Assembly: GCA_963775735.1 (NCBI GenBank)
Contig: CAVZKD010000007.1
Location: 2,177,239 to 2,241,238 of the forward strand
Length of the DNA: 64,000 bases
Direction: 5' to 3'
Origin: an uncultured Actinomycetes bacterium
GTDB lineage: Bacteria > Actinomycetota > UBA4738 > HRBIN12
Shown here: piece by piece, positions 1-64,000 of the stretch
How the letters are laid out: each line of letters opens with the position of its first letter
How positions within the stretch are numbered: position 1 is the stretch's first letter
Notes under the pieces: generated by a model
Database searches by the model: none
Told to the model about the DNA's origin: nothing
Seen by the model: the letters and a program-made list of their open reading frames with translations, nothing else
Program-made: the position numbers and the translations under genes

Positions 1-182
1 GACAGGGCGGCAAGGAGATCGGCGAGACGGAGCTCTCCCGGCACGTCGCGTCGCTTCCGAAGCAGGCACCTCCCGCAGGATGGCAGCCGGGTGCCGCGCG
101 GCCAAGATGGGCAGTCCTACCGATGCTCCGAGGCCATGTGCGCCGCGCACGATCGAGACCCGGATCGGCAGGAGGCCACCCG

Positions 183-1374
183 ATGGCGCAGAGCCTGAGC
201 ATCCACAGGGGTCGAGCCCGCCCGACGCTGCTCACGCCCACCTTCCTCCTGGTGGCGGCGGCCGAGCTCTGCTACTTCACGGCCGACGGGGTGTTGCTTC
301 CCGCCCTTCCCCGCTACGTCGAGGGATCGCTCGGAGGCGGCAACGTCGCCGTCGGGCTCGTGATCGGGGCGTTCAGCCTTGCGGCGTTCTTCCTGCGTCC
401 CTGGGCCGGCGCGGTGGCCGACCGACGAGGCCGGCGGATGCTCATGGTGGCCGGGGCGTCGGTGTTCGCGGTGTCGGTGGCCGGCTACCTCGTCGCCACG
501 TCGGTCCCGGTGCTCGCGGCCATGCGGGTCCTGACCGGCGTCGGCGAGGCGATGTTCTTCGTCGCCGCGCTCGCCGCGAACGTGGACCTCGCGCCGGAGG
601 AACGGCGCGGGGAAGCCATCAGCTTCGCCTCGCTGTCGCTGTACCTGGGGATCGGGATCGGGCCGTTCATCGGCGAGGCCGTCGTCGGGCGATGGGGGTT
701 CCGAGCAGCGTGGTTCGTATCGATCGGTCTCGCGGCGGCGGCGGTCGCGATCTCGCTCCGGCTACCCGCGATGCAGCCCGCGATCGAGGACGCCCGCGGC
801 CGATCGGGCGAAGCACCGCCTGATCCACCCGGCGGGACTGCTTCCGGGCCTCGTCCTGTTCGCGGCGATCTGGGGGATGGCGGGCTTCCTGGCGTTCGTG
901 CCCCTGTACGCCCTCGACATCGGGATGCGTGGTGCGAGCCTCGTGCTCGGCCTGTTCGCTGGGATCGTGGTCGCGATCCGAAGCATCGGCGCCAGGATCC
1001 CCGACCGGCTCGGCGCTGGCCGTGCGACGCGCATCGCCCTCGTGCTGTCATCCATGGGTCTCGGCACCATGGGCGTGTGGCAGACGCGGCCCGGGCTGAT
1101 CGCGGGGACCGCGCTCCTGGGCGTCGGCGTCGGCCTGTTCACCCCGGCGCTGTTCTCGCTCGCCGTCGCCGGCGTCCCGGCCACCGAGCGAGGCGCCGTC
1201 ATGGGGACCACCAGCGCGTTCCTCGATCTCGCGTTCGGGCTCGGACCGGCGACCCTCGGGTTCGTCGCGGCGGGCGTCGGCCGGGGCGGGACCTTCCTGA
1301 CCGGGGCGGCGGTGGCCGCCGCGGGGTTGGTGCTGGTCGTGACCACGAAGCTGGGGCGACCGACTCGCTCCTGA
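183..1374 (+). pseudogene. MFS transporter with one frame break (~815-875). The N-half lies in ORF 123..1415 and the C-half in ORF 877..1374.
   Basis: The protein has a multi-TM hydrophobic pattern and the MFS loop motif 'DRRGRR'. Sense continues as RLIHPAGLLPGLVLFAAIWGMAGFLAF only after a +1 shift. Confidence 0.8.
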
Positions 1375-1393
1375 TCGGACATCCGGCCAGAGG

Positions 1394-1951
1394 GTGGCCA
1401 CGTTGGCCGAGATGATGGAGCCACCAGACGCTGATCGGAGGATCGAGATGGCGCAGGCGGAGACGATCGAGGACGGCCGGCACGACTTCGACTTCCTGTT
1501 CGGACGCCGGCGGATCCACAATCGCAAGCTCGTCGACACGCTGGACCTCGAGTGCACCGATTGGGTGGAGTTCGAGGCGTTCGGGCAGGCGCAGCCGATC
1601 CTCGGCGGGCTGGGCAACGTCGACGACTTCACCGTGCCCGCGATGCCGCCGACCGGCAGGCCGTTCGAGGGGTTCACGCTCCGGCTCTACGATCCCGAGA
1701 CCGGGCTGTGGCGGATCTGGTGGGTCTCCACACGGTTCCCCGGCCAGCTCGACAACCCGGTGGAGGGCCGGTTCGACGGGGGCCGGGGCGAGTTCCTCTG
1801 CGACGACGTGATCGGCGGACGGCCGGTGACGGTGCGGTACGAGTGGACGATCCAGTCCGAGACGACCAACCGATGGGAGCAGGCGTTCTCGGAGGACGGC
1901 GGCGTGACGTGGCGCCCCAACTGGATCAGCGAGGCGACGGTGGAACGCTGA
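1394..1951 (+). CDS. Conserved hypothetical protein; the start may instead be Met at 1448.
   Basis: This is an intact 185-aa ORF with non-junk composition (HDFDFLFGRRRIHNRKL...WRIWW...GGVTWRPNW). It resembles a widespread uncharacterised family. Confidence 0.65.
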   Translation: MATLAEMMEPPDADRRIEMAQAETIEDGRHDFDFLFGRRRIHNRKLVDTLDLECTDWVEFEAFGQAQPILGGLGNVDDFTVPAMPPTGRPFEGFTLRLYDPETGLWRIWWVSTRFPGQLDNPVEGRFDGGRGEFLCDDVIGGRPVTVRYEWTIQSETTNRWEQAFSEDGGVTWRPNWISEATVER

Positions 1952-1971
1952 GCACGCCCCGGCGGCCGGCC

Positions 1972-3348
1972 TCAGCCGGCCGCCGGCGGGATGTTCTGGT
2001 TGAGCCGGAACAGGTTCGAGGGGTCGTACCGGCGCTTGATCTCGGAGAGTCGCCTCCACGTCGCGCGAGGGTAGGCGTGGCGGATCCGCTCCTCGCCCTC
2101 GTCGGCGAGGAAGTTGACGTACGTCGCGGGATCGCCTCGGAACACGACCTCCGACAGCGTCGTCGACCCAGGCCTGGCTCGCTGCCCGGTCCTCCGGCTG
2201 TTCGTACAGCGACGCCACCGTCGCCATGATCGGCTTCGTCCGGTGGGCGAACGCGGTCGCGTCGGCCGGCACCCGCGCCATCGCACCTCCGAGCGCGCGG
2301 AGCTGCACCACGCTCATCATCGCGGTGGAGGCCTCGAGGTGCTCGACGATCGCCTCGGTCTGAGCCGGTTCGATCGCGTCGACGAACCCCGTCCGCCCGA
2401 CGGCGGTGGGGTGGTACTCCCCCTCCTCGGGCATGTACATCTCGGGATACGTCATCGGCCTGACCAGGTCGGCGAGCGGCGTGGCCAACGCCCGGAACGG
2501 CGCGACGGCGCGCTCGCCCGACTCGGCGTCGCCCGCGTAGGTCAACATCCCGAAGATCACCAGCTTGCCGACCGCATCCTCGGGCAGGAACGGCATCGGC
2601 GGGGCCGGCATCACGTTCGCGATCGTGGAGAGCTCCTCGGGCGCGTTCGCCGCCTCGGCCATGAACCCGTCGATGACGTCGGGCGTCGCCGGGAGGAACA
2701 ACAGGCCGCCGACGATCGTGGGCACCTCGTGCAGGCGGAACTTGAAGCGGGTCGCCACGCCGAAGTTGCCGCCGCCTCCACGGATCGCCCAGAACAGATC
2801 GGGATGGTTCTCGGCGTCGACGTGCAGGAGCTGCCCGTCGGCCGTCACGACCTCGGCGGCGAGCAGGTCGTCGATCGTGAGGCCGTACTTGCGGACGAGG
2901 AAGCCGATGCCGCCGCCGAGCGTGATGCCGCCCGACGCCGACCGAACCAGTGTCGCCGAACCCGGTCGCGAGGCCATGGGCGCCGGCCGCGGTCGTGTAC
3001 TCACCGGCGGTCAGCCCGGTCTCGGCCCACGCGGTGCGCCTTCCGTCGAACTCGAGGGCGCGCATGTCGCCCAGGTCGAGGACGATCCCGCCTTCGGTCA
3101 CGCCGTGACCGGCACTGCTGTGCCCACCGCTGCGAACGGCGAGCTCCAGTCCGGTCTCGTTCGCGAGGCGGACGACGTGAGACACGTCGCCGGCGTTCGC
3201 GACGCGCACGATGACCGAGGGGCGCCGGTCGATCCCGCCGAGGAACACGGTGCGGGCCCGATCGTAGTCGTCGTCCTCCGGCGCGATCACGCGGCCATCG
3301 AGGCTCTCTCGGAGCTCTGGGATCGAGGGTGTGCGTCATGGAACGCAT
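1972..3348 (-). pseudogene. FAD-binding (BBE/FAD-linked oxidase type) oxidoreductase with about 3 frame breaks.
   Basis: Three minus-strand ORFs read consecutively as one protein. The pieces are ...IPELRESLDGRVIAPEDDDYDRAR.., RSGGHSSAGH, GGITLGGGIGFLVRKYGLTIDDL, WAIRGGGGNFGV and ...YVNFLADEGEERIRHAYPRATWRRLSEIKRRYDPSNLFRLNQNI. Confidence 0.85.
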
Positions 3349-3364
3349 CGCGTACGTCCCTCCT

Positions 3365-4990
3365 CTACGGCTCGACGACGTGCTGCTTCGATAGCCGGGT
3401 CCGCGTCGCCCATGCGCCGACGGACACGAGCTCCGGTTCCCCCGTCGGCCCGGACCCGGATCCGGCGCGTCGGCGGAGGACGGTCGCCGTGAACGCAGCG
3501 AGCGCGAGCGTCCCGACGAGGCTGATCGCGGCGACGACGTGCATCCCGCTGATGAACGCGTCGTTCGCGGCCGTGAGCAGTGGTGCGCCGAGCTCGGCGG
3601 GAAGCTGCCCCGCCACCTCGACCGCCCCGCCGAGCGTGTCCTGAGCGGCGGCGGCGGACTCGGGTGGGATGCCCGCCGGGATGCCGTCGGCCACGCCGCT
3701 TCGGTAGATCGCGAGGCCGATGCTGCCGAACAGCGCGATCCCGAGCGCGCCTCCGAGCTCGGCGGCGGTCTCCGAGATCCCGGCGGCGGCGCCGGCTCGC
3801 TCTGCCGGCGCCGACCCGATGATCAGGTCGTTCGTCAGCGTGAACACGGGGGCCGTACCGAGCGAGAACGCGACCGAGCCGGTCACGATCATCGCGAACC
3901 CCGACGTCGCGTCGACCTGCGTGAAGACGACGAAGCCCAGGGCCGCGAGGGCGAGCCCGGCGGCCATGATCGTCGTCGGCGCGAACCGCTGCGCGAGCTT
4001 CGGGGTCACCTGGGAGCCGACGACGAACGCGAGCGCCCACGGGAGCGTCCAGAGACCCGCCTCCAGCGGCGACAGACCGAGCACCAGTTGGAGGTACTGC
4101 GGCACGAACAGGAACCCCCCGAAGACCATCAGGATGCCGAACCCGTAGAGGAACAACGACGAGGTGAAGATCGGGACCCGGAACAGTCCGAGGTCGATGA
4201 GCGGATCGTCCAGCCGCCGTTGCCGGCGGACGAACACGGCGCCGATCGCCAGGCCGAGCGCGATCGAGAACACCGGCAGCCACCCGAGCCCGTTCTGCGC
4301 GAACTGCTTGAGACCGAAGATCGCGGCGAGGATCGCCACGAGCGAGAGCACGGCGCTCGTGATGTCCAGCCGCCCCGCGTTCGGGTCCTTGTACTCGGGC
4401 AGCAGCCTCGGGCCGAGGATCAGCAGGAGCACCATCACCGGGACGTTGATCAGGAACGCCGCCCCCCACCAGAAGAACTCGAGCACGAGCCCGCCGAGCA
4501 ACGGCCCGATCGCGGCCCCGACCGAGAAGCTCGTGATCCACACGGCGATCGCCCTGGTCCGTTGGTCCGGGTCGAGGAACATGTTCCGGATCAACGACAG
4601 GGTGGACGGCGCGATCGTCGCGCCGGCGATCCCCAGGAGCGCCCGCGTGCCGATCAACATCTCCGCGCTCGTCGACATCGCGGCGAGCACGGAGGCTGCG
4701 CCGAAGGCCGCCGCGCCGATCAGCAGGAGCCGGCGGCGGCCGATCCGGTCGCCGAGCGTCCCCATCGTGATGAGGGATCCGGCGACGACGAACCCGTAGA
4801 TGTCGATGATCCACAGCAGCTGCGTGCTGCTCGGCTGCAGGTCCGTGCTGATGGACGGGATCGCCAGATGGAGCACGGTCAGGTCCATCACGTAGAGCAT
4901 GCAGGCGAGCGCGATCGCGCCCAGGCCGATCCACTCGCGGCGACCGGCTCGGGGTGGTGCGACGTCGAGGTTCTCGGTTCCGGCGAACAT
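3365..4990 (-). CDS. MFS transporter, DHA2 (14-TM EmrB/QacA-like) drug:H+ antiporter family.
   Basis: This is an intact 541-aa ORF. Motifs LGDRIGRRRLLLIG and WWGAAFLINVP and about 14 hydrophobic segments fit the family. Confidence 0.9.
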   Translation of the reverse strand: MFAGTENLDVAPPRAGRREWIGLGAIALACMLYVMDLTVLHLAIPSISTDLQPSSTQLLWIIDIYGFVVAGSLITMGTLGDRIGRRRLLLIGAAAFGAASVLAAMSTSAEMLIGTRALLGIAGATIAPSTLSLIRNMFLDPDQRTRAIAVWITSFSVGAAIGPLLGGLVLEFFWWGAAFLINVPVMVLLLILGPRLLPEYKDPNAGRLDITSAVLSLVAILAAIFGLKQFAQNGLGWLPVFSIALGLAIGAVFVRRQRRLDDPLIDLGLFRVPIFTSSLFLYGFGILMVFGGFLFVPQYLQLVLGLSPLEAGLWTLPWALAFVVGSQVTPKLAQRFAPTTIMAAGLALAALGFVVFTQVDATSGFAMIVTGSVAFSLGTAPVFTLTNDLIIGSAPAERAGAAAGISETAAELGGALGIALFGSIGLAIYRSGVADGIPAGIPPESAAAAQDTLGGAVEVAGQLPAELGAPLLTAANDAFISGMHVVAAISLVGTLALAAFTATVLRRRAGSGSGPTGEPELVSVGAWATRTRLSKQHVVEP

Positions 4991-5137
4991 CTGCGACCTC
5001 CGTGATCAGATCTGCTAGATGGGACCGACGTCGGATCGCGAACTCATCGGTTCCAACCCATCTGACGGCCGAGCGATTCCTCGCGTGACGGCGGTCGGTA
5101 CGCTGTGCGTACCCAGACACGATCGGAGTGAACCCCC

Positions 5138-6125
5138 TTGGCTGAGCTGACGACGAAGCCCGGCTCCGAGGAGCTGGAGCTCCAGCTCGAACGACATCGG
5201 ACGGAGCTCACCGCGTACGCCTATCGGATGCTGGGGTCGGCGTTCGAGGCGGAGGACGCCGTCCAAGAGGCGATGCTGCGAGCCTGGCGCGGCTTCGACC
5301 GGTTCGAGGGCAGGTCGTCGCTCCGCTCGTGGCTGTACAGCATCGTGACGAACGTGTGCCTCGACATGCTGAGCGGGAGCGAGCGCCGGGCGCGTCCGAT
5401 GGAGCTCACGGGGCCGAAGACCGCGGATGCGCCGTTCCCCGAGCCGCTCGCCGAGACCACATGGATCCTCCCGATCCCCGACGGTCGGGTCGTCGCCCTC
5501 GGACGGCGACCCGGCGGAGGTGATCGAGTCACGCGAGTCGATCCGCCTCGCGTTCGTCGCCGCCCTGCAGCACCTCCCGCCGAAGCAGCGCGCCGTCCTG
5601 ATCCTGCGAGAGGTCCTGCGCTGGAAGGCATCCGAGGTCGCCGAGCTGCTCGAGACCTCGGTCGCCTCGGTGAACAGCGCGCTCCAACGCGCGCGAGCGA
5701 CGCTCGCGACGATCGACGTCGAGGACACCGAAACGCTGAAGCCGAAGGACGAGGCGCAGCGGGCGCTCCTCGCCCGGTACGTCGACGCGTTCGAGCGATA
5801 CGACATGGACTCGCTCACGTCACTGCTGCACGAGGACGCCTCGTGGTCGATGCCTCCCCACGATCTGTGGCTCCAGACCCACGACGACATCCGCGCCTGG
5901 TGCCTCGGCCCGGGGATCGGGTGTCAGGGTTCGCGCCTGGTCCCGGTCGAGGCGAACGGCTCGCCCGCGTTCGGGCAGTACAAGCCGGCGGCCGATGGCA
6001 GCCTGGAGCCCTGGTCGCTGCAGGTGCTCGAGATCTCAGACGGGGCGATCGCCGGGATCAGCTTCTTCCTGGACACCGAGCGCCTGTTCCCGCTCTTCGG
6101 GCTGCCCACTCGGCTCGAGCCCTGA
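5138..6125 (+). pseudogene. ECF-type sigma-70 family factor with a C-terminal NTF2/SnoaL-like extension; one frame break near 5496-5498.
   Basis: Region 2 is AEDAVQEAMLRAWRGFDRFEGRSSLRSWLYSIVTNVCLD and region 4 is LPPKQRAVLILREVLRWKASEVAELLETSVASVNSALQRAR. About 130 further aa follow. Removing one C from CCC at 5496-5498 joins the two ORFs. Confidence 0.85.
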
Positions 6126-6431
6126 GCCGTCGGCGCACGGCTCGGTGCACGGCAGAACGTCGCCGAGCCCGAGGAACTCGACGAGATCCCGGAGCTCGCC
6201 GCACGCGTCCTCGAAACCCAGCCGGCGCCCGAGCCGCAGCGCGGTGAGCTGCAGCCGGGCGAGGGCATCGACAGTCAGGGCGTCCGGTTCATCGAGTCCC
6301 CCGACGTCACAGGGGACGGGGTCGGCGTCGCAGCTCTCCACGAGCAGGTGGATCCCCTCACAGAGAGCGGGGATGTCGTCGTGAGCGATCGGACCGCCGA
6401 GGACCACGCGCGGCTTTGCGTTCGTCTGCAT
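6036..6431 (-). CDS. STAS-domain protein (anti-sigma-factor-antagonist-like).
   Basis: This 131-aa ORF contains ...CDVGGLDEPDALTVDALARLQLTALRLGRRLGFEDACGELRDLVEFLGLGDVLP and an acidic tail. It overlaps the 3' end of the convergent sigma gene by 90 nt. Confidence 0.65.
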   Translation of the reverse strand: MQTNAKPRVVLGGPIAHDDIPALCEGIHLLVESCDADPVPCDVGGLDEPDALTVDALARLQLTALRLGRRLGFEDACGELRDLVEFLGLGDVLPCTEPCADGSGLEPSGQPEEREQALGVQEEADPGDRPV

Positions 6432-6489
6432 CTCCCGATACGACCGAACGCCGGCGGGGAATTCATCGGCGGGCAGGGCGCCGCCGGGA

Positions 6490-6738
6490 TCAGCTGCGCT
6501 TGCCGCCTCGCTTCAGGATGCGGTTCGCCTTGGCCACGATCCGCTCGTACTGCGTGCGACTCAGCCTCCGCCGCTTGAGTTGCTGCTTCGCCCGGCCCTT
6601 CGCGCTCGCCGCGTGTTTCCGGTCGGGCATCGGGTAGTTCCCCGACTCCTTCTTCGCGTCGGCGGACCGAGCTCGCTCGGGGAGACCGAACTTCCGGGTC
6701 GGGATCCTGGCCCGTCTCTTGGCCTTGAGTTCCGGCAC
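6490..6738 (-). CDS. Small, highly basic conserved hypothetical protein.
   Basis: This 82-aa ORF carries a 'YPMPDRKHAASAKGRA' motif, which recalls a widespread small-protein family. Function is unknown. Confidence 0.5.
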   Translation of the reverse strand: MPELKAKRRARIPTRKFGLPERARSADAKKESGNYPMPDRKHAASAKGRAKQQLKRRRLSRTQYERIVAKANRILKRGGKRS

Positions 6739-6847
6739 GACCGATCACCTCCGTCTGGTTCGTTCCCCGACGGATGGGTCCGAAACCGCGCGACCTCTTC
6801 GTTCTCGCTCCGCGAGGGTGCCGCGATCGGAGGCACGAGCAACGCGG

Positions 6848-7186
6848 CTACGGATCGCCCGCGGGACGGACGTCGATCATGTCCCCCTCCACACGGGTTT
6901 CGAACGCGGGGACGCGTTGGCCGGCCGGGCCGCGCACGACCCGACCGTCGGCCAGATCGAACTCGCTTCCGTGGGCCGGGCAACGGATCGTCTTCAGCGA
7001 CCCGGAGAAGCGGACCGGCCCCGTGTGAAGCGGGGTGCCCTGGTGCGTGCACCGGTTCCCGATCGCGAAGACGCGGTCCCCGTCGCGCACGATGAGGATC
7101 GTTCCGATCTCGAGATCGACCCGCATCGGGCGGCGGTCCGAGAGAGCGGGAAGCGGCAGCACCGGGATCCAGCGCTCGTCGCTCAT
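6848..7186 (-). CDS. Rieske [2Fe-2S] domain protein.
   Basis: The Rieske ligand boxes CTHQG...CPAHGS are present in a 112-aa ORF. Confidence 0.85.
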   Translation of the reverse strand: MSDERWIPVLPLPALSDRRPMRVDLEIGTILIVRDGDRVFAIGNRCTHQGTPLHTGPVRFSGSLKTIRCPAHGSEFDLADGRVVRGPAGQRVPAFETRVEGDMIDVRPAGDP

Positions 7187-7241
7187 CGGCGAGCATCGTA
7201 ACGGGACGTCGGGGTCGATCGGAGCAGTGCGCGCTGCCGGC

Positions 7242-9215
7242 TCAGGACGTCCAGGCGCGCGTGGCCTCCAGCACGATGCGGCGGCCGTCGAGGCGCCCTC
7301 GGATGGTCGTGACGTCGCTCGCCCGGTCCGTGTCGAACGAGACGTGCAGGCTCCCGGTCGCGCCCGGGGCCTCGACCCGAAGCGTCCCAGAGGCGAACGC
7401 CGCCCGCCGGCGCCAGATCACCTTCCCCCAGATCGCGACGTCGTCGGCGAACCGCGTCCCGCGGAACGTCACCACGAGCGGCTGCTCGAAGCTCAGGAAC
7501 GGGCCGCGGAACCCGTACGTCCCGCCCCGAAGGCCAACGCCGGTCCCGCCGTACAGCTCGTTCCACCACCGGTTGAATGCGTCGGCCACGGTCTCGACGA
7601 CGACCCACGCGACTCGGCGATCGCTCGCCGTCGACGCGTCCGGCGTCCCCGTCGTCCGAGCCTGCGGGGCATCGGCGACCCGCTCCGGGAACGACTCGAC
7701 CACGTTGATCGTCGGCGTCTGCGAGGCGCAGGAGGTATCGCCCGCGTCGTTCGAACGCACGAAGCGGCGGACGATCAGCGACGCGCATCGTTCGTAGTCG
7801 TACAGCGCCGAGATGTGGATCTCGTTGGCGACGGGGACGAACGTCGCGTTCGGCCACGCCGCCGCCGCATCCTCCGCGTTGACCAGCGGCGTGGTCACGT
7901 CGAACTCGCCGTCCAGGACCAGGACCGGCAGGTCGGAGTGGGGACCGACCGTCGGCGTCGGCTGGTCACCCGGCTCGAGCGCCGGCCATCGCAGGCACCC
8001 ACGCACGAGCGCGTCCTCGTACGGGGAGCGCAGCCACACGTCGTTCGGGAACGGCGCGAACGCGTTCGGCGCCAACCCCTCGATGGCGGCGTCGAGCTGT
8101 GAGCGCCGTTCGGGCACCGTGGCCTCCCGATCCCACAGCGTCGGGTAGTCGTGGCACGCGATCGCCGCGTATGCGCCCTCCGAGTAGAACCGCGGGTCCC
8201 CGCCGCCGCCGAGGTCCACGAGGTCCTCGGCCGCCAGGCGCAGCAGCGGCTCCGGATCGCCCGCCTCGAGGGCGGCGAGCGCGGCGGGGAAGTCGCGGTA
8301 GATCGTGAACACGTACGTCGCGTCGTACAGGAGCTGCGCGAGGTCCGAGCCCGTGACGCGGATCGGGTAGGACGCGCCCGAGGAGTCGACGCCGGTGCCG
8401 ACGAGCGGCCTGCGGTCGAGCCGCCGCGCCGCGCGCCGGATATCGGTGAGGATCCCACGACACCCGCCGTCCCGGCGGCACAACGTGGCCCACGAGCGTT
8501 TCAAGGCCGCGGCCGCGTCGCGGGCGAATGGATCGAACGCGTCGTCGAACGCCGCGTCGAGGACGACCGACTGGGTGCGCTCGGGGTGTCGGATCGCGAA
8601 CACCTGGGCGATGTACGTGCCGTAGGAGTCGCCGTACAGGACGACCTCGGGGATGCCGAGGGCGTCCAGGATCGCCTCGAGGTCGTCTGCGGCGGCGGCG
8701 GTGCCGTACGCGTTCGCTGCCTCACCGAGCTGCTCCGCGCACGCGGCGACCGCCTTCGTGTAGTCGCCGATCCCCTGCTGCAGCGCCGGGCAGTCGATCG
8801 CCCCCGAGCCCCCCGTCCCACGCTGGTCCATGAGGATCAGGTCGCGGTTCCGGAGCATCGGCTCGAAGAGGAACCGATAGCCGCCTGCGGAGCCGATCGA
8901 GCCGTACCCTGGCCCGCCCTCGAACGCCACGATCGGCGACTGCGCCGGCGCGGTCGGATCCGAGCGCGTGAAGACGCGGAACCGGACCGAGAGCGGATCG
9001 CCCTCGTCGGGCCGGTCCCAGGAGAGCGGGACCTCGATCGTGCCGCACAGGTCCTCGGGCGCGTTCGGACACGGCTCGATCGCGGCGTCCCCCGCACCCC
9101 GTGCCGCGACGCCGACGGGGACCGGGGTCACGACGAGCGCGGTGGCGAACGCAACCACGATCGCCGCCATCCGTCCGCCCACCACGTCCGCCTCCTCCGT
9201 TCCGAAGCGCCACAT
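7242..9215 (-). CDS. Secreted alpha/beta hydrolase (tripeptidyl-aminopeptidase-like); alternative start at 9170.
   Basis: A signal-like N-terminus (MAAIVVAFATALVVTPVPVGVAA) is followed by the nucleophile elbow GDSYG and LILMDQRGTGGSG. The part of the 780-aa ORF upstream of 9215 looks like non-coding read-through. Confidence 0.8.
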   Translation of the reverse strand: MWRFGTEEADVVGGRMAAIVVAFATALVVTPVPVGVAARGAGDAAIEPCPNAPEDLCGTIEVPLSWDRPDEGDPLSVRFRVFTRSDPTAPAQSPIVAFEGGPGYGSIGSAGGYRFLFEPMLRNRDLILMDQRGTGGSGAIDCPALQQGIGDYTKAVAACAEQLGEAANAYGTAAAADDLEAILDALGIPEVVLYGDSYGTYIAQVFAIRHPERTQSVVLDAAFDDAFDPFARDAAAALKRSWATLCRRDGGCRGILTDIRRAARRLDRRPLVGTGVDSSGASYPIRVTGSDLAQLLYDATYVFTIYRDFPAALAALEAGDPEPLLRLAAEDLVDLGGGGDPRFYSEGAYAAIACHDYPTLWDREATVPERRSQLDAAIEGLAPNAFAPFPNDVWLRSPYEDALVRGCLRWPALEPGDQPTPTVGPHSDLPVLVLDGEFDVTTPLVNAEDAAAAWPNATFVPVANEIHISALYDYERCASLIVRRFVRSNDAGDTSCASQTPTINVVESFPERVADAPQARTTGTPDASTASDRRVAWVVVETVADAFNRWWNELYGGTGVGLRGGTYGFRGPFLSFEQPLVVTFRGTRFADDVAIWGKVIWRRRAAFASGTLRVEAPGATGSLHVSFDTDRASDVTTIRGRLDGRRIVLEATRAWTS

Positions 9216-9347
9216 GGTCTCACGCTCGCTCGCGAAGGGTTGACCGGATGCCCGGCGGCCGCGCCAGACGCAACCCGGACGCGGGCGAGCTCCGTGCCAG
9301 GATGCAGTCGGATGAGGAGCAGGGCGTGACCGCCGCGACCCGAACGC

Positions 9348-10431
9348 GTGCTCGGACGCCGCGAGCTGAACCGCGCGCTCCTCGAACGCCAGATGCTGCT
9401 CCGCCGGCGACGGGTGCCCGTCCTGGACGCGGTCGAGCACCTCGTCGCGATGCAGGCGCAGGTGCCTCGAGATCCGTACGTCGCGCTCTGGTCGCGACTC
9501 GATCGGTTCGGTCCCGAGTCGCTCGCCGAGCCGATCGCCGATCGCCGCGCGGTGCGCATGACCTTGCTGCGGGGGACGCTCCACCTGGTGACGGATCGCG
9601 ACGCCCTCGCCCTGCGTCCACTCGTGCAGCGCGTCGTCGAACGCACGCTGTACGGCTCGAGCCCGCTCCGGAAGGCGGTCGACGGCGTCGACGTCGACGA
9701 GCTTCTCTCGCTGTTCCGAGAGCTGTTCGAGGAGCGACCGCGCACGCGCGCCGAGCTCGTCGACGCGATCCGAGAGCGGTGGCCGGACCGCGACGCGTAC
9801 GTCGCTCGGCTACGCGATGTACCTGCTCCCGACGGTGCAGGTCACGCCCCGAGGCCTCTGGGGGAGACCGGGCCGTCGGCGTTCACGACCGTCGAGCGGT
9901 GGCTCGGGAGGCCGGTCGAGGCCGGCACGGAGCCCGACGACCTGTTCCGGCGGTACCTTGCTGCGTTCGGGCCCGCCACGGTCGCCGACGCGCAGAACTG
10001 GTCCGGCCTCTCCGGGCTGAAGGCGGTGTTCGAGCGGCTCCGCCCGAGCCTCCGGACCTTCCGTGACGAGCGAGGGCGAGAGCTGTTCGACGCGCCCGAC
10101 GCGCCGCTGCCGAACCCGGACACGCCCGCGCCGGCACGCTTCCTCCCCGAGTACGACAACGTCGGCCTCGCGCACGCCGACCGTTCCCGGATCGTCGCCC
10201 CGGAGATGCGCGGGTGGGGCGAGGTCGGCTGGGGATCGGTGCTCGTGGACGGCTTCGGCTCGGCGAGGTGGAAGGTGGACCTCGAGGAGGGTGCCGCGGT
10301 CCTTCGGATCGAGCCCTTCATCAGGCTGTCTCGCTCCGACCGGACTGCGATCTCCACGGAGGGCGAGCGCCTCGTGCGGTTCCTCGCTCCCGAGGTCGGA
10401 CCACTACGACATCCGCTTCGCGCCCGCGTAG
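9348..10431 (+). pseudogene. Winged-helix DNA-binding protein, YcaQ/AlkZ-like family, copy 1. It has a compensated frameshift pair (~9801 and 9860-9864) and a terminal frame break (~10398).
   Basis: Family motifs RRELNRALLERQMLL, VEHLVAMQAQ and LLRGTLHLV are present. The segment SLGYAMYLLPTVQVTPRGLWG reads in the +1 frame. The natural end DHYDIRFAPA* is reached only after removing one G at 10398-10399. Confidence 0.8.
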
Positions 10432-10444
10432 GTTTGCTCGCAGC

Positions 10445-11622
10445 GTGCAACGCATCGGGACCGACGAACGACGCGCCCGCCTCGGCGTGCGTCACCACCT
10501 CGCCCGGCCGGCCGGCTCGTCGGACGCGGCCGCCGCCGGCATGGTCGGCCTGCACTCCAGCGATCCCGTCAGCCCGTTCCTCTCCGCGCGGGCTAGGGTC
10601 GACGGGTTCGTCCACGCCGACCTCGAGGACGCCCTGTACGAACGGCGATCGCTGGTCCGCATGCTGGGGATGCGACGCACGCTGTTCGTGGTGCCGCGCG
10701 ATCTGGCCGCGGTGATGCACGAGGCGTGCACGAAGGCGTTGGTGCCTCGCGAGCGCGCCCGCCTGATCCGCATGCTCGAGGAACAGGGCATCGTGCAGGC
10801 CGGTCGGGGCACTCGGTGGGTCGATCGCCTGAGCGCGAAGACCCTGGATGCGATCGACGCCCGCGGCGAGGCCGGCGCCCGAGAGCTCACCGCCGACGTC
10901 CCCGAGCTCGCGGCGAAGCTCCGGTCGGCGAAGGCACGCGATGGGGCGGGAACGGTCGGGGTGTCGACCCGGGTGCTGTTCCTGCTCGCGACCGAAGGCC
11001 GGATCGTGCGGGCGCGGCCGCTCGGCGGATGGACCTCGAGCCAGTACCGGTGGGCGCGGACCGAGTCGTGGCTCGGAGCGCCGCTCGCGAGCCTCGACCA
11101 CACCGAGGCGTGCGCCGAGCTGCTCCGGCGATGGCTGCGGACGTTCGGACCCGGGACCCTCACGGACATCCGGTGGTGGACGGGCTGGTCGGCGAAGACA
11201 GCTAGGGCGACGCTCGAGGACCTCGGCGGCCGTCGAGGTCGAGCTGGACGAGGGCACCGGGTACGTGCTCGCCGGACGACCTCGAGGCGACGAGCACGCC
11301 AGAACCCTGGGTCGCGCTCCTGCCCGGCCTGGATCCGACGGTGATGGGCTGGAAGGAGCGGAGGTGGTACGTCGGCGACCACGAGGCCGGGCTGTTCGAC
11401 ACGGGCAACGCGGGACCGACGATCGTGGCGAACGGCCGCGTGATCGGCAGCTGGGCGCAGCGGGCGGACGGCGAGATCGCCGTCGGTTTCGTCGGCCGCG
11501 TCGACCGGAGGACGCGCGACGCGATCGAGGCCGAGCGCGAGCGGCTCAGGACGTGGGTCGGCGACGTGCGGTTCGGGGCGCGGTTCCCGACGCCGCTCGA
11601 ACGCAGGCTCGCGTCCGGCTAG
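10445..11622 (+). pseudogene. Winged-helix DNA-binding protein, YcaQ/AlkZ-like family, copy 2; two frame breaks (~11220 and ~11275).
   Basis: The GTG start gives QRIGTDERRARLGVRHHL. Later pieces are RSLVRMLGMRRTLFVV, then AVEVELDEGTGYVLAG (second frame), then DLEATSTPEPWVALLPGLDPTVMGWKERRWY...FPTPLERRL (third frame). Confidence 0.8.
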
Positions 11623-12794
11623 GCCGCGACCGGCGCCTCGTCCGTCGCTCCGCTGTCGCGTCTCGAGCGAGCAGGTGGCGCACGACGTACTTCGCGTCCC
11701 GACCCACACCGGGGAGCGCGTCGGAGCTCATCGCGTACTGGAAGGGGAGCCCGACGAAGTAGAGGCCCGGCTCCGACATCACGACACCGCGGTCATGCAT
11801 CGGCGCGCCGTCCTCGCCGAAGATCGGAAGATCGATCCACGAGAACCCGAGCCCGAACCCCGTGCACCAGATCACGTTCGTGACGTCGAGCACGCGTCCG
11901 TCCTCGAGGATCGGTTTGCCGTCGCGGACGCCGACCGTCTTGCCGACCCGCTCCACCCCGGCCGCTTCGAGCCACTTCGGCTTGACGCGGACGAGCATGT
12001 CGCCCTGCGAGGCGTACTTCGCCTTCGCCTTGCGGCCCATCGGCGTCCTGATCGTGAGCACGCGATGACCGATGAACCTGACGACGTGGAAGGCGATGTT
12101 CCGAGCGACCCATGTGTCGATGTCCACCGGGATGTGGCCCCGATATGGACCAGACAACAAGGTTGCGTGCGTCCCGACCACGTCGAGGGAGACATCGGCG
12201 CCCGAGTTGCCGGCGCCGACGACGAGCACGCCGCCCTCCCGGAGCTGCGAGGGATTCGCGTAATCGCTCACATGCAGCTGCACGATCTCCGGATCCAGCC
12301 GGGAGGACAACGCCGGAACCCGAGGGTCCCGATGCGCGCCCGTCGCCACGATCACGTCGTCCGCCTCGATCCGCCGCTCGCCCGCCGCGATGACGAATCG
12401 GTCTCCCTCCCGCGAGAGCCGGTCCACGCGGATCCCCGTCCGGACCGGCAGGTCGAACCTCGCGGCGTACGCCTCGAGGTAGTCGGCCAGCTCGTCCTTC
12501 GTCGGGATCGTCCTTGCCCGGGTAACGCCACCCCGGGAGCAGGATCGCCCAGGGCGGGGTGAAGAGGCGCAACGAGTCGTAGCGCGTCCGCCAGTTGTCG
12601 CCGATGCGCTCGTTCGCGTCCAGGATCACGAACGGGCGTCCGGCCCGCTTCAGGTGGTACCCGGCGGACAGACCCGCCTGTCCACCGCCGATCACCACGG
12701 TCTCGAACCGCTCCGTCCTCCGTCGCCGTCCATCGCCCGCCTCCTGGGTCCTCGATGCGAGGACCGTAGGCCGACGCACGCGGTGCCGGTTCAT
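11546..12794 (-). pseudogene. FAD/NAD(P)-dependent oxidoreductase (flavin-monooxygenase-like) with a frame break ~12498. The true stop may be at 11619.
   Basis: Two dinucleotide-binding motifs are present (VVIGGGQAGLSAGYHL and VLVVGAGNSGADV). TKDELADYLEAYAARFDLPV reads only after a shift. The Arg-rich 3' tail looks out of frame, and an alternative ending ...ATDEAPVAA* would stop at 11619. Confidence 0.8.
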
Positions 12795-12855
12795 CGCCGG
12801 AACCAGCCAACGTCGGCGACGGGTCGCATGGTGAGGAATCACCACACGGCGGATC

Positions 12856-14490
12856 TCAGGCGAGGCCGTGCTCGAACGCGAACGCGGTCGCGGCCGCCCG
12901 CGAGGACACGTCGAGCTTCGCGAACATGTTCTGGAGATGCCGGGCGACCGTGTGCTCGCTGATCACGAGCTCGACGGCGATGTCGCGGTTCGTTTTGCCG
13001 GTCGGCGACCAGGCGGAGCACCTCGGCTTCGCGAGCAGTGAGCCCGCGCGGCAGATCCGTCACTCCGCCAAGGAGGTCCGGCAGACATGGCGACTTCCGG
13101 CGTGGCTCCCAAGCGCTCGAACGTCGCGAGGGCCGCCCGCAGCTCGAGCTCGGCATCCTCTTCGTCGCCGGCCGCCCGAAGCGCGACCCCGAAGGCCAGA
13201 TCCGGGCGCGGGCAGTCTCGTAGGGGAGCTTGAGCTCCTGCCAGATCGCGCAGGCCCGCCGCAGGCTCTCGAGAGCCCCGGGGACGTCGCCCTCGGCGAG
13301 CGCGACCGCTCCGACCGCCGTCGGCCGCGACGCGCGAGGGCCGGCGTCGCGGAGTCGCGCGGCGATCGCTTCGAGCTCGTCCGCGGACGCCCGCGCCGTC
13401 ATCGAGGTCCTTCGACCGCGAGCGCGACGTCGACGAGCGCCGACGAGGAGGCGCACGTCGGTGCAGCGGCGCCCGACGGCTCCGCCGCGATCGCGAGGCG
13501 AGGCCGGTCGGCGGCGTCGACTTTCCCCTGTGCGAGCCGCAGGAGCGCAAGCCCGGGCTGCGGCTCGAAGCCCGAGCTCTCGCGCGTTGGCGAAGGCCGC
13601 TTCGGCTCCCGCGAGATCGCCCGTGCGCCGCCGGATCTCCCCGGCCTCGTAGAAGCGCCGCGCCGGCGGCGACCTGGTCGAGGTTCGATGCTCCTCGGCG
13701 GACCCGCCGGCTTCGGCCGCGGCCTCCGGCCACGCTCCCGCAGCCGCGCGAGCTGGGCGCGGTTGACGCGGCAAAGCCGGGGAACGGGGACTCTGGCGGG
13801 AGGGACGCGCACCAGGCCATCGCCGCCTCGCTCCACTCGCCCGCCCGCCTCAGGTCGGCGAGGTCCAGGCAGGCCTCGATGACGTTGCAGTAGATCACCC
13901 CGGTGAAGAACGCGCTGAGCTCGCCGGCGAGACCGAGGTCATCGCCTCGTCGAGCAGCGCCATCCCCTCGTCGACCCGTGCCGCTGCGACGTGGACGAGT
14001 CCCTCGCTCTGGATCGCCATCGCGATCAGGTCGGGGTCGCCGAACCGCTCACCGATCGCGGTCGCGCGCTCCGCAAACTGACCAGCGCGATCGAGCTCGC
14101 CCTCGAAGCGCGCCACGGTGGCCTCGAGCATGGCGAGGAAGCCGTGCTCGACGCACTCCGGTTGCTCGGCGGCGTGGCGCTGCGCGCGCATGAGCCAGCC
14201 CGATCCCGACCGCCGGTTCGCCCCGCTGGAAGTGCTCGATGCACGACCGCCCTGCACACCGGCGGCCCGAGTCGTCGCCGCCTGCGCGTAGCCGGCGTAG
14301 GCCCGCTGTCGCAGCCGCGATCGACTCGTCCGATCTTCGCGAGCCACCAGGCCGCGTCGGCGAACCCTTCGTGGTCCTCGGGCGTCAGCTCGGAGGGGTC
14401 GAGGCGTGCGAACTCCTCGTACGCCTCGGCCCACGACTCCCGGGCGAGGGCGTCCCTGGCTCGCTCGATGTCCGCGACCCGCTCGGCCAC
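12856..14490 (-). pseudogene. LuxR-family transcriptional regulator (N-terminal TPR-like region plus C-terminal LuxR HTH), heavily frame-broken (at least 10 shifts).
   Basis: Pieces lie in all three minus frames: MAERVADIERARDALARESWAEAYEEF.., ..QRAYAGYAQA.., ECVEHGFLAMLEATVARFEGELDRAG, VIYCNVIEACLDLADLRRAGEWSEAAMAWC, and the [64 protein letters not shown]. Confidence 0.75.
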
Positions 14491-14575
14491 GCCCTAAGGC
14501 TAGCCGTCGGGCGATCCGGCGGGAAGGGAGGCTACCCACGGGCTGCGAGCGAGGACGTACGCTCCCACCCGGACG

Positions 14576-15395
14576 ATGGGCAAGCACGGGTACGAGTCGC
14601 CCGAACAGGAGTGGCACGACTTCCTGAGCGGGACCCATCCGCACCTGAAGGACAAGAGCCCGCTCCGGTTCATCCCCTCCAGCCCGAGGTGCAAGCTGTG
14701 CAGGGCTCCCTTCGGCGCCCCGGGCCGGATGCATCCTGCAGCGCTTCGGCTACTCCCCGTGGGAGAAGAACCCGAAGCTGTGTGGCCGTTGCTTCAAGGG
14801 CCTCGCGACCGGCGCGCAGATGTGCCCCGTCAGCTCGGAGAACCCTGAGGTCGCGGGGGCCGAGGTCGAGGCCTCGATGTTGTTCGCCGACGTCCGTGGC
14901 TCGAGCAAGCTCGCGCGGCAGATGTCCTCGATGGACTTCACGCGGCTCATGAACCGGTTCTACACGGTGTCCAGGGAGGTCCTGGTCGAGTCGGACGCGA
15001 TCGTCGAGAAGTTCGTGGGGGACGAGGTCGTTGGCCTGTTCCTCCCGTTCCTCGCGGGCCAGGAGCACGCCGTGCGAGCGGTGGAGGCGGCGGAGGCGCT
15101 CCTGCGGGCGACGGGTCACGGGACGGACGAGGGCCCGTGGGTGCAGCTGGGCGCCGGGGTGCACACCGGACGTGCGTTCGTCGGCGTCGTCGGTTCGAAA
15201 GAGGCCGCGGACTTCACCGCGCTGGGCGACCCGGTGAACATCGCCGCGCATCTCGCGGCAACCGCCGCGGCCGGGGAGATCCTCATCACGGACGAGGTCG
15301 CGGCCGCGGTCCCCGGCCGGGGATCGGAACGGCGACAGGTCTCCCTGAAGGGGCATCCCCTCGAGGTCCTGGTCCTCGAGCCCCAACCCGCGTGA
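14576..15395 (+). pseudogene. Class III adenylate/guanylate cyclase with an N-terminal Cys-rich (zinc-ribbon-like) segment; one frame break ~14730.
   Basis: CKLCRAPFG...LCGRCFKGL is followed by the cyclase core MLFADVRGSS, EKFVGDEVVGLF and DFTALGDPVNIAAHL. The stop overlaps the next gene's GTG (GTGA at 15392-15395). Confidence 0.8.
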
Positions 15396-18232
15396 ACCTC
15401 CTCGCACGCGCGTTCCGGATCCAGCCGGGCGAGGGGCGGAACGCCGGCCTGCTCATCGCGACGATGGTCGTCGCCACCGCCGGCCACACGATCGGCGAGA
15501 GCGGCGTGAGCGCGTTGTTCTTCGAGCGCGTCGGCGCCGACGCGCTCCCTCGCATCTACCTGGTGCAGGGGGTCGTCGGGCTCGCGGCGATGTTCGCCCT
15601 CACCGCGCTGCTCGCGCGGATGGACCGCCGCCGGGCGTACGTCTCCCTGCTGCTGCTCACCGGTGCGGTCGTCACGGTGGAGCGCGTGATCCTGGTCGGC
15701 GAACCGTCGTGGATCTTCCCCGTCCTGTGGCTCACGGTCTCCGTCGCCATGCTCGTGCAGGCGGTCTCGCTGTGGGGCACGGCGGGTCTGGTCACCGACA
15801 CCCGGCGCGCGAAGCGGCTGTTCCCGCTGTTCGGCGCCGGGGCGATCCTCGGCGCCGTGGTCGGCGGCCTCTCGACGAGACCGCTGGCCGCGACGATCGG
15901 CGTGCAGAACCTCCTGCTCGTGTGGGCCGGGTGCCTCGGGGTCGGCGCGCTCCTGTCGGCCACGGTGCTCGGAGGCGCCGCGGCCCGGCGTCCCCGCCGG
16001 GCCCCGCGCCGGCGCGGGGCACCGATGCGGGACATGTTGCAGGGCTTCACGTTCGTCCGGCGCTCCCCGCTGCTCGCATGGATGACGGCGGCATCCGTGT
16101 GCTTCTCCATCCTGTTCTTCCTGCTGTACCTCCCGTTCGCGCAATCCGCGACGTCCCGGTTCGCCGACACGGACCAGCTCGCGGGGTTCCTCGGCGTGTT
16201 CTCGGCGATCGTGACCGCGTTCGCGTTCGTCGCCTCGTTGTTCCTGACGAACCGGCTCATCGGTTGGTTCGGCGCCACCGCGATGATCCTGGTGCTCCCG
16301 ATCCTGTACGCGGGGTCGTTCGGCGCGCTGCTCGTCAGCACCTCGTTCGCGACGATCGTGGCCGTCCGGTTCGGGGTGTCCGTCTGGCTGCAGGGCGTGT
16401 GCTCCCCCGCGTGGGAGACCCTCGTCAACGTCGTCCCGGAGTCGCGCCGCGATCAGGTGCGGGCGTTCCTGAACGGCGGTCCGACCCAGGTGGGGACCGC
16501 GATCGCCGGCATCGTCGCCCTCGTCGGCCAGGAGGTGCTCTCGGCGCGGCAGCTCTCCGCGATCGGTCTGGTGATCGCCGTCGTCACCGCAGCGATCGCA
16601 TGGCGGATCCGGCGCTCCTACACGGGGGCGTTGGTCGACGCGCTCCGAGCTGGACGACCGACCGTGTTCGAGGGGCGGCCGCTCGAGGGCGCTCCCATCG
16701 CGCCCGGCACCGACGGTCAGGCGGTCGCCCTCGCGATCGGGTCGTCGCGCGACCCCGACCCGCACGTCCGACGGCTGGCCGTCGAGCTGCTCGCGACCTC
16801 CGGCGAGGGGCGCGTCCGGGGGACGCTCGTGGAACGCTCCACGGACGAGGACGCGATCGTCCGGATGCACGCGATCCGCGGGCTCGCTCGGTCGAGCGCG
16901 ACCGACGACCCCGCCGTGTTCGAGCACGCGCTGCGCGACCCCGATCCCGGCGTCCGGCGTGCGGCGATCGAGGCGCTCCGGACGACGTCCGCGGCGCGGA
17001 CGATCGAGCCGTTCCTCGCGGACGCCGATCCGGCGGTCGCCGCGGCGGCCGGAGTCGCGCTCCTCCCGGCGCGGGAGGCGGCCGATCGCCTGCTCGAGCT
17101 CCTCTCGGATCCCGACCCCGAGGTGCGGCTCGCGACCGTTCGGGGGCTGGGCGTCGCCGAACCGCGCGACGCGCTGGCGTTCGCCACCCCGCGGCTCGAG
17201 GACCCATCGCTCCTGGTCCGCGCGGAGGCGCTGGACATCGTCGCGCGCGCCGAACCGGAGGCGGCGGTCGAGCCGGGCCTGGCCGCCCTCCTCGGCGACG
17301 ACGACGGGATGCGCCGGTCGGCCTTCGACACGCTCGCCGTGCTCGACCTCGGGGGACAGGTCGCGGCGCTCCTCGACGCGGCCCGGAGGCGTGGAGCCCT
17401 CGCGATCCACGATGGGGACCTCGCCGCGTCGATCCCGCCGGACGGCGACGCGTCCGAGCTCCTCCGAGCCGCGCTGATCGCTCGCGGACGCTCGCACGCC
17501 GTCGTGGCCCTGTCGGCCCTCGCGCTGGCGAGCGGCGACCGCGAAGCGATGCGGATCGCGATCGACAACCTGCAGGCATCCGAGTCCGCGCAGCTCGCGA
17601 ACGCGCTCGAGACGCTCGAGGCGTCCGAACATCGGGGCCTCGCCCGGCCGTTGTTCGCGCTGTGGGAGCCGGCGAACGATCGCGCGCCGAGGGAGGATTG
17701 GCTCGAGGCCGCGTCGGATGACCCGGACCCGTTGGTGCGCGCCTGCGTCGACCTGGTGCGAACGACCCGAGGACGAGGAGATGAGATGACCCGCTCCAAG
17801 GCGTCGATGTCCCCGATGGAGCGCGTGCTCGCGCTCCGCAGGATCCCGCTGTTCGCCGACCTCTCGCCCGCCGACCTCTCCACGCTCGCCGGCATCGCCG
17901 AGGAGCGCACGTACGCGGACGCCGAGGTCATCGCCGCGGAAGGCGAGATGGGCGACGAGCTGCACATCATCGTGTCCGGCTCGGTTCACGTGGTGCGCGG
18001 CGACCGCGCGGGCGAACCGATCGCTCGCCGCGGACCCGGCGACGTCGTCGGCGAGATGTCGATCATCTCCCGCGCACCCAGGGTCGCGTCGCTCGTGGCG
18101 GACGGCGACGTGCGGACGGTGGTCATCGGGCAGCGTGAGTTCGAGAGCATCATCCGGGAGCGTCCGGAGGTCTCGCTCGCGGTGATGCGGGTGCTCGCCG
18201 ACCGCCTCGGAGCGGAGACCGCGGAGCGCTAG
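15392..18232 (+). CDS. Polytopic transporter-like (MFS/TLC nucleotide-antiporter-like) membrane protein fused to HEAT repeats and a C-terminal cyclic-nucleotide-binding domain.
   Basis: This is an intact 946-aa frame. The first ~430 aa contain many TM segments. About 8 PBS-lyase-type HEAT repeats follow (DPDPHVRRLAVELL, DPDPGVRRAAIEAL, DPDPEVRLATVRGL...). The CNB cassette is RRIPLFADLSPADL...GDVVGEMSIISRAPRVASLVA. Confidence 0.85.
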   Translation: MNLLARAFRIQPGEGRNAGLLIATMVVATAGHTIGESGVSALFFERVGADALPRIYLVQGVVGLAAMFALTALLARMDRRRAYVSLLLLTGAVVTVERVILVGEPSWIFPVLWLTVSVAMLVQAVSLWGTAGLVTDTRRAKRLFPLFGAGAILGAVVGGLSTRPLAATIGVQNLLLVWAGCLGVGALLSATVLGGAAARRPRRAPRRRGAPMRDMLQGFTFVRRSPLLAWMTAASVCFSILFFLLYLPFAQSATSRFADTDQLAGFLGVFSAIVTAFAFVASLFLTNRLIGWFGATAMILVLPILYAGSFGALLVSTSFATIVAVRFGVSVWLQGVCSPAWETLVNVVPESRRDQVRAFLNGGPTQVGTAIAGIVALVGQEVLSARQLSAIGLVIAVVTAAIAWRIRRSYTGALVDALRAGRPTVFEGRPLEGAPIAPGTDGQAVALAIGSSRDPDPHVRRLAVELLATSGEGRVRGTLVERSTDEDAIVRMHAIRGLARSSATDDPAVFEHALRDPDPGVRRAAIEALRTTSAARTIEPFLADADPAVAAAAGVALLPAREAADRLLELLSDPDPEVRLATVRGLGVAEPRDALAFATPRLEDPSLLVRAEALDIVARAEPEAAVEPGLAALLGDDDGMRRSAFDTLAVLDLGGQVAALLDAARRRGALAIHDGDLAASIPPDGDASELLRAALIARGRSHAVVALSALALASGDREAMRIAIDNLQASESAQLANALETLEASEHRGLARPLFALWEPANDRAPREDWLEAASDDPDPLVRACVDLVRTTRGRGDEMTRSKASMSPMERVLALRRIPLFADLSPADLSTLAGIAEERTYADAEVIAAEGEMGDELHIIVSGSVHVVRGDRAGEPIARRGPGDVVGEMSIISRAPRVASLVADGDVRTVVIGQREFESIIRERPEVSLAVMRVLADRLGAETAER

Positions 18233-21200
18233 GGGTTCGGCCCCGGTTCGCCGAGCGCGATGACCTCGTCGCCGGCGAGGAAGCTCGCGCGGAGGTGCTG
18301 CGTCGTCGATGCCGGCCGCGATCCGGTCCACGATCGCTCGCGCGCGTCGCCGGTCATCGGCGGCATCCGATCCGTGCCCGCGCCGCTCGAGCGCCTCGGC
18401 CCGGAGCGCGAGCGCTTCCCACAGTGGAAGCGGCTCGCCGAGTCGCTCGGCGCGCTCGACCGTATCCGCAAGCGCTCGCCCGGCCTCCTCGTCCAGCCCG
18501 AGTGCGATCCGGGCCCTCGCGAGGATCAACGTCGCCTCCGCGACCAGGATCTCAGCCCGGCTGGGCGCGAGCAGTCGAAGCACGCCCTCTGCGGCCCGCC
18601 CCGCTTCCTCCGCCTCTCCGATGGCGAGCGCGACCCGCGCCCGAGCGAAGCCGGCGTAGGTGAGCAGGAGCGTGCGGTCCGGCTCGGGGAAGGGCGGATC
18701 GATCACGTGGTCGAGCGCTCGTCGCGCCCCATCGAGATCCCCGAGCGCGATCCGCGCATCGGCCTCGGCGACCGCCGCGATCGGCACGGCCGGAGGGAAG
18801 TCGTCCCGAGCGATCGCGAGCGCCTCCTCCGCGAGCCGCAGAGCTCGTTCGCCGTCCCGTAGGTACGCGAGGACACGCGCGAGGTCGGCACGCGTCGCCA
18901 CGGCGGCGTAGCCGAACCCGCCCTGTTCCCCAGCCTCCCGGCAGCGCTCGATGGAGCCCATCCCATCCCCGAGGTCGCCCTGGTCGAGCTGGACGTGATA
19001 CACGCCCATCAGCGCCAGCGATTCCCCCCACCGGTTGCCGATCGACTCGGCGATGGTGACCGCGAACCGAGCCTCCGACATCGCTCCCGCGTGGTCGCCC
19101 GCCAGCAGCCGCATGGCGCTCGACACCGCCAGGTTGTCGCCCAGCATCGGGCGGTTGTCGAGGTCCTCCCACAGCGCGCGGGCCTCGACGAGCCGGTCGG
19201 CCGCCGTCGGGAAGTCGCCGGCGGACATGTAGGCGCGCGAGAGATCGTTCAACGTGAACGCCAACTGCTCGCGCTCGCCGAGGTCCCTGGCGATCGCGAG
19301 CGAGGCCTCCCCCGCCTCGATGGCGCGCCCCGCGTCCGTCCCGCCACCGTAGATGTTCGAGACGAGGACGTTCCACAGCGCGCGGGCCTCGGCGGCCCGG
19401 TCTCCGAGCCGGCGCGCCATGACGGCGTTCCCTTCGGAGAGGCGGCGACCGCGCTCGGCGTCGAACAACGGCGACGGGGTCGCGTACAGGAGCGCGATCG
19501 CCGAGTTCGCGGCCAGCTCCATGGCCTCGTCGCTCCTCGACCTGGCCTCCGAACGCATCTCCTCGTAGTTGCCGATCGCGTCGTCGTGACGGCCGGCGAG
19601 TTCGAGCGCGGTCCCACGACGTTCGTACATCGATCGGAGCAGCGACGCCTCCGCGCCGACACGTCGCGCGACGTCGAGCCCGACCCGGTAGTGGGCCTCG
19701 GCCTCGGCGTTCGCGTACAGGCGGGTCGCCGCGTCGGCGGCCATCACCGCGAACCGCAGGGTCGCCTCGTCCTCGCCCGCCTCCGCGAAGTGGCGGACCA
19801 GCGAGGCGGCGACCTCCTCCAGCCGTTCGGCGTTCGCGGCCTCGAGCGCCTCGGCGACGCGCCGGTGCACGACCCGGCGCTGCTTCTGCAGGAGCGACCC
19901 GTAGGCGGCCTCGTGGGTCAGCGCGTGGCGGAACGTGTACGTGGGCCGGGGGACCAGCGTCGTCGAGCGGATCAGGTCGCGCACCTCGAGCTCGCGCAGA
20001 TCGGCGTCCAGGTCGCCGTTCGCCTCCGCGACCGTCCCGAGGATCTGCTCGTCGAACGACCGGCCGATGACCGCCGCGACCTGCAGCGTGCGCGAGTCCC
20101 CTCCGGCAGGCGGTCGAACCCCGCCGTGATCAGGCTCTGCACGGTGTCGGGATCGCGACGTCGGTGACGTCGCCGGCGAGCCGCCGGCCGTCGGCGGTCT
20201 GCTCGACGACGCCGCGGTCGATCAGGGCCCGCGCGACCTCCTGGACGAACAGCGGGTTCCCGTCGGTCTTCTCGCCGATCCGCCGGCGCACCGGGCCGGG
20301 CAACGCCTCGACCTGGAGGAGCTCGTCGATCAGCTCGTCGCTCTGCTCGGCCGTCAGGGGTCGAGCTCGAGGAGCGTCGACCGGTCCGCGAGCTCGGAGC
20401 GGATCCACTGCTGGAAGTGCCCACGACGCGGCATCTCGATCGGGACGGAACGTGAACAACAGGACGAACGGGTGGTCCAGCACGAGCCGGATCGGGCGCG
20501 CGCACGAGCTCGAGCGACGCGTGGTCGCACCAGTGCATGTCCTCGAAGACGATGAGCCGTTGCCCACCCTGCGCGATCGTCGATCCGACGAGCACCTCGT
20601 TCGCCTCGCGCTGGAACGCCTCGCCCTCCAATCGCGGCTCGTCCGCGAGCTCGACGCCGAGGAGCGCCCGCCAGAGACGCTCGCTCCGCTCCGCCCACCC
20701 CGGGCCGGCGTGCTGCATGTACCGAGCGATCTTCCCGCACCACGTCGGCGCGGATCGGCCTCGACGATGCCCGCGCGCTCCAGCATCTGCCGCCGGTACT
20801 GCGCGTAGGGCTGCATCGTGTCGTACGGGACGCACTGCCAGGAGTCCCAGCGCCGGTCGTCGTCCGGGTACCGCTCGGCCCACAGCGCGTTCGCCTCCTC
20901 GACGAGCCGGCTCTTCCCGAGGCCCGGCTCGCCCGAGATGAGCACGACGGACCCGCGGCCGCGCCGCACGTCGTCGATCGCGGCTCGCAGCACCGCCATC
21001 TCCGCGGCACGGCCCACGAGCGGCGCCTCGAGCGACCTGGCCCCACGGACCTTCCAGGGCGACGTCGAGGCGGCCCGCGCACCCGGTACGCGGGCACCGG
21101 CTCGCGCTTGCCCTTCAGCTCCACCGGGCCGAGGGACTCGGCGTCGAACAGGTCGGCCACGAGCCGGTACGTGTCCTCGGTGATCTGCACGGTCCCGGGC

Positions 21201-21745
21201 TCGGCCGTCTGCTCCATCCGCGCGGCGACGTTGACCGCGTCGCCCATCGCCGTGTACTCGCGTCGGAGCTCGGACCCGACCTCGCCGACCACGACCGGTC
21301 CGGTGTTGATCCCGACGCGAACGTTCAGGTCGAGCCCGTGCTCACGGGCGAGCCGCTCTCGCAGCGGCCCGACCGAGGAGACGATCTCGAGGCCGGCCAT
21401 GACGGCGCGCTGCGGGTCGTCCTCGTGCGCCCTCGGGGCGCCGAAGAAGGCGAGGATCGCGTCGCCCATGAGGCGCGCCACGGTGCCCTCGTAGCGATAG
21501 ACCGGCGCGATGAGGTGCTCGTAGGCCTCGTTCATCACGTCGGTCCACGCCTCCGCGTCGAGCTCCTCGGCCATCGCGGTCGAGCCCCGCACGTCGCAGA
21601 ACAGCATCGTGACGACGCGGTGTTCGCCGGAGCAGCTCGCGCTGCTCGACCTGCCGCGCCACACCCTCCCGAGCCGCGCGCCGCAGGAGTTGCAGAAGCG
21701 CGAACCCTCGGGGTTGTCCGCTCGACAGCTCGCGCACGCCAGCAT
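18229..21745 (-). pseudogene. Zinc-ribbon + class III cyclase + STAND/AAA_16 ATPase + TPR protein, with at least 6 frame breaks.
   Basis: Motifs in order are CASCRADNPEGSRFCNSCGARL; VVTMLFCDVRGST..GDAVNVAARMEQ; Walker A GEPGLGKSRL; IVFEDMHWCD; TDGNPLFVQEVARAL; TFRHALTHEAAYGSLL; long TPR-like repeats; and the end LRASFLAGDEVIALGEPGPNP*. The pieces are spread over three frames. Confidence 0.8.
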
Positions 21746-21754
21746 GCACGAACA

Positions 21755-22426
21755 CTAGCGAGACCTGGTCACGACGTCGGACGACCGATGCCCCACCTGC
21801 CGTTCGCGCTTCAGAGCGCTCGGTTCGGCCGAGGGCCTCCGGCGACGCCACGCGACGACGACTCCGGCGACGATGAGCACGGCACCGACGACGGCGGCCA
21901 CGATCGCGGGCCCCGCGACGCCCCCCGGCTCCGCCGGGTCGAGTCGCGTCGTCGCGGCGGCGTTCTCAAGGTCCAGCTCGGACGCGGGGACCCGGGTCAC
22001 GGGTCCGTCCGCAGTGGTCGTCGGGACCGCTCCGCCACCGCCGTCGCCGACGACGACGACGCCGACCATCCCGACGTGGTACGTGCAGACGTACGGGTAC
22101 ACGCCTGGCTCCGCGAACCGGTACGTGATCGCCTGCCTGCGCCTCATGTCGTCGTAGTCGCCCCAGGTTGCGTTCGCGCCGAGGACCGAGTGCGGCGCGC
22201 GGTCCCGGTTCGTGAACGCCACCACGTCACCGGGCTCAACCCGCAGGATCGTGGGCGAGAAGCAGTAGTCGACGATGTCGACCTCGGAGCCGGCCTCGTC
22301 GGTCACGGGCCCGCCGCACCCACCACCACCGCTCGCCGACGCCGACCCCGGGACGAGCAGGATCGCGGCGAACACGACGAAGGCGGCCACCGCGCCCGAG
22401 CCTCTCCTTCGGATGCCGTCGGTCAT
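21755..22426 (-). CDS. Cupredoxin (plastocyanin/azurin-like type-1 copper) protein with a signal peptide and a C-terminal TM anchor.
   Basis: A strong SD (GGAGAGGAGGAG) precedes the ATG at 22426. T1Cu ligand spacing is PHSV...CTYHVGM. The C-terminal hydrophobic segment is AIVAAVVGAVLIVAGVVVAW. Confidence 0.8.
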   Translation of the reverse strand: MTDGIRRRGSGAVAAFVVFAAILLVPGSASASGGGGCGGPVTDEAGSEVDIVDYCFSPTILRVEPGDVVAFTNRDRAPHSVLGANATWGDYDDMRRRQAITYRFAEPGVYPYVCTYHVGMVGVVVVGDGGGGAVPTTTADGPVTRVPASELDLENAAATTRLDPAEPGGVAGPAIVAAVVGAVLIVAGVVVAWRRRRPSAEPSALKRERQVGHRSSDVVTRSR

Positions 22427-22549
22427 GGCTCCTCCTCTCCAGCGTGGGTCGGTCACCCCAGACGACCGGCCGACCAGGCCGGTGGTTCCACACGGGATCT
22501 CGTCGTCGCGCAGGAGGGCGAACGTGCGACTTGACGCAGACGGCGGCGC

Positions 22550-24067
22550 GTGTGCCTATCTCGTGCGAGGAGGTGCCTCCTGCCGCCGGACCTCGAGACG
22601 ACCGCACTCGGCACGCCGCAGAAGGCGTTCGCGGGCTACCCCGCGCCGTACGTGTTCGACGCGCCCGATGGCGACAAGGTCGAGCACACGATCTGGGGCG
22701 ACTACATCGGGCTGACGGGCGCGGTGGACGGCGACTGGGTCCAGGTCCGTGCCCGGGGCGTCGACGGCTGGATGCGCGCCGACGAGGTCCAGACCGAACG
22801 ACTGCTCGAGATCAACTTCGTCGACGTCGGCCAGGGCGACGGCTGCTTCATCGTGACGCCCGACGACGACTACCTGCTGGTGGACGCCGGGCAGGACGAC
22901 AACATGCTGCGGTTCCTCAGCTGGCGGTTCAACCTCCGGTTCCACCCGGGCTGGAGGATCGACTTCGCCGCCGGCGTCATCACCCACCCCGACCAGGATC
23001 ACTACGGCGGGTTCTCGAAACTCCTGGCCTCGGGCCGGTTCCGCTTCGACACGCTGTACCACAATGGTCTGATCGAACGGGCGGGCGGGCCGAGGCTCGG
23101 GTCGACGACCGAGGTCGACGGCGTCACCTGGCAGACCGACGTCGTCACCGACCTCGCCGAGCTGCACGCGATCGTCGACGACCCGGCCAAGGTCGGCGGC
23201 ATGCTCTACCCGAACCTGATGAAGCTGGCGGTCGACGGAGGCCACGCGACCGACGTCGCCATGCTCGCGGCCGGCGCGTTCGTGAAGGACTACGGGCCCG
23301 ACCAGGACCTGTCGATGCAGGTGCTCGCTCCCATCACGGCGGAGATCGGCGGCCGCTCAGCGCTGCGGAGGATCGGCGACGACGGCGTCACGAAGAACGG
23401 CCACTCCGTGACCCTGCGCCTCCGGTACCGGGACGTCTCGATCCTGTTGACCGGCGACCTGAACAGCGCGTCGGAGCGCCGCCTGCTCGAGCACTACACC
23501 GGGTTCGACCCTGCCGCCGTCGACGATGCCGAGCGCGCGCAGATGATCGATGCGGCCCGCGCGGTCTTCGGCTCCGACGCCGCCAAGAGCTGTCATCACG
23601 GGAGCGCCGACTTCCTCGACGCGTTCATCGGCGGCATCGACGCCCTCGTGACGGTCGTCTCGAGCGGCGACGACGAACCCTTCTCGCATCCTCGTCCCGA
23701 CGCGCTCGGGGCGATCGGCAAGTGGGGGCGGGGGCCGCGGCCGTTCATCTTCAGCACGGAGCTCGCCCGTTCCGCCAAGGAGAACATCAAGCAGGTCGAG
23801 GCGCTGCGCGACGAGCTCGAAGGCCTCGAGATGGTCCTGGACGCGGCCGCGACCGAGGAGGAACGCGATCTCGTCCTCGAGGGGCTCGGCGACGTCGCCT
23901 CGGCGATCGAGCGGGCGATCGCCGTCTACGGCCTGATCAACCTACGGACCGACGGGACGAGGCTCGTGATGGCGCAGAAGCTCGAGCGGCCGGCACCGAA
24001 CGGCGCGAAGTGGGACGTGCATCGTTTCGAGCCGCAGGACGGCCGCCTCCGTCACGTACCCGACTGA
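22550..24067 (+). CDS. Stand-alone ComEC/Rec2-type metallo-beta-lactamase-fold protein with an N-terminal SH3-like module; the start is uncertain.
   Basis: INFVDVGQGDGCFIVTPDDDYLLVDAG, ITHPDQDHYGG and a later CHHGS fit an MBL fold. The N-terminal GDWVQVRARGVDGWMRADEV is SH3-like. The C-terminal ~100 aa are helical and acidic. Confidence 0.7.
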   Translation: MCLSRARRCLLPPDLETTALGTPQKAFAGYPAPYVFDAPDGDKVEHTIWGDYIGLTGAVDGDWVQVRARGVDGWMRADEVQTERLLEINFVDVGQGDGCFIVTPDDDYLLVDAGQDDNMLRFLSWRFNLRFHPGWRIDFAAGVITHPDQDHYGGFSKLLASGRFRFDTLYHNGLIERAGGPRLGSTTEVDGVTWQTDVVTDLAELHAIVDDPAKVGGMLYPNLMKLAVDGGHATDVAMLAAGAFVKDYGPDQDLSMQVLAPITAEIGGRSALRRIGDDGVTKNGHSVTLRLRYRDVSILLTGDLNSASERRLLEHYTGFDPAAVDDAERAQMIDAARAVFGSDAAKSCHHGSADFLDAFIGGIDALVTVVSSGDDEPFSHPRPDALGAIGKWGRGPRPFIFSTELARSAKENIKQVEALRDELEGLEMVLDAAATEEERDLVLEGLGDVASAIERAIAVYGLINLRTDGTRLVMAQKLERPAPNGAKWDVHRFEPQDGRLRHVPD

Positions 24068-24076
24068 CCCGTCGAC

Positions 24077-25333
24077 TCAGGATCCGGCCGGCACGATGCG
24101 GTAGACGGGCCCGGCGAGCGACAGCACGTAGAGCTCGCCCGCGGCGTCCTGCCCGAACGACGCGACGGCGTCGACGGCCTCGCCGAGCGGCCGTCGCTGC
24201 TCCGCGATGCCGTCGCGCAGGACGAACGCTTCGAGACCGCCCCCGCAGAAGTCGGCGAAGACGTACGCGCCGACGAGATCCGGGATGCGCGCGCCTCGGT
24301 AGACGTAGCCCCCGGTGACCGCGCAACCGCCGGTCCCGTTCGGGTACTCGTACACGGGCCCGACGGTGTCTGCGGCGGACCCGTCGCCCAGGTACGGGAG
24401 CGACCCCTCGAACAGGTTCCAGCCGAAGTTCAGCCCCCCGGTCGAACCCGCGGGTTCGACGTCGATCTCCTCGCGGGCGCTCTGTCCGACGTCCCCGATC
24501 CACAGATCGCCGGTCTGGAGGTCGAACGAGTAGCGCCACGGGTTCCGAAGCCCGAACGCCCAGATCTCCGGGCGGGCGTCGCCCCGACCGACGAACGGGT
24601 TGTCGGGCGGGATCCCGTACGGGTCGTCACCGGAGGGCCTCGGCGAGATCCGCAGCATCTTGCCGAGCAGCGTCTGGAGCGATTGGCCGTTGCCGTCGGG
24701 ATCGCCGCCGCTGCCGCCGTCACCCAGGCCGATGTACAGGTAGCCGTCGGGACCGAACGCGAGGTTGCCGCCGTTGTGGTTCGAGTAGGGCTGCTCGACG
24801 AACAGCACGTCGCGACGCGATCCGATGTCCACGCCGTCGTCCGCGGTGCGGAACTCGGCCACGTGCGTGTGGCCCGCCGCGTCGGTGTAGTTGATGTAGA
24901 GGAACCGGCCGTTCGGCGCGAACGCGATCCCGAGCAGACCCTGCTCGCTGCCCTGCGAGACCTCGCCGGTGATGTCGAGGATCACCTCGGGTTCGGCGCC
25001 ATCGGCACGCAGCGCCACGACGCGCCCAACCTTCTCGGCGACGTAGAGCGCATCGTCGCCCGGGCGGACCGCGAGCGCCACCGGCTGCTCGAGCACGGCG
25101 ATGCGCCGCAGGTCGATGCGGGCGCCGGCGAGACGCGCCGGGTGGAGCGAGGGCGATGCGTCCGGGGAGGGCGTGCCCGGCTCCGAGGCGGGACCAGTGA
25201 TGTCGGGTGTGGTGGTGGCGCCGTCGTCGCCCGGCTGCGCCGAGGTGCACGATGCCGTGAGCAACGCGATCGCGAGCAGCGCCCACACACGCCGACGGAG
25301 TCGTATCGGCGGCCGGACGGGCGAACGCATCAC
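24077..25333 (-). CDS. PQQ-dependent sugar (sorbosone/soluble glucose) dehydrogenase-like beta-propeller lipoprotein.
   Basis: The lipobox is LLTASC. Motifs YSNHNGGNLAFGPDGYLYIGLGDGGSGGDP, GKMLRI, RNPWRYSFD and GDVGQSAREE are present. Confidence 0.85.
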   Translation of the reverse strand: MMRSPVRPPIRLRRRVWALLAIALLTASCTSAQPGDDGATTTPDITGPASEPGTPSPDASPSLHPARLAGARIDLRRIAVLEQPVALAVRPGDDALYVAEKVGRVVALRADGAEPEVILDITGEVSQGSEQGLLGIAFAPNGRFLYINYTDAAGHTHVAEFRTADDGVDIGSRRDVLFVEQPYSNHNGGNLAFGPDGYLYIGLGDGGSGGDPDGNGQSLQTLLGKMLRISPRPSGDDPYGIPPDNPFVGRGDARPEIWAFGLRNPWRYSFDLQTGDLWIGDVGQSAREEIDVEPAGSTGGLNFGWNLFEGSLPYLGDGSAADTVGPVYEYPNGTGGCAVTGGYVYRGARIPDLVGAYVFADFCGGGLEAFVLRDGIAEQRRPLGEAVDAVASFGQDAAGELYVLSLAGPVYRIVPAGS

Positions 25334-25369
25334 GTCACCAGGCTACCGACGACCGCTCGAGCGAACGCG

Positions 25370-25849
25370 TTACAGACGGAGCGCTCGAGGCCTCGCCATG
25401 ATCACCTCCGGGTCGTTCCAGTCCGCCCCGGCGACGTCGATGTACAGCTCGATCTCGTTCCCGTCGGGATCGGCGACGTAGAGGCTGTGCGTCATCCCGT
25501 GATCGGTCGCCCCCATCACGGGGACGCCGGCCTGTTGGAGCCGGGTGAGCGCCCCGCGCAACTCGTCGTCGGTGTCGCCCACCTTGAGCCCGAAGTGATA
25601 CATCCCGACGCGCCGGCCGGGCGGGATCGGCGCCGCGTCGGTGCCGACCTCGATCAGCAACAGCTCGTGGTGCGTTCGCCCGCCCGAGAACATCGCGGCG
25701 GGGAACCCGATCGTCGCCTCGGGCACGATCTGCCGCCACCCGAGCACGTCGCGGTAGAAGCGGACGGAGCGCTCGAGCTCGCGGACGTACAACACGACGT
25801 GCCCGAGCTCCTTCACGCCGCCCACGATCGATCCGTCGGTCGCCGCCAT
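25370..25849 (-). CDS. VOC/glyoxalase-family protein.
   Basis: An SD (AAGGAAGG) lies upstream of the ATG at 25849. Motifs are LGHVVLYVRELERSVRFYRDVLGW...HHELLLIE...MYHFGLKV...HSLYVADPDGNEIELY. Confidence 0.85.
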   Translation of the reverse strand: MAATDGSIVGGVKELGHVVLYVRELERSVRFYRDVLGWRQIVPEATIGFPAAMFSGGRTHHELLLIEVGTDAAPIPPGRRVGMYHFGLKVGDTDDELRGALTRLQQAGVPVMGATDHGMTHSLYVADPDGNEIELYIDVAGADWNDPEVIMARPRALRL

Positions 25850-25959
25850 GTCATGCCTTCCTTCTCGGCCCCGGCGACGCTCGGCCCGTCCGGGCCGGTT
25901 CACCGCGGGGGTGCCAGGGAGGGCGCCGATGGCGCCCTCCCTGCGCGGCTATCCCTCGA

Positions 25960-27651
25960 TCAGTTCTTCAACGGGAGCGGGAACGCGTTCCCGTCGAGCG
26001 GGTGGGTCGGGTCGATGCCGAGGAGCGCGAGGATCGTCGGAAGGATGTCGACGTTCGTCATGGTCCCGTCCACCACGCCGTCCTTCAGCCCCGGCCAGGA
26101 GAACACGATCGGGATGGACTGGATGTCCCGCTGGTGCCCACCGTGGTCGCCCTCGACGCTGTAGGTGGTCCGGTCGTTCAGCAGCGCGACGGCGTCGGGT
26201 CCGTACGGAGCCGCCATCGTGTTCACCAGGCGCTTCCCGTGCTGCTTCAACCAGAGGAGCTCGTCCGGGGTCGTCGTCCCGACGAACCGGTCGAGCACGT
26301 ACGCGTTCTGAGCGGGGTTGAGGAAGAACGTGGCCACGGCGCCCGGCAGGGTCCGCATCGCCGCCGCAGCGCTCCGCCTGCTCTTGTCGGAGATGTCCTT
26401 CAACCACACGGCGACGTGCGCATCCTGGTACGAGAACGCGAGGTTGGGGCCGATCCGCGACGCGAGGTCGGCGATCGCGGGCGTCGGAGACAGGTAGCTC
26501 TCGTCGGCCCTCGTACCGGTCTCGGCGCCGAAGTACCAGTTGAAGTCGCCGCGGCCGGGTCCGTCGACGCCGTGGAACGCGTCCGCCTGCGTCATCCCAT
26601 GGTCGGCGGACAGGACGATCAGCGTCTCCTCGAGGATCCCCTCGGCCTCGAGCTCGGCGAGCAACCGCCCCACCTGCTCGTCGATCGTCTCGAGCGCACC
26701 GGGCAGATGGATCATGTCGTCCACGGAGCCCTCGGGGCCCGTCACGTTGTCGTCCGGTCCCCACATGTGCGCCGTCTTGTCCGCGCCACCCAGCCCGACG
26801 AACAGACCCGCCCAGTCGTCGTCGTCCGCGTCGGCGAAGTCCGCCTGCATCAGCTCGATCGCGGCATCGGTCGACCAGACGTCGCCGCCCTCACGGGTGG
26901 GGTCGAAGCCGGTCACGAACCGGTTGCCGTCGAGCGGGTACATCTGGGCGGGCGAGGTCGTCGCGGTGCCGTAGTTCTCCAACGAGTCCACGTAGTAGCG
27001 GCTGCAGGCCGCGTCCATGGTCGTCGGCACGTTCACGCCCCTGGGGAACCGCCACCGCTGCGTGACGCCGTCGCACGTGATCCCCGGCGAGCCCAGCCGG
27101 GCCATGCCGATCACGACGTCGTTCGCATCGGCCGGCTGCCCGACCCCACACGCCGAGCGGTCCTTGGTCGCCACCGAGAGGAAGCGCGCGTCGCCGTCGG
27201 TCTCGAGCGCTCCCAGGTAGTCCTCGAGCTTCGGGTAACCGGTCGCGAGCAATGCGAAGTCGCTGCACGAGGCGCTCGACATCACGTAGAGCGCGCCGGC
27301 GCCGCCCCCGAGCCGGTTGTCGACATCGCGAAGGATCTCGTCCGACCAGCCCTGGTGGCTGGGGAGCAGGCCGCTCGCGATCACGTTGTGGCTGATCACG
27401 GTGATCGACGCCATGTACCCCACCTGCGAACGGGTGAAGCTGACGCCACCGTCTCGCAGCGCGGTGAGGTTGGGCAGGGCGAACCGGTCGATGTAGTCCG
27501 GGCGCATCCCGTCGATCACGAGCACGAGGACCCGAGATGGACGCGCGGGCACCTCCTGGGTCGCGTCCTGTTGGGCGATGGCACCCGGCGCCGCCAGCAG
27601 GGCGGTGAGTACGACCCCCGCCGCGGCCACGACTGCTGAACGTCGTTTCAT
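25960..27651 (-). CDS. Secreted alkaline-phosphatase-superfamily enzyme (nucleotide pyrophosphatase/phosphodiesterase-like).
   Basis: An SD (GGGAGGGAGG) precedes the ATG at 27651. The signal peptide is MKRRSAVVAAAGVVLTALLAAPGAIA. AlkP-core motifs are VLVIDGMRPDY and ...SADHGM...GDHGG. Confidence 0.8.
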   Translation of the reverse strand: MKRRSAVVAAAGVVLTALLAAPGAIAQQDATQEVPARPSRVLVLVIDGMRPDYIDRFALPNLTALRDGGVSFTRSQVGYMASITVISHNVIASGLLPSHQGWSDEILRDVDNRLGGGAGALYVMSSASCSDFALLATGYPKLEDYLGALETDGDARFLSVATKDRSACGVGQPADANDVVIGMARLGSPGITCDGVTQRWRFPRGVNVPTTMDAACSRYYVDSLENYGTATTSPAQMYPLDGNRFVTGFDPTREGGDVWSTDAAIELMQADFADADDDDWAGLFVGLGGADKTAHMWGPDDNVTGPEGSVDDMIHLPGALETIDEQVGRLLAELEAEGILEETLIVLSADHGMTQADAFHGVDGPGRGDFNWYFGAETGTRADESYLSPTPAIADLASRIGPNLAFSYQDAHVAVWLKDISDKSRRSAAAAMRTLPGAVATFFLNPAQNAYVLDRFVGTTTPDELLWLKQHGKRLVNTMAAPYGPDAVALLNDRTTYSVEGDHGGHQRDIQSIPIVFSWPGLKDGVVDGTMTNVDILPTILALLGIDPTHPLDGNAFPLPLKN

Positions 27652-27791
27652 CACGTCCTCCCTCCCGATCGCGAGCGCCGTCGGCTCACCCAACATGTCC
27701 TACCCCCTGTGCGCGGAGCGCGCAAACGCACCCACCACCGGGCGATCCTCGTCGGCCGATCGTTCTCGGGCGGCCGATAGACTCCCGCCCC

Positions 27792-29184
27792 GTGTACCCG
27801 AGGCGGCTGACGCGGCGGACGTTCATGAGTCGCTCGGCCGCGAGCGCGGCGGGCCTGTTCCTCTCCTCCTGCTTCGGGGAACGGGTGGCCACGACGCCGG
27901 TGCCACGCCCGACGTTCGGGACGCCGGCCCCCACGCTCGACACGCGCTGGCCGATCAAGCGGGTGCTGTACCTCATGCTCGAGAACCGGAGCTTCGACAA
28001 CCTGTTCGGACGGTTCCCCGGCGCGCGGGGGACGACCACGGGGGTCCGCTCCGGCGCCGAGGTCCCGCTGATCCACTGCCCCGAGTGGCTCCCGGGCGAC
28101 CTCCCGCACGACACGCCCGCGTGGACCTCCTCGTACAACGGCGGCGCGATGGACGGGTTCGCCCTCGGCGAGTGGGGGCCGTACTACGCCTACTCACAGT
28201 TCGGGAGGCGAGACGTCCCGAACTACTACGCGTGGGCCGAGCAGTTCGTGCTCTGCGACAACGCGTTCGCCTCGGTGCCGGGGCCTTCGTACCCCAACCA
28301 CCTGTTCTTCATCGCGGGACAGGCGGGCGGCGTGACGAACAACCCCGAGAACATCCTGACGAAGCACCTGAACGACGGGCGGGTCTTCAAGAGCTGGGGC
28401 TGCGACGCCTACGGCGAGGACGTGTTCGTCTACACGCGGGACGAGGACGGCCACATCGAACGGCACTCGACCTGCTTCACGTTCGACACCGTGGGCGAGC
28501 AGCTCTCGAGGCGCGACATCGACTGGGCCTTCTACTCGGCCGACCCGTACCAGGCCGGCTACATCTGGCAGGCGTACTCCGCGATCGAGCGCGTCTACGA
28601 GGACCAGGAGTTCTGGGACGAGCACATCTGGCCGGTGGACGACCTGCTCCGCGACATCGAGGCCGGAGCGTTGCCCTCGGTCACGTGGGTCACACCACGG
28701 TTCCAGCTCTCCGATCACCCACCCTTCAGCACGAAGCATGCGCACAACTGGGTCACCGACATCGTGAACGCGGTCATGCGCGGTCCGCTCTGGGAGGACA
28801 TCGCGATCTTCATCACCTGGGACGAATGGGGCGGGCTCTACGACCACGTGCCACCGCCGAAGGTCGACGGCGTGCATCTCGGGTTCCGCGTCCCGATGCT
28901 CGTGATCTCGCCGTACGCGAAGCGCGGCTACGTCGACGACGCGCTGACCGAGTTCTCGGCGCCGCTGCGCTTCATCTCGGACAACTGGGGACTGCCCTAC
29001 CTGCACGCCCCGGATCCGAGGTTCGCACGACTTCGAGCACGTCTTCGACTTCGACCGGCGGCCGCGGCCGCCCCGCCCGCTCCCCAAGATCCCGGCGACG
29101 AACGACTTCTGGGACTTCCCCGAGGATTTCGGCGAGTGGCCGGCGGAGCTGGATCCAGTGGCACCGGCGATCCGCTACCCCTAG
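27792..29184 (+). pseudogene. Phospholipase C / acid-phosphatase-type phosphoesterase with a Tat signal; one frame break ~29010.
   Basis: The Tat motif is RRTFMSRSAASAAGLFL. Motifs LMLENRSFDNLFG and ITWDEWGGLYDHVPPP are present. The paralog-like C-terminus SHDFEHVFDFDRRPRPPRPLPKI...AIRYP* reads only in the +1 frame. Confidence 0.8.
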
Positions 29185-29221
29185 CCGAACGTTCGGGCGC
29201 GACCTCCTAGACTCGGCATCG

Positions 29222-30610
29222 ATGCATCGTCCGCACGATCGTCGAACGTTCCTCCGCGGCACGCTCCTCGGCTCCGCCGGCGCGTTGCTGGCCGCGTGCG
29301 GTCGCGCGTTCGGTCGCGGCGAACCCCGGTGGCCGGACCCGATCGCCATGGGGACGATGCCCGAGCCGGTGAACGCCGCGAGCCTCGACACCACGACGCC
29401 GATCAAGCACGTCGTCTACATCATCAAGGAGAACCGGACGTTCGATCACATGTTCGGCCGCTTCCCCGGCGTGAACGGTGTCACGACCGGCATGGACGGC
29501 GACGTCGAACGACCGCTCACGCCGGCGACCCGCGGCGCGATCGTGCAGGACATCGAGCACTGCTACGAATGCGCGATCGAGGCCTGGAACGAGGGCCGGA
29601 TGGACGGGTTCAACCGCGACGAAGCATCCGACCGCGACGCGTACACGCAGTTCCTCCCGGAGGACCTGCCGAACTACTGGCACTGGGCGGAGCGGTTCGT
29701 GCTGCTCGATAACTTCTTCACCTCGGCCCACGGACCGTCGTTCCAGAACCACCTGTACGCGATCGCCGCGCACTCGGGCTGGGCCCGCGGGAATCCGGTG
29801 CAGGACAAGGATCTGCTGGAGGAGCGCCATCGCTCGACGGGCCTGTTCAAGGCGTGGGGGTGCGACTCGGTCGACGGCGCCTACGTCGAGGTGGTTCGCG
29901 AGGACGGCGGGATCGACCACACGTTCCCGTGCTTCGACTTCGAGACCGCGGGTGGTCTGCTCGACGCGAAGGACATCCCGTGGGCGTTCTACTCCGCGAC
30001 GCCGTACCAGAACGGGTACCTCTGGTCCGCCTACTCGGCGATCGACCGCTACCGCAACGATCCCGATCGCTGGAGACGACACATCTTCCCCGTCGACAAC
30101 CTCGTACGCGACATCGAGGCGGATCGGCTCCCCCCGGTCACGTGGGTGACGCCTCGGTTCGAGGTGTCCGAGCACCCCGAGTACAGCTTCTGCTGGGGTG
30201 AGCACTGGACCACCAGCGTGCTGAACGCGATCATGACGAGCCCGATGTGGGAGGACACCGCGGTCTTCCTCACCTGGGACGACTACGGCGGCTTCTACGA
30301 CCACGAGCCGCCGCCCCAGGTGGACCGCCTCGGGTTCGGGATCCGGGCGCCGATGCTGGTGCTGTCCCCCTACGCCAAGGAGGGACACGTCAGCCACGAG
30401 CTGGGGGAGTTCAGCTCGGTCGTGCGGTTCATCGAGGACAACTGGGGGCTCCCCCAACTCTCCGAACGCGACCGCAACGCCACGCCGCTGTTCGACTCCT
30501 TCGACTTCGACCAGCCACCCCGTCCACCGGATCCGAGGCCGCTCCCGGCCGACTGCGAGGGCCCGATGTTCCCCGACGCCCCGCCTCGCCGGTACGTTTC
30601 GGGTCCATAG
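29222..30610 (+). CDS. Phospholipase C / acid-phosphatase-type phosphoesterase with a Tat signal; a tandem paralog of the preceding gene.
   Basis: The Tat motif is RRTFLRGTLLGSAGALLAAC. Motifs IIKENRTFDHMFG and LTWDDYGGFYDHEPPP are present. It is colinear with the upstream paralog over its whole length. Confidence 0.85.
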   Translation: MHRPHDRRTFLRGTLLGSAGALLAACGRAFGRGEPRWPDPIAMGTMPEPVNAASLDTTTPIKHVVYIIKENRTFDHMFGRFPGVNGVTTGMDGDVERPLTPATRGAIVQDIEHCYECAIEAWNEGRMDGFNRDEASDRDAYTQFLPEDLPNYWHWAERFVLLDNFFTSAHGPSFQNHLYAIAAHSGWARGNPVQDKDLLEERHRSTGLFKAWGCDSVDGAYVEVVREDGGIDHTFPCFDFETAGGLLDAKDIPWAFYSATPYQNGYLWSAYSAIDRYRNDPDRWRRHIFPVDNLVRDIEADRLPPVTWVTPRFEVSEHPEYSFCWGEHWTTSVLNAIMTSPMWEDTAVFLTWDDYGGFYDHEPPPQVDRLGFGIRAPMLVLSPYAKEGHVSHELGEFSSVVRFIEDNWGLPQLSERDRNATPLFDSFDFDQPPRPPDPRPLPADCEGPMFPDAPPRRYVSGP

Positions 30611-30793
30611 CCCGGCCGACGCTTCCCCGGGGTCCTCGGAGACGCGGTCGCCGTCCTCGAACTGGTACTGTTGGCGCGAGGGTAACGGTCGCGGTTTCAC
30701 AGCTACGAGCAGTTCCCTCACCCCGGCTGCTACGGCCGGCGCCGCGAAGGGCAGCAACCAGGCCCTGCCGGCGAAAGGAAGGAGGGATCGCAC
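30611..30793 (+). promoter_or_regulatory. Long 5' leader/promoter region of the cold-shock gene.
   Basis: This is a 183-nt non-coding gap ending in a strong SD (GAAAGGAAGGAGGG). Long structured 5' UTRs are typical of csp genes. No structure was computed. Confidence 0.4.
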
Positions 30794-30997
30794 GTGGCAA
30801 CAGGAACCGTGAAGTGGTTCAGCCCGGACAAGGGTTTCGGCTTCATCACTCCTGAGGATGGCTCCGCCGACGTGTTCGTGCATTTCAGCGCGATCTCGGG
30901 CGAGGGGTACCGCAACCTCGAGGAGAACCAGAAGGTCGAGTACGACGTGACCCAGGGGCAGAAGGGCCCCCAGGCCGCGAACGTTCGTCTCGTCTGA
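30794..30997 (+). CDS. cspA: Cold-shock protein (CspA family).
   Basis: The sequence [34 protein letters not shown] contains the RNP1/RNP2 motifs. The protein is 67 aa. Confidence 0.95.
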
Positions 30998-31022
30998 GAC
31001 CACTTCGGACATCGAACGCAAA

Positions 31023-31047
31023 GGACCCGGCGCGATGCGCCGGGTCC
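31023..31047. terminator. Bidirectional intrinsic-terminator-like hairpin between cspA and the convergent small ORF.
   Basis: The hairpin is GGACCCGGCGC-GAT-GCGCCGGGTCC, a perfect 11-bp stem. It is flanked by AA upstream and TTCGTCGTT downstream. Confidence 0.6.
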
Positions 31048-31068
31048 TTCGTCGTTCCGGATCCTTCG

Positions 31069-31302
31069 TCAGGCGTCCGCGCCGGCGACGTCCGCCTCTT
31101 CGGCTCCCTCGTCCTCCTCCACGACGCCAGGCGTCGGCAGGAACTCGCTCTGCTCCGCGGGGCCGATGGGCGGACCGGGCTCGATCAGGCCGGCCTCACG
31201 GTCCTTCCGGCGGGCGGCGCGTGCCACGCGCCGCTCCTCGCGGGCGGCCAACTTCTTCGCGGTCACGTCTCGCCGTTTGCGCTTGCCGAGGCTATCGGGC
31301 AT
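31069..31302 (-). CDS. Small charged hypothetical protein.
   Basis: This 77-aa ORF has a Lys/Arg-rich N-half (KRKRRDVTAKKLAAREERRVARAARRKDRE) and an acidic tail. It is plausible but unsupported by any recognisable motif. Confidence 0.35.
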   Translation of the reverse strand: MPDSLGKRKRRDVTAKKLAAREERRVARAARRKDREAGLIEPGPPIGPAEQSEFLPTPGVVEEDEGAEEADVAGADA

Positions 31303-31350
31303 CGCGTCCTCCTGGTGGTGCCGTCCGAACCCTCGACGGGATGGCGCCCG

Positions 31351-31539
31351 TCAGGGACGCTGCAGCGCGTGACGGACGGTGGGAAGGGTGTGCACGTAAC
31401 AGGTGGCCGAGCGGTTGTACGTGGAGAGAACGGTCGCGCAGCCGGGCTCGGCGCACGGCCGACCTTTCTGCGGACGTGACGCCGCTTCCTTCCCTCGATC
31501 GGGAGTCCCGAACAACACGTCACTGGAACCTCTGGCCAT
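31351..31539 (-). CDS. Small Cys/His (zinc-finger-like) hypothetical protein.
   Basis: This 62-aa ORF contains C-x4-C-x15-C-x2-H (PCAEPGCATVLSTYNRSATCYVH). Confidence 0.4.
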   Translation of the reverse strand: MARGSSDVLFGTPDRGKEAASRPQKGRPCAEPGCATVLSTYNRSATCYVHTLPTVRHALQRP

Positions 31540-31723
31540 GATCCGATCCCGTCGTCCGTCGCACGCCTGATCCGTACCGAGAGGCGGATCGGCCGCGGGG
31601 CACGACCCATCCCTTGCCCGTCAGAGGATCCCCGGACTGTGCCCGGGGTACACAGCCTACTAGACGGACGCGCCCCGCGCGCATCGACGGCGTTCCGAGC
31701 AGCGGACGACCTAGGATGCGCGT

Positions 31724-34700
31724 GTGAAACGTTGCGCATCGTGCGGCGAGGAGAACGCGGATCGAGCTCGATTCTGTCAGCGCTGCGCGGCGCCACTCGA
31801 AGCGGCAGAAGAACGCTCCGAGGTCCGCAAGGTCGTCACGATCGTGTTCGCGGACGTCACCGGCTCGACCGCGTTGGGCGAGCGGCTCGACCCCGAGGCG
31901 CTCCGCCGGGTGATGGGTCGGTACTTCGACGAGATGTCCGCGGTGATCGAACGTCACGGCGGAACGGTGGAGAAGTTCATCGGCGATGCGGTGATGGCCG
32001 TGTTCGGGATCCCCCGCCTCCACGAAGACGACCCGCTCCGTGCGGTCCGTGCGGCGGCCGGCATGCGCGAGGCGCTCACGGGGCTCAACGCCGATCTCGA
32101 ACGCGACCACGGCGTCGGCCTCGCCGCTCGCATCGGCGTGAACACCGGGGAGGTGGTCACCGGCGACGCGGGCTCCGATCAGCGGCTCGTGACCGGGGAC
32201 GCCGTGAACGTCGCCGCCCGCCTGGAGCAGGCGGCTCCAGCCGGCGAGGTCCTGCTGGGCGACTCCACATATCGCCTGGTCAAGGACGCGGTACAGGTCG
32301 AGCCCGTCGAACCGCTCGAGCTGAAGGGCAAGTCGGAACCCGTCCCCGCGTACCGCCTCGTGCAGGTGCTCGAGGCCCCAGAAGGGCATGCCCGGAACCT
32401 CGACTCGCCGATGGTCGGGAGGGCCAAGGAGCTCGAACTCCTCGAACGCGCACTCGACCGCGCGGTGTCGGAACGGACCTCACACCTGTTCACGCTCCTC
32501 GGGCCCGCGGGCGTCGGGAAGTCGCGGCTGGTACAGGAGTTCCTCTCCGGGACGGGAGCGACCGCCCGCCTGCTGCGCGGCCGCTGCCTCTCGTACGGAG
32601 ACGGCATCACGTTCTTCCCGCTCGCCGAGATCGTCGAGGAGGCCGCCGGCATCTCGCGGGACGACGATCTGGAGACGGCGCGCTCGAAGGTTCGCGGGTT
32701 GCTCGCTGGCGCGGACGACGCCGAACGCATCGTGTCGCTCGTCGGGAGCCTCCTCGGGTGGGGGGGCGAGTCCGGCGCGAGCGAAGAAGCGTTCTGGGGC
32801 GTCCGCAAGCTCCTCGAACACCTCGCGAGCGAGCGACCCGTGGTCGTCGTGTTCGACGACATCCATTGGGCCGAACCGACCTTCCTCGACCTCATCGAGC
32901 ACCTGGCGGACTGGACGCGCGATGCCGCGCTGTTGTTGCTCTGCGTCGCCCGGCCCGAGCTGCTCGAGGTGCGGACGAACTGGGGCGGCGGCAAGCTGAA
33001 CGCGACGACGATCCTGCTCGAGCCGCTCCCGGACGAGCAGGCGTCGCAACTCGTGGACAACCTGCTCGGACGCGCCGACATCCCACCGGTCGCCCGACGA
33101 CGGATCCTCGAGGCGTCCGAGGGCAACCCGCTGTTCGTCGAGGAGATGCTGGGCATGCTGATCGACGACGGATTGCTGCGCTTCGAGGACGGCTCATGGC
33201 GACCGGTCGAGGACCTCGCCGACGTCACGGTCCCGCCGACGATCCAGCTGCTGCTCGCCGCTCGACTTGATCGGCTCGATTCCGAGGAGCGCGGCGTGAT
33301 CGAACGAGGCTCGGTCGAGGGCAAGGTCTTCCACGCCGGGGCGGTCACCACGCTCTCCCCCGAGGCACAGCGGCCCACCGTCCGGCCGCGGTTGCTCGCG
33401 CTCGCGCGCAAGGAGCTGATCCGGCCGGACCGAGCCGACTTCGCGGGGGAGGACGCGTTCCGGTTCCGTCATCTCCTGATCCGCGACGCCGCGTACCAGG
33501 CCATGCCCAAAGAGCAACGCGCCGACCTGCACGAGCGCTTCGCGGGCTGGCTCGAACGCACGGCCGGCGACCGCGTCCTCGAGTACGAGGAGATCCTCGC
33601 GTACCACCTCGAACAGGCGTACCGCTTCCGGGTCGAGCTCGGCCCTCCGGACGACCGGACGCGAGCGATCGCGCAGGCCGCGGCGACCCGACTGCTCTCA
33701 TCGGCCGATCGAGCGGAGGAGCGGGGCGACTACGCGACCGCGCAGTCGCTGCTCGAGCGGTGTGCCGAGCTCTCCGAAGGCGCCGAGCGGGCGCACGCGC
33801 TCACGGTGCTCGCCTCCGCGCTGAGCGAGCTCAACGACTTCCCTGCCGCGATGGAGACCGCAACCCAAGCCCTCGCGGCCGCCACGAGCGCGGGCGACGA
33901 GCAGTACGCCCTCCGCGCCGAGCTCGTCCGGATCGAGGCGCGCGCGCACGTCGACCCCTCGTACCCGAGCGCGAAGACTCGACAGGACACCGAGTCGGTC
34001 CTCCGCCGGCTGGAGGAGATCGGCGACGACGACGGCGTCTTCCGCGCGCTTCTCGCGGTCGGGCGCCTCGACTTCTACGAGGGCCACTGCATGAAGAGTC
34101 TCGCCGTTTCGCAGCGGCTGTTCGAACGGGCCCGTGGCAAGTCGTATCGAGACCGGATCGCTGTTGCGCAGGCGTTCGGCAGCGCCGCCTTCTTCGGTCC
34201 ACTCCCCCCGGACGAGTCGTTGGAGCTCGTCGACCGAGCCTTGGAGCTCGTCGCCGGAAGCATCGTCGACGACGCTGCATTCGGATCGGTGCGCGCGGGG
34301 CTGTTCGCGATGCAGGGTCTCTCCGACGACGCCCGAGGCGAGATGGCGCGCGCACGCGGCCTCTGGGCGGAGCTCGGCGACCCGAGCATCATGACGATCA
34401 CGTTCCTCGCGACCGGCAACATGGAGATGATCCTCGGAAGTCCCGAACGAGCCGAGCGGGCCTTCCGAGAAGGGGTGGAGCTGCTCGACCGGCTCGGGGA
34501 GACCGGGTTCAATTCCACGTTCTTGGCCGGCCTGGCGAGCGCGCTTTGCGAACAGGGACGGTTCGATGAGGCCGAGGAGATCGCACGCCGCAGCGAAGCG
34601 CTCACTGCCGAGGGCGACTTCGCCTCTGAAGCGTGGTGGCGGCAGGCGCAAGCGCTGGTCCTGTCGAGCCGGGGCGATCACGACGGGGCGATCGCGATGG

Positions 34701-34909
34701 CCGACGCGGCGATCGCCTTCGTGCAACCGACGGACTACGTCGGGATGATCGGCGATGCGCACGAGGTGCGAGGGGTCGTGTTGGCGGCCGCCGGACGGCA
34801 CGATGATGCTCAGGCGTCGTTCGAAGAAGCTATCGCATCACTCGAGCGGAAGGGCATCGTCCCCGCGATCGCGCGGTTGCACCGGCGCATCGCCGCGCTG
34901 CCGTCGTAG
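31724..34909 (+). CDS. Zinc-ribbon + class III adenylate/guanylate cyclase + STAND/AAA_16 ATPase + TPR protein (intact).
   Basis: Motifs in order are CASCGEENADRARFCQRCAAPL; VVTIVFADVTGST, EKFIGDAVMAVFG and GDAVNVAARLEQ; Walker A GPAGVGKSRL; VVFDDIHWAEP; SEGNPLFVEEML; then about 450 aa of TPR-like repeats. It is a single 1061-aa ORF. Confidence 0.9.
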   Translation: MKRCASCGEENADRARFCQRCAAPLEAAEERSEVRKVVTIVFADVTGSTALGERLDPEALRRVMGRYFDEMSAVIERHGGTVEKFIGDAVMAVFGIPRLHEDDPLRAVRAAAGMREALTGLNADLERDHGVGLAARIGVNTGEVVTGDAGSDQRLVTGDAVNVAARLEQAAPAGEVLLGDSTYRLVKDAVQVEPVEPLELKGKSEPVPAYRLVQVLEAPEGHARNLDSPMVGRAKELELLERALDRAVSERTSHLFTLLGPAGVGKSRLVQEFLSGTGATARLLRGRCLSYGDGITFFPLAEIVEEAAGISRDDDLETARSKVRGLLAGADDAERIVSLVGSLLGWGGESGASEEAFWGVRKLLEHLASERPVVVVFDDIHWAEPTFLDLIEHLADWTRDAALLLLCVARPELLEVRTNWGGGKLNATTILLEPLPDEQASQLVDNLLGRADIPPVARRRILEASEGNPLFVEEMLGMLIDDGLLRFEDGSWRPVEDLADVTVPPTIQLLLAARLDRLDSEERGVIERGSVEGKVFHAGAVTTLSPEAQRPTVRPRLLALARKELIRPDRADFAGEDAFRFRHLLIRDAAYQAMPKEQRADLHERFAGWLERTAGDRVLEYEEILAYHLEQAYRFRVELGPPDDRTRAIAQAAATRLLSSADRAEERGDYATAQSLLERCAELSEGAERAHALTVLASALSELNDFPAAMETATQALAAATSAGDEQYALRAELVRIEARAHVDPSYPSAKTRQDTESVLRRLEEIGDDDGVFRALLAVGRLDFYEGHCMKSLAVSQRLFERARGKSYRDRIAVAQAFGSAAFFGPLPPDESLELVDRALELVAGSIVDDAAFGSVRAGLFAMQGLSDDARGEMARARGLWAELGDPSIMTITFLATGNMEMILGSPERAERAFREGVELLDRLGETGFNSTFLAGLASALCEQGRFDEAEEIARRSEALTAEGDFASEAWWRQAQALVLSSRGDHDGAIAMADAAIAFVQPTDYVGMIGDAHEVRGVVLAAAGRHDDAQASFEEAIASLERKGIVPAIARLHRRIAALPS

Positions 34910-34926
34910 CCGCCGTACCCGGTAGC

Positions 34927-35511
34927 ATGTGCGCGATGGCCGTCCCCTCGACGATGCTCCCGCTCGGGACCAAGACTCCGGAGTTCGCGCTGCCAGACGT
35001 GATGACAGGTCGGACGGTGTCGAACGCGGACTTCGCCGAGCGGCAGGGACTCCTCGTCATGTTCATCTGCCGCCACTGCCCGTACGTCGCGCATGTTCGC
35101 GCCGGCCTGGCGGAGTTCGGCCGGGACTACCAGGATGCGAACATCGGGATCGTCGCCGTCAGCTCCAACGACCCAACGACGCATCCGGAAGACGCACCGG
35201 CGAGCCTCGCGGAGGAGGCCCGCGAGGCCGGCTACACCTTCCCGTACCTCTACGACGAGTCACAGGAGGTCGCGAAGTCGTACACGGCCGCCTGCACGCC
35301 CGACTTCTTCCTGTTCGACGGCGATCGCGCGCTCGTCTACCGGGGTCAGTTCGACGACAGCCGGCCGAGCAACGGCCTCCCCGTTACCGGAGAGAGCCTC
35401 CGCGCCGCCGTCGACGCTGTGCTCGAGGGACGTCCGGTCGCCGAAGTCCAGCGGCCGAGCATCGGGTGCAGCATCAAGTGGCGGGCCGGCAACGAGCCCG
35501 CCTTCGCGTAG
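34927..35511 (+). CDS. Thioredoxin-fold (AhpC/TSA-redoxin-like) protein.
   Basis: Motifs are LLVMFICRHCPYV (a CxxC-like motif), VAVSSNDP, YLYDESQEVAKSY and PDFFLFD. Confidence 0.85.
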   Translation: MCAMAVPSTMLPLGTKTPEFALPDVMTGRTVSNADFAERQGLLVMFICRHCPYVAHVRAGLAEFGRDYQDANIGIVAVSSNDPTTHPEDAPASLAEEAREAGYTFPYLYDESQEVAKSYTAACTPDFFLFDGDRALVYRGQFDDSRPSNGLPVTGESLRAAVDAVLEGRPVAEVQRPSIGCSIKWRAGNEPAFA

Positions 35512-35592
35512 GGCTGCGAACCGCCCGCAGATCGTCGGACGATCTCGCCGAAGACGCGACCCTTCGGTTCGACCGGAGATGGCCGATGGCTT

Positions 35593-36372
35593 CTACGGGC
35601 TCCGCGTACTCCTGCCCGCCCCCCCAGAGAGCCACTCCGCTTCGACGCTTCCGTCCACGGCATCGCAGACCTCCTCGATGCATCGCGCCATGAGATCGAC
35701 GCTCGACATGGCGGACAGAGCCACAACCTCCTCGAGCTCGCGCGACAGCGGCAGCGAGTCGACGACTCGGTCCAGTTCGTCACCGTGGTCGGTGTCGAGT
35801 TCAGCGTGCTCGATCAGCGTGCGGAAGGCCCGACGCGGAAGCCCCGTGCTCTCGATGAGCCGCTCGATGAGCCTCGGCGAGGTCGGATAGCCCTCGGTCA
35901 CGGACATGTACCCGAGCACCGCGACGGGATGGTAGTGGAGCGCCCAGTAGTACTGCGAACCGATCATGCGCGCGACCGCGGGGCTCGGTACGCGCGACAG
36001 GACCGATGCCCGGTCGACCCCCAACACCTCCAGGTCCTCCAAGACCCACTCGTCGTGCCCGAGCTCCTCCTCGATGTGTCGATCGAGGTAGTCGGCCAGC
36101 CCGTCGGCCACCGGATCGGACGACATCGCCCGTGCCTGCTGGTGCGCACTCTTCATCAAGGGAACGGATCCACGGATGACGCAATGCACGGTGATGAGGT
36201 ACTCGGGGTACGCCTCGCGGATCCTGGGGTGGTTCACGAGCCGTGTCGAGGCCGCCGCCAGGGGTGCGCTGACGAGCCCGATCTTTCGATGGAGCCGATC
36301 GCTGTGCGTGTCTGCAGGAGCAGCCAACGGCGTCACGCTCGAGGTTCCGCCGGTGGGGCCGGAGCGGGGCAC
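35593..36372 (-). CDS. Heme-oxygenase-like (iron-containing redox enzyme family) putative di-iron oxidase.
   Basis: The protein is all-helical with two carboxylate/His motifs: HIEEELGHDEW (ExxH) and IEHAELDTDHGDE (DxxH). The GTG start lies 3 nt after the stop of the upstream small ORF. Confidence 0.7.
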   Translation of the reverse strand: MPRSGPTGGTSSVTPLAAPADTHSDRLHRKIGLVSAPLAAASTRLVNHPRIREAYPEYLITVHCVIRGSVPLMKSAHQQARAMSSDPVADGLADYLDRHIEEELGHDEWVLEDLEVLGVDRASVLSRVPSPAVARMIGSQYYWALHYHPVAVLGYMSVTEGYPTSPRLIERLIESTGLPRRAFRTLIEHAELDTDHGDELDRVVDSLPLSRELEEVVALSAMSSVDLMARCIEEVCDAVDGSVEAEWLSGGAGRSTRSP

Positions 36373-36375
36373 CGT

Positions 36376-36627
36376 TTAGAGAGGCATCATCATGATCGAA
36401 GGCTCGTTCTGCATCCCCTTGTCTCTCAGCGTCCCGGTCGTATGGGCGATCACGTTGAGTTCGCCGTGCGAGAGCGTCTTCAGCGTGTTGATGAAATCTG
36501 CGGGGATCTGACTTGCGTCGATACCCTCGCTATCCATCGCCCCATCTGGGTCGTGCGAGAATCTCGCTCGGAACTGTCCTTTCCCCATGGCGATCGCGAG
36601 CTTCTCGACCTCCTCTTCAGCACTCAT
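36376..36627 (-). CDS. 83-aa NHLP-clan/Os1348-like helical small protein (possible RiPP precursor or carrier-like peptide).
   Basis: The ATG at 36627 follows AAAAGGGGGGGAC. FRARFSHDPDGAMDSEGIDASQIPADFINTLKTLSHGELNVI resembles NHLP-type leader helices. The C-terminal tail is GMQNEPSIMMMPL. GC is visibly lower than in the flanks. Confidence 0.5.
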   Translation of the reverse strand: MSAEEEVEKLAIAMGKGQFRARFSHDPDGAMDSEGIDASQIPADFINTLKTLSHGELNVIAHTTGTLRDKGMQNEPSIMMMPL

Positions 36628-36909
36628 GTCCCCCCCTTTTCGCAGGATTCCACCGCACGCCCTACACCTCCCGCTTGACCGTGTCAAACCGCGTGCTCAG
36701 GGTGAGACGAGAGCATCCCTTCCTTGCCCGGAGAACGAGGGACTTCGAGCCCGTCCCTCCCGGACAGCCGTGGGGACGCGGCGGTCGCCAACGGCGTGGT
36801 GCCGCGGTGTCGGTGTTGATCCGAGCAGCGCAGATGGGGTAGCCGCTCCCTTCCAGGGGTTGCGCGGCCGTGACTTCCGCCCTCCGAGTGACTGGCGTAC
36901 GTTCCTTCT

Positions 36910-39900
36910 ATGGAGTTCCGGATCCTCGGAACGCTCGAGGTCTCCACGGATGAAGGCCCGCTGCCGCTGGGTGGCCCCAAGCAGCGGCTGGTCCTGGCGC
37001 ACCTCATCGTGCGTGCGAACGCAGTGGTTCCCGCGGATGTCCTGATCGATGAGGTGTGGGGAGAGGAGCCTCCCGAAACGTCGCGTGGCACGCTGCAGTC
37101 ATACGTCTCGCACCTTCGGCAGTTGCTCGGGGCGAGACTCGAAGGACGCCAACCCGGCTACGTGCTGCACATCCATGAGGGCGAGCTCGACGCCGCGTCG
37201 TTCGAGGCGAAGGTCAAGGAGGCCAAGGTGTTGGTGGCCTCCGAACCGGCCAATGGGGCGGCCGCGTTCGCTGACGCTCTCGAGCTCTGGCGTGGGCCGG
37301 CCTTCGCGGACCTGGCCGAAGAGCTCTCGCTCCGTGGCGAGATCGCGCGGCTGGAAGAGCTCCGCCTAGCGGCGACCGAGCACCGGGTCGCGGCCGAGCT
37401 CGCGCTGGGGCGCCACTCCACCGTGGTCTCCGAGCTCGAGGCCCTGACCGTCCGATATCCGTTGCGTGAGCGGTTGTGGGCCCATCTGATGCTCGCGCTC
37501 TTCCGAAGCGGCCGCCAGGCGCAGGCACTCTCGACCTACGAACGCGCGCGACAGGTGCTGGCTTCGGAGCTCGGCGCGGACCCATCCCCGGAGCTCCAGC
37601 AGCTCCACCGGCAGATCCTGAGCCAGGACCCCGAGCTGAGGGGGCCGCTCGCGCCCGCCCCGACCCCGGCCGCTCCGACCGCTCCGACCGCCCCGACCTC
37701 GATCGCTCGCCCTCCGAAGGAGGATCTCGGGCCGGGCGTCGATTTCGCCGCCTACCGGATCGAGGGGATCATCGGTCGCGGCGGCATGGGCGTCGTGTAT
37801 CTCGCCGAGCACGAGGGCCTGAGGCGGAAGGTCGCGTTGAAGCTCCTCGCCCCCCCGCTGGCGGAGGACCATCGGTTCCAGGAGCGGTTCGTTCGGGAGT
37901 CCCGATTGGCCGCGTCGATCGATCACCCGAACGTGATCCCGATCTACGAGGCCGGCGAGGCCGACGGCCGGTTGTACATCGCGATGCGGTACGTGGAGGG
38001 AACGAACCTCGGCACCCTGCTGCGCGAGAAGGGCGCGCTCGACACCATCCAGGCATCTCGGATCGTCGGTCAGGTCGCCGCTGCGCTCGACGCCGCCCAC
38101 GAGCAGGGGCTCGTGCACCGCGACGTCAAGCCCGCGAACATCCTCATCGCACGACAGCGAGGCACGGAGGCCGGCACGCACGCGTACCTCACCGACTTCG
38201 GGCTCACCAAAAGGTCCGCGAGCGATTCGGGTGTTACCGGGACCGGTCAGTTCGTGGGAACACTCAACTACGCGGCACCCGAGCAGTTCCGCGGCGGGAC
38301 CGCGGACGCGAGAACCGACGTGTACTCGCTCGGTTGCGTGCTCTACGAGTGCCTCTCGGGACATCCACCCTTCCGGGCCGAGAACGACGCCGCCCTGATG
38401 TTCGCGCATCTGATGGAGGAGCCACCGGCGCTGACGGCGGTGCGCTCCGATCTACCGATGGACATCGACGAGGTGGTCGCAACGGCGATGGCCAAGAAGC
38501 CGGAGGATCGCTTCCCGAGCGCCGGCGTGTTCGCTTCCCGAGCCTCCGCGGCTCTCAGCCACCCATCGGATGGATCGCGGACCGACCGCGGAGAGGACCT
38601 CGACAGCGCCCCAGGCTCAACCGGGGCCCGGAAGGTCGTGACCGTCCTGTTCTGCGACGTCGTCGGGTCCACAGACCTAGGGGAATCGCTCGATCCCGAG
38701 TCACTCCGCCGGGTGATGACGCGGTACTTCGAAGCGATGAAAGCCGTCCTCGATCGGCACGGCGGCCGCGTTGAGAAGTTCATCGGAGACGCGATCATGG
38801 CCGTCTTCGGTGTTCCGGTCGCGCACGAGGACGATGCCCATCGGGCCGTACGCGCGGCGACGGAGATGCGAGAGGTGCAACGGAGGCTGAACGAGGAATT
38901 CCAGGATGCGTGGGGCGTCCGGGTCACCAGTCGCATCGGCGTGAACACGGGAGAGGTCGTCACCGGGGACCCCGCGACCGGTGGAACCTTCGCCACGGGG
39001 GATGCGGTCAACGTTGCCGCACGTCTTGAGCAGGCTGCCGAGCCCGGCGAGATCTTGGTCAGCGAGGCGACCTACCGGTTGATCCGGGACCTGGCGTCCG
39101 CCGAATCGATCGCGCCGCTTGCCATGAAGGGGAAGGCCCGACCCGTTGCGGCATGGAGGTTGCTCGAGATAGCCGCGGGCGCGGCCCCGCGAGGGGCGCC
39201 GGGTTTGGACTCCCCCCTCGTTGGCCGCGAAGTCGAGCTCGCTGACCTTCATGCGTCCTTCCAACGCGCGGTCGAGGCGCGGACATGCGAGATCGTGACG
39301 GTGCTCGGCGCCGCGGGCGTCGGCAAGTCGCGACTGATCTCGGAGTTCCACAGGGACCTGACCGGCGAGGTCCGGGTGGTCAGAGGCCGCTGTCTCCCCT
39401 ACGGGGAGGGGATCACGTTCTGGCCCCTTGTCGGCGTCCTGCGGGAATCTGCGGGTATCGGCGAGATGGACTCACCGGAGCAGGCCGAAGCGAAGTTCGC
39501 TGTGCTGCTGAAGGCAGCGAAGGACTCGGTCCTCGTCCGACAGCGCCTGACCGCACTCCTCGGGATCTCCGATGTGGCGCCCGGGATGCAGGAAACCTTC
39601 TGGGCCGTACGCAAGCTCTTCGAAGAACTGGCGAGTCGAGAACCTCTGGTGGTGGTGTTCGACGATATCCATTGGGGCGAGCCCACCTTCCTCGATCTGC
39701 TCGAGTACCTGGTCGACTGGTTGCAAGGCGTGCCGGTGCTGCTCGTCTGCATGGCCCGTCCAGACCTGCTCGAGGTCCGCGCAGAATGGCTCAGCGGCAA
39801 GACGAACGCGGTCCTGATCAGACTCCGCCCATTGGCCGAATCGGAGACCGAGCGGTTGATCCGGAACCTGCTGGGAAGCACGCCCGCCGAGGGGGCGGTC

Positions 39901-41718
39901 GTCAGCATCGCCGACGTTGCGGAGGGCAACCCGTTGTTCGTCGAGGAGACCCTTCGCATGCTGATCGACGAAGGCACCCTTCAGCGCCGGAACGGGAGTT
40001 GGAGCGTCGTCGCGGACCTGTCAACCCTTTCGATCCCACCCACCATCCAGTCCCTGCTGACCGCTCGGGTCGACATGCTCGGCGAAGGTGAGCGCGACGT
40101 GATCGAACGGGCCTCGGTCGTCGGACGGGTCTTCTGGTGGGGAGCGGTCACCGAGCTCTCTCCCCCCGAGCATCGCGCTCACGTGGGCGGCTGGCTGCAG
40201 TCGCTCGTCCGGAAGGAACTGATCCGACCGGAGCACTCCGATCTGATGGAGGACGACGCGTACCGCTTCACCCACATCCTGGTCCGAGATGCGGCGTATG
40301 GGGGCGTCCCCAAGGCCCGTCGAGCCGAACTGCACGAGCGGTTCGCCCGCTGGCTCCAGGAGCAGAGTCGCGACCGCGCCGGTGAGTACGAGGAGATCGT
40401 CGGGTACCACCTCGAGCAGGCATGCCGGACGCTCCGCGAGCTCGGTCCCGTCAACGAGCACACCCGAGCGATGGGGTTGCAAGCCGCTGTGCCGCTCGCG
40501 TCGTCGGGCAGACGGGCCCTTGCTCGAGGTGACATGCCGGCCGCCGTCAACCTGCTGTCCCGGGCGACGTCGCTCACTCCGGCGGACGATCGGGACCGGA
40601 TGACGCTCTTGCCTGATCTTGCCTTCGCCCTCCTACAGACCGGCGACTTCAGCAGGATGCGTGAGGTGCTGACCGAATTGCAGCAGGCCGCGGGCGATGT
40701 CCTTCTCGGAGCTCACGCCCTCCTCCTTGACCTGTGGCTTCGGCTGTTCACCAATCCCGAAGGGTGGGCTGAGGAGGCGTCCCGGGAAGTGACCCGGGCG
40801 ATGTCGATCTTCGAAGATCACCACGACGACCGAGGCGTGGCACAGGGCTGGGCCCTGCTCGGCCTCTCTCGGATGATCGGGGGCCGATTCGCCGAGGCCG
40901 TGGAGGCGTGGGAGGAAGCGGCCGACCACGCCTCAACGGCCGGCGCCCACCGAGAGGAGCTCGAGAACCTGTCGTGGGTCCCCGTCGGGATCTGGTCGGG
41001 TCCGATGCCCGTGGACGAGGGCATCCGACGGTGTCAGGAGATCCTCGAGCGAGCCCAGGGAGATCGGAAGACGATGGCCGTCGCCCTCGCCATCTGCGGG
41101 AACCTCGAGGCGATGCGGTCACGGTTCGACGAGGCCCGGGAGCTGGGCGCGCGAGCTCGGTCGGTCATCCAGGAGGTCGCTCTGCCCGGGTGGATGGGCG
41201 CGCTCACGCAGATGTCCGGATGGACGGAGATCCTGGCAGGGGACCCGGCGACCGCCGAACGAGACCTCCGCTGGGGTGTCGAGACGCTTCGCGGGATCGG
41301 CGAGTTGACCTGGCTTTCGACCACGGCAGCGATCCTCGCTGAGGCCCTCTATGCACAGGGCCGGCTCGAGGAAGCCGAGGAGTTCGTGAAGGTGAGTCAC
41401 GAGACCGCCGGAAGCGAGGACATCTTCTCCCAGGTCCTGCTGAGAAGCGTCAGGGCGAAGGTGATGGCCCAGCTCGATCGGCCGGACGAGGCCGAGCTGC
41501 TCGCTCGGAAGGCGGTCGCCATCGCCACGTCGAGCGACTCCCTGCTCCTGCAAGCGGAGGCCTTCACCAGTCTCGCCCATGTCATGGGGGCGGCGGACCG
41601 GGCAGCAGAAGGCGAGGCGGCGTTGGCCGAAGCCCGGCGCGCGTGCGAGCAGAAGGGGAACGTGGCCGGGGCGGACCGAGCTCGGAGACTGTTCGAGGCG
41701 TCGCGGCGACCCACGTGA
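36910..41718 (+). CDS. 1602-aa multidomain regulator: SARP (OmpR-type wHTH + BTAD) + Ser/Thr protein kinase + class III cyclase + STAND/AAA_16 ATPase + TPR.
   Basis: SARP: MEFRILGTLEV...LWRGPAFADL...LMLALFRSGRQAQALSTYERAR. Kinase: GRGGMGVVYLA, HRDVKPANIL, DFG, APE. Cyclase: VVTVLFCDVVGST, EKFIGDAIMAVFG, GDAVNVAARLEQ. ATPase: Walker A GAAGVGKSRL, VVFDDIHWGEP, EGNPLFVEETL. A long TPR-like tail follows. There are no frame breaks. Confidence 0.9.
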   Translation: MEFRILGTLEVSTDEGPLPLGGPKQRLVLAHLIVRANAVVPADVLIDEVWGEEPPETSRGTLQSYVSHLRQLLGARLEGRQPGYVLHIHEGELDAASFEAKVKEAKVLVASEPANGAAAFADALELWRGPAFADLAEELSLRGEIARLEELRLAATEHRVAAELALGRHSTVVSELEALTVRYPLRERLWAHLMLALFRSGRQAQALSTYERARQVLASELGADPSPELQQLHRQILSQDPELRGPLAPAPTPAAPTAPTAPTSIARPPKEDLGPGVDFAAYRIEGIIGRGGMGVVYLAEHEGLRRKVALKLLAPPLAEDHRFQERFVRESRLAASIDHPNVIPIYEAGEADGRLYIAMRYVEGTNLGTLLREKGALDTIQASRIVGQVAAALDAAHEQGLVHRDVKPANILIARQRGTEAGTHAYLTDFGLTKRSASDSGVTGTGQFVGTLNYAAPEQFRGGTADARTDVYSLGCVLYECLSGHPPFRAENDAALMFAHLMEEPPALTAVRSDLPMDIDEVVATAMAKKPEDRFPSAGVFASRASAALSHPSDGSRTDRGEDLDSAPGSTGARKVVTVLFCDVVGSTDLGESLDPESLRRVMTRYFEAMKAVLDRHGGRVEKFIGDAIMAVFGVPVAHEDDAHRAVRAATEMREVQRRLNEEFQDAWGVRVTSRIGVNTGEVVTGDPATGGTFATGDAVNVAARLEQAAEPGEILVSEATYRLIRDLASAESIAPLAMKGKARPVAAWRLLEIAAGAAPRGAPGLDSPLVGREVELADLHASFQRAVEARTCEIVTVLGAAGVGKSRLISEFHRDLTGEVRVVRGRCLPYGEGITFWPLVGVLRESAGIGEMDSPEQAEAKFAVLLKAAKDSVLVRQRLTALLGISDVAPGMQETFWAVRKLFEELASREPLVVVFDDIHWGEPTFLDLLEYLVDWLQGVPVLLVCMARPDLLEVRAEWLSGKTNAVLIRLRPLAESETERLIRNLLGSTPAEGAVVSIADVAEGNPLFVEETLRMLIDEGTLQRRNGSWSVVADLSTLSIPPTIQSLLTARVDMLGEGERDVIERASVVGRVFWWGAVTELSPPEHRAHVGGWLQSLVRKELIRPEHSDLMEDDAYRFTHILVRDAAYGGVPKARRAELHERFARWLQEQSRDRAGEYEEIVGYHLEQACRTLRELGPVNEHTRAMGLQAAVPLASSGRRALARGDMPAAVNLLSRATSLTPADDRDRMTLLPDLAFALLQTGDFSRMREVLTELQQAAGDVLLGAHALLLDLWLRLFTNPEGWAEEASREVTRAMSIFEDHHDDRGVAQGWALLGLSRMIGGRFAEAVEAWEEAADHASTAGAHREELENLSWVPVGIWSGPMPVDEGIRRCQEILERAQGDRKTMAVALAICGNLEAMRSRFDEARELGARARSVIQEVALPGWMGALTQMSGWTEILAGDPATAERDLRWGVETLRGIGELTWLSTTAAILAEALYAQGRLEEAEEFVKVSHETAGSEDIFSQVLLRSVRAKVMAQLDRPDEAELLARKAVAIATSSDSLLLQAEAFTSLAHVMGAADRAAEGEAALAEARRACEQKGNVAGADRARRLFEASRRPT

Positions 41719-41774
41719 CCGTTGCCTGCCCAGAACGACCGGTCTTCCGGAGCGAGAACTGCGCGGAGCACCGC

Positions 41775-42461
41775 TCAGAGTGTGGATGCGCGACGCGAGC
41801 CGAGCGACGGACGGTCCGTGGGCTCGGCTGAAAGCCACCGCTGGAACGCCGCGCTCGCCGCCGGCCAGTCTGCGTCGGTCATCGCGAACCAGGCCGAATC
41901 GCGGTTCCGCCCCTTGACGATCATGTGATTGCGGAAGACCCCCTCGAACGTGAAGCCGAGCCGGAGCGCGGCGGCGCGTGAACGTTCGTTCAACGCGTCG
42001 CACTTCCATTCGGCACGGCGATGACCGAGCCGCTCGAACGCCTCGCGCAGCATCAGGAACGCGGATTCCGTGTTCGCCTCGGTCCGCTGGGCGGTCGGGG
42101 CGAACCAGATGTGGCCGAGCTCGAGCCGTCGATGTGTCGTGTCGACGTTCAGGAAGCTCACGATGCCGATCGGGCCGGTCGCCTGCCCGACGACCGTGAG
42201 GAACAACGGGTCCTCTGAACCCGAGGACTCCCGGAGCCAGCGACCCAGCTCTGCGGCACCGGCGAACGGGCCGTACGACAGATAGGTCCAGAGCCGGGTG
42301 GCCTCGTCGCTGCCGTCGTGCGCGGCGCGCCAGAGCGGTTCGGCGTCGGCGTCCGGATCGACCGGACGCAGCGTCACGAACCGGCCTTCGAGCGGCCGGC
42401 GTTCCGGACGGCGCGCGTCGGGACCCGCGACCGGTTCGCCGACCGGGAGCTCAGCAGCCAT
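41775..42461 (-). CDS. GNAT N-acetyltransferase (RimJ/RimL-like).
   Basis: Motifs are RFVTLRPVDPDADAEPLW, LELGHIWFAPTAQRTEANTES.. and WKCDALNERSRAAALRLGFTFEGVFRNHMIVKGRNRDSAWF. Confidence 0.85.
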   Translation of the reverse strand: MAAELPVGEPVAGPDARRPERRPLEGRFVTLRPVDPDADAEPLWRAAHDGSDEATRLWTYLSYGPFAGAAELGRWLRESSGSEDPLFLTVVGQATGPIGIVSFLNVDTTHRRLELGHIWFAPTAQRTEANTESAFLMLREAFERLGHRRAEWKCDALNERSRAAALRLGFTFEGVFRNHMIVKGRNRDSAWFAMTDADWPAASAAFQRWLSAEPTDRPSLGSRRASTL

Positions 42462-42810
42462 GCGCCGCAGTCTCGCACGGTTGCGCCGCACGCACGGGCC
42501 GGGAACGATCGGGTGTGCTGCCGGCGATCGGGCACTTCATGATAACCAGGCCGGCCCTGTGACGAGCAGCACCTAGACGGCGCCGACCCGGTGCATGAGC
42601 TTCGGTCAAATGTTTGCGCACGGCGCGCTGGTTGCGGCCGTCGAAGTCAGGTCCCGATACGACCTGACGAAAACCTGCTCCGCTCGAACCAGAACATCCG
42701 CCTGCCGCCTGATCCACCGATCGGGCTCGGCGCCGGATCTCTCTCCCGGCCGATTCATCCGTGCCCGGTGTGGGTATCACCCGGATGGTCGCCGACACGG
42801 GGAGGTCATC

Positions 42811-43218
42811 ATGACCCTGACCAGCACGATGAAGGGGTACGGCCGCACCGCCAGGTTCAAGGCCGAGGCGATGGGCCACCAGATGAAGGACCGGACGCTC
42901 GAGAAGCGGCTCGACCGGGCCAGCACCGAGGCCGAACGCCTCCGGTTCGAGAACGAGATCCTCCGGGACGAGGTGGAGGACACCCGGTCCGAGCACCGCC
43001 GGATCCTCGATTTGCTCGACGAGCGGCTGCCGGAGCAGTCGGAGGACGGGGAACACTCCCACAAGGGCCGCTGGTTCCTGTTCCTCGCCGCGGTTGCGGG
43101 TGCCGGCTACGCCGTCTATCGCCGCTTCCAGCGCGACGACGAAGAGTGGGACGCCGCGACCGACGTCGCCACCGGCGGGACCACACCCGGCAAGCGCCGT
43201 GACTCCGCCGTCGCGTAG
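42811..43218 (+). CDS. Hypothetical coiled-coil protein with a single TM segment.
   Basis: An SD (GGAGG) lies 5 nt before the ATG at 42811. A heptad-rich segment (LEKRLDRASTEAERLRFENEILRDEVEDTRSE) is followed by a TM segment (WFLFLAAVAGAGYAVY). Confidence 0.5.
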   Translation: MTLTSTMKGYGRTARFKAEAMGHQMKDRTLEKRLDRASTEAERLRFENEILRDEVEDTRSEHRRILDLLDERLPEQSEDGEHSHKGRWFLFLAAVAGAGYAVYRRFQRDDEEWDAATDVATGGTTPGKRRDSAVA

Positions 43219-43266
43219 CGGGATCGGACCTGCTCGGTCCCGCGACGGGGGTCTACGCTTCCGGAC

Positions 43267-44463
43267 GTGAAGTTCGCGCCGCACGATCTGGACTTCGTCG
43301 CCGACCCCTACCCGGCGTACGCGGAGCTCCGGGCGGAGGCGCCCATGCACCACGACGCGGCGACCGACCACTGGCTCGTGTCGCGGTTCGCCGACGTGAA
43401 CGTGCTGCTCCGCGATCGTCGGATGGGGCGCACGTACCTGCACCTGGCGACCCACGCCGAGATGGGGCACCCCGACCCGCCCGGGTGGCACGGGCCGTTC
43501 TGGGACCTGATCAACGCGGGGATCCTCGACATGGAGCCCCCCGACCACACGCGGGTCCGCCGGCTGGTCGCCAAGGCGTTCACGCCGCGCTTCGTCGAGG
43601 GCCTCCGGCCCCGGGTGCAGGCGATCATGGACGAGCTCGTCGACCAGGTGGACGGCACGGGCGAGTTCGACCTGATGCAGGTCGCCGAGCCCCTTCCGGT
43701 CACGGTGATCGCGGAGATGCTCGGTGTCCCGGATGCGGACCGCGCGCACCTGCGCCCGTGGTCCGCGGACATCACGAAGATGTACGAGCTCGACCCCTCC
43801 GTCGAGATGCAGCGGGACGCGGTCCGGGCGAGCACCGAGTTCTCCGAGTACCTGCGCGGGCTCGCACGTGAGCGCCGTCACGACGGCGGCGAGGACCTCA
43901 TCTCCCGCCTCGCGCGGGTCGTGGACGAGGGCGAGACCCTCGCCGAGGACGAGCTCGTCGGCACGTGCGTGCTGCTCCTGAACGCCGGTCACGAGGCGAC
44001 CGTGAACTCGACGCTGATCGGATGGTGGACGCTGTTCCGGCACCCCGACCAGCTGCAGCAGCTGCGCGAGGACCGATCCCTGCTCCCGAACGCGATCGAG
44101 GAGCTGCTGCGGTTCGACACTCCCCTCCAGATGTTCGAGCGGTGGGTGCTCGAGCCGTTCGAGCTGCACGGCGTCGAGGTACCGAGAGGTGCGGAGCTCG
44201 GACTCCTCTTCGGCTCCGCGAACCACGACCCCGAGGCGTTCGATCACCCCGACGCGCTCGTCCTGTCCCGCGAACCGAACCCCCATCTGACGTTCGGCGC
44301 GGGCATCCACTTCTGCCTGGGCGCGCCGCTCGGCCGCCAGGAGCTCCAGATCTCGTTCGCAACGCTGCTGGACCGCTTCCCGAACCTCGAGCTCGTCCGG
44401 GAGCCCACCTGGAAACCGAACTACGTCATCCGGGGCCTCGAGGGCTTGCGGGTGCGTCCGTAG
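43267..44463 (+). CDS. Cytochrome P450.
   Basis: The heme-thiolate loop FGAGIHFCLGAPL, the I-helix LLLNAGHEATV and the ExxR motif (EELLRF) are present. The ORF is 398 aa. Confidence 0.95.
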   Translation: MKFAPHDLDFVADPYPAYAELRAEAPMHHDAATDHWLVSRFADVNVLLRDRRMGRTYLHLATHAEMGHPDPPGWHGPFWDLINAGILDMEPPDHTRVRRLVAKAFTPRFVEGLRPRVQAIMDELVDQVDGTGEFDLMQVAEPLPVTVIAEMLGVPDADRAHLRPWSADITKMYELDPSVEMQRDAVRASTEFSEYLRGLARERRHDGGEDLISRLARVVDEGETLAEDELVGTCVLLLNAGHEATVNSTLIGWWTLFRHPDQLQQLREDRSLLPNAIEELLRFDTPLQMFERWVLEPFELHGVEVPRGAELGLLFGSANHDPEAFDHPDALVLSREPNPHLTFGAGIHFCLGAPLGRQELQISFATLLDRFPNLELVREPTWKPNYVIRGLEGLRVRP

Positions 44464-44649
44464 CGCGGCCTATACTCCGATCGACGGCGACTCCTCACGC
44501 CGAACCCGCGTCCCGGCGCCTACGCCGCCGGCTCGAGCGGGCAAAGGGGCTCCGCCTCGGGGTGCGTTTCGGGTCGGCCGCGATCCCGCGGATCGGCGAC
44601 GGTTGGAGCGTGGGTTCGCCGTCGCGCGGTCCCGAAGGGATGGGACGCG

Positions 44650-45312
44650 ATGACCGAGCAGAAGGCCCGCAAGCGCCAGGTCCGGACCCGGATGCAGAAG
44701 ACGGGCGAGCGATACACCGCCGCCCGCGGCAACGTCGTGAAACCAGCGCCCCTGCCACCTCGGGCCGCCGAACCTCCGTTCTCCGAAGCCGCGGTTCGCA
44801 AGGCGACCGGCAAACGTTGGGACGACTGGTTCCGCCTCCTCGACGCGTGGGGAGGGACCGGACACACACACACGGAGATCGCTCGGTACGTGAACGAGGA
44901 GCTCGGCGTCGACGGCTGGTGGGCGCAGAGCGTCACGGTCGGGTACGAGCGCGCGCGAGGGATGCGCGCGCCGCACCAGCGCCCCGATGGGTTCTCGGTC
45001 GACGTGTCGAAGACGTTCCCGGTCGACGCCGAGCGCCTATACCGGGCGTTCGCCGACGCTCGGCAGCGCAACCGCTGGATCGGGCGCGGAACCCTGACGC
45101 TCCGCGCGAGCACGCCCGCGAAGCGGGTCGCGCGGTTCGACTTCGGGACGAGCGCCGACGTCTCGCGCGTGATGGTCGGCATCACGCCGAAGGGACCCTC
45201 GAAGGCGAGCGCCGCCATCCGGCACGAGCGGCTCGGTGCGGCCGAGGAGGTCGAGACGATGCGGGCCTTCTGGAAGGAGCGGTTCCAAGACCTCTCGCAG
45301 ATCCTCTCGTAG
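44650..45312 (+). CDS. DUF4287-like N-domain + SRPBCC (AHSA1/START-like) domain protein.
   Basis: The N-domain reads WDDWFRLLDAWGGTGHTHTEIARYVNEELGVDGWWAQSVTVGYERARG. The C-domain reads FPVDAERLYRAFADA...WKERFQDL. Confidence 0.7.
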   Translation: MTEQKARKRQVRTRMQKTGERYTAARGNVVKPAPLPPRAAEPPFSEAAVRKATGKRWDDWFRLLDAWGGTGHTHTEIARYVNEELGVDGWWAQSVTVGYERARGMRAPHQRPDGFSVDVSKTFPVDAERLYRAFADARQRNRWIGRGTLTLRASTPAKRVARFDFGTSADVSRVMVGITPKGPSKASAAIRHERLGAAEEVETMRAFWKERFQDLSQILS

Positions 45313-45346
45313 AGACATCGGGCCGCATGGGTATCGAGGAGTCGTC

Positions 45347-46102
45347 GTGGGATACCAGGTCGAGGGCGGATGGCTCCGCCGAGTGAACGGTGTGGACGTC
45401 GAGCGGCGGCCGGTGCTGCATCTCGGGACCCACTGGCCGAGCGGCCACCCGATCGGGTACCTCTTCCACTACACGGCCGGGTGCGGTTCGGACCTGACGA
45501 ACGTGCTGAACAAGCGCGGCATCAGCGTCCATTTCTCGGTGGACCGGGAGGGCACGATCTACGAGTACGTCCCGATCTCGAACGTCGCCTTCCACGCGTT
45601 CGAGGCCTCGTTCGTGTACTGGGGCGTCGAGCACAACGCCCTTCCGGGCACATGCGACCTCACCGACGAGCAGCTCGAGGTGAGCACACGACTGACGGCC
45701 GGCCTGGTCGAGCTCACGGCCCACCGTTGGGGGTTCGAGATCCCGCTCCGGAAGACCCACGGCCCGAGCCTCGTGCCCGGATTCAAGGACCACGCCGACG
45801 GAACCACCACGACCTGGAACGACAACGGCCACACCGACCGGCTCTACCGCTGGTCCTGGCCCCGGTACCTCGACGCGGTTCAGGCCGTCCTGTCGGGGAA
45901 GGAGGAAGACGTGCTCTCACCGGAGGAGGAGGACGCGATCAGCTTCGCGCACGGGCAGCTGAAGTACCTCGAGGGAGGACCCTCTCCGGCCGAGCCGGGT
46001 CCCGGCCGGCGCGGATGGCGGTTCGCGAAGCGGATCTCCGAAGCGTTGGACCAGCCCGCCGAGACCGAGGTCTCGCCGATGACGGAGGAGCCACCGGAGT
46101 GA
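45347..46102 (+). CDS. N-acetylmuramoyl-L-alanine amidase-like (Amidase_2/PGRP fold) protein with an acidic C-terminal tail.
   Basis: An SD (GAGGAG) precedes the GTG at 45347. Motifs are FHYTAG, ISVHFSVDREGTIYEYV, AFHA, WGVEHN and GHTD. Confidence 0.7.
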   Translation: MGYQVEGGWLRRVNGVDVERRPVLHLGTHWPSGHPIGYLFHYTAGCGSDLTNVLNKRGISVHFSVDREGTIYEYVPISNVAFHAFEASFVYWGVEHNALPGTCDLTDEQLEVSTRLTAGLVELTAHRWGFEIPLRKTHGPSLVPGFKDHADGTTTTWNDNGHTDRLYRWSWPRYLDAVQAVLSGKEEDVLSPEEEDAISFAHGQLKYLEGGPSPAEPGPGRRGWRFAKRISEALDQPAETEVSPMTEEPPE

Positions 46103-46160
46103 CCCCCCTGAGCGAGCCTCGGAGCCGGCCTCGAGAGGCGACGGGCTATCCTCGTTCCTC

Positions 46161-47024
46161 ATGGGCTTGTACCGGCTCTCCGAGCCCGACGAACCGCTGT
46201 CGAGGCCGGCCATCGTCGCCGCGCTCGATGGCTGGATCGACGCCGCAGGTGCCTCGACCGCGGCGGCCGGCCGCCTCGCCGACGATGGCGAACCCATCGC
46301 GGCGTTCGACGCGGACCTGATCTTCGACTTCCGTTCGAGGCGTCCGGTGCTCGACATCATCGACGGGACCCTGAAGGAGCTCACGTGGCCCGAGCTCACG
46401 CTCCGACGTGCGCGGATCGGGGACCGCGACCTGTTGATCCTGACCGGCGCGGAGCCCGACTTCCGATGGGGAGAGCTCGGGCGCGACCTCGTGGAGCTCG
46501 CACGACGTTGGAGCGTGGTGGAGTGGGTCAGCCTCGGGTCGATCCCGACCGCGGTCCCCCACACCCGGCCGGTTCCCGTCCTCGCGACGGCTTCGCGTGC
46601 GGGCCTGCTCGTCGACGATGAGCAGCAGGGGCCGGCGGGACTCCTGCGGGTGCCGTCGGCCGCCCTCTCCACGCTCGAGCTCGCGGTCGCCGGTGCGGGG
46701 ATCCCTTCGGTCGGCTTCTACGCCCAGGTCCCGCACTACCTCGGCGGTCCGTACGCGGCCGCGTCGATCGCGATCCTCGAGTACGCGGGCCGGCACCTCG
46801 AGGTCGAGATCCCCCTGGGCCCACTGCCGGACGAGGCGATCGCCCAACGCCAGCGTCTGGATCAGATCGTGCAGGCCAACGACGAGTCGCGTGCGTACGT
46901 CGAGCAGCTCGAGTCGGTGGTCGACAACCAGGAGATGCCGACCGGCGACGAGCTGGTGAGCGAGATCGAACGGTTCCTCCAGGAGCGAGGGGATGGCGGC
47001 TCCGGCCAAGGCCCGCTCGCGTAG
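46161..47024 (+). CDS. PAC2 (proteasome assembly chaperone 2-like) family protein.
   Basis: The actinobacterial PAC2 pattern is present: PAIVAALDGWIDAAGA, FDFRSRRPV, LLILTGAEPDFRW and GFYAQVPHYL. Confidence 0.85.
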   Translation: MGLYRLSEPDEPLSRPAIVAALDGWIDAAGASTAAAGRLADDGEPIAAFDADLIFDFRSRRPVLDIIDGTLKELTWPELTLRRARIGDRDLLILTGAEPDFRWGELGRDLVELARRWSVVEWVSLGSIPTAVPHTRPVPVLATASRAGLLVDDEQQGPAGLLRVPSAALSTLELAVAGAGIPSVGFYAQVPHYLGGPYAAASIAILEYAGRHLEVEIPLGPLPDEAIAQRQRLDQIVQANDESRAYVEQLESVVDNQEMPTGDELVSEIERFLQERGDGGSGQGPLA

Positions 47025-47076
47025 GCCTCTGGAGGACCCGAGCCGTCGGGACGAGCCCGCCCGCTACCATGCCGGG

Positions 47077-47724
47077 ATGGAGAAGCCGCCCTCCGAACGC
47101 ACACGCGTTCGCCGAATCCCCGAACGCGGCGTCTACGACCGCGCAACGATCGACGCGATCTTGGACGAGGCGCTCATCTGTCACCTCGCGTACGTGATCG
47201 ACGGGGAGCCGCGGGTCACGCCGACGATCCACGCGCGGGCAGGCGACACGCTGTTCGTCCACGGATCGAACGCCAGCACGACCCTGCGGACCGCCAAGGA
47301 GGGCACGCCCGTGGCGGTCGAGGTCACGCTGCTCGACGGCCTCGTGCTCGCGCGAAGCGCGTTCCACCATTCGATGAACTACCGCTCGGTCGTCGTCTAC
47401 GGACGCGCGCGTGAGGTGAACGACCCGACCGAGAAGTGGGAGGCGCAGCGCGCCCTCGTCGAGCACGTGGTCCGGGGGCGAGCGGCCGACGCGCGGATGC
47501 CGAACGACCGCGAGCTGAACCAGACGACGATCCTGGCGATCCCGCTCGACGAGGCGTCGGCGAAGGTCCGCACCGGGCCGCCGAAGGACGAGGAGGAGGA
47601 CTACGCGCTGCCGGTGTGGGCCGGCGTGCTGCCGCTTCGAACGATCCCGGGCGAACCGGAGGCCGACCCGCTCCTCCCCGAAGGCATCCCGGCACCTACG
47701 TACGTGAACGAGTACCGCCGCTGA
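47077..47724 (+). CDS. Pyridoxamine-5'-phosphate-oxidase-like FMN-binding protein.
   Basis: Motifs are RRIPERGVYDRATIDAILDEALICHLAYVIDGEPRVTPT, FHHSMNYRSVVVYG and AKVRTGPP.D. Confidence 0.8.
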   Translation: MEKPPSERTRVRRIPERGVYDRATIDAILDEALICHLAYVIDGEPRVTPTIHARAGDTLFVHGSNASTTLRTAKEGTPVAVEVTLLDGLVLARSAFHHSMNYRSVVVYGRAREVNDPTEKWEAQRALVEHVVRGRAADARMPNDRELNQTTILAIPLDEASAKVRTGPPKDEEEDYALPVWAGVLPLRTIPGEPEADPLLPEGIPAPTYVNEYRR

Positions 47725-47760
47725 TCGAGCTCCGCACGCCCTCGTAGGCTCAGCGCATCG

Positions 47761-48987
47761 ATGGAGACCTCTCGCCCGAGCGTCCGGCAGAACCTGCGCT
47801 CACTGCCGCCCGCGACGTGGGTGTTGTTCGGTGGGACGTTCGTCAATCGGCTCGGAACGTTCGTCATGCCGTTCATCACGCTGTACCTGACCCAACCCGA
47901 ACGCGGGTTCTCCATCCCGCAGGCGGGGCTCGCCCTCGCGATGTACGGGGTCGGAGGCGTCGCGGCCCAGTTCCTCGGAGGCTGGCTGGCCGACCGCATC
48001 GGCCGGCGCAACGCGATCGGGTTCTCGATGCTCGGCGCGTCGGTGATCACGCTGCTGCTGTGGCAGGCGTCCAGCCTCATCGTCATCTACGCCCTCATGC
48101 TGCTGCTCGCACTCGTCGCCGAGATGCACCGCCCGGCCGCCTCGGCGCTGATCGCCGACCTGGTTCCGAGCGAGCAACGCGTCAGCGCGTTCGCCGTGTT
48201 CCGTCTGGCGATCAACGTCGGCTGGGCGTGCGGGCTCACGCTCGGCGGCCTCCTCGCCGACGCGTCCTTCGACTACCTGTTCGTCGGCGATGCCATCACC
48301 TCGGCGGCGTTCGGCGTGATCTCGCTCATCGCGCTCCCGCACGGGACGCGCACCTCGCGGCACGAGGAGCGCCATCTCCAGGGCGCCACGCGGACGATCC
48401 TCGCGGATCGGGGTTTCCTGTTGTTCCTGGGCGCCATCCTGATCGGGGCGGCGATCTACATGCAGAACGTGTCCACGTTCCCGCTCCACGTCCGAGCAGC
48501 GGGCTTCTCGACCTCCGTCTACGGGGGCCTGCAGGCGCTGAACGGCGTGATCGTCGTCCTGCTGGAACTGCCGATCACCGCGTGGACCGGACGGCGGTCA
48601 CGAACACGGATGGTCGCACTCGGCTCCCTGCTCATCGGCGTGTCGTTCGCCACGCTGACCGTGGCTGTGTCCATCCCGGCACTGGCGGCGATGGTGCTCA
48701 TCTGGACGCTCGGCGAGATCATCTCCTCGCCCGTGAGCAGCGCCTTCGTAGCCGACCGGTCGCCCGAGCACACCCGGGGTCGCTACCAAGCCTCGCTCGG
48801 GGTGATGTTCGCGCTCGGGGCCGTGGTCGGACCGACCCTCGGCACCGCCGCGTACGCGTTCAACCCCGACGTCCTGTGGGTCGGATGTGGCCTCGCAGGC
48901 GTGCTCTCCGCGGGACTGGCGCTCGCCGCGGGCCGCCACCCGGCGCCCGTCATGCCGGCGGCGGAGCTTGACACCCCTCTCACCTAG
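47761..48987 (+). CDS. MFS transporter.
   Basis: This is an intact 408-aa ORF with 12 hydrophobic segments and the loop motif LADRIGRRNAIG. Confidence 0.85.
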   Translation: METSRPSVRQNLRSLPPATWVLFGGTFVNRLGTFVMPFITLYLTQPERGFSIPQAGLALAMYGVGGVAAQFLGGWLADRIGRRNAIGFSMLGASVITLLLWQASSLIVIYALMLLLALVAEMHRPAASALIADLVPSEQRVSAFAVFRLAINVGWACGLTLGGLLADASFDYLFVGDAITSAAFGVISLIALPHGTRTSRHEERHLQGATRTILADRGFLLFLGAILIGAAIYMQNVSTFPLHVRAAGFSTSVYGGLQALNGVIVVLLELPITAWTGRRSRTRMVALGSLLIGVSFATLTVAVSIPALAAMVLIWTLGEIISSPVSSAFVADRSPEHTRGRYQASLGVMFALGAVVGPTLGTAAYAFNPDVLWVGCGLAGVLSAGLALAAGRHPAPVMPAAELDTPLT

Positions 48988-48993
48988 CGGGTA

Positions 48994-49034
48994 GATATAT
49001 CGGAACGATATACGCAACCGATATATCGAATCGC
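48994..49034. promoter_or_regulatory. AT-rich repeated palindromic operator-like site upstream of PadR-ino1.
   Basis: GATATATCG (48994-49002), CGATATACG (49006-49014) and the perfect palindrome CGATATATCG (49020-49029) lie 20-60 nt upstream of the padR ATG. Confidence 0.45.
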
Positions 49035-49054
49035 AACGTGGAGGAAGGATCAGG

Positions 49055-49639
49055 ATGCTGGAGCTCGCGATCCTCGGACTGCTCAAGGAGCGGTCCATGC
49101 ACGGCTACCAGCTGTCGAAGCGCCTCACCGACTCCCTCGGCGGGTTCTGGCGCGTCTCGTACGGGTCGCTGTACCCGACGCTGAAACGCCTCGAACGCCA
49201 GGGGGCGGTCGAACAGGTCTTCGACCGCCAGGAGGTCGGACGCCGCAAGAACGTCTACCGGATCACCGAGGCCGGCGAGGTGCTCTTCCGTGAGCTGCTC
49301 GAGGAGTCCGGCCCGGACGCCACCGGTGAGGACAACCGGTTCCGGGTCCGGATGGCGTTCTTCAAGTACCTGTCGCCCGAGACGCGGATCCGCCTGCTCG
49401 AACGCCGGCGGGCGTTCCTCGAGGAGCGCCTGTCGACGATCGCCGCGTCCTCGGCGACCACGAGCGGGGACACCTACACGATGTCCTTGATGCAGCACGG
49501 GCGCGAGAGCACCGAGCAGGACATCGCGTGGCTCAGCGGCCTGATCGCGGCGGAGCGCCGCACGATCGATACGGAAACGGGGGGGACGAAGCGACGGGGA
49601 AGCAATCGGTCGCTTCGCAGGAAGGAGCACACCACATGA
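49055..49639 (+). CDS. PadR-family transcriptional regulator.
   Basis: The N-terminus is [51 protein letters not shown]. The stop overlaps the ino1 ATG (ATGA). Confidence 0.9.
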
Positions 49640-50763
49640 GCACCGTTCGACTCGCGATCGTCGGGGTGGGCAACTGCGCCTCGTCGTTCGTTCAAGGACT
49701 CGAGTACTACGCGGACGCCGATCCCGGGGATACCGTCCCGGGCCTTATGCACGTGGACCTCGGCGGGTACCACATCCGCGACGTGGAGCTCGTGGCGGCG
49801 TTCGACGTCGACGCGAAGAAGGTCGGCACGGACGTCTCGGAGGCGATCGTCTCCGAGCCGAACAACACGATCCGGTTCGCCGACGTCCCACCGACCGGCG
49901 TGGTCGTGCAGCGCGGGCCGACGTTCGACGGCCTCGGTCACTACTACCGCGAAACGATCGAGGAGTCCGAGCTCCCGCCGGTGGATGTCGCGAAGGCGCT
50001 CCGCGAAGCGGAGGCGGACGTGCTCGTGTCGTATCTGCCGGTGGGATCCGAGCAGGCCGCCAAGCACTACGCGCAGGCGGCGATCGACGCACACGTCGCC
50101 TTCGTGAACTGCCTGCCGGTGTTCATCTCCTCGGACCGAGCCTGGGCCCAAAGGTTCGTCGCGGCGGGCGTCCCGATCGTCGGCGACGACATCAAGAGCC
50201 AGGTCGGAGCCACGATCGTGCACCGCGTCCTCACGAAGCTGTTCGAGGACCGCGGCGTGAAGCTCAACCGAACGTACCAACTGAACTTCGGCGGCAACAT
50301 GGACTTCATGAACATGCTCGAGCGCGAGCGACTGACGTCCAAGAAGGTTTCGAAGACGCAGTCGGTGCAGTCGCAGATGCGCAAGCAGCTGGACAAGCAG
50401 AACATCCACATCGGACCCTCCGACCACGTGCCGTGGCTCGAGGACCGGAAGTGGGCGCAGATCCGGCTCGAGGGACAGGCGTTCGGGGACGTGCCGCTGA
50501 ATATCGAGCTGAAGCTCGAGGTCTGGGACAGCCCGAACTCGGCCGGCATCGTGATCGACGCGGTCCGGTGCGCGAAGCTGGCGCTCGACCGCGGCGTCGC
50601 CGGCCCGTTGATCGGCCCGAGCGCGTACTTCATGAAGTCGCCGCCCGTGCAGTTCAGCGACGAGGCCGCCCGCGAGATGGTCGAGGAGTTCATCCTCGGC
50701 AACGGGGCGAGCGCGTCGGCCGACTGGACGGCGTTCTTCGACGTGCACCCAGCCGAGGCGTAA
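49636..50763 (+). CDS. ino1: myo-Inositol-1-phosphate synthase.
   Basis: Motifs are [59 protein letters not shown] and [18 protein letters not shown]. The PadR-ino1 arrangement matches mycobacterial synteny. Confidence 0.95.
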
Positions 50764-50787
50764 CCACGCACGGGACCGAACGACCGG

Positions 50788-50812
50788 GAGGCCGGGCCGC
50801 GTGCCCGGCCTC
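50788..50812 (+). terminator. Intrinsic-terminator-like hairpin after ino1.
   Basis: The hairpin is GAGGCCGGGC-CGCGT-GCCCGGCCTC (10-bp stem), followed by TATCGTTG. Confidence 0.5.
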
Positions 50813-50875
50813 TATCGTTGCGGCAGCTCGAGACGACTCGAGAACGCCGACAGCCATCGAGAGGAAGGAGCCGAC

Positions 50876-51274
50876 ATGCGCATGACCCGATCGAACCCCG
50901 AGACCGTCGCCCGTCCGGTCGGCAACTACTCGCAGGTGGTGCGCGTCGAGACCGCCGACGCGACCTGGATCCACGTGTCGGGACAGGTCGCGCTCGACCT
51001 CGACGGTCACCTCGTCGGCCCCGGCGATCTGCGTGCTCAGACCCGACAGGTGTTCGAGAACCTGCACGCGATCCTGTCGGCCAACGGGGCGACGTTCGAC
51101 GACGTCGTCAAGGTCAACACCTACGTCACGACCGTGGACGACATCGCCGGGATGCGCGAGGAGCGCGGCAGGTTCCTCTCGGAGCTGCCCGCGAGCACCG
51201 CCGTCCAGATCTCCGCCCTGTTCGTGCCGGAGGCCGTGATCGAGGTCGACCTCGTGGCGGTGATCGCGGCATGA
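50876..51274 (+). CDS. RidA/YjgF-family reactive-intermediate deaminase.
   Basis: Motifs are PVGNYSQVVRV, VSGQVALD, QTRQVFENLHAIL, VVKVNTYV and IEVDLVAV. An SD (GAGGAAGGAG) lies upstream. Confidence 0.9.
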   Translation: MRMTRSNPETVARPVGNYSQVVRVETADATWIHVSGQVALDLDGHLVGPGDLRAQTRQVFENLHAILSANGATFDDVVKVNTYVTTVDDIAGMREERGRFLSELPASTAVQISALFVPEAVIEVDLVAVIAA

Positions 51275-52122
51275 CGACCGTGGCGTTCCTCGGCCTGGGT
51301 TCGATGGGAGCTCCGATGGCCGCCCGGCTGCTCGATGCCGGCCACGAGCTCCGCGTGTGGAACCGGACGCCGGGCCGCGATGAAGCGCTCGTCGCGTCCG
51401 GGGCCGATCGAGCCGCGACCCCCGCCGACGGGGTGCGCGACGCCGAGGTGGCGATCACGATGCTCAGGGATCCGGAGGCGCTCGGGTCCGTGCTGTTCGG
51501 TCCGGACGGCGTGGCCGCAGCGATCGCGCCGACCGCGACGCTCATCGACATGTCGACGGTCGGCCCCGAGCCGATCCGGTCGATCGCAGCGCGCTTGGCG
51601 CCGACGGCGGTCCTCGACGCCCCGGTCCTCGGCAGCGTCCCGGCGGCCGAGTCCGGCCGGCTCACGATCCTGGCGGGAGGGGACCCGGCGGTGTTCGAGC
51701 GGCACGTGGATCTGCTCGCCGACCTCGGCTCGCCGGTCCACGTCGGACCGAGCGGCACCGGCGCGACCCTGAAGCTCGTCGCCAACGCCGCCACGATCTC
51801 GACCCTCGTGGCCGTGGGCGAGCTGCTCGCGCTTACCGACCGGATGGGCGTGGACCAGGCCGTCGTGCTCGACGGGCTCCACCTCGGCCCGCTCGCCTCG
51901 TTCATCGAACGCTGGCGCGAACGCCTCGAGGACCGATACGACCGGCCCGATTTCCGCCTGGAGCTGGCCAGGAAGGATCTGGCGCTCATCCTCGACGAGG
52001 CGGAGCGCGCCGGCGTCGGTCTGACGATGGTCGACACCGCCGCCGCCCGATCCGATGAGGCGATCGCCGCCGGGCTCGGCCCGAGTGACTTCGGAGCCGT
52101 TTCCGGCTTCCTCCGTCGGTGA
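51271..52122 (+). CDS. NAD(P)-dependent beta-hydroxyacid (3-hydroxyisobutyrate/6PGDH-like) dehydrogenase.
   Basis: The Rossmann motif is VAFLGLGSMGAPMAARL. DAPVLGS and GTGATLKLVANA are also present. It has an ATGA overlap with ridA and a GTGA overlap with the next gene. Confidence 0.85.
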   Translation: MTTVAFLGLGSMGAPMAARLLDAGHELRVWNRTPGRDEALVASGADRAATPADGVRDAEVAITMLRDPEALGSVLFGPDGVAAAIAPTATLIDMSTVGPEPIRSIAARLAPTAVLDAPVLGSVPAAESGRLTILAGGDPAVFERHVDLLADLGSPVHVGPSGTGATLKLVANAATISTLVAVGELLALTDRMGVDQAVVLDGLHLGPLASFIERWRERLEDRYDRPDFRLELARKDLALILDEAERAGVGLTMVDTAAARSDEAIAAGLGPSDFGAVSGFLRR

Positions 52123-53573
52123 AACCCACACGGCTGCGCGCGCGCGAGGCGCTCCGCAGCCACGACTTCCGACGGCTGTTCGCGATCCGTCTCGTTTCGC
52201 AGTCGGCCGACGGACTGTTCCAGGTGGCGCTCATCGCCTCGATCGTGTTCGACCCGCAGGAACAGAGCACGGCGGTCGGGTTCGCGATCGCGACCTTGGT
52301 GGTGTCGTTGCCGTTCTCGATCCTCGGGCCGTTCACCGGCGTCTTCATCGACCGGTGGTCTCGCCGGAAGATCCTGGTGGTCGCGCCGCTGCTGCGCGCG
52401 GCGCTCGCGTGGCTCGTGCTGTTCGACCCGCTGGACGCGCCGGTCGCCTTCTACGTGGGCGCGCTCTGGGTGCTCTCCGTGAACCGGTTCTTCCTCGCGA
52501 CGGCGATCGCCGTCGTCCCGCGCCTCGTGCCGCGCGAGGACCTCCTCATGGCGAACTCGATGTCGGTCGTGGGTGGAACGGTGGCACTGCTCGCCGGCGT
52601 GTTCGTCGGCGGGTGGATCGCGGACCTCGTGGGCGAGACGCCGGTGATCGCGCTCGCGACGGCGCAGTGGGTCGCCACCTCGCTCATCGCATCGAGGATC
52701 CGGAGCCCGCTCGTCCCGCATCACCTGCCCGAGGCGCCCGTCCGCGACGAGCTCCGGCGCGTCGTGCGCGAGTTCGCGGACGGGGTCGTTCGCCTCGCGC
52801 ACACGCCTCGCGCGTTGGGGCCGATCACGTCGATCTCGCTCAACCAGATGGGACAGGGCATCGTGCTCGTGCTTTCGCTCTTCGTCTTCCGCGACCGGTT
52901 CGAGCAGGACGTCGGCTCCTTCTCGAACCTGATCGGCGCCGGCGGCGTGGGCGTGCTCCTCGGCATCCTCACCGTCGGCGCGCTCGAGGCGCGGTTCACG
53001 AAGGAGCGGATCGTCGCGGGCGCCTTCGCGGCCTCCGGCCTGACGTTGCTCGCGGTCGCCACGACGATCAGCGGCTGGAGCGTGCTCCTCGCGAGCTTCG
53101 CGATCGGGCTCACGTTCGCCTGGATGAAGATCCCGGTGGACACGATGGTCCAGGAGGCCATCCCGGACGGGTACCGGGGCCGCGTGTTCGCCGTGTATGA
53201 CGTGGCCTACAACGTGGCCCGCGTCATCGCCTCGTTCCTCGCGATCCCGATGCTGAACCATCTGGGCGAGGCCTGGTCCGTGGCCGTCGTCGGACTGGTG
53301 TTCCTCGCCTGGACGCCCGTGCTGCCGCGCTGGATCGGCCGGATCCCGGAGCTCGACCTGCGCTTCTACGCGGGCGGCCGGGCCGACGAGGCGCCACGCG
53401 CGGTCGTGTGGGGCGGTGTCGAGGAGACCGTCGAGGTCGAGCGACGCGCGCTCGAGGAGACCGACGGGGTTCGGCGGTCCCGGTATCGCCTGCGGATGCA
53501 GGACGGAACCGTCATCGACGTATCGAAGGTCGAGCCGGACGGAGCGTGGAGCCTCGAACGAGAGCTCGGATGA
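52119..53573 (+). CDS. MFS transporter with a ~90-aa soluble C-terminal extension.
   Basis: FRRLFAIRLVSQSADGLFQVAL and DRWSRRKILV are followed by 12 TM-like segments. The ORF is intact at 484 aa. Confidence 0.85.
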   Translation: MKPTRLRAREALRSHDFRRLFAIRLVSQSADGLFQVALIASIVFDPQEQSTAVGFAIATLVVSLPFSILGPFTGVFIDRWSRRKILVVAPLLRAALAWLVLFDPLDAPVAFYVGALWVLSVNRFFLATAIAVVPRLVPREDLLMANSMSVVGGTVALLAGVFVGGWIADLVGETPVIALATAQWVATSLIASRIRSPLVPHHLPEAPVRDELRRVVREFADGVVRLAHTPRALGPITSISLNQMGQGIVLVLSLFVFRDRFEQDVGSFSNLIGAGGVGVLLGILTVGALEARFTKERIVAGAFAASGLTLLAVATTISGWSVLLASFAIGLTFAWMKIPVDTMVQEAIPDGYRGRVFAVYDVAYNVARVIASFLAIPMLNHLGEAWSVAVVGLVFLAWTPVLPRWIGRIPELDLRFYAGGRADEAPRAVVWGGVEETVEVERRALEETDGVRRSRYRLRMQDGTVIDVSKVEPDGAWSLERELG

Positions 53574-53639
53574 CCGTCCGTACGACCGCGGGGCGACGGC
53601 GACGATGCCCCCCAGGTCTCGGGTGATACAACAGTCGAC

Positions 53640-55312
53640 GTGTCCTCCTCGGACCCGCGCATCGGGAGTCGGATCGGCGGCTACGCGATCCAGTCCGTGC
53701 TGGGCCGCGGAGGCATGAGCGTCGTCTATCTGGCAGAGGACACCAGGCTCGACCGCAGGATCGCGCTCAAGGTGATGGCCGACGAGCTCGCGGGGAACGA
53801 GTCGTTCCGGACGCGCTTCATCCGCGAGGCGCACATGGCGGCCAACATCGAGCACCCGAACATCGTGCCCCTCTACGACGCGGGAGAGATCGACGGCGTC
53901 TTGTACCTGGCGATGCGTGTGATCCGCGGGACCGACCTGCGACAGGTGATCGATGACGAGGGGGTCCTCGATCCCGAACGCACGATGGCGATCATGCGCC
54001 AGGTCGCGAGCGCGCTCGACGCCGCGCATCGCGCAGGCCTGGTACACCGAGACGTGAAGCCCGGGAACATCCTGCTCGCGACGGACGGCGACGAAGAGCA
54101 CGCCTACCTCTCCGACTTCGGGCTGACCAAGCAGGCCTCATCCGACAGCGGCCTGACGAAGACCGGGACGTTCCTGGGGACGGTCGATTACGTCGCTCCG
54201 GAGCAGATCCGGGGGCACGAGGTCGACGGGCGCACCGATCAGTACTCGCTCGGCTGCGTGTTGTACGAATGCCTGACCGGCAGCGTGCCGTTCGTCAAGG
54301 ACCAGGACGTGGCGACCCTGTTCGCGCACGTCGAGGACGAGCCACCCCGCCTGTCGTCGATGCGCCCCGAGCTGCCGGAGGCGGTGAGCGGCGTCGTCGC
54401 CCGCGCGATGGCCAAACAGCGGGAGGCGCGGTTCGACACCTGCCAGGCGTTCGTGCAGGCGGCTCGCACCGCGCTCCGAGAGCCGGCCCGACCACCTCCC
54501 GCTCCGACCGTCGTCGCGGCCGGCGCCGCCGCGATCTCGGTCCCGCCGGCTCCTCCGGGACCCGATCGGGCACCGCCCGAACCCACCCCGTCGCGCGGCT
54601 CACGGCGCTGGCTGCTGATCGCGGCGATCGTCGCGGCGGTCGCGATCGCCGGCATCGTCGCCGGCATCGCCCTCACTCGCGACGGTCAGGAGCGGGCGGA
54701 CCCGACGGGAAGCACCGGCTCGACCGGCGTGACCGGGCCGACGGGCCCGACGGACCCGACCGGAGCGACCGCCCCGACCGGAGCGACCGGCCCGTCCGCG
54801 ACGGGTCCGACGGCGCCGACCGGTACCACGGGAGCCCCGCCCGCGTCCGGTTGTCCGGGACCGGAGGACTCATTCGACACGGGCGAACCTCCATTGGTGG
54901 AGGGCGAGCGGTACGGCTGCATCGAGAGGATCTCGCCGTTGCAGCGAACGATGCTCTTCGATCTCGCGACCCTCTATGCGGGGGCCGGCTGCGATCACAG
55001 GCGGCCGATGGAGACGGCGCCGAGGTGCGGTCCGACGGATCGTACGTCGGGAACAGGAACGCCTTCCTGCGGGAGCTCCCGCTCGACCCCGACGTCGAGG
55101 TCGTCCTCCTCGACTGGGACGGATGCCCGCCGTGCGACGAGACGCTCGTCACGGACCTCGACCTGTTCGCGACGGTGATCGACACCTCGGTCGACGAAGG
55201 TGGGAACCAGGTCGTGATCGAGGGACAGACGTATGGGGGAGCTGGGTCGCTGTACCGGCTGACGCTCGCGGACGGCGTCGTCGTTCGGATCGAGGAACAG
55301 CCCCCAGCGTGA
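53640..55312 (+). pseudogene. Transmembrane Ser/Thr protein kinase with an extracellular Thr/Gly/Pro repeat linker and a C-terminal domain; one frame break ~54985-55000.
   Basis: Kinase motifs are [28 protein letters not shown] and APE. The TM segment is [22 protein letters not shown]. The C-terminal sense (..[36 protein letters not shown]...RIEEQPPA*) continues in the -1 frame. Confidence 0.9.
54701..54836 (+). repeat. Imperfect tandem repeats (9/18-nt period) encoding (T/S)G(x)TGP-type triplets inside the kinase linker.
   Basis: The encoded peptide is [47 protein letters not shown]. An exact 16-mer, CCGACCGGAGCGACCG, occurs at 54756 and 54774. Confidence 0.6.
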
Positions 55313-55342
55313 TCCGGACGCACCGTCATCTCCGCTTCGGTC

Positions 55343-56077
55343 GTGGTCGTGGCGCTGTCGGCCTGTTCCTCTCAAGGGTCACCGGCGCCTGGTCCGCAGG
55401 AGAGGGTGGCCTCGCCGAGTCCGACCGCGTCACCCGACCAGGGACTCGGATCCGAGGAGCCACAGATGGATGAGCGGAACGGGTTCCACGGCAAGATCGA
55501 TCCGCTCCCGCGGGTGCTCGCCGCCGAGATGCGGGGGACGACGTGGAAGCCCGGCTGCCCGGTGCCGCTCGACGACCTGCGGCTGCTCCACTTCAACTAC
55601 TGGGGGCTGGGCGGTGTGATCAGGCGCGGTCCGTTGGTGGTGAACGCATCGGTCGCGGAGGACGTGCTCTGGGTGTTCGGGCAGCTGTTCGACGCTCGGT
55701 TCCCACTCAAGCGCGTCGGGCTGACGAGGGAGTTCGTGCCGTCGAGGTTCGAGCCGGTCATCTCGAGCGGGCGGAGCGTGACCGCGTCGTTCAACTGTCG
55801 TCCGGTCATCACGCCGCTCGGGCCCGGGGACGGTTTCTCCCAGCACGCGTACGGGCTCGCGATCGACGTCAACCCCGTTCAGAACCCGTTCGTCACCTCG
55901 GACGGGTTCGTCCGCAACACCGAGGCACGACCGTACGTCGACCGGAGCAGGGACCTTCCGGGGATGATCCACGCCGGCGATATCGTCGTGCGGTCGTTCG
56001 CCGCCATCGGCTGGGAGTGGGGCGGGTTCTGGAGCGGCGGGAAGGACTACATGCACTTCTCGCTGCTCGGTCGGTAG
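55343..56077 (+). CDS. M15-family (VanY/D-Ala-D-Ala carboxypeptidase-like) metallopeptidase lipoprotein. The start is probably upstream at GTG 55309, with an indel in between.
   Basis: The lipobox is VVALSAC. M15 zinc motifs are SQHAYGLAIDVNP and KDYMHFS. The GTG at 55309 overlaps the kinase stop (GTGA) and encodes a basic n-region (IRTHRHLRF) in another frame. Confidence 0.8.
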   Translation: MVVALSACSSQGSPAPGPQERVASPSPTASPDQGLGSEEPQMDERNGFHGKIDPLPRVLAAEMRGTTWKPGCPVPLDDLRLLHFNYWGLGGVIRRGPLVVNASVAEDVLWVFGQLFDARFPLKRVGLTREFVPSRFEPVISSGRSVTASFNCRPVITPLGPGDGFSQHAYGLAIDVNPVQNPFVTSDGFVRNTEARPYVDRSRDLPGMIHAGDIVVRSFAAIGWEWGGFWSGGKDYMHFSLLGR

Positions 56078-56086
56078 CAGACGCTG

Positions 56087-56827
56087 ATGGCACGCGACTG
56101 GGACGCCGCGACGTACGAGCGGATCGCCGACCCGCAGTTCGGCTGGGGCGCCGCCGTGGTCGAGCGCCTCGAGCTCGAGGGCGGGGAAACCGTGCTCGAC
56201 GCGGGATGTGGCCCGGGCCGCGTGACCGAGCTCCTGCTCGACCGCCTCCCAGGTGGCCGCGTCGTCGCGCTCGACGGGTCGCCGGCGATGATCGGACGGG
56301 CGCGCGAGCGGTTGCGGCCGTTCGGCGATCGCGTCCGGTTCCTCGTCGCGGACCTCGGGGAGCCCATCCCGCTCGCAGGGCCGGTGGACGCGATCTTCTC
56401 GACGGCCACCTTCCACTGGGTCTCGGACCACGACGCGCTGTTCCGCAACCTCGCGGCGGTCCTTCGCCCGGGTGGGCAGCTCGTGGCGCAGTGCGGGGGA
56501 GCCGGCAACCTCGACACGGTCGTGGCCGCGCTCCGAGACCTGGGCGCCGATCCGTTCAGCTCGAAGGTCTTCGCGACGCCCGAGGAGTCGAGCGATCGCC
56601 TTCGCGCTGCCGGGTTCACCGAGATCGAGTGCTGGCTCGACGAGGCGCCGACGCCGTTCGATGACGAGCGCGCGCTCGAAACGTTCCTTCGCACCTGCGC
56701 GCTGCGGGACCACGTGGCGGCGATGTCCGATGCGGACGCCTCCCGGTTCGCCAACGACGTGGTGACGCGCCTGCCCGAGCTCGCGCTCGACTACGTGCGG
56801 CTGAACATCCGCGCCCGGCTCAGATGA
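56087..56827 (+). CDS. Class I SAM-dependent methyltransferase (trans-aconitate-methyltransferase-like).
   Basis: Motif I is VLDAGCGPGRVTELL. The post-I motif is VVALDGSPAMI. LRPGGQLVAQ is also present. Confidence 0.85.
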   Translation: MARDWDAATYERIADPQFGWGAAVVERLELEGGETVLDAGCGPGRVTELLLDRLPGGRVVALDGSPAMIGRARERLRPFGDRVRFLVADLGEPIPLAGPVDAIFSTATFHWVSDHDALFRNLAAVLRPGGQLVAQCGGAGNLDTVVAALRDLGADPFSSKVFATPEESSDRLRAAGFTEIECWLDEAPTPFDDERALETFLRTCALRDHVAAMSDADASRFANDVVTRLPELALDYVRLNIRARLR

Positions 56828-57413
56828 AGAGCTGGATCGCGCTCTCCCGCATCTCGAGCAGCGCGGTGGCGGCCCCGATCGGCTCCTCGAGCCCGTCGAT
56901 CAGATCGTCGGTCCCGATCCCCATGAGGTCCATCGTCATCTGACACGGGATCAGCTTCACGCCCATGTCGCGCGCGAACTCGAGCAGCTCGGTCGGGTGC
57001 GGCGTCTTGTAGTTCTCGGCCACCTTGCCGAGCATCCAGGGGCCCATGCCGGCGAACTGGTAGCGCGACAGCTTCGCCTTCTGCGTCGAGCCCGGGTTCA
57101 TCGCGCCGAGCGCTTTCGTCATCCAGTCCTTGCCCGTCTTCCGACGGCGCTCGGGCTTCACCAACGGGAACAGGCCCCAGAAGGTGAAGAAGACGCTCAC
57201 CTCCATCCCGGAGGCGGCCGCGCTCGTCGAGAGGATCAGCGTCGGCCAGATCCGGTCGAGGTGTCCGTCCCAGGCGATGATCGTGATCTTGTTCTTCCTG
57301 GGGAGCCGCTCGGAGCCGTCGCGTTCCTCGAGCGCCTGATCGATCAGCTTCCGAAGCGCATCGGCGTCGGCGACGGCCGGTTCGCCCTCGATCGTCTCGG
57401 TCCGTGTGGCCAT
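56820..57413 (-). CDS. DsrE/DsrF/DrsH-like sulfur-relay family protein.
   Basis: Motifs are KITIIAWDGHLDRIWPTLILSTSAAASGMEVSVFFTFWGL and KLIPCQMTMDLMG. It lies directly downstream of tusA on the same strand. Confidence 0.75.
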   Translation of the reverse strand: MATRTETIEGEPAVADADALRKLIDQALEERDGSERLPRKNKITIIAWDGHLDRIWPTLILSTSAAASGMEVSVFFTFWGLFPLVKPERRRKTGKDWMTKALGAMNPGSTQKAKLSRYQFAGMGPWMLGKVAENYKTPHPTELLEFARDMGVKLIPCQMTMDLMGIGTDDLIDGLEEPIGAATALLEMRESAIQLFI

Positions 57414-57418
57414 CTCGC

Positions 57419-57661
57419 TCACGCCTTCCTGATCACGTAGCGGAACACGCCGTCGCCCTCGCTCGAGTCGACCAACGTGTTGCCCGAGAGCTTGGCCCAC
57501 GACGGCACGTCCGACCTGGAGCCCGGATCGGTCGCGAGGAGCTCGAAGAGGTCCCCCGGCCTCGCATCGCGCAGCGCTTTGTGCAGCGTCACGAGTGGGC
57601 CGGGGCACGACTGGCCACGAGCGTCCACCGTCGTGGTGATGGTTCCGGTGACGACGTCCAT
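57419..57661 (-). CDS. tusA: TusA/SirA-family sulfurtransferase.
   Basis: VDARGQSCPGPLVTLHKAL contains the conserved CPxP cysteine. The ORF is 80 aa. Confidence 0.85.
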   Translation of the reverse strand: MDVVTGTITTTVDARGQSCPGPLVTLHKALRDARPGDLFELLATDPGSRSDVPSWAKLSGNTLVDSSEGDGVFRYVIRKA

Positions 57662-57901
57662 GTGCGTGAACCTCCTTCAGGGGTCGAGCCTGGGAACGGC
57701 GGGGGTGGCGGGGGGTGCCGGCGAAGGCCTATCGGCCGTCGCTGGGCACCTTGGGACAGCAGCACCGGTCGGGGATCATGGCCCCCACGAGCCCTCGGCA
57801 GCGTGTCCGGATCATCGCAGGTGCAAATCCTACCCAGGGGATGGGATCCGGCACAACCAGCGCGGTGCTTGCGGGGAACGAGCCGTCCCGGCGGCTATCG
57901 T

Positions 57902-59182
57902 GTGCGCGTGCCTGCGCGCGCTCGCCCGCTCATCCGCCGCGTCGGGATCGCCTCCGGCGCCATCGCCCTGGGTGTCTGGCTTCTTCTCGCCGGCCCGGCT
58001 TCGGCGGCACCCACGTGCGTGTTCGACCAGGTCGGCGGGGCCGTGACGATCGCCGTGGGCGACGGCGAGACCGCCGCGATCGCGGTCGCGAACGGCGAGA
58101 TCACCCTCAACGGCACCGCGTGCGAGGCCGCCACGGTCTCGACGACCGACTCGATCACGGTGGACGCGACCGGAACGCCGGCCCAGGTCGACATCGACCT
58201 CAGCGGTGGCGAGTTCGGCCCCGGCCTCACACCGGAGGGAGATGGAGCCTCCGAGATCGAGTTCAGCCTGAACCTGCCGAACGGCTCGCCGGTCGTTCGG
58301 GTGGTGGGGGGCGAGAACGCCGACAACCTGGCGTACGGGACCGGAGGCATCAACCTGAACGGCGCCGAGAGCACCGCCGATGCCGACGTGACGATCACCG
58401 GGACACCTACGGTCGTGCTCGACGGCAACGCCGGCAACGACGTGCTGTCGGTCGGGGGCGGCGCCGGGACCGGGGGCGCCGCGTCGGGGACGCTGAACGG
58501 GGGGAGCGAGGACGATCTGCTGTTCGGAGGCCTCGGGGGGAGCACGTTCGACGGTGGGAACGGAACCGACGGTCTCGACTACGCGGCCGCGTCTCAGTTG
58601 CTGATCGCGAACCTGGCGACGAGCGTCGCCAACCACGCGGGAGGGCTATCCGACCAGCTCTCGAACCTCGAGAACCTCGCCGGGTCGCCCGGAGCCGACG
58701 CGATCACCGGTGACGACGGCCCGAACGTGCTTCAGGCGGGCGGAGGCGACGACGTGGTCATCGGCGGCGGGGGCGACGACACGCTCGGCGGCGGCGAGGG
58801 GCTCGACACGCTCGCGTTCGGCGTCGTGGAGGCCGGCGTGGAGGTGGACCTGCGCGACGGGACCTCCGAGGGTGACGGCAACGACGTGCTGGCGGACTTC
58901 GAGAACGTGGTGGGAACCACGCAGGCCGACACGATCCACGCCGACCATGGACGCAGCATCGTGATCGGCGGCCGCGGCAGCGACGAGCTCTACGGTCACG
59001 ACGGAGCCGACGACCTGCAAGGCGACCAGGGCAACGATCAGCTGTTCGGTCAGAAGGGAACGGACCTCGTGAACGGCGGACCCGGCCGCGACCAGCTCGA
59101 CGGCGGACAGGCGAACGACCGCTGCCGCGGCGGCCCCGATCCGGACGCGTTCGTGTTCTGCGAGGTCATCAGGCTCAACTGA
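57902..59182 (+). CDS. Secreted calcium-binding RTX (hemolysin-type nonapeptide repeat) protein.
   Basis: The signal peptide is RRVGIASGAIALGVWLLLAGPASA. Many GGxGxD-type repeats follow (GNAGNDVLSVGGGAG, GGSEDDLLFGGLGGSTFDGGNGTD, GGGDDVVIGGGGDDTLGGGEGLD, GGRGSDELYGHDGADDLQGDQGND). Confidence 0.8.
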   Translation: MRVPARARPLIRRVGIASGAIALGVWLLLAGPASAAPTCVFDQVGGAVTIAVGDGETAAIAVANGEITLNGTACEAATVSTTDSITVDATGTPAQVDIDLSGGEFGPGLTPEGDGASEIEFSLNLPNGSPVVRVVGGENADNLAYGTGGINLNGAESTADADVTITGTPTVVLDGNAGNDVLSVGGGAGTGGAASGTLNGGSEDDLLFGGLGGSTFDGGNGTDGLDYAAASQLLIANLATSVANHAGGLSDQLSNLENLAGSPGADAITGDDGPNVLQAGGGDDVVIGGGGDDTLGGGEGLDTLAFGVVEAGVEVDLRDGTSEGDGNDVLADFENVVGTTQADTIHADHGRSIVIGGRGSDELYGHDGADDLQGDQGNDQLFGQKGTDLVNGGPGRDQLDGGQANDRCRGGPDPDAFVFCEVIRLN

Positions 59183-59203
59183 GGCTCACCGCCGGCCCGC
59201 GCT

Positions 59204-59677
59204 TCACAGGAGCCGGCGCCTGGCCGGCGGCCACCACACGAGCACCAGACGGCCGCGCACCCGCGATCCATCGACCGCTCCGAAGTGCCGGCTGTCGGTG
59301 GAGCTCGCCGGATCGTCCCCTTCGACCCAGAGCTCGATCGGGCGGTCCCCCGACTCGGGCGACCGGGAGGACCGCACCTCGGTCACCCGTTTGACGAGCT
59401 CGAAGCCGGGCCGCCCGGGGTGCTCGAGCACCACGATGTCGCCGGGCCGCGGACGGCGACCGTGAGCGCTCCCGATCGCGAGCGCCCAGTCCCCCGGCTC
59501 GAGCGTCGGACGCATCGACGGGCCGGCGATCTCGACACGGAACGGCCGCCATCGCACGAAGGCGAAGGCCGCCGCGACGACCGCGGTGGAGGCTGCGACC
59601 AGCTTCCTCGATCTCCGAGCCCGGTGATAGGTTGGCGATCCCGGAAGTGAGCCGTCCGAAGGAGGGGGAACGCCCAT
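59204..59677 (-). CDS. sodX: Ni-SOD maturation protease (S26 signal-peptidase-like).
   Basis: The S26 catalytic Ser context is AGPSMRPTLEPGDW, with VKRV.. and DSRHFG also present. The gene is divergent from sodN. Confidence 0.8.
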   Translation of the reverse strand: MGVPPPSDGSLPGSPTYHRARRSRKLVAASTAVVAAAFAFVRWRPFRVEIAGPSMRPTLEPGDWALAIGSAHGRRPRPGDIVVLEHPGRPGFELVKRVTEVRSSRSPESGDRPIELWVEGDDPASSTDSRHFGAVDGSRVRGRLVLVWWPPARRRLL

Positions 59678-60092
59678 GCTCGAAGCTTTGCTCAGACCGC
59701 GCAGGGTCGTCCACGCGCATTGCGACCTGCCGTGCGGCGTCTACGAACCGGCCCAGGCCCGGATCGAGGCCGAGTCCGTGAAGGCGACCCAGGCTCGGTA
59801 CCAGGATGCCGAGAAGTTCAAGACGGCGGGCGAGTCGGTGGAGGACTACCGGACGCGCGCGCTCGCGATCAAGGAGCAGCGCGCGGACCTCGTCAAGGAG
59901 CACCTGTGGGTGCTGTGGACCGACTACTTCAAGCCCGAGCACGTGGAGAAGTACCCGAACCTCCACGAGCTGTTCTGGACGGCGACGAAGGAGGCCGGCG
60001 CGGCGAAGAAGTCGCAGGACCCCGAGCAGGGGCAGAAGCTCCTCGACGCGATCGACGAGATCGCGAAGATCTTCTGGGAGACGAAGTCCTAG
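59676..60092 (+). CDS. sodN: Nickel-containing superoxide dismutase precursor.
   Basis: A 14-aa propeptide precedes the Ni-hook HCDLPCGVYEPAQ. A strong SD (AAGGAGGGGG) is present. The ORF is 138 aa. Confidence 0.95.
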   Translation: MLEALLRPRRVVHAHCDLPCGVYEPAQARIEAESVKATQARYQDAEKFKTAGESVEDYRTRALAIKEQRADLVKEHLWVLWTDYFKPEHVEKYPNLHELFWTATKEAGAAKKSQDPEQGQKLLDAIDEIAKIFWETKS

Positions 60093-60112
60093 GCCCCGTG
60101 TCGCGTTCCCGA

Positions 60113-60149
60113 CGGGGCGAGACCCACAGGGGTCTCGCCCCGTTGCGGT
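60113..60149 (+). terminator. Intrinsic terminator after sodN.
   Basis: The hairpin is CGGGGCGAGACCC-ACAG-GGGTCTCGCCCCG (13-bp perfect stem), followed by TTGCGGTT. Confidence 0.65.
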
Positions 60150-60166
60150 TCCGGTAGCGTCCGCGC

Positions 60167-61146
60167 GTGAAGGACATCGGGCTCGTCGGGCTTCCGTTCA
60201 GCGGGAAGTCGACGCTGTTCACCGCGCTCACCCGGACCGGGACCCACGGCGGACAGGCGAACCACGCGGTCGTGCAGGTCCCCGATCCGCGACTCGGCGT
60301 GCTGACCGAGATGGAGCGCTCCCGCAAGACCGTGCCCGCGCAGGTCGGGTTCGTCGACGTGCCGGGCGGGACGTCCTCCTCACAGGGCATCGCGAAGCTC
60401 CGCGAGTCCGACGCTCTCGCGATCGTCATCCGCTGCTTCGGACCCTCGGCGAAGCCGGCCGACGACCTGGCCGAGGTGCGGACCGAACTGCTCCTTGCCG
60501 ACCAGGCGGTGATCGAGCCCGCGCTCGCGAGGGCGCAGAAGCGAGCGACGCGGCGCGACCACACCCGAGGTCGAGGCGCTCACCGCCGCCGCGGGGGTGC
60601 TCGAGGCGGAGCAGCAGCTCGCCGATGCCGGCCTCCCCGAGGGAGGTCCGCCGGGAACTGAAGGCGATCGCGCCGCTCACGCTGAAGCCCTCGGTCGTCG
60701 TGGCGAACCTGGAGGAGGGCACCGACGTGCCGGACGAACTCCCCGATGGGAGCGTCGGCGTGTACGCCTCGATCGAGGCCGAGACCGCGGAGATGGACCC
60801 GGCCGAGGCCCGGGCGCTCCTCGACGAGTTCGGCGTGCACGAGCCCGGTCTGCAGACCGTGATCCGAGCGTCGTACGGCGCCCTGGATCTCATCACGTTC
60901 CTCACGACCGGCGAGGACGAGTCGCGCGCGTGGGAGGTCCGTCGAGGCGCGAAGGCGCCCGAGGCCTCCGGCGTCATCCACACCGACCTCGAACGCGGGT
61001 TCATCCGCGCCGAGGTCATCACGTACGACGATCTCGTCGCCGCCGGCTCGATGGATGCCGCGAAGTCGGCGGGCAAGGTCCGCGTCGAGGGCAAGGACTA
61101 CATCGTGCACGAGGGCGACGTCCTGCACGTTCGCTTCGCCGTCTGA
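60167..61146 (+). pseudogene. ychF: Ribosome-binding ATPase YchF (OLA1 family); two frame breaks (~60550 and ~60645).
   Basis: The G1 motif is GLVGLPFSGKSTLFTAL, and VDVPG is present. Later pieces are ..PEVEALTAAAGVLEAEQQLADAGLP.. (second frame), then LKAIAPLTLKPSVVVANL...FLTTGEDESRAWEVRRGAKAPEASGVIHTDLERGFIRAEVI...GKDYIVHEGDVLHVRFAV* (third frame). Confidence 0.85.
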
Positions 61147-61221
61147 ACCATCCTGAGCGCGATATCGCCAGGTTTCTCTGGTGTCTCAAGGCTGGCATAC
61201 CCTGGTAGCGCTCCGTGACCC

Positions 61222-61611
61222 GTGCCCGAGACCTACCGGATCGGGGAGGCCGCCGAGATGCTCGGCGTGCGGGTCGAGACGCTGCGCCGGTGGGAGCGCG
61301 ACGGGAAGCTGCGGACGACGCGCACCAGCGGCAAGCAGCGGCTGGTTCCCGCGGCCGAGGTGGCTCGTCTCCTCACCGAGCGCCGCGAGCACCCCCGGGT
61401 GACGGCGGGGAGCGTCCGCAACCGCTTCCCCGGGGTCGTGACCGAGATCAAGCGCGACAAGCTCGCCGCCACCGTCGAGATCCTGGCCGGACCGCATCGC
61501 ATCCTGGCGTTCATCACGCGCGAGGCCGTCGACGAGATGGGCCTCGAGCCGGGGATGCACGTCGCCGCGACCGTGAAGGCCACGAACGTCATGGTCGAGG
61601 TGGATCGATGA
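61222..61611 (+). CDS. Excisionase/MerR-type HTH + TOBE (molybdate-binding) domain regulator.
   Basis: The HTH is YRIGEAAEMLGVRVETLRRWERDGKL. The TOBE domain is SVRNRFPGVVTEIKRDKLAATVEILAGPHRILAFITREAVDEMGLEPGMHVAATVKATNVMV. It has an ATGA overlap with modA. Confidence 0.8.
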   Translation: MPETYRIGEAAEMLGVRVETLRRWERDGKLRTTRTSGKQRLVPAAEVARLLTERREHPRVTAGSVRNRFPGVVTEIKRDKLAATVEILAGPHRILAFITREAVDEMGLEPGMHVAATVKATNVMVEVDR

Positions 61612-62400
61612 GGACGTTGCTGGCCGTGATCGCGTCGATGTCGCTCGTGCTGGCTGCATGCGGCGACTCGGATGACGGGCGGGAGACCGGGGGCGACGGG
61701 ACGACGGAGGAAACCGCACTGACGGTGTCGGCGGCTGCGTCGCTCACCGACGCGTTCACCGACATCGGCCAGGCGTACGAAGAGCGGAACGAGGGCCTCA
61801 CGGTGACCTTCAACTTCGGCCCGTCGGACGGCCTCGCGACCCAGATCAACGAGGGTGCGCCGGTCGACGTCTTCGCCTCGGCCAGCGGCACCTGGATGGA
61901 CGCGGTCCAGGAGGAGGGTCCGGGAGTCAGCGGCCGAGCCGACTTCGCGAGGAATCGCCTCGCGATCGTCGTGCCGACCGACAACCCGGCCGGGGTCGAG
62001 GACATCCGCGATCTCACCGAGGACGACCTGCAGCTCGTGATCGCGGCCGAAGGCGTCCCCGCCGGCGACTACGCGCGGGAGATCTTCGCGAACGCCGGCA
62101 TCTCGCGAGGCAGCCCTCGCCAACGTGGTGTCGAACGCCGAGGACGTGCGGGCGGTCGTGACGGCCGGTCGCCTCGGGTGAGGCGGACGCGGGCGTCGTG
62201 TACGTCACCGACGTGACCGCCGACGTCGCCGACCGGGTCACGCTGATCGAGATCCCCGACGAGATCAACGTCATCGCCACGTACCCCATCGCCGTCATCA
62301 CCGGCTCGCAGGAGGCCGACCTCGCGCAGGGATTCGTCGACTATGTCCTCGGCGACGGGCAGCAGATCCTCGCCGACTACGGGTTCCTCCCCGCCCGTAG
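61608..62400 (+). pseudogene. modA: Molybdate ABC transporter substrate-binding lipoprotein. It has two frame breaks (~62105 and ~62155), and no in-frame stop precedes modB.
   Basis: The lipobox is LVLAAC. Motifs LTVSAAASLTDAF and VTFNFGPSDGLATQI are present. Later pieces are SEAALANVVSNAEDVRAVVTA (frame 2) and VASGEADAGVVYVTDV...ATYPIAVI...DYGFLP (frame 3). Confidence 0.85.
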
Positions 62401-62434
62401 GCGGGGAACCCCGGGGGCCTTCGTCGCGCTCGCC

Positions 62435-63184
62435 GTGGCGGGGGTCCTGCTCGTCGCGCTCCCGCTCCTCGGGCTCCTGATCAGGACCCCGTGGTCTCGG
62501 CTCGGCGAGATCCTGGCGAGCGAGACCGTCCGCACGGCGTTGCGACTCTCGCTCGTCGTGGCCACGGCCGCGGCGGCCATCTCGTTCGTGACGGGGTTCC
62601 CCCTCGCCTGGGTGCTCGCTCGCGGGGACTTCCGAGGGAAGACGCTCGTTCGCGCCGTCGTCATCCTCCCGCTCGTGATGCCGCCGGTCGTGGCCGGCGT
62701 CGCGCTGCTGGCGGCGTTCGGACGACGGGGGATCGTCGGGTCCTGGCTCTACGACTGGTTCGGCATCCAGATCACGTTCACGACCTGGGCGGCCGTCCTC
62801 GCCGCCGCCTTCGTGTCGTTCCCGCTCGCGGTGCTCGCGCTCGAGGCGGGGCTGCGGGGGCTCGACGAGCGTCTCGAGGACGCCGCCTCCACGCTCGGTG
62901 CCTCCCGCTGGTACGTGATGCGGCGGGTCACGATGCCGCTCATGGCGCCGCAGATCGCGGCGGCCCTCGTCCTGTCGTGGGCGCGGGCACTCGGCGAGTT
63001 CGGGGCGACGATCACGTTCGCCGGGAACCTCCAAGGCCGGACGCAGACCTTGCCACTCGCCGTCTTCGAGCGCCTGCAGACCGACCAGGACGCCGCGTTC
63101 GCGATCTCGATGGTGCTCATCGCGATCGCCTTCGGCGTGATCATCGCGCTGCGAGGCAGGTTCCTCGCGGTGAGCAGATCGTGA
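62435..63184 (+). CDS. modB: Molybdate ABC transporter permease. The N-terminus probably extends upstream (RRRGTPGAFVALAVA...) and the start is unresolved.
   Basis: The EAA loop region is LEDAASTLGASRWYVMRRVTMPLMAPQIAAALVLSWARALGEFGATITFAGN. There are 5-6 TM segments. Confidence 0.85.
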   Translation: MAGVLLVALPLLGLLIRTPWSRLGEILASETVRTALRLSLVVATAAAAISFVTGFPLAWVLARGDFRGKTLVRAVVILPLVMPPVVAGVALLAAFGRRGIVGSWLYDWFGIQITFTTWAAVLAAAFVSFPLAVLALEAGLRGLDERLEDAASTLGASRWYVMRRVTMPLMAPQIAAALVLSWARALGEFGATITFAGNLQGRTQTLPLAVFERLQTDQDAAFAISMVLIAIAFGVIIALRGRFLAVSRS

Positions 63185-64000
63185 GCCTGTCGGTCGACGT
63201 GACGATCCGCCGAGGCGGGTTCGAGGTCCGGGCCGCGTTCGATGCGGCGGCCGGCGAGACGGTCGCGCTGCTCGGCCCGAACGGCTCGGGCAAGTCGACG
63301 CTCGTCGCGACGATCGCGGGCCTGCTCCCTCCCACCGACGGGACGATCGCCCTCGACGGGGTCGAGCTCGACGCACCGGCGGGAGCGCACGTGCCGCCCG
63401 AGCGCCGGCCGATCGGCGTCGTGTTCCAGGACCTCCTGCTGTTCCCGCACCTGTCGGCGATCGAGAACGTCGCATTCCCGCTCCGGGCCCGCGGGTGGCC
63501 AGGCCCGAGGCCCGAGAGCGGGCTCGGCCGGCTGCTCGAGCCGGCTCGGGCTCGTCGAACGCGCCGATGCGCGGCCCGGCGATCTTTCCGGTGGCGAGGC
63601 GCAGCGCGTCGCGCTCGCGCGAGCGTTGATCGTCGAGCCAGCGCTGCTGCTGCTCGACGAGCCGCTCTCCGCTCTCGACGTCGGTGCGCGCGTCCGGGTG
63701 CGTGAGCTCGTCCGGGAGGAGCTCGATCGGTTCCCCGGCATCCGCGTCATCGTCACGCACGACCCGGTCGAGGCCTCGGCGCTCGCCGATCGACTCGTGC
63801 TCCTCGAGGACGGCCTCGTCACGCAGATCGGATCGCCGGACCAGATCCGCACGGCGCCGCGATCCCGCTACGCCGCCGACCTCGTCGGGATGAACGCCTT
63901 CCACGGACGACTCGAACGGTCCGAGGGTGCCGGGAGGACTCTGGACGAGTGGACGGGAACGTCGTCGTGGTCGCCCTGGCCGGATCAGCGCTCGAGGGCG
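63181..64000 (+). pseudogene. modC: Molybdate ABC transporter ATP-binding protein. The 3' end lies beyond the window, and there are about 3 indels at 63493-63545.
   Basis: It has a GTGA overlap with modB. Walker A is GPNGSGKST. After the shifts the sequence reads LSGGEAQRVALARALIVEPALLLLDEPLSALD (signature + Walker B) and IVTHD. Confidence 0.85.

Follow-up and report, generated by a model that had tools for sequence, protein, structure and literature searches.

The window, a 64-kb stretch of DNA, contains at positions 36910..41718 of the forward strand a single uninterrupted ORF of 1602 aa, which begins with ATG and is the maximal open frame; all features described here lie on this strand. 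GC3 was 0.77-0.91 in frame and uniform over the whole length, and the linkers contained no in-frame stops. Matches to five Pfam families scored above their cut-offs and were followed by TPRs, which agrees with an earlier note that had described one uninterrupted five-module frame. The locus encodes one intact five-module gene of a soil actinobacterium, and each module appears complete in its catalytic residues or its structure. Around it in the window lie a haem-oxygenase-like gene and an 83-aa ORF, GNAT, P450 and methyltransferase genes, and a paralog.

A conserved leader of ~35-40 nt (CTTCCGCCCTC.G.GTGACTGGCGTAC..; 36870..36909) abuts the start codon. The leader was kept in the window and at the loci L001 and L002, and the remaining intergenic region was not conserved. 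No obvious Shine-Dalgarno sequence was seen in the leader. SARPs bind direct heptamer repeats that overlap the -35 region of the promoters they control; the stretch 36600-36960 contained no such repeats, and the targets may lie elsewhere. A search for SARP boxes, a promoter and a terminator near the gene yielded nothing convincing.

Integrity of the fusion

An ortholog, P0002, with 86% identity over 100% of the length was identified on a 113-kb contig of the independent MAG GCA_022627535.1. Synteny was conserved on both sides, including the haem-oxygenase-like gene and the 83-aa ORF upstream and the GNAT, P450 and methyltransferase genes downstream, and the start codon was conserved in orthologs. 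The dN/dS values were 0.14-0.23 for the individual modules compared to 0.66-0.83 for the linkers; every module is under purifying selection, and the linkers are near neutral. Because of the syntenic ortholog in an independent MAG, the purifying selection on the modules, and the discrete AlphaFold domains separated by disordered linkers, the fusion is not an artifact of a frameshift or of assembly. The earlier note had come to the same view of the frameshift, and the uniform GC3 supports it as well. The junctions that it had placed at ~37650, ~38600 and ~39200 coincide with real linkers, namely, aa 241-274, aa 555-571 and the boundary between the cyclase homology domain and the NOD at ~aa 760.

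Related genomes were searched for gene boundaries between the modules, and one case was found. At L002 (ENA ERZ25039531), gene calling gave a protein of 1348 aa that lacks the SARP. At the break, the Flye-style contig has a 2-nt gap in a C-run; an intact SARP part lies directly upstream, and the two halves around the break are both still under purifying selection (dN/dS of 0.18 for the SARP part). Therefore, the break is not a real gene boundary. None of the public sequencing runs contained the sequence of the gene, and the best run shared 24% of the sampled words. The public reads gave no confirmation of the junctions, since their contigs were 100-400 bp from low-depth soil metagenomes and the conserved motifs attract paralogs. 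A search for RNA runs yielded no transcript evidence for the gene.

SARP head and kinase

The N-terminus has the architecture of a SARP transcriptional activator, an OmpR-type winged HTH DNA-binding domain (aa 1-92, 36910..37185) followed by a BTAD (bacterial transcriptional activation domain; aa 93-240, 37186..37629). Pfam Trans_reg_C matched aa 23-79 with 34.8 bits (cut-off 26.2), and Pfam BTAD matched aa 93-237 over its full length with 148.7 bits (2e-43, cut-off 22.1), in agreement with the earlier reading. PDB matches over aa 2-260 included EmbR (2FEZ, 2e-43) and AfsR (8K60, 1e-38). The winged-HTH domain was modeled by AF2 with a pLDDT >95, and dN/dS for the SARP module was 0.23 against L001 and 0.18 against L002. 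Linker 1 (aa 241-274, 37630..37731) is rich in Pro, Ala and Thr and disordered (pLDDT <50 at aa 251-269), with a dN/dS of 0.80; in the alignment, it is longer than in the orthologs by an in-frame PTAPTAPT expansion of 33 nt (~37667-37699).

The third module is a catalytically complete Hanks-type Ser/Thr protein kinase (aa 275-554, 37732..38571), which was recognized by Pfam Pkinase at aa 282-535 (1.3e-49, 169 bits) and matched PknE (8e-67) and PknB (8e-57) in the PDB. The GxGxxG, HRD, DFG and APE motifs noted earlier were all located within the full Hanks set: the Gly-rich loop (G289xG291xxG294), the VAIK Lys (K311), the alphaC Glu (E330), H403-R-D405 with N410, D429-F-G, A456-P-E458 and the subdomain XI Arg (R534). 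The activation loop carries Thr443 and Thr445. Residues K311, E330, D405, N410, D429, E458, R534 and T443 were invariant in all 31 kinase-bearing relatives (31/31), and dN/dS was 0.19-0.23.

Linker 2 (aa 555-571, 38572..38622) follows, disordered (pLDDT <50 at aa 555-571) and with a dN/dS of 0.83. The AF2 model of the N-terminal part, which covered aa 1-765, showed three domains with pLDDT >90 split by segments below 50 at aa 251-269 and 555-571; its pTM of 0.52 indicates no fixed packing between the domains.

Cyclase homology domain

A class III cyclase homology domain (aa 572-760, 38623..39189) matched Pfam Guanylate_cyc at aa 576-743 (2e-23, 83 bits, cut-off 21.9) and, in the PDB, CyaB (3R5G, 1e-28) and Cya2 (2W01, 2e-27). 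The catalytic hexad was complete, with the metal Asp residues D583 and D627, the transition-state residues N701 and R705, the phosphate-binding R675, and K623, the first specificity position. The exact D-K-D-R-N-R set was present in this protein, in the orthologs P0002 and P0003 and in both intact-looking paralogs of the window. The dN/dS of the domain was 0.19-0.22.

The second specificity residue was set by a fixed spacing of seven residues before the catalytic Asn, a position occupied in alignments by Thr in CyaB, Gly in Cya2 and Asp in Rv1625c-type cyclases. It is Phe694 here, and K623 is paired neither with Asp, as in the canonical adenylyl pair, nor with Thr, as in class IIIb. Assignments as Lys/Asp and Lys/Thr were rejected, since HMMER pairwise alignments place the gap inconsistently and the fixed spacing leads to F694; Asp698 of G-D698-A-V-N was likewise rejected as the specificity residue. 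The metal Asp residues and the Asn-x3-Arg motif of the earlier note are thus retained, while its Lys/Asp specificity pair is replaced by Lys623 with Phe694. Nearly all relatives with an intact set of catalytic residues had a hydrophobic residue (L/F/I/M) at position 694. Lys623 makes cAMP the probable product, with an uncertain specificity because Phe replaces Asp. The whole hexad is kept at a dN/dS of 0.19, which suggests that the cyclase is probably functional.

The hexad was intact in 53 of 62 chassis proteins without SARP or kinase (85%), compared to 34 of 122 SARP-only, 8 of 32 kinase-only and 3 of 10 SARP plus kinase relatives (25-30%; Fisher p 2e-15). The correlation suggests that the cyclase was probably the original output of the chassis. 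Since most SARP/kinase-bearing relatives lost cyclase catalytic residues, the cyclase in this chassis is often a scaffold and not an output, and the architecture does not in general include a cyclase output.

STAND NTPase and sensor arm

The cyclase domain is followed by a STAND NTPase (NOD) of the AAA_16/MalT-LAL type (aa 761-1180, 39190..40449), assigned by Pfam AAA_16 (aa 769-946, 3.7e-23, 83 bits, cut-off 32.6), AF2 and Foldseek. The Walker A motif is G800AAGVGKS807 (G800, K806, S807) and the Walker B motif is LVVVFD918D919; G800, G805 and K806 were invariant in 48 relatives. R950 in the NTPase and F1120/H1122 in the winged-helix part were also invariant, and H1122 is a candidate MHD-like His. 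The dN/dS of the NTPase was 0.14. No Pfam NB-ARC match was found in the protein. The NTPase is of the AAA_16/MalT-LAL type and not NB-ARC; therefore, the designation "AfsR-like" in the earlier note fits the SARP head only.

The remainder, aa 1181-1602 with the stop codon (40450..41718), is a TPR/MalT-like helical-repeat sensor arm with weak Pfam matches (TPR_2, TPR_12, TPR_MalT) spread over aa 1203-1584 and paired helices throughout in the AF2 model (pLDDT >90). It was the least conserved module between orthologs (79% compared to 89-92% elsewhere), with a dN/dS of 0.15-0.20. The boundary between the NOD and the sensor arm is approximate, and the helical repeats begin at ~aa 1135.

A sequence search of aa 760-1602 against the PDB gave no match at E<=1. 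The AF2 model of the C-terminal half (pLDDT 91.9, pTM 0.90) had 6MFV_A, annotated as a STAND protein with TPR, as its top Foldseek match (E 2e-14, 744 aligned columns), followed by Avs3 (8DGC, second), SAMD9, MalT (8BOB, TM 0.55) and Cdc6/ORC. The predicted fold consists of an NBD, a helical domain and a winged helix and then a repeat sensor, as in solved STAND proteins. The model thus identifies a STAND NTPase and its TPR sensor in the C-terminal half, and the GAAGVGKS motif and long TPR sensor of the earlier note were confirmed.

Relation to known systems

Among the closest known systems is the named family TIGR03903, "TOMM system kinase/cyclase fusion protein" (NCBIfam), which has the order kinase, cyclase homology domain, NTPase and helical repeats. 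Its profile (4-1267) aligned end to end with aa 306-1558 (E 1.6e-130) and scored 437 bits, short of the equivalog cut-off of 705.75. Our protein also has an extra N-terminal SARP. Judged by this alignment and score, it is a TIGR03903 homolog with the same four-module layout and not an equivalog. Members of TIGR03903 neighbor TOMM precursor and cyclodehydratase genes (TIGRFAMs description). No TOMM or cyclodehydratase genes were seen within ~10 kb of the present gene.

AfsR of Streptomyces (SARP, NB-ARC NOD and TPR) shares the SARP head (1e-38 to 8K60/8JKE), the effector-NOD-TPR logic, and a final Walker A residue that is Ser/Thr, an AfsK target in AfsR and Ser807 here; the kinase-to-SARP relation of AfsK and AfsR is fused here in one chain. 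The two proteins differ in that our NTPase is of the AAA_16/MalT type and a kinase and a cyclase are inserted between SARP and NOD. The NCBIfam AfsR model NF053617 reached 183 bits (cut-off 1430) and matched only aa 2-256. PknK of M. tuberculosis (kinase, AAA_16 and MalT-like repeats), in which a Hanks kinase lies N-terminal to a MalT-type NOD, as well as MalT and PH0952 (6MFV), have the same MalT-type NOD and helical-repeat sensor, but each of them has a single effector. SARP-LAL proteins (PimR, SanG, FilR) likewise join a SARP to an NTPase of this class, a LAL or "guanylate-cyclase-like" ATP-binding half without the LuxR HTH. According to a review, they are devoid of a cyclase signature and of a kinase (PMC10972967); both domains are complete in our protein. 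The mycobacterial Mclx proteins (Rv0386, Rv1358, Rv2488c) consist of a cyclase, an AAA/NB-ARC NTPase and a LuxR HTH, some with non-canonical cyclase residues (PMC4452763). They resemble our protein in having a class III cyclase directly N-terminal to a STAND-type NTPase together with a DNA-binding output, and differ in having a C-terminal LuxR HTH instead of an N-terminal SARP and in lacking a kinase.

The N-terminal part was closest to SARP-kinase-TM-DUF6923-SBP_bac_5 receptors of uncultured Actinomycetota. Residues 1-550 were 74-94% identical in 50-aa windows to membrane SARP-kinase-SBP proteins such as P0066 (70% for the SARP and 86% for the kinase), and the identity to P0066 dropped from 76-94% to noise at ~aa 551. 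In P0066-type receptors, the kinase is followed by a TM helix and an extracellular solute-binding domain, not by cyclase-NTPase-TPR. Judged by these identities, this receptor family donated the N-terminal cassette, our protein is a mosaic in which a SARP-kinase cassette was grafted at ~aa 551-571 onto a cyclase-NTPase-TPR chassis, and linker 2 marks the recombination breakpoint between the two. The SARP-kinase cassette occurs on varied sensors, including TM-SBP_bac_5, cyclase-STAND and others.

Distribution of the architecture

The set of SARP, kinase, cyclase homology domain and NTPase was found in ~11 protein clusters from at least five lineages, in three different orders. Four-module versions were abundant, SARP-cyclase-NTPase-TPR proteins were very common in soil Actinomycetota, and several copies of the family lie within the window itself. 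The stacking of modules is therefore less unusual than the earlier note had held, as TIGR03903 is already a named family and the five-module set recurs in at least five lineages. The five-module protein is genuine: a rare recombination of familiar signaling parts and not a system of a new kind.

Among the best 80 loci listed in a scan of species-representative genomes by SARP-domain patterns, most were SARP-kinase genes and none was a SARP-kinase-cyclase-NTPase-TPR gene, a set that gives no frequency per species. An exhaustive representative search with aa 1-1200 gave no new five-module lineage among the best 150. P0214 was rejected as a five-module candidate, being a SARP-kinase-DUF6923-SBP_bac_5 protein. 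Our literature searches found no description of a SARP, kinase, cyclase and STAND architecture.

Discussion

With a probability of about 55%, we favor the reading that the gene encodes an intact cytoplasmic STAND protein, a SARP-kinase-cyclase-NTPase-TPR mosaic, in which one STAND switch turns on three outputs. Class III cyclases form active sites only as dimers, and PknB-type kinases are activated by dimerization and loop phosphorylation. In AfsR, the SARP dimer binds with its two copies side by side, and the NOD and TPR inhibit the SARP until ATP binding relieves the inhibition (PMC10936776). By analogy, three outputs from one switch are plausible. As in MalT, AfsR and other STAND proteins, a ligand on the TPR arm together with ATP binding would open the NTPase and drive self-association. 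The three N-terminal modules would all be proximity-activated, so that self-association would switch on SARP, kinase and cyclase together. The cyclase domains would pair head-to-tail and form active sites, the kinase domains would trans-autophosphorylate at Thr443/Thr445, and two freed SARP heads would occupy adjacent direct repeats and recruit RNA polymerase. Inside the complex, the kinase would probably also act on the SARP or NTPase, as AfsK does on AfsR. The oligomeric state of AfsR in vitro was unchanged by ATP (PMC10936776); even in the SARP-STAND protein that has been studied best, activation by oligomerization is therefore an assumption. The three outputs from one ligand-gated oligomerization event that the earlier note had described were overstated; they are inferred, and the cyclase residues are lost in most SARP/kinase-bearing relatives.

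It is also conceivable, though we consider it rather doubtful, that the protein is a serial circuit, a fused AfsK/AfsR-type pair in which transcription via the SARP is the sole genuine output, the kinase regulates its own complex from within by phosphorylating the SARP and NTPase, and the cyclase is a chassis leftover or local modulator. The travel of SARP and kinase as one cassette on quite different sensors is consistent with this, as is a kinase that is catalytically invariant in all 31 relatives next to a cyclase that is often degenerate. AfsK-AfsR and PknH-EmbR are established kinase-to-SARP pairs (PMC1262709). Phosphorylation by AfsK reaches the NOD of AfsR, with the Thr that ends Walker A among the sites (PMC10936776), and thereby tunes the AfsR ATPase; S807 occupies this place here. 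However, AfsK phosphorylation barely altered transcription activation by AfsR in vitro, the kinase may have substrates in trans, and the clade of our protein retains the whole cyclase hexad under a dN/dS of 0.19.

The same retention bears on a second alternative, which we regard as unlikely: a cyclase domain serving, like that of most relatives, as a non-enzymatic dimerization adaptor between the effectors and the NTPase, with DNA binding and phosphorylation as the two outputs and no cyclic nucleotide. About 70-75% of SARP/kinase-bearing relatives lost at least one of the six catalytic residues and retained the domain, mycobacterial Mclx2/3 (CHD, NTPase and LuxR) also lack canonical residues (PMC4452763), and the canonical Asp specificity residue is missing here (F694). 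Yet D-K-D-R-N-R is exact in this protein, in P0002/P0003 and in both intact-looking window paralogs, and the domain is constrained (dN/dS 0.19-0.22). A hydrophobic residue 694 is also usual in the 53 chassis proteins that keep the hexad and carry neither SARP nor kinase. As these proteins have no other output, it is compatible with activity in the family.

A role as an anti-phage STAND (Avs/bNACHT-like) defense protein, with the kinase and/or cyclase as abortive-infection effectors, is very improbable. Avs3 was second in the fold search, and PADLOC and NCBIfam gave strong matches to the defense kinases PD-T4-6, mad6 and PglW, but all 46 PADLOC matches were confined to the generic kinase domain (aa 275-560) and none fell on the NTPase. 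The neighbors are metabolic or housekeeping genes with no defense island, and the SARP activator head and the large paralog family point to regulation. The defense reading was rejected, as the kinase domain alone matches. Finally, a misjoining of two or three neighboring genes (SARP, kinase, cyclase-STAND) or a chimeric contig, for which the 1348-aa call at L002 and the much closer relation of the N-terminal 550 aa to another gene family could be cited, is next to impossible given the same fusion and synteny in an independent MAG, the nature of the L002 break, the uniform codon bias, the stop-free linkers and conserved start, and the presence of all five Pfam families in single ORFs of four further lineages.

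The distribution allows a broader picture, which we put forward tentatively as one possibility. The five modules may have been assembled independently at least four to five times, in three orders, in uncultured soil Actinomycetota; the cyclase would double as a dimerization platform that activates any effector set N-terminal to it and would cease to be catalytic after such an effector had taken over, and the clade of our protein would be a rare version that still uses all three outputs. The abundant SARP-cyclase-NTPase-TPR proteins would be a third class of large SARPs beside the two of current classifications (AfsR-like, SARP-LAL). Repeated independent assembly, if so, would suggest selection for the combination as one functional unit, namely, an AfsK/AfsR-like phospho-switch, self-contained and carried on a cyclase-STAND chassis.

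The hosts have not been brought into culture, and at present the practical impact is limited. If the coupling in the favored three-output reading is real, one sensor would govern a transcription factor together with a protein kinase and a second-messenger synthase, an unusually compact bacterial signal fan-out, and the protein would be a natural experiment on STAND switches driving proximity-activated effectors. With its hundreds of three-, four- and five-module variants and the catalytic decay of the cyclase once effectors are gained, the family lends itself well to the study of domain shuffling and effector replacement. It points to a large SARP group in uncultured soil Actinomycetota outside the Streptomyces-centered classification.

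Five modules encoded by a single gene

P0001, the SARP-kinase-cyclase-NTPase-TPR protein, is encoded by an uninterrupted ORF of 1602 codons (36910..41718, + strand), which starts at the first possible ATG after the upstream stop. The window has a G+C content of ~70%, and the in-frame third-position G+C was 0.77-0.91 along the entire ORF, which fits one continuous high-GC actinobacterial gene. Pfam models matched Trans_reg_C (aa 23-79), BTAD (aa 93-237, 2e-43), Pkinase (aa 282-535, 1e-49), Guanylate_cyc (aa 576-743, 2e-23), AAA_16 (aa 769-946, 4e-23) and, weakly, TPR/TPR_MalT repeats reaching aa 1584. Among PDB sequences, the SARP head matched EmbR (2e-43) and AfsR (1e-38), the kinase matched PknE/PknB (down to 8e-67) and the cyclase matched CyaB/Cya2 (1e-28). 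The domain content is established by these matches, and the earlier note was right to place five modules in one frame.

The same fusion was present in ortholog P0002 (NCBI MAG GCA_022627535.1, 113-kb contig), with 86% identity to the query across 100% of the length. The two genes share their neighbors. Upstream are a haem-oxygenase-like gene and an 83-aa ORF in divergent orientation; downstream are a GNAT acetyltransferase in convergent orientation, a P450 and a methyltransferase. In three loci the start codon and the ~35 nt abutting the ATG (36870-36909) were conserved, while other intergenic sequence was not; this stretch, which has no clear Shine-Dalgarno sequence, may act as a regulatory site or form a short leader. 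Between the query and P0002, dN/dS was 0.23 for the SARP, 0.23 for the kinase, 0.19 for the cyclase, 0.14 for the NTPase and 0.20 for the TPR, demonstrating constraint on each module, versus 0.80 and 0.83 for the two linkers.

When gene boundaries were looked for in related genomes, the sole break was found in L002, a locus from an ENA assembly with Flye-style contig names, where the gene was called as a 1348-aa protein without the SARP. The SARP module lies directly upstream in a different frame, the break is a 2-nt gap within a C-run at the end of BTAD, and the detached part has a dN/dS of 0.18. Judged from these sequences, the break reflects either a homopolymer error or a lesion of very recent date, not a gene boundary. 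The query sequence was absent from every public read run searched, and the alignments were to 100-400-bp soil-metagenome contigs only. An assembly artefact is nonetheless unlikely, given the same fusion in the syntenic P0002 and the nature of the L002 break. With the conserved start and the per-module dN/dS, the data also uphold the earlier view that no frameshift created the fusion; we consider it real, on comparative evidence graded as strong.

AlphaFold2 predicted three confident domains in aa 1-765 (pLDDT mostly >90), with pLDDT <50 in aa 251-269, aa 555-571 and the kinase activation loop, indicating flexible linkers; a pTM of 0.52 indicates that no fixed packing between the domains is predicted. 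The SARP-kinase linker varies in length: the query carries a 33-nt in-frame Pro-Thr-Ala repeat expansion (PTAPTAPT, ~37667-37699) relative to both orthologous loci.

The NTPase and TPR half

Query aa 760-1602 yielded no match among PDB sequences. Its predicted fold (pLDDT 91.9, pTM 0.90) was most similar to 6MFV, an archaeal "STAND protein with a TPR" (E 2e-14, 744 columns), followed by Avs3, SAMD9, MalT (8BOB) and Cdc6/ORC. Walker A (G800-K806-S807), Walker B (D918-D919), R950 and the winged-helix F1120-x-H1122 were invariant or nearly so in 48 relatives. The fold matches and these residues assign the C-terminal half, as modeled, to the MalT/LAL-type (AAA_16) STAND NTPases with a helical-repeat sensor, not to the NB-ARC type. 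The F-x-H motif (~40267-40275), invariant in those 48 relatives, is a candidate counterpart of the "MHD" histidine of NLRs, which in AfsR acts as a switch for autoactivation according to a 2026 preprint (10.64898/2026.09.02.748808).

Specificity and decay of the cyclase

The motifs listed in the earlier note were all found in place except the specificity Asp of its proposed Lys/Asp pair. The substrate Lys, K623, is present, and Phe694 stands where the Asp was expected. This position, the catalytic Asn minus 7 in alignments, is Thr in CyaB, Gly in Cya2 and Asp in the Rv1625c-type enzyme; it is L/F/I/M in almost all relatives with intact catalytic residues.

The catalytic hexad (D-K-D-R-N-R), intact in the query, was also intact in 53/62 (85%) cyclase-NTPase-TPR proteins with neither SARP nor kinase, compared with 34/122 (28%) carrying the SARP only, 8/32 (25%) carrying the kinase only and 3/10 (30%) carrying both (Fisher's exact p = 2e-15, ignoring kinship and in a sample biased to query-like sequences). 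Unlike the hexad, the kinase catalytic residues were invariant in 31/31 kinase-bearing relatives. Together, these sequence patterns suggest that the cyclase is the ancestral effector of the STAND chassis and that, after another effector joins, it frequently degenerates into a scaffold. The mycobacterial Mclx proteins (CHD-NTPase-LuxR) demonstrate the same tendency (PMC4452763). That the query cyclase is itself catalytically silent is a live alternative; among the sampled proteins with both SARP and kinase, the full hexad was found only in the query clade (P0001, P0002 and P0003) and in P0033.

Related genes in the window

The window is unusually dense in cyclase/kinase signaling genes. A paralog 2 kb upstream of the query (31724..34909, +; 1061 aa) has a zinc-ribbon, class III cyclase, AAA_16 and TPR, and is the "bare" family chassis; its hexad is intact with Leu at the specificity position, and its cyclase and NTPase are 61% and 53% identical to those of the query. 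A second zinc-ribbon-cyclase-NTPase-TPR paralog (-, ~21745..~18300) appears split across at least two frames near 20.3 kb (ORF 20354..21745, NTPase fragments 20369-19859 and ORF 15116..19984), through pseudogene formation or an error in the sequence. TPR_MalT is confined to the first ~540 aa of the 1622-aa minus-strand ORF. Also present are a stand-alone Hanks kinase (53640..55178, +; 512 aa, 54% identity to the query kinase) and an extra weak cyclase-homology match (14856-15293, +).

Distribution of the architecture

A homolog search returned 6984 proteins (E<=1e-10), and the five modules were mapped on the best 120. These included 61 SARP-cyclase-NTPase-TPR proteins, 26 kinase-cyclase-NTPase-TPR proteins, 16 SARP-kinase proteins continuing with a TM helix, DUF6923 and SBP_bac_5, and ~11 proteins in which a SARP, a kinase, a cyclase homology domain and an NTPase occur together. 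The last group displayed three module orders: SARP-kinase-cyclase (P0001, P0002, P0005, P0037, P0062), kinase-SARP-cyclase (P0006, P0009, P0011, P0033) and kinase-cyclase-SARP-cyclase (P0007). In P0005, P0037, P0033 and P0007, the five families were each above the Pfam threshold. P0037 and P0002 share one MAG, indicating that two such genes are possible per genome. At this locus (GCA_022627535.1, contig JAKEFP010000035.1, 8001-12815 and 12901-14049), P0037, whose cyclase is degenerate (D-T-D-H-T-R), adjoins several two-component systems and a gene for a response-regulator-cyclase. ORFs of ~1900-2040 aa in species-representative MAGs (L062, L064, L067, L069, L043, L044) have a further arrangement, in the order cyclase-like domain, SARP and kinase-like region, with >1000 residues after these.

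An exhaustive HMMER search with aa 1-1200 against 1.84 billion representatives revealed no additional five-module lineage in the best 150 matches, which were mainly (zinc-ribbon-)cyclase-NTPase-TPR and SARP-cyclase-NTPase-TPR proteins. All genome-located relatives came from uncultured soil Actinomycetota, including Gaiellaceae MAGs. The five-module form is rare, although it recurs across lineages; the four-module parents are common, and all of these proteins are uncharacterized; a literature search for the SARP, kinase, cyclase and STAND combination found no description.

Mosaic origin

Query aa 1-550 had 74-94% sliding-window identity to P0066, a SARP-kinase-SBP receptor, falling to noise from ~aa 551. 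For aa 551-1602, the best agreement (42-76%) was with P0004 and P0008, both cyclase-NTPase-TPR proteins. The breakpoint lies within the disordered linker 2 (aa 555-571). By sequence, the SARP-kinase-TM-SBP_bac_5 proteins, uncharacterized and from soil Actinomycetota MAGs, are the donor of the N-terminal cassette. P0066, P0064, P0070 and others (L004, L010, L013) are ~1415 aa long, with SARP, Hanks kinase, TM helix, DUF6923 and SBP_bac_5. The topology of these membrane receptors, whose DNA-binding head is N-terminal, is ToxR/CadC-like with a kinase inserted.

By nearest neighbors of the NTPase, kinase and SARP modules, the five-module proteins fell into at least five groups, and each group's NTPase was closest, outside its own group, to three- or four-module proteins, indicating that the same module set was assembled repeatedly. 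P0063 (L082), which lacks the SARP and has a thioredoxin-like gene directly upstream, is 79-83% identical to the five-module P0005, with ~80% identity in the kinase and the NTPase; the pair is evidence for a recent SARP gain or loss among close relatives.

Proposed mechanism

By analogy with MalT and AfsR, ligand binding by the TPR arm and ATP binding by the NTPase would open the NTPase and allow self-association. The N-terminal modules would each be of a pairing-activated kind: the active sites of class III cyclases arise at the dimer interface, and PknB-like kinases are activated through dimerization and activation-loop phosphorylation. The query activation loop has T443 (invariant) and T445 at the corresponding positions. 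The AfsR SARP binds DNA as a side-by-side dimer, with NOD/TPR inhibiting until ATP binds, and AfsK phosphorylates several AfsR NOD/TPR sites, the final residue of Walker A among them (PMC10936776); the query has S807 at this position. By analogy with AfsK-AfsR, the fused kinase may likewise target its own complex.

Three-way output is a proposal built on these analogies, and a serial circuit, with the kinase as an internal regulator of SARP output, is a live alternative. An anti-phage role is unlikely, as defense-system models matched the query kinase domain only.

Relation to known systems

The query would work in the manner of a MalT/LAL-type STAND regulator; its SARP head is AfsR-like, its kinase PknB-like and its cyclase of class III. 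The NCBIfam model TIGR03903, "TOMM system kinase/cyclase fusion protein", is a full-length model of the same kinase-cyclase-NTPase-repeat layout and aligned end to end with query aa 306-1558 (E 1.6e-130), with a score below the equivalog cut-off. Membership in the AfsR-type large SARPs was ruled out, as the query lacks their NB-ARC feature. The SARP-LALs PimR, SanG and FilR are the nearest characterized SARPs that carry its kind of NTPase; they have neither a cyclase signature nor a kinase (PMC10972967).

The stacking had been called unusual. The five-module form is indeed rare, but its recurrence in at least five groups, the common four-module versions and the existence of TIGR03903 temper that description. 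The protein is real, intact and made wholly of known parts, and its interest lies mainly in belonging to a highly combinatorial family.
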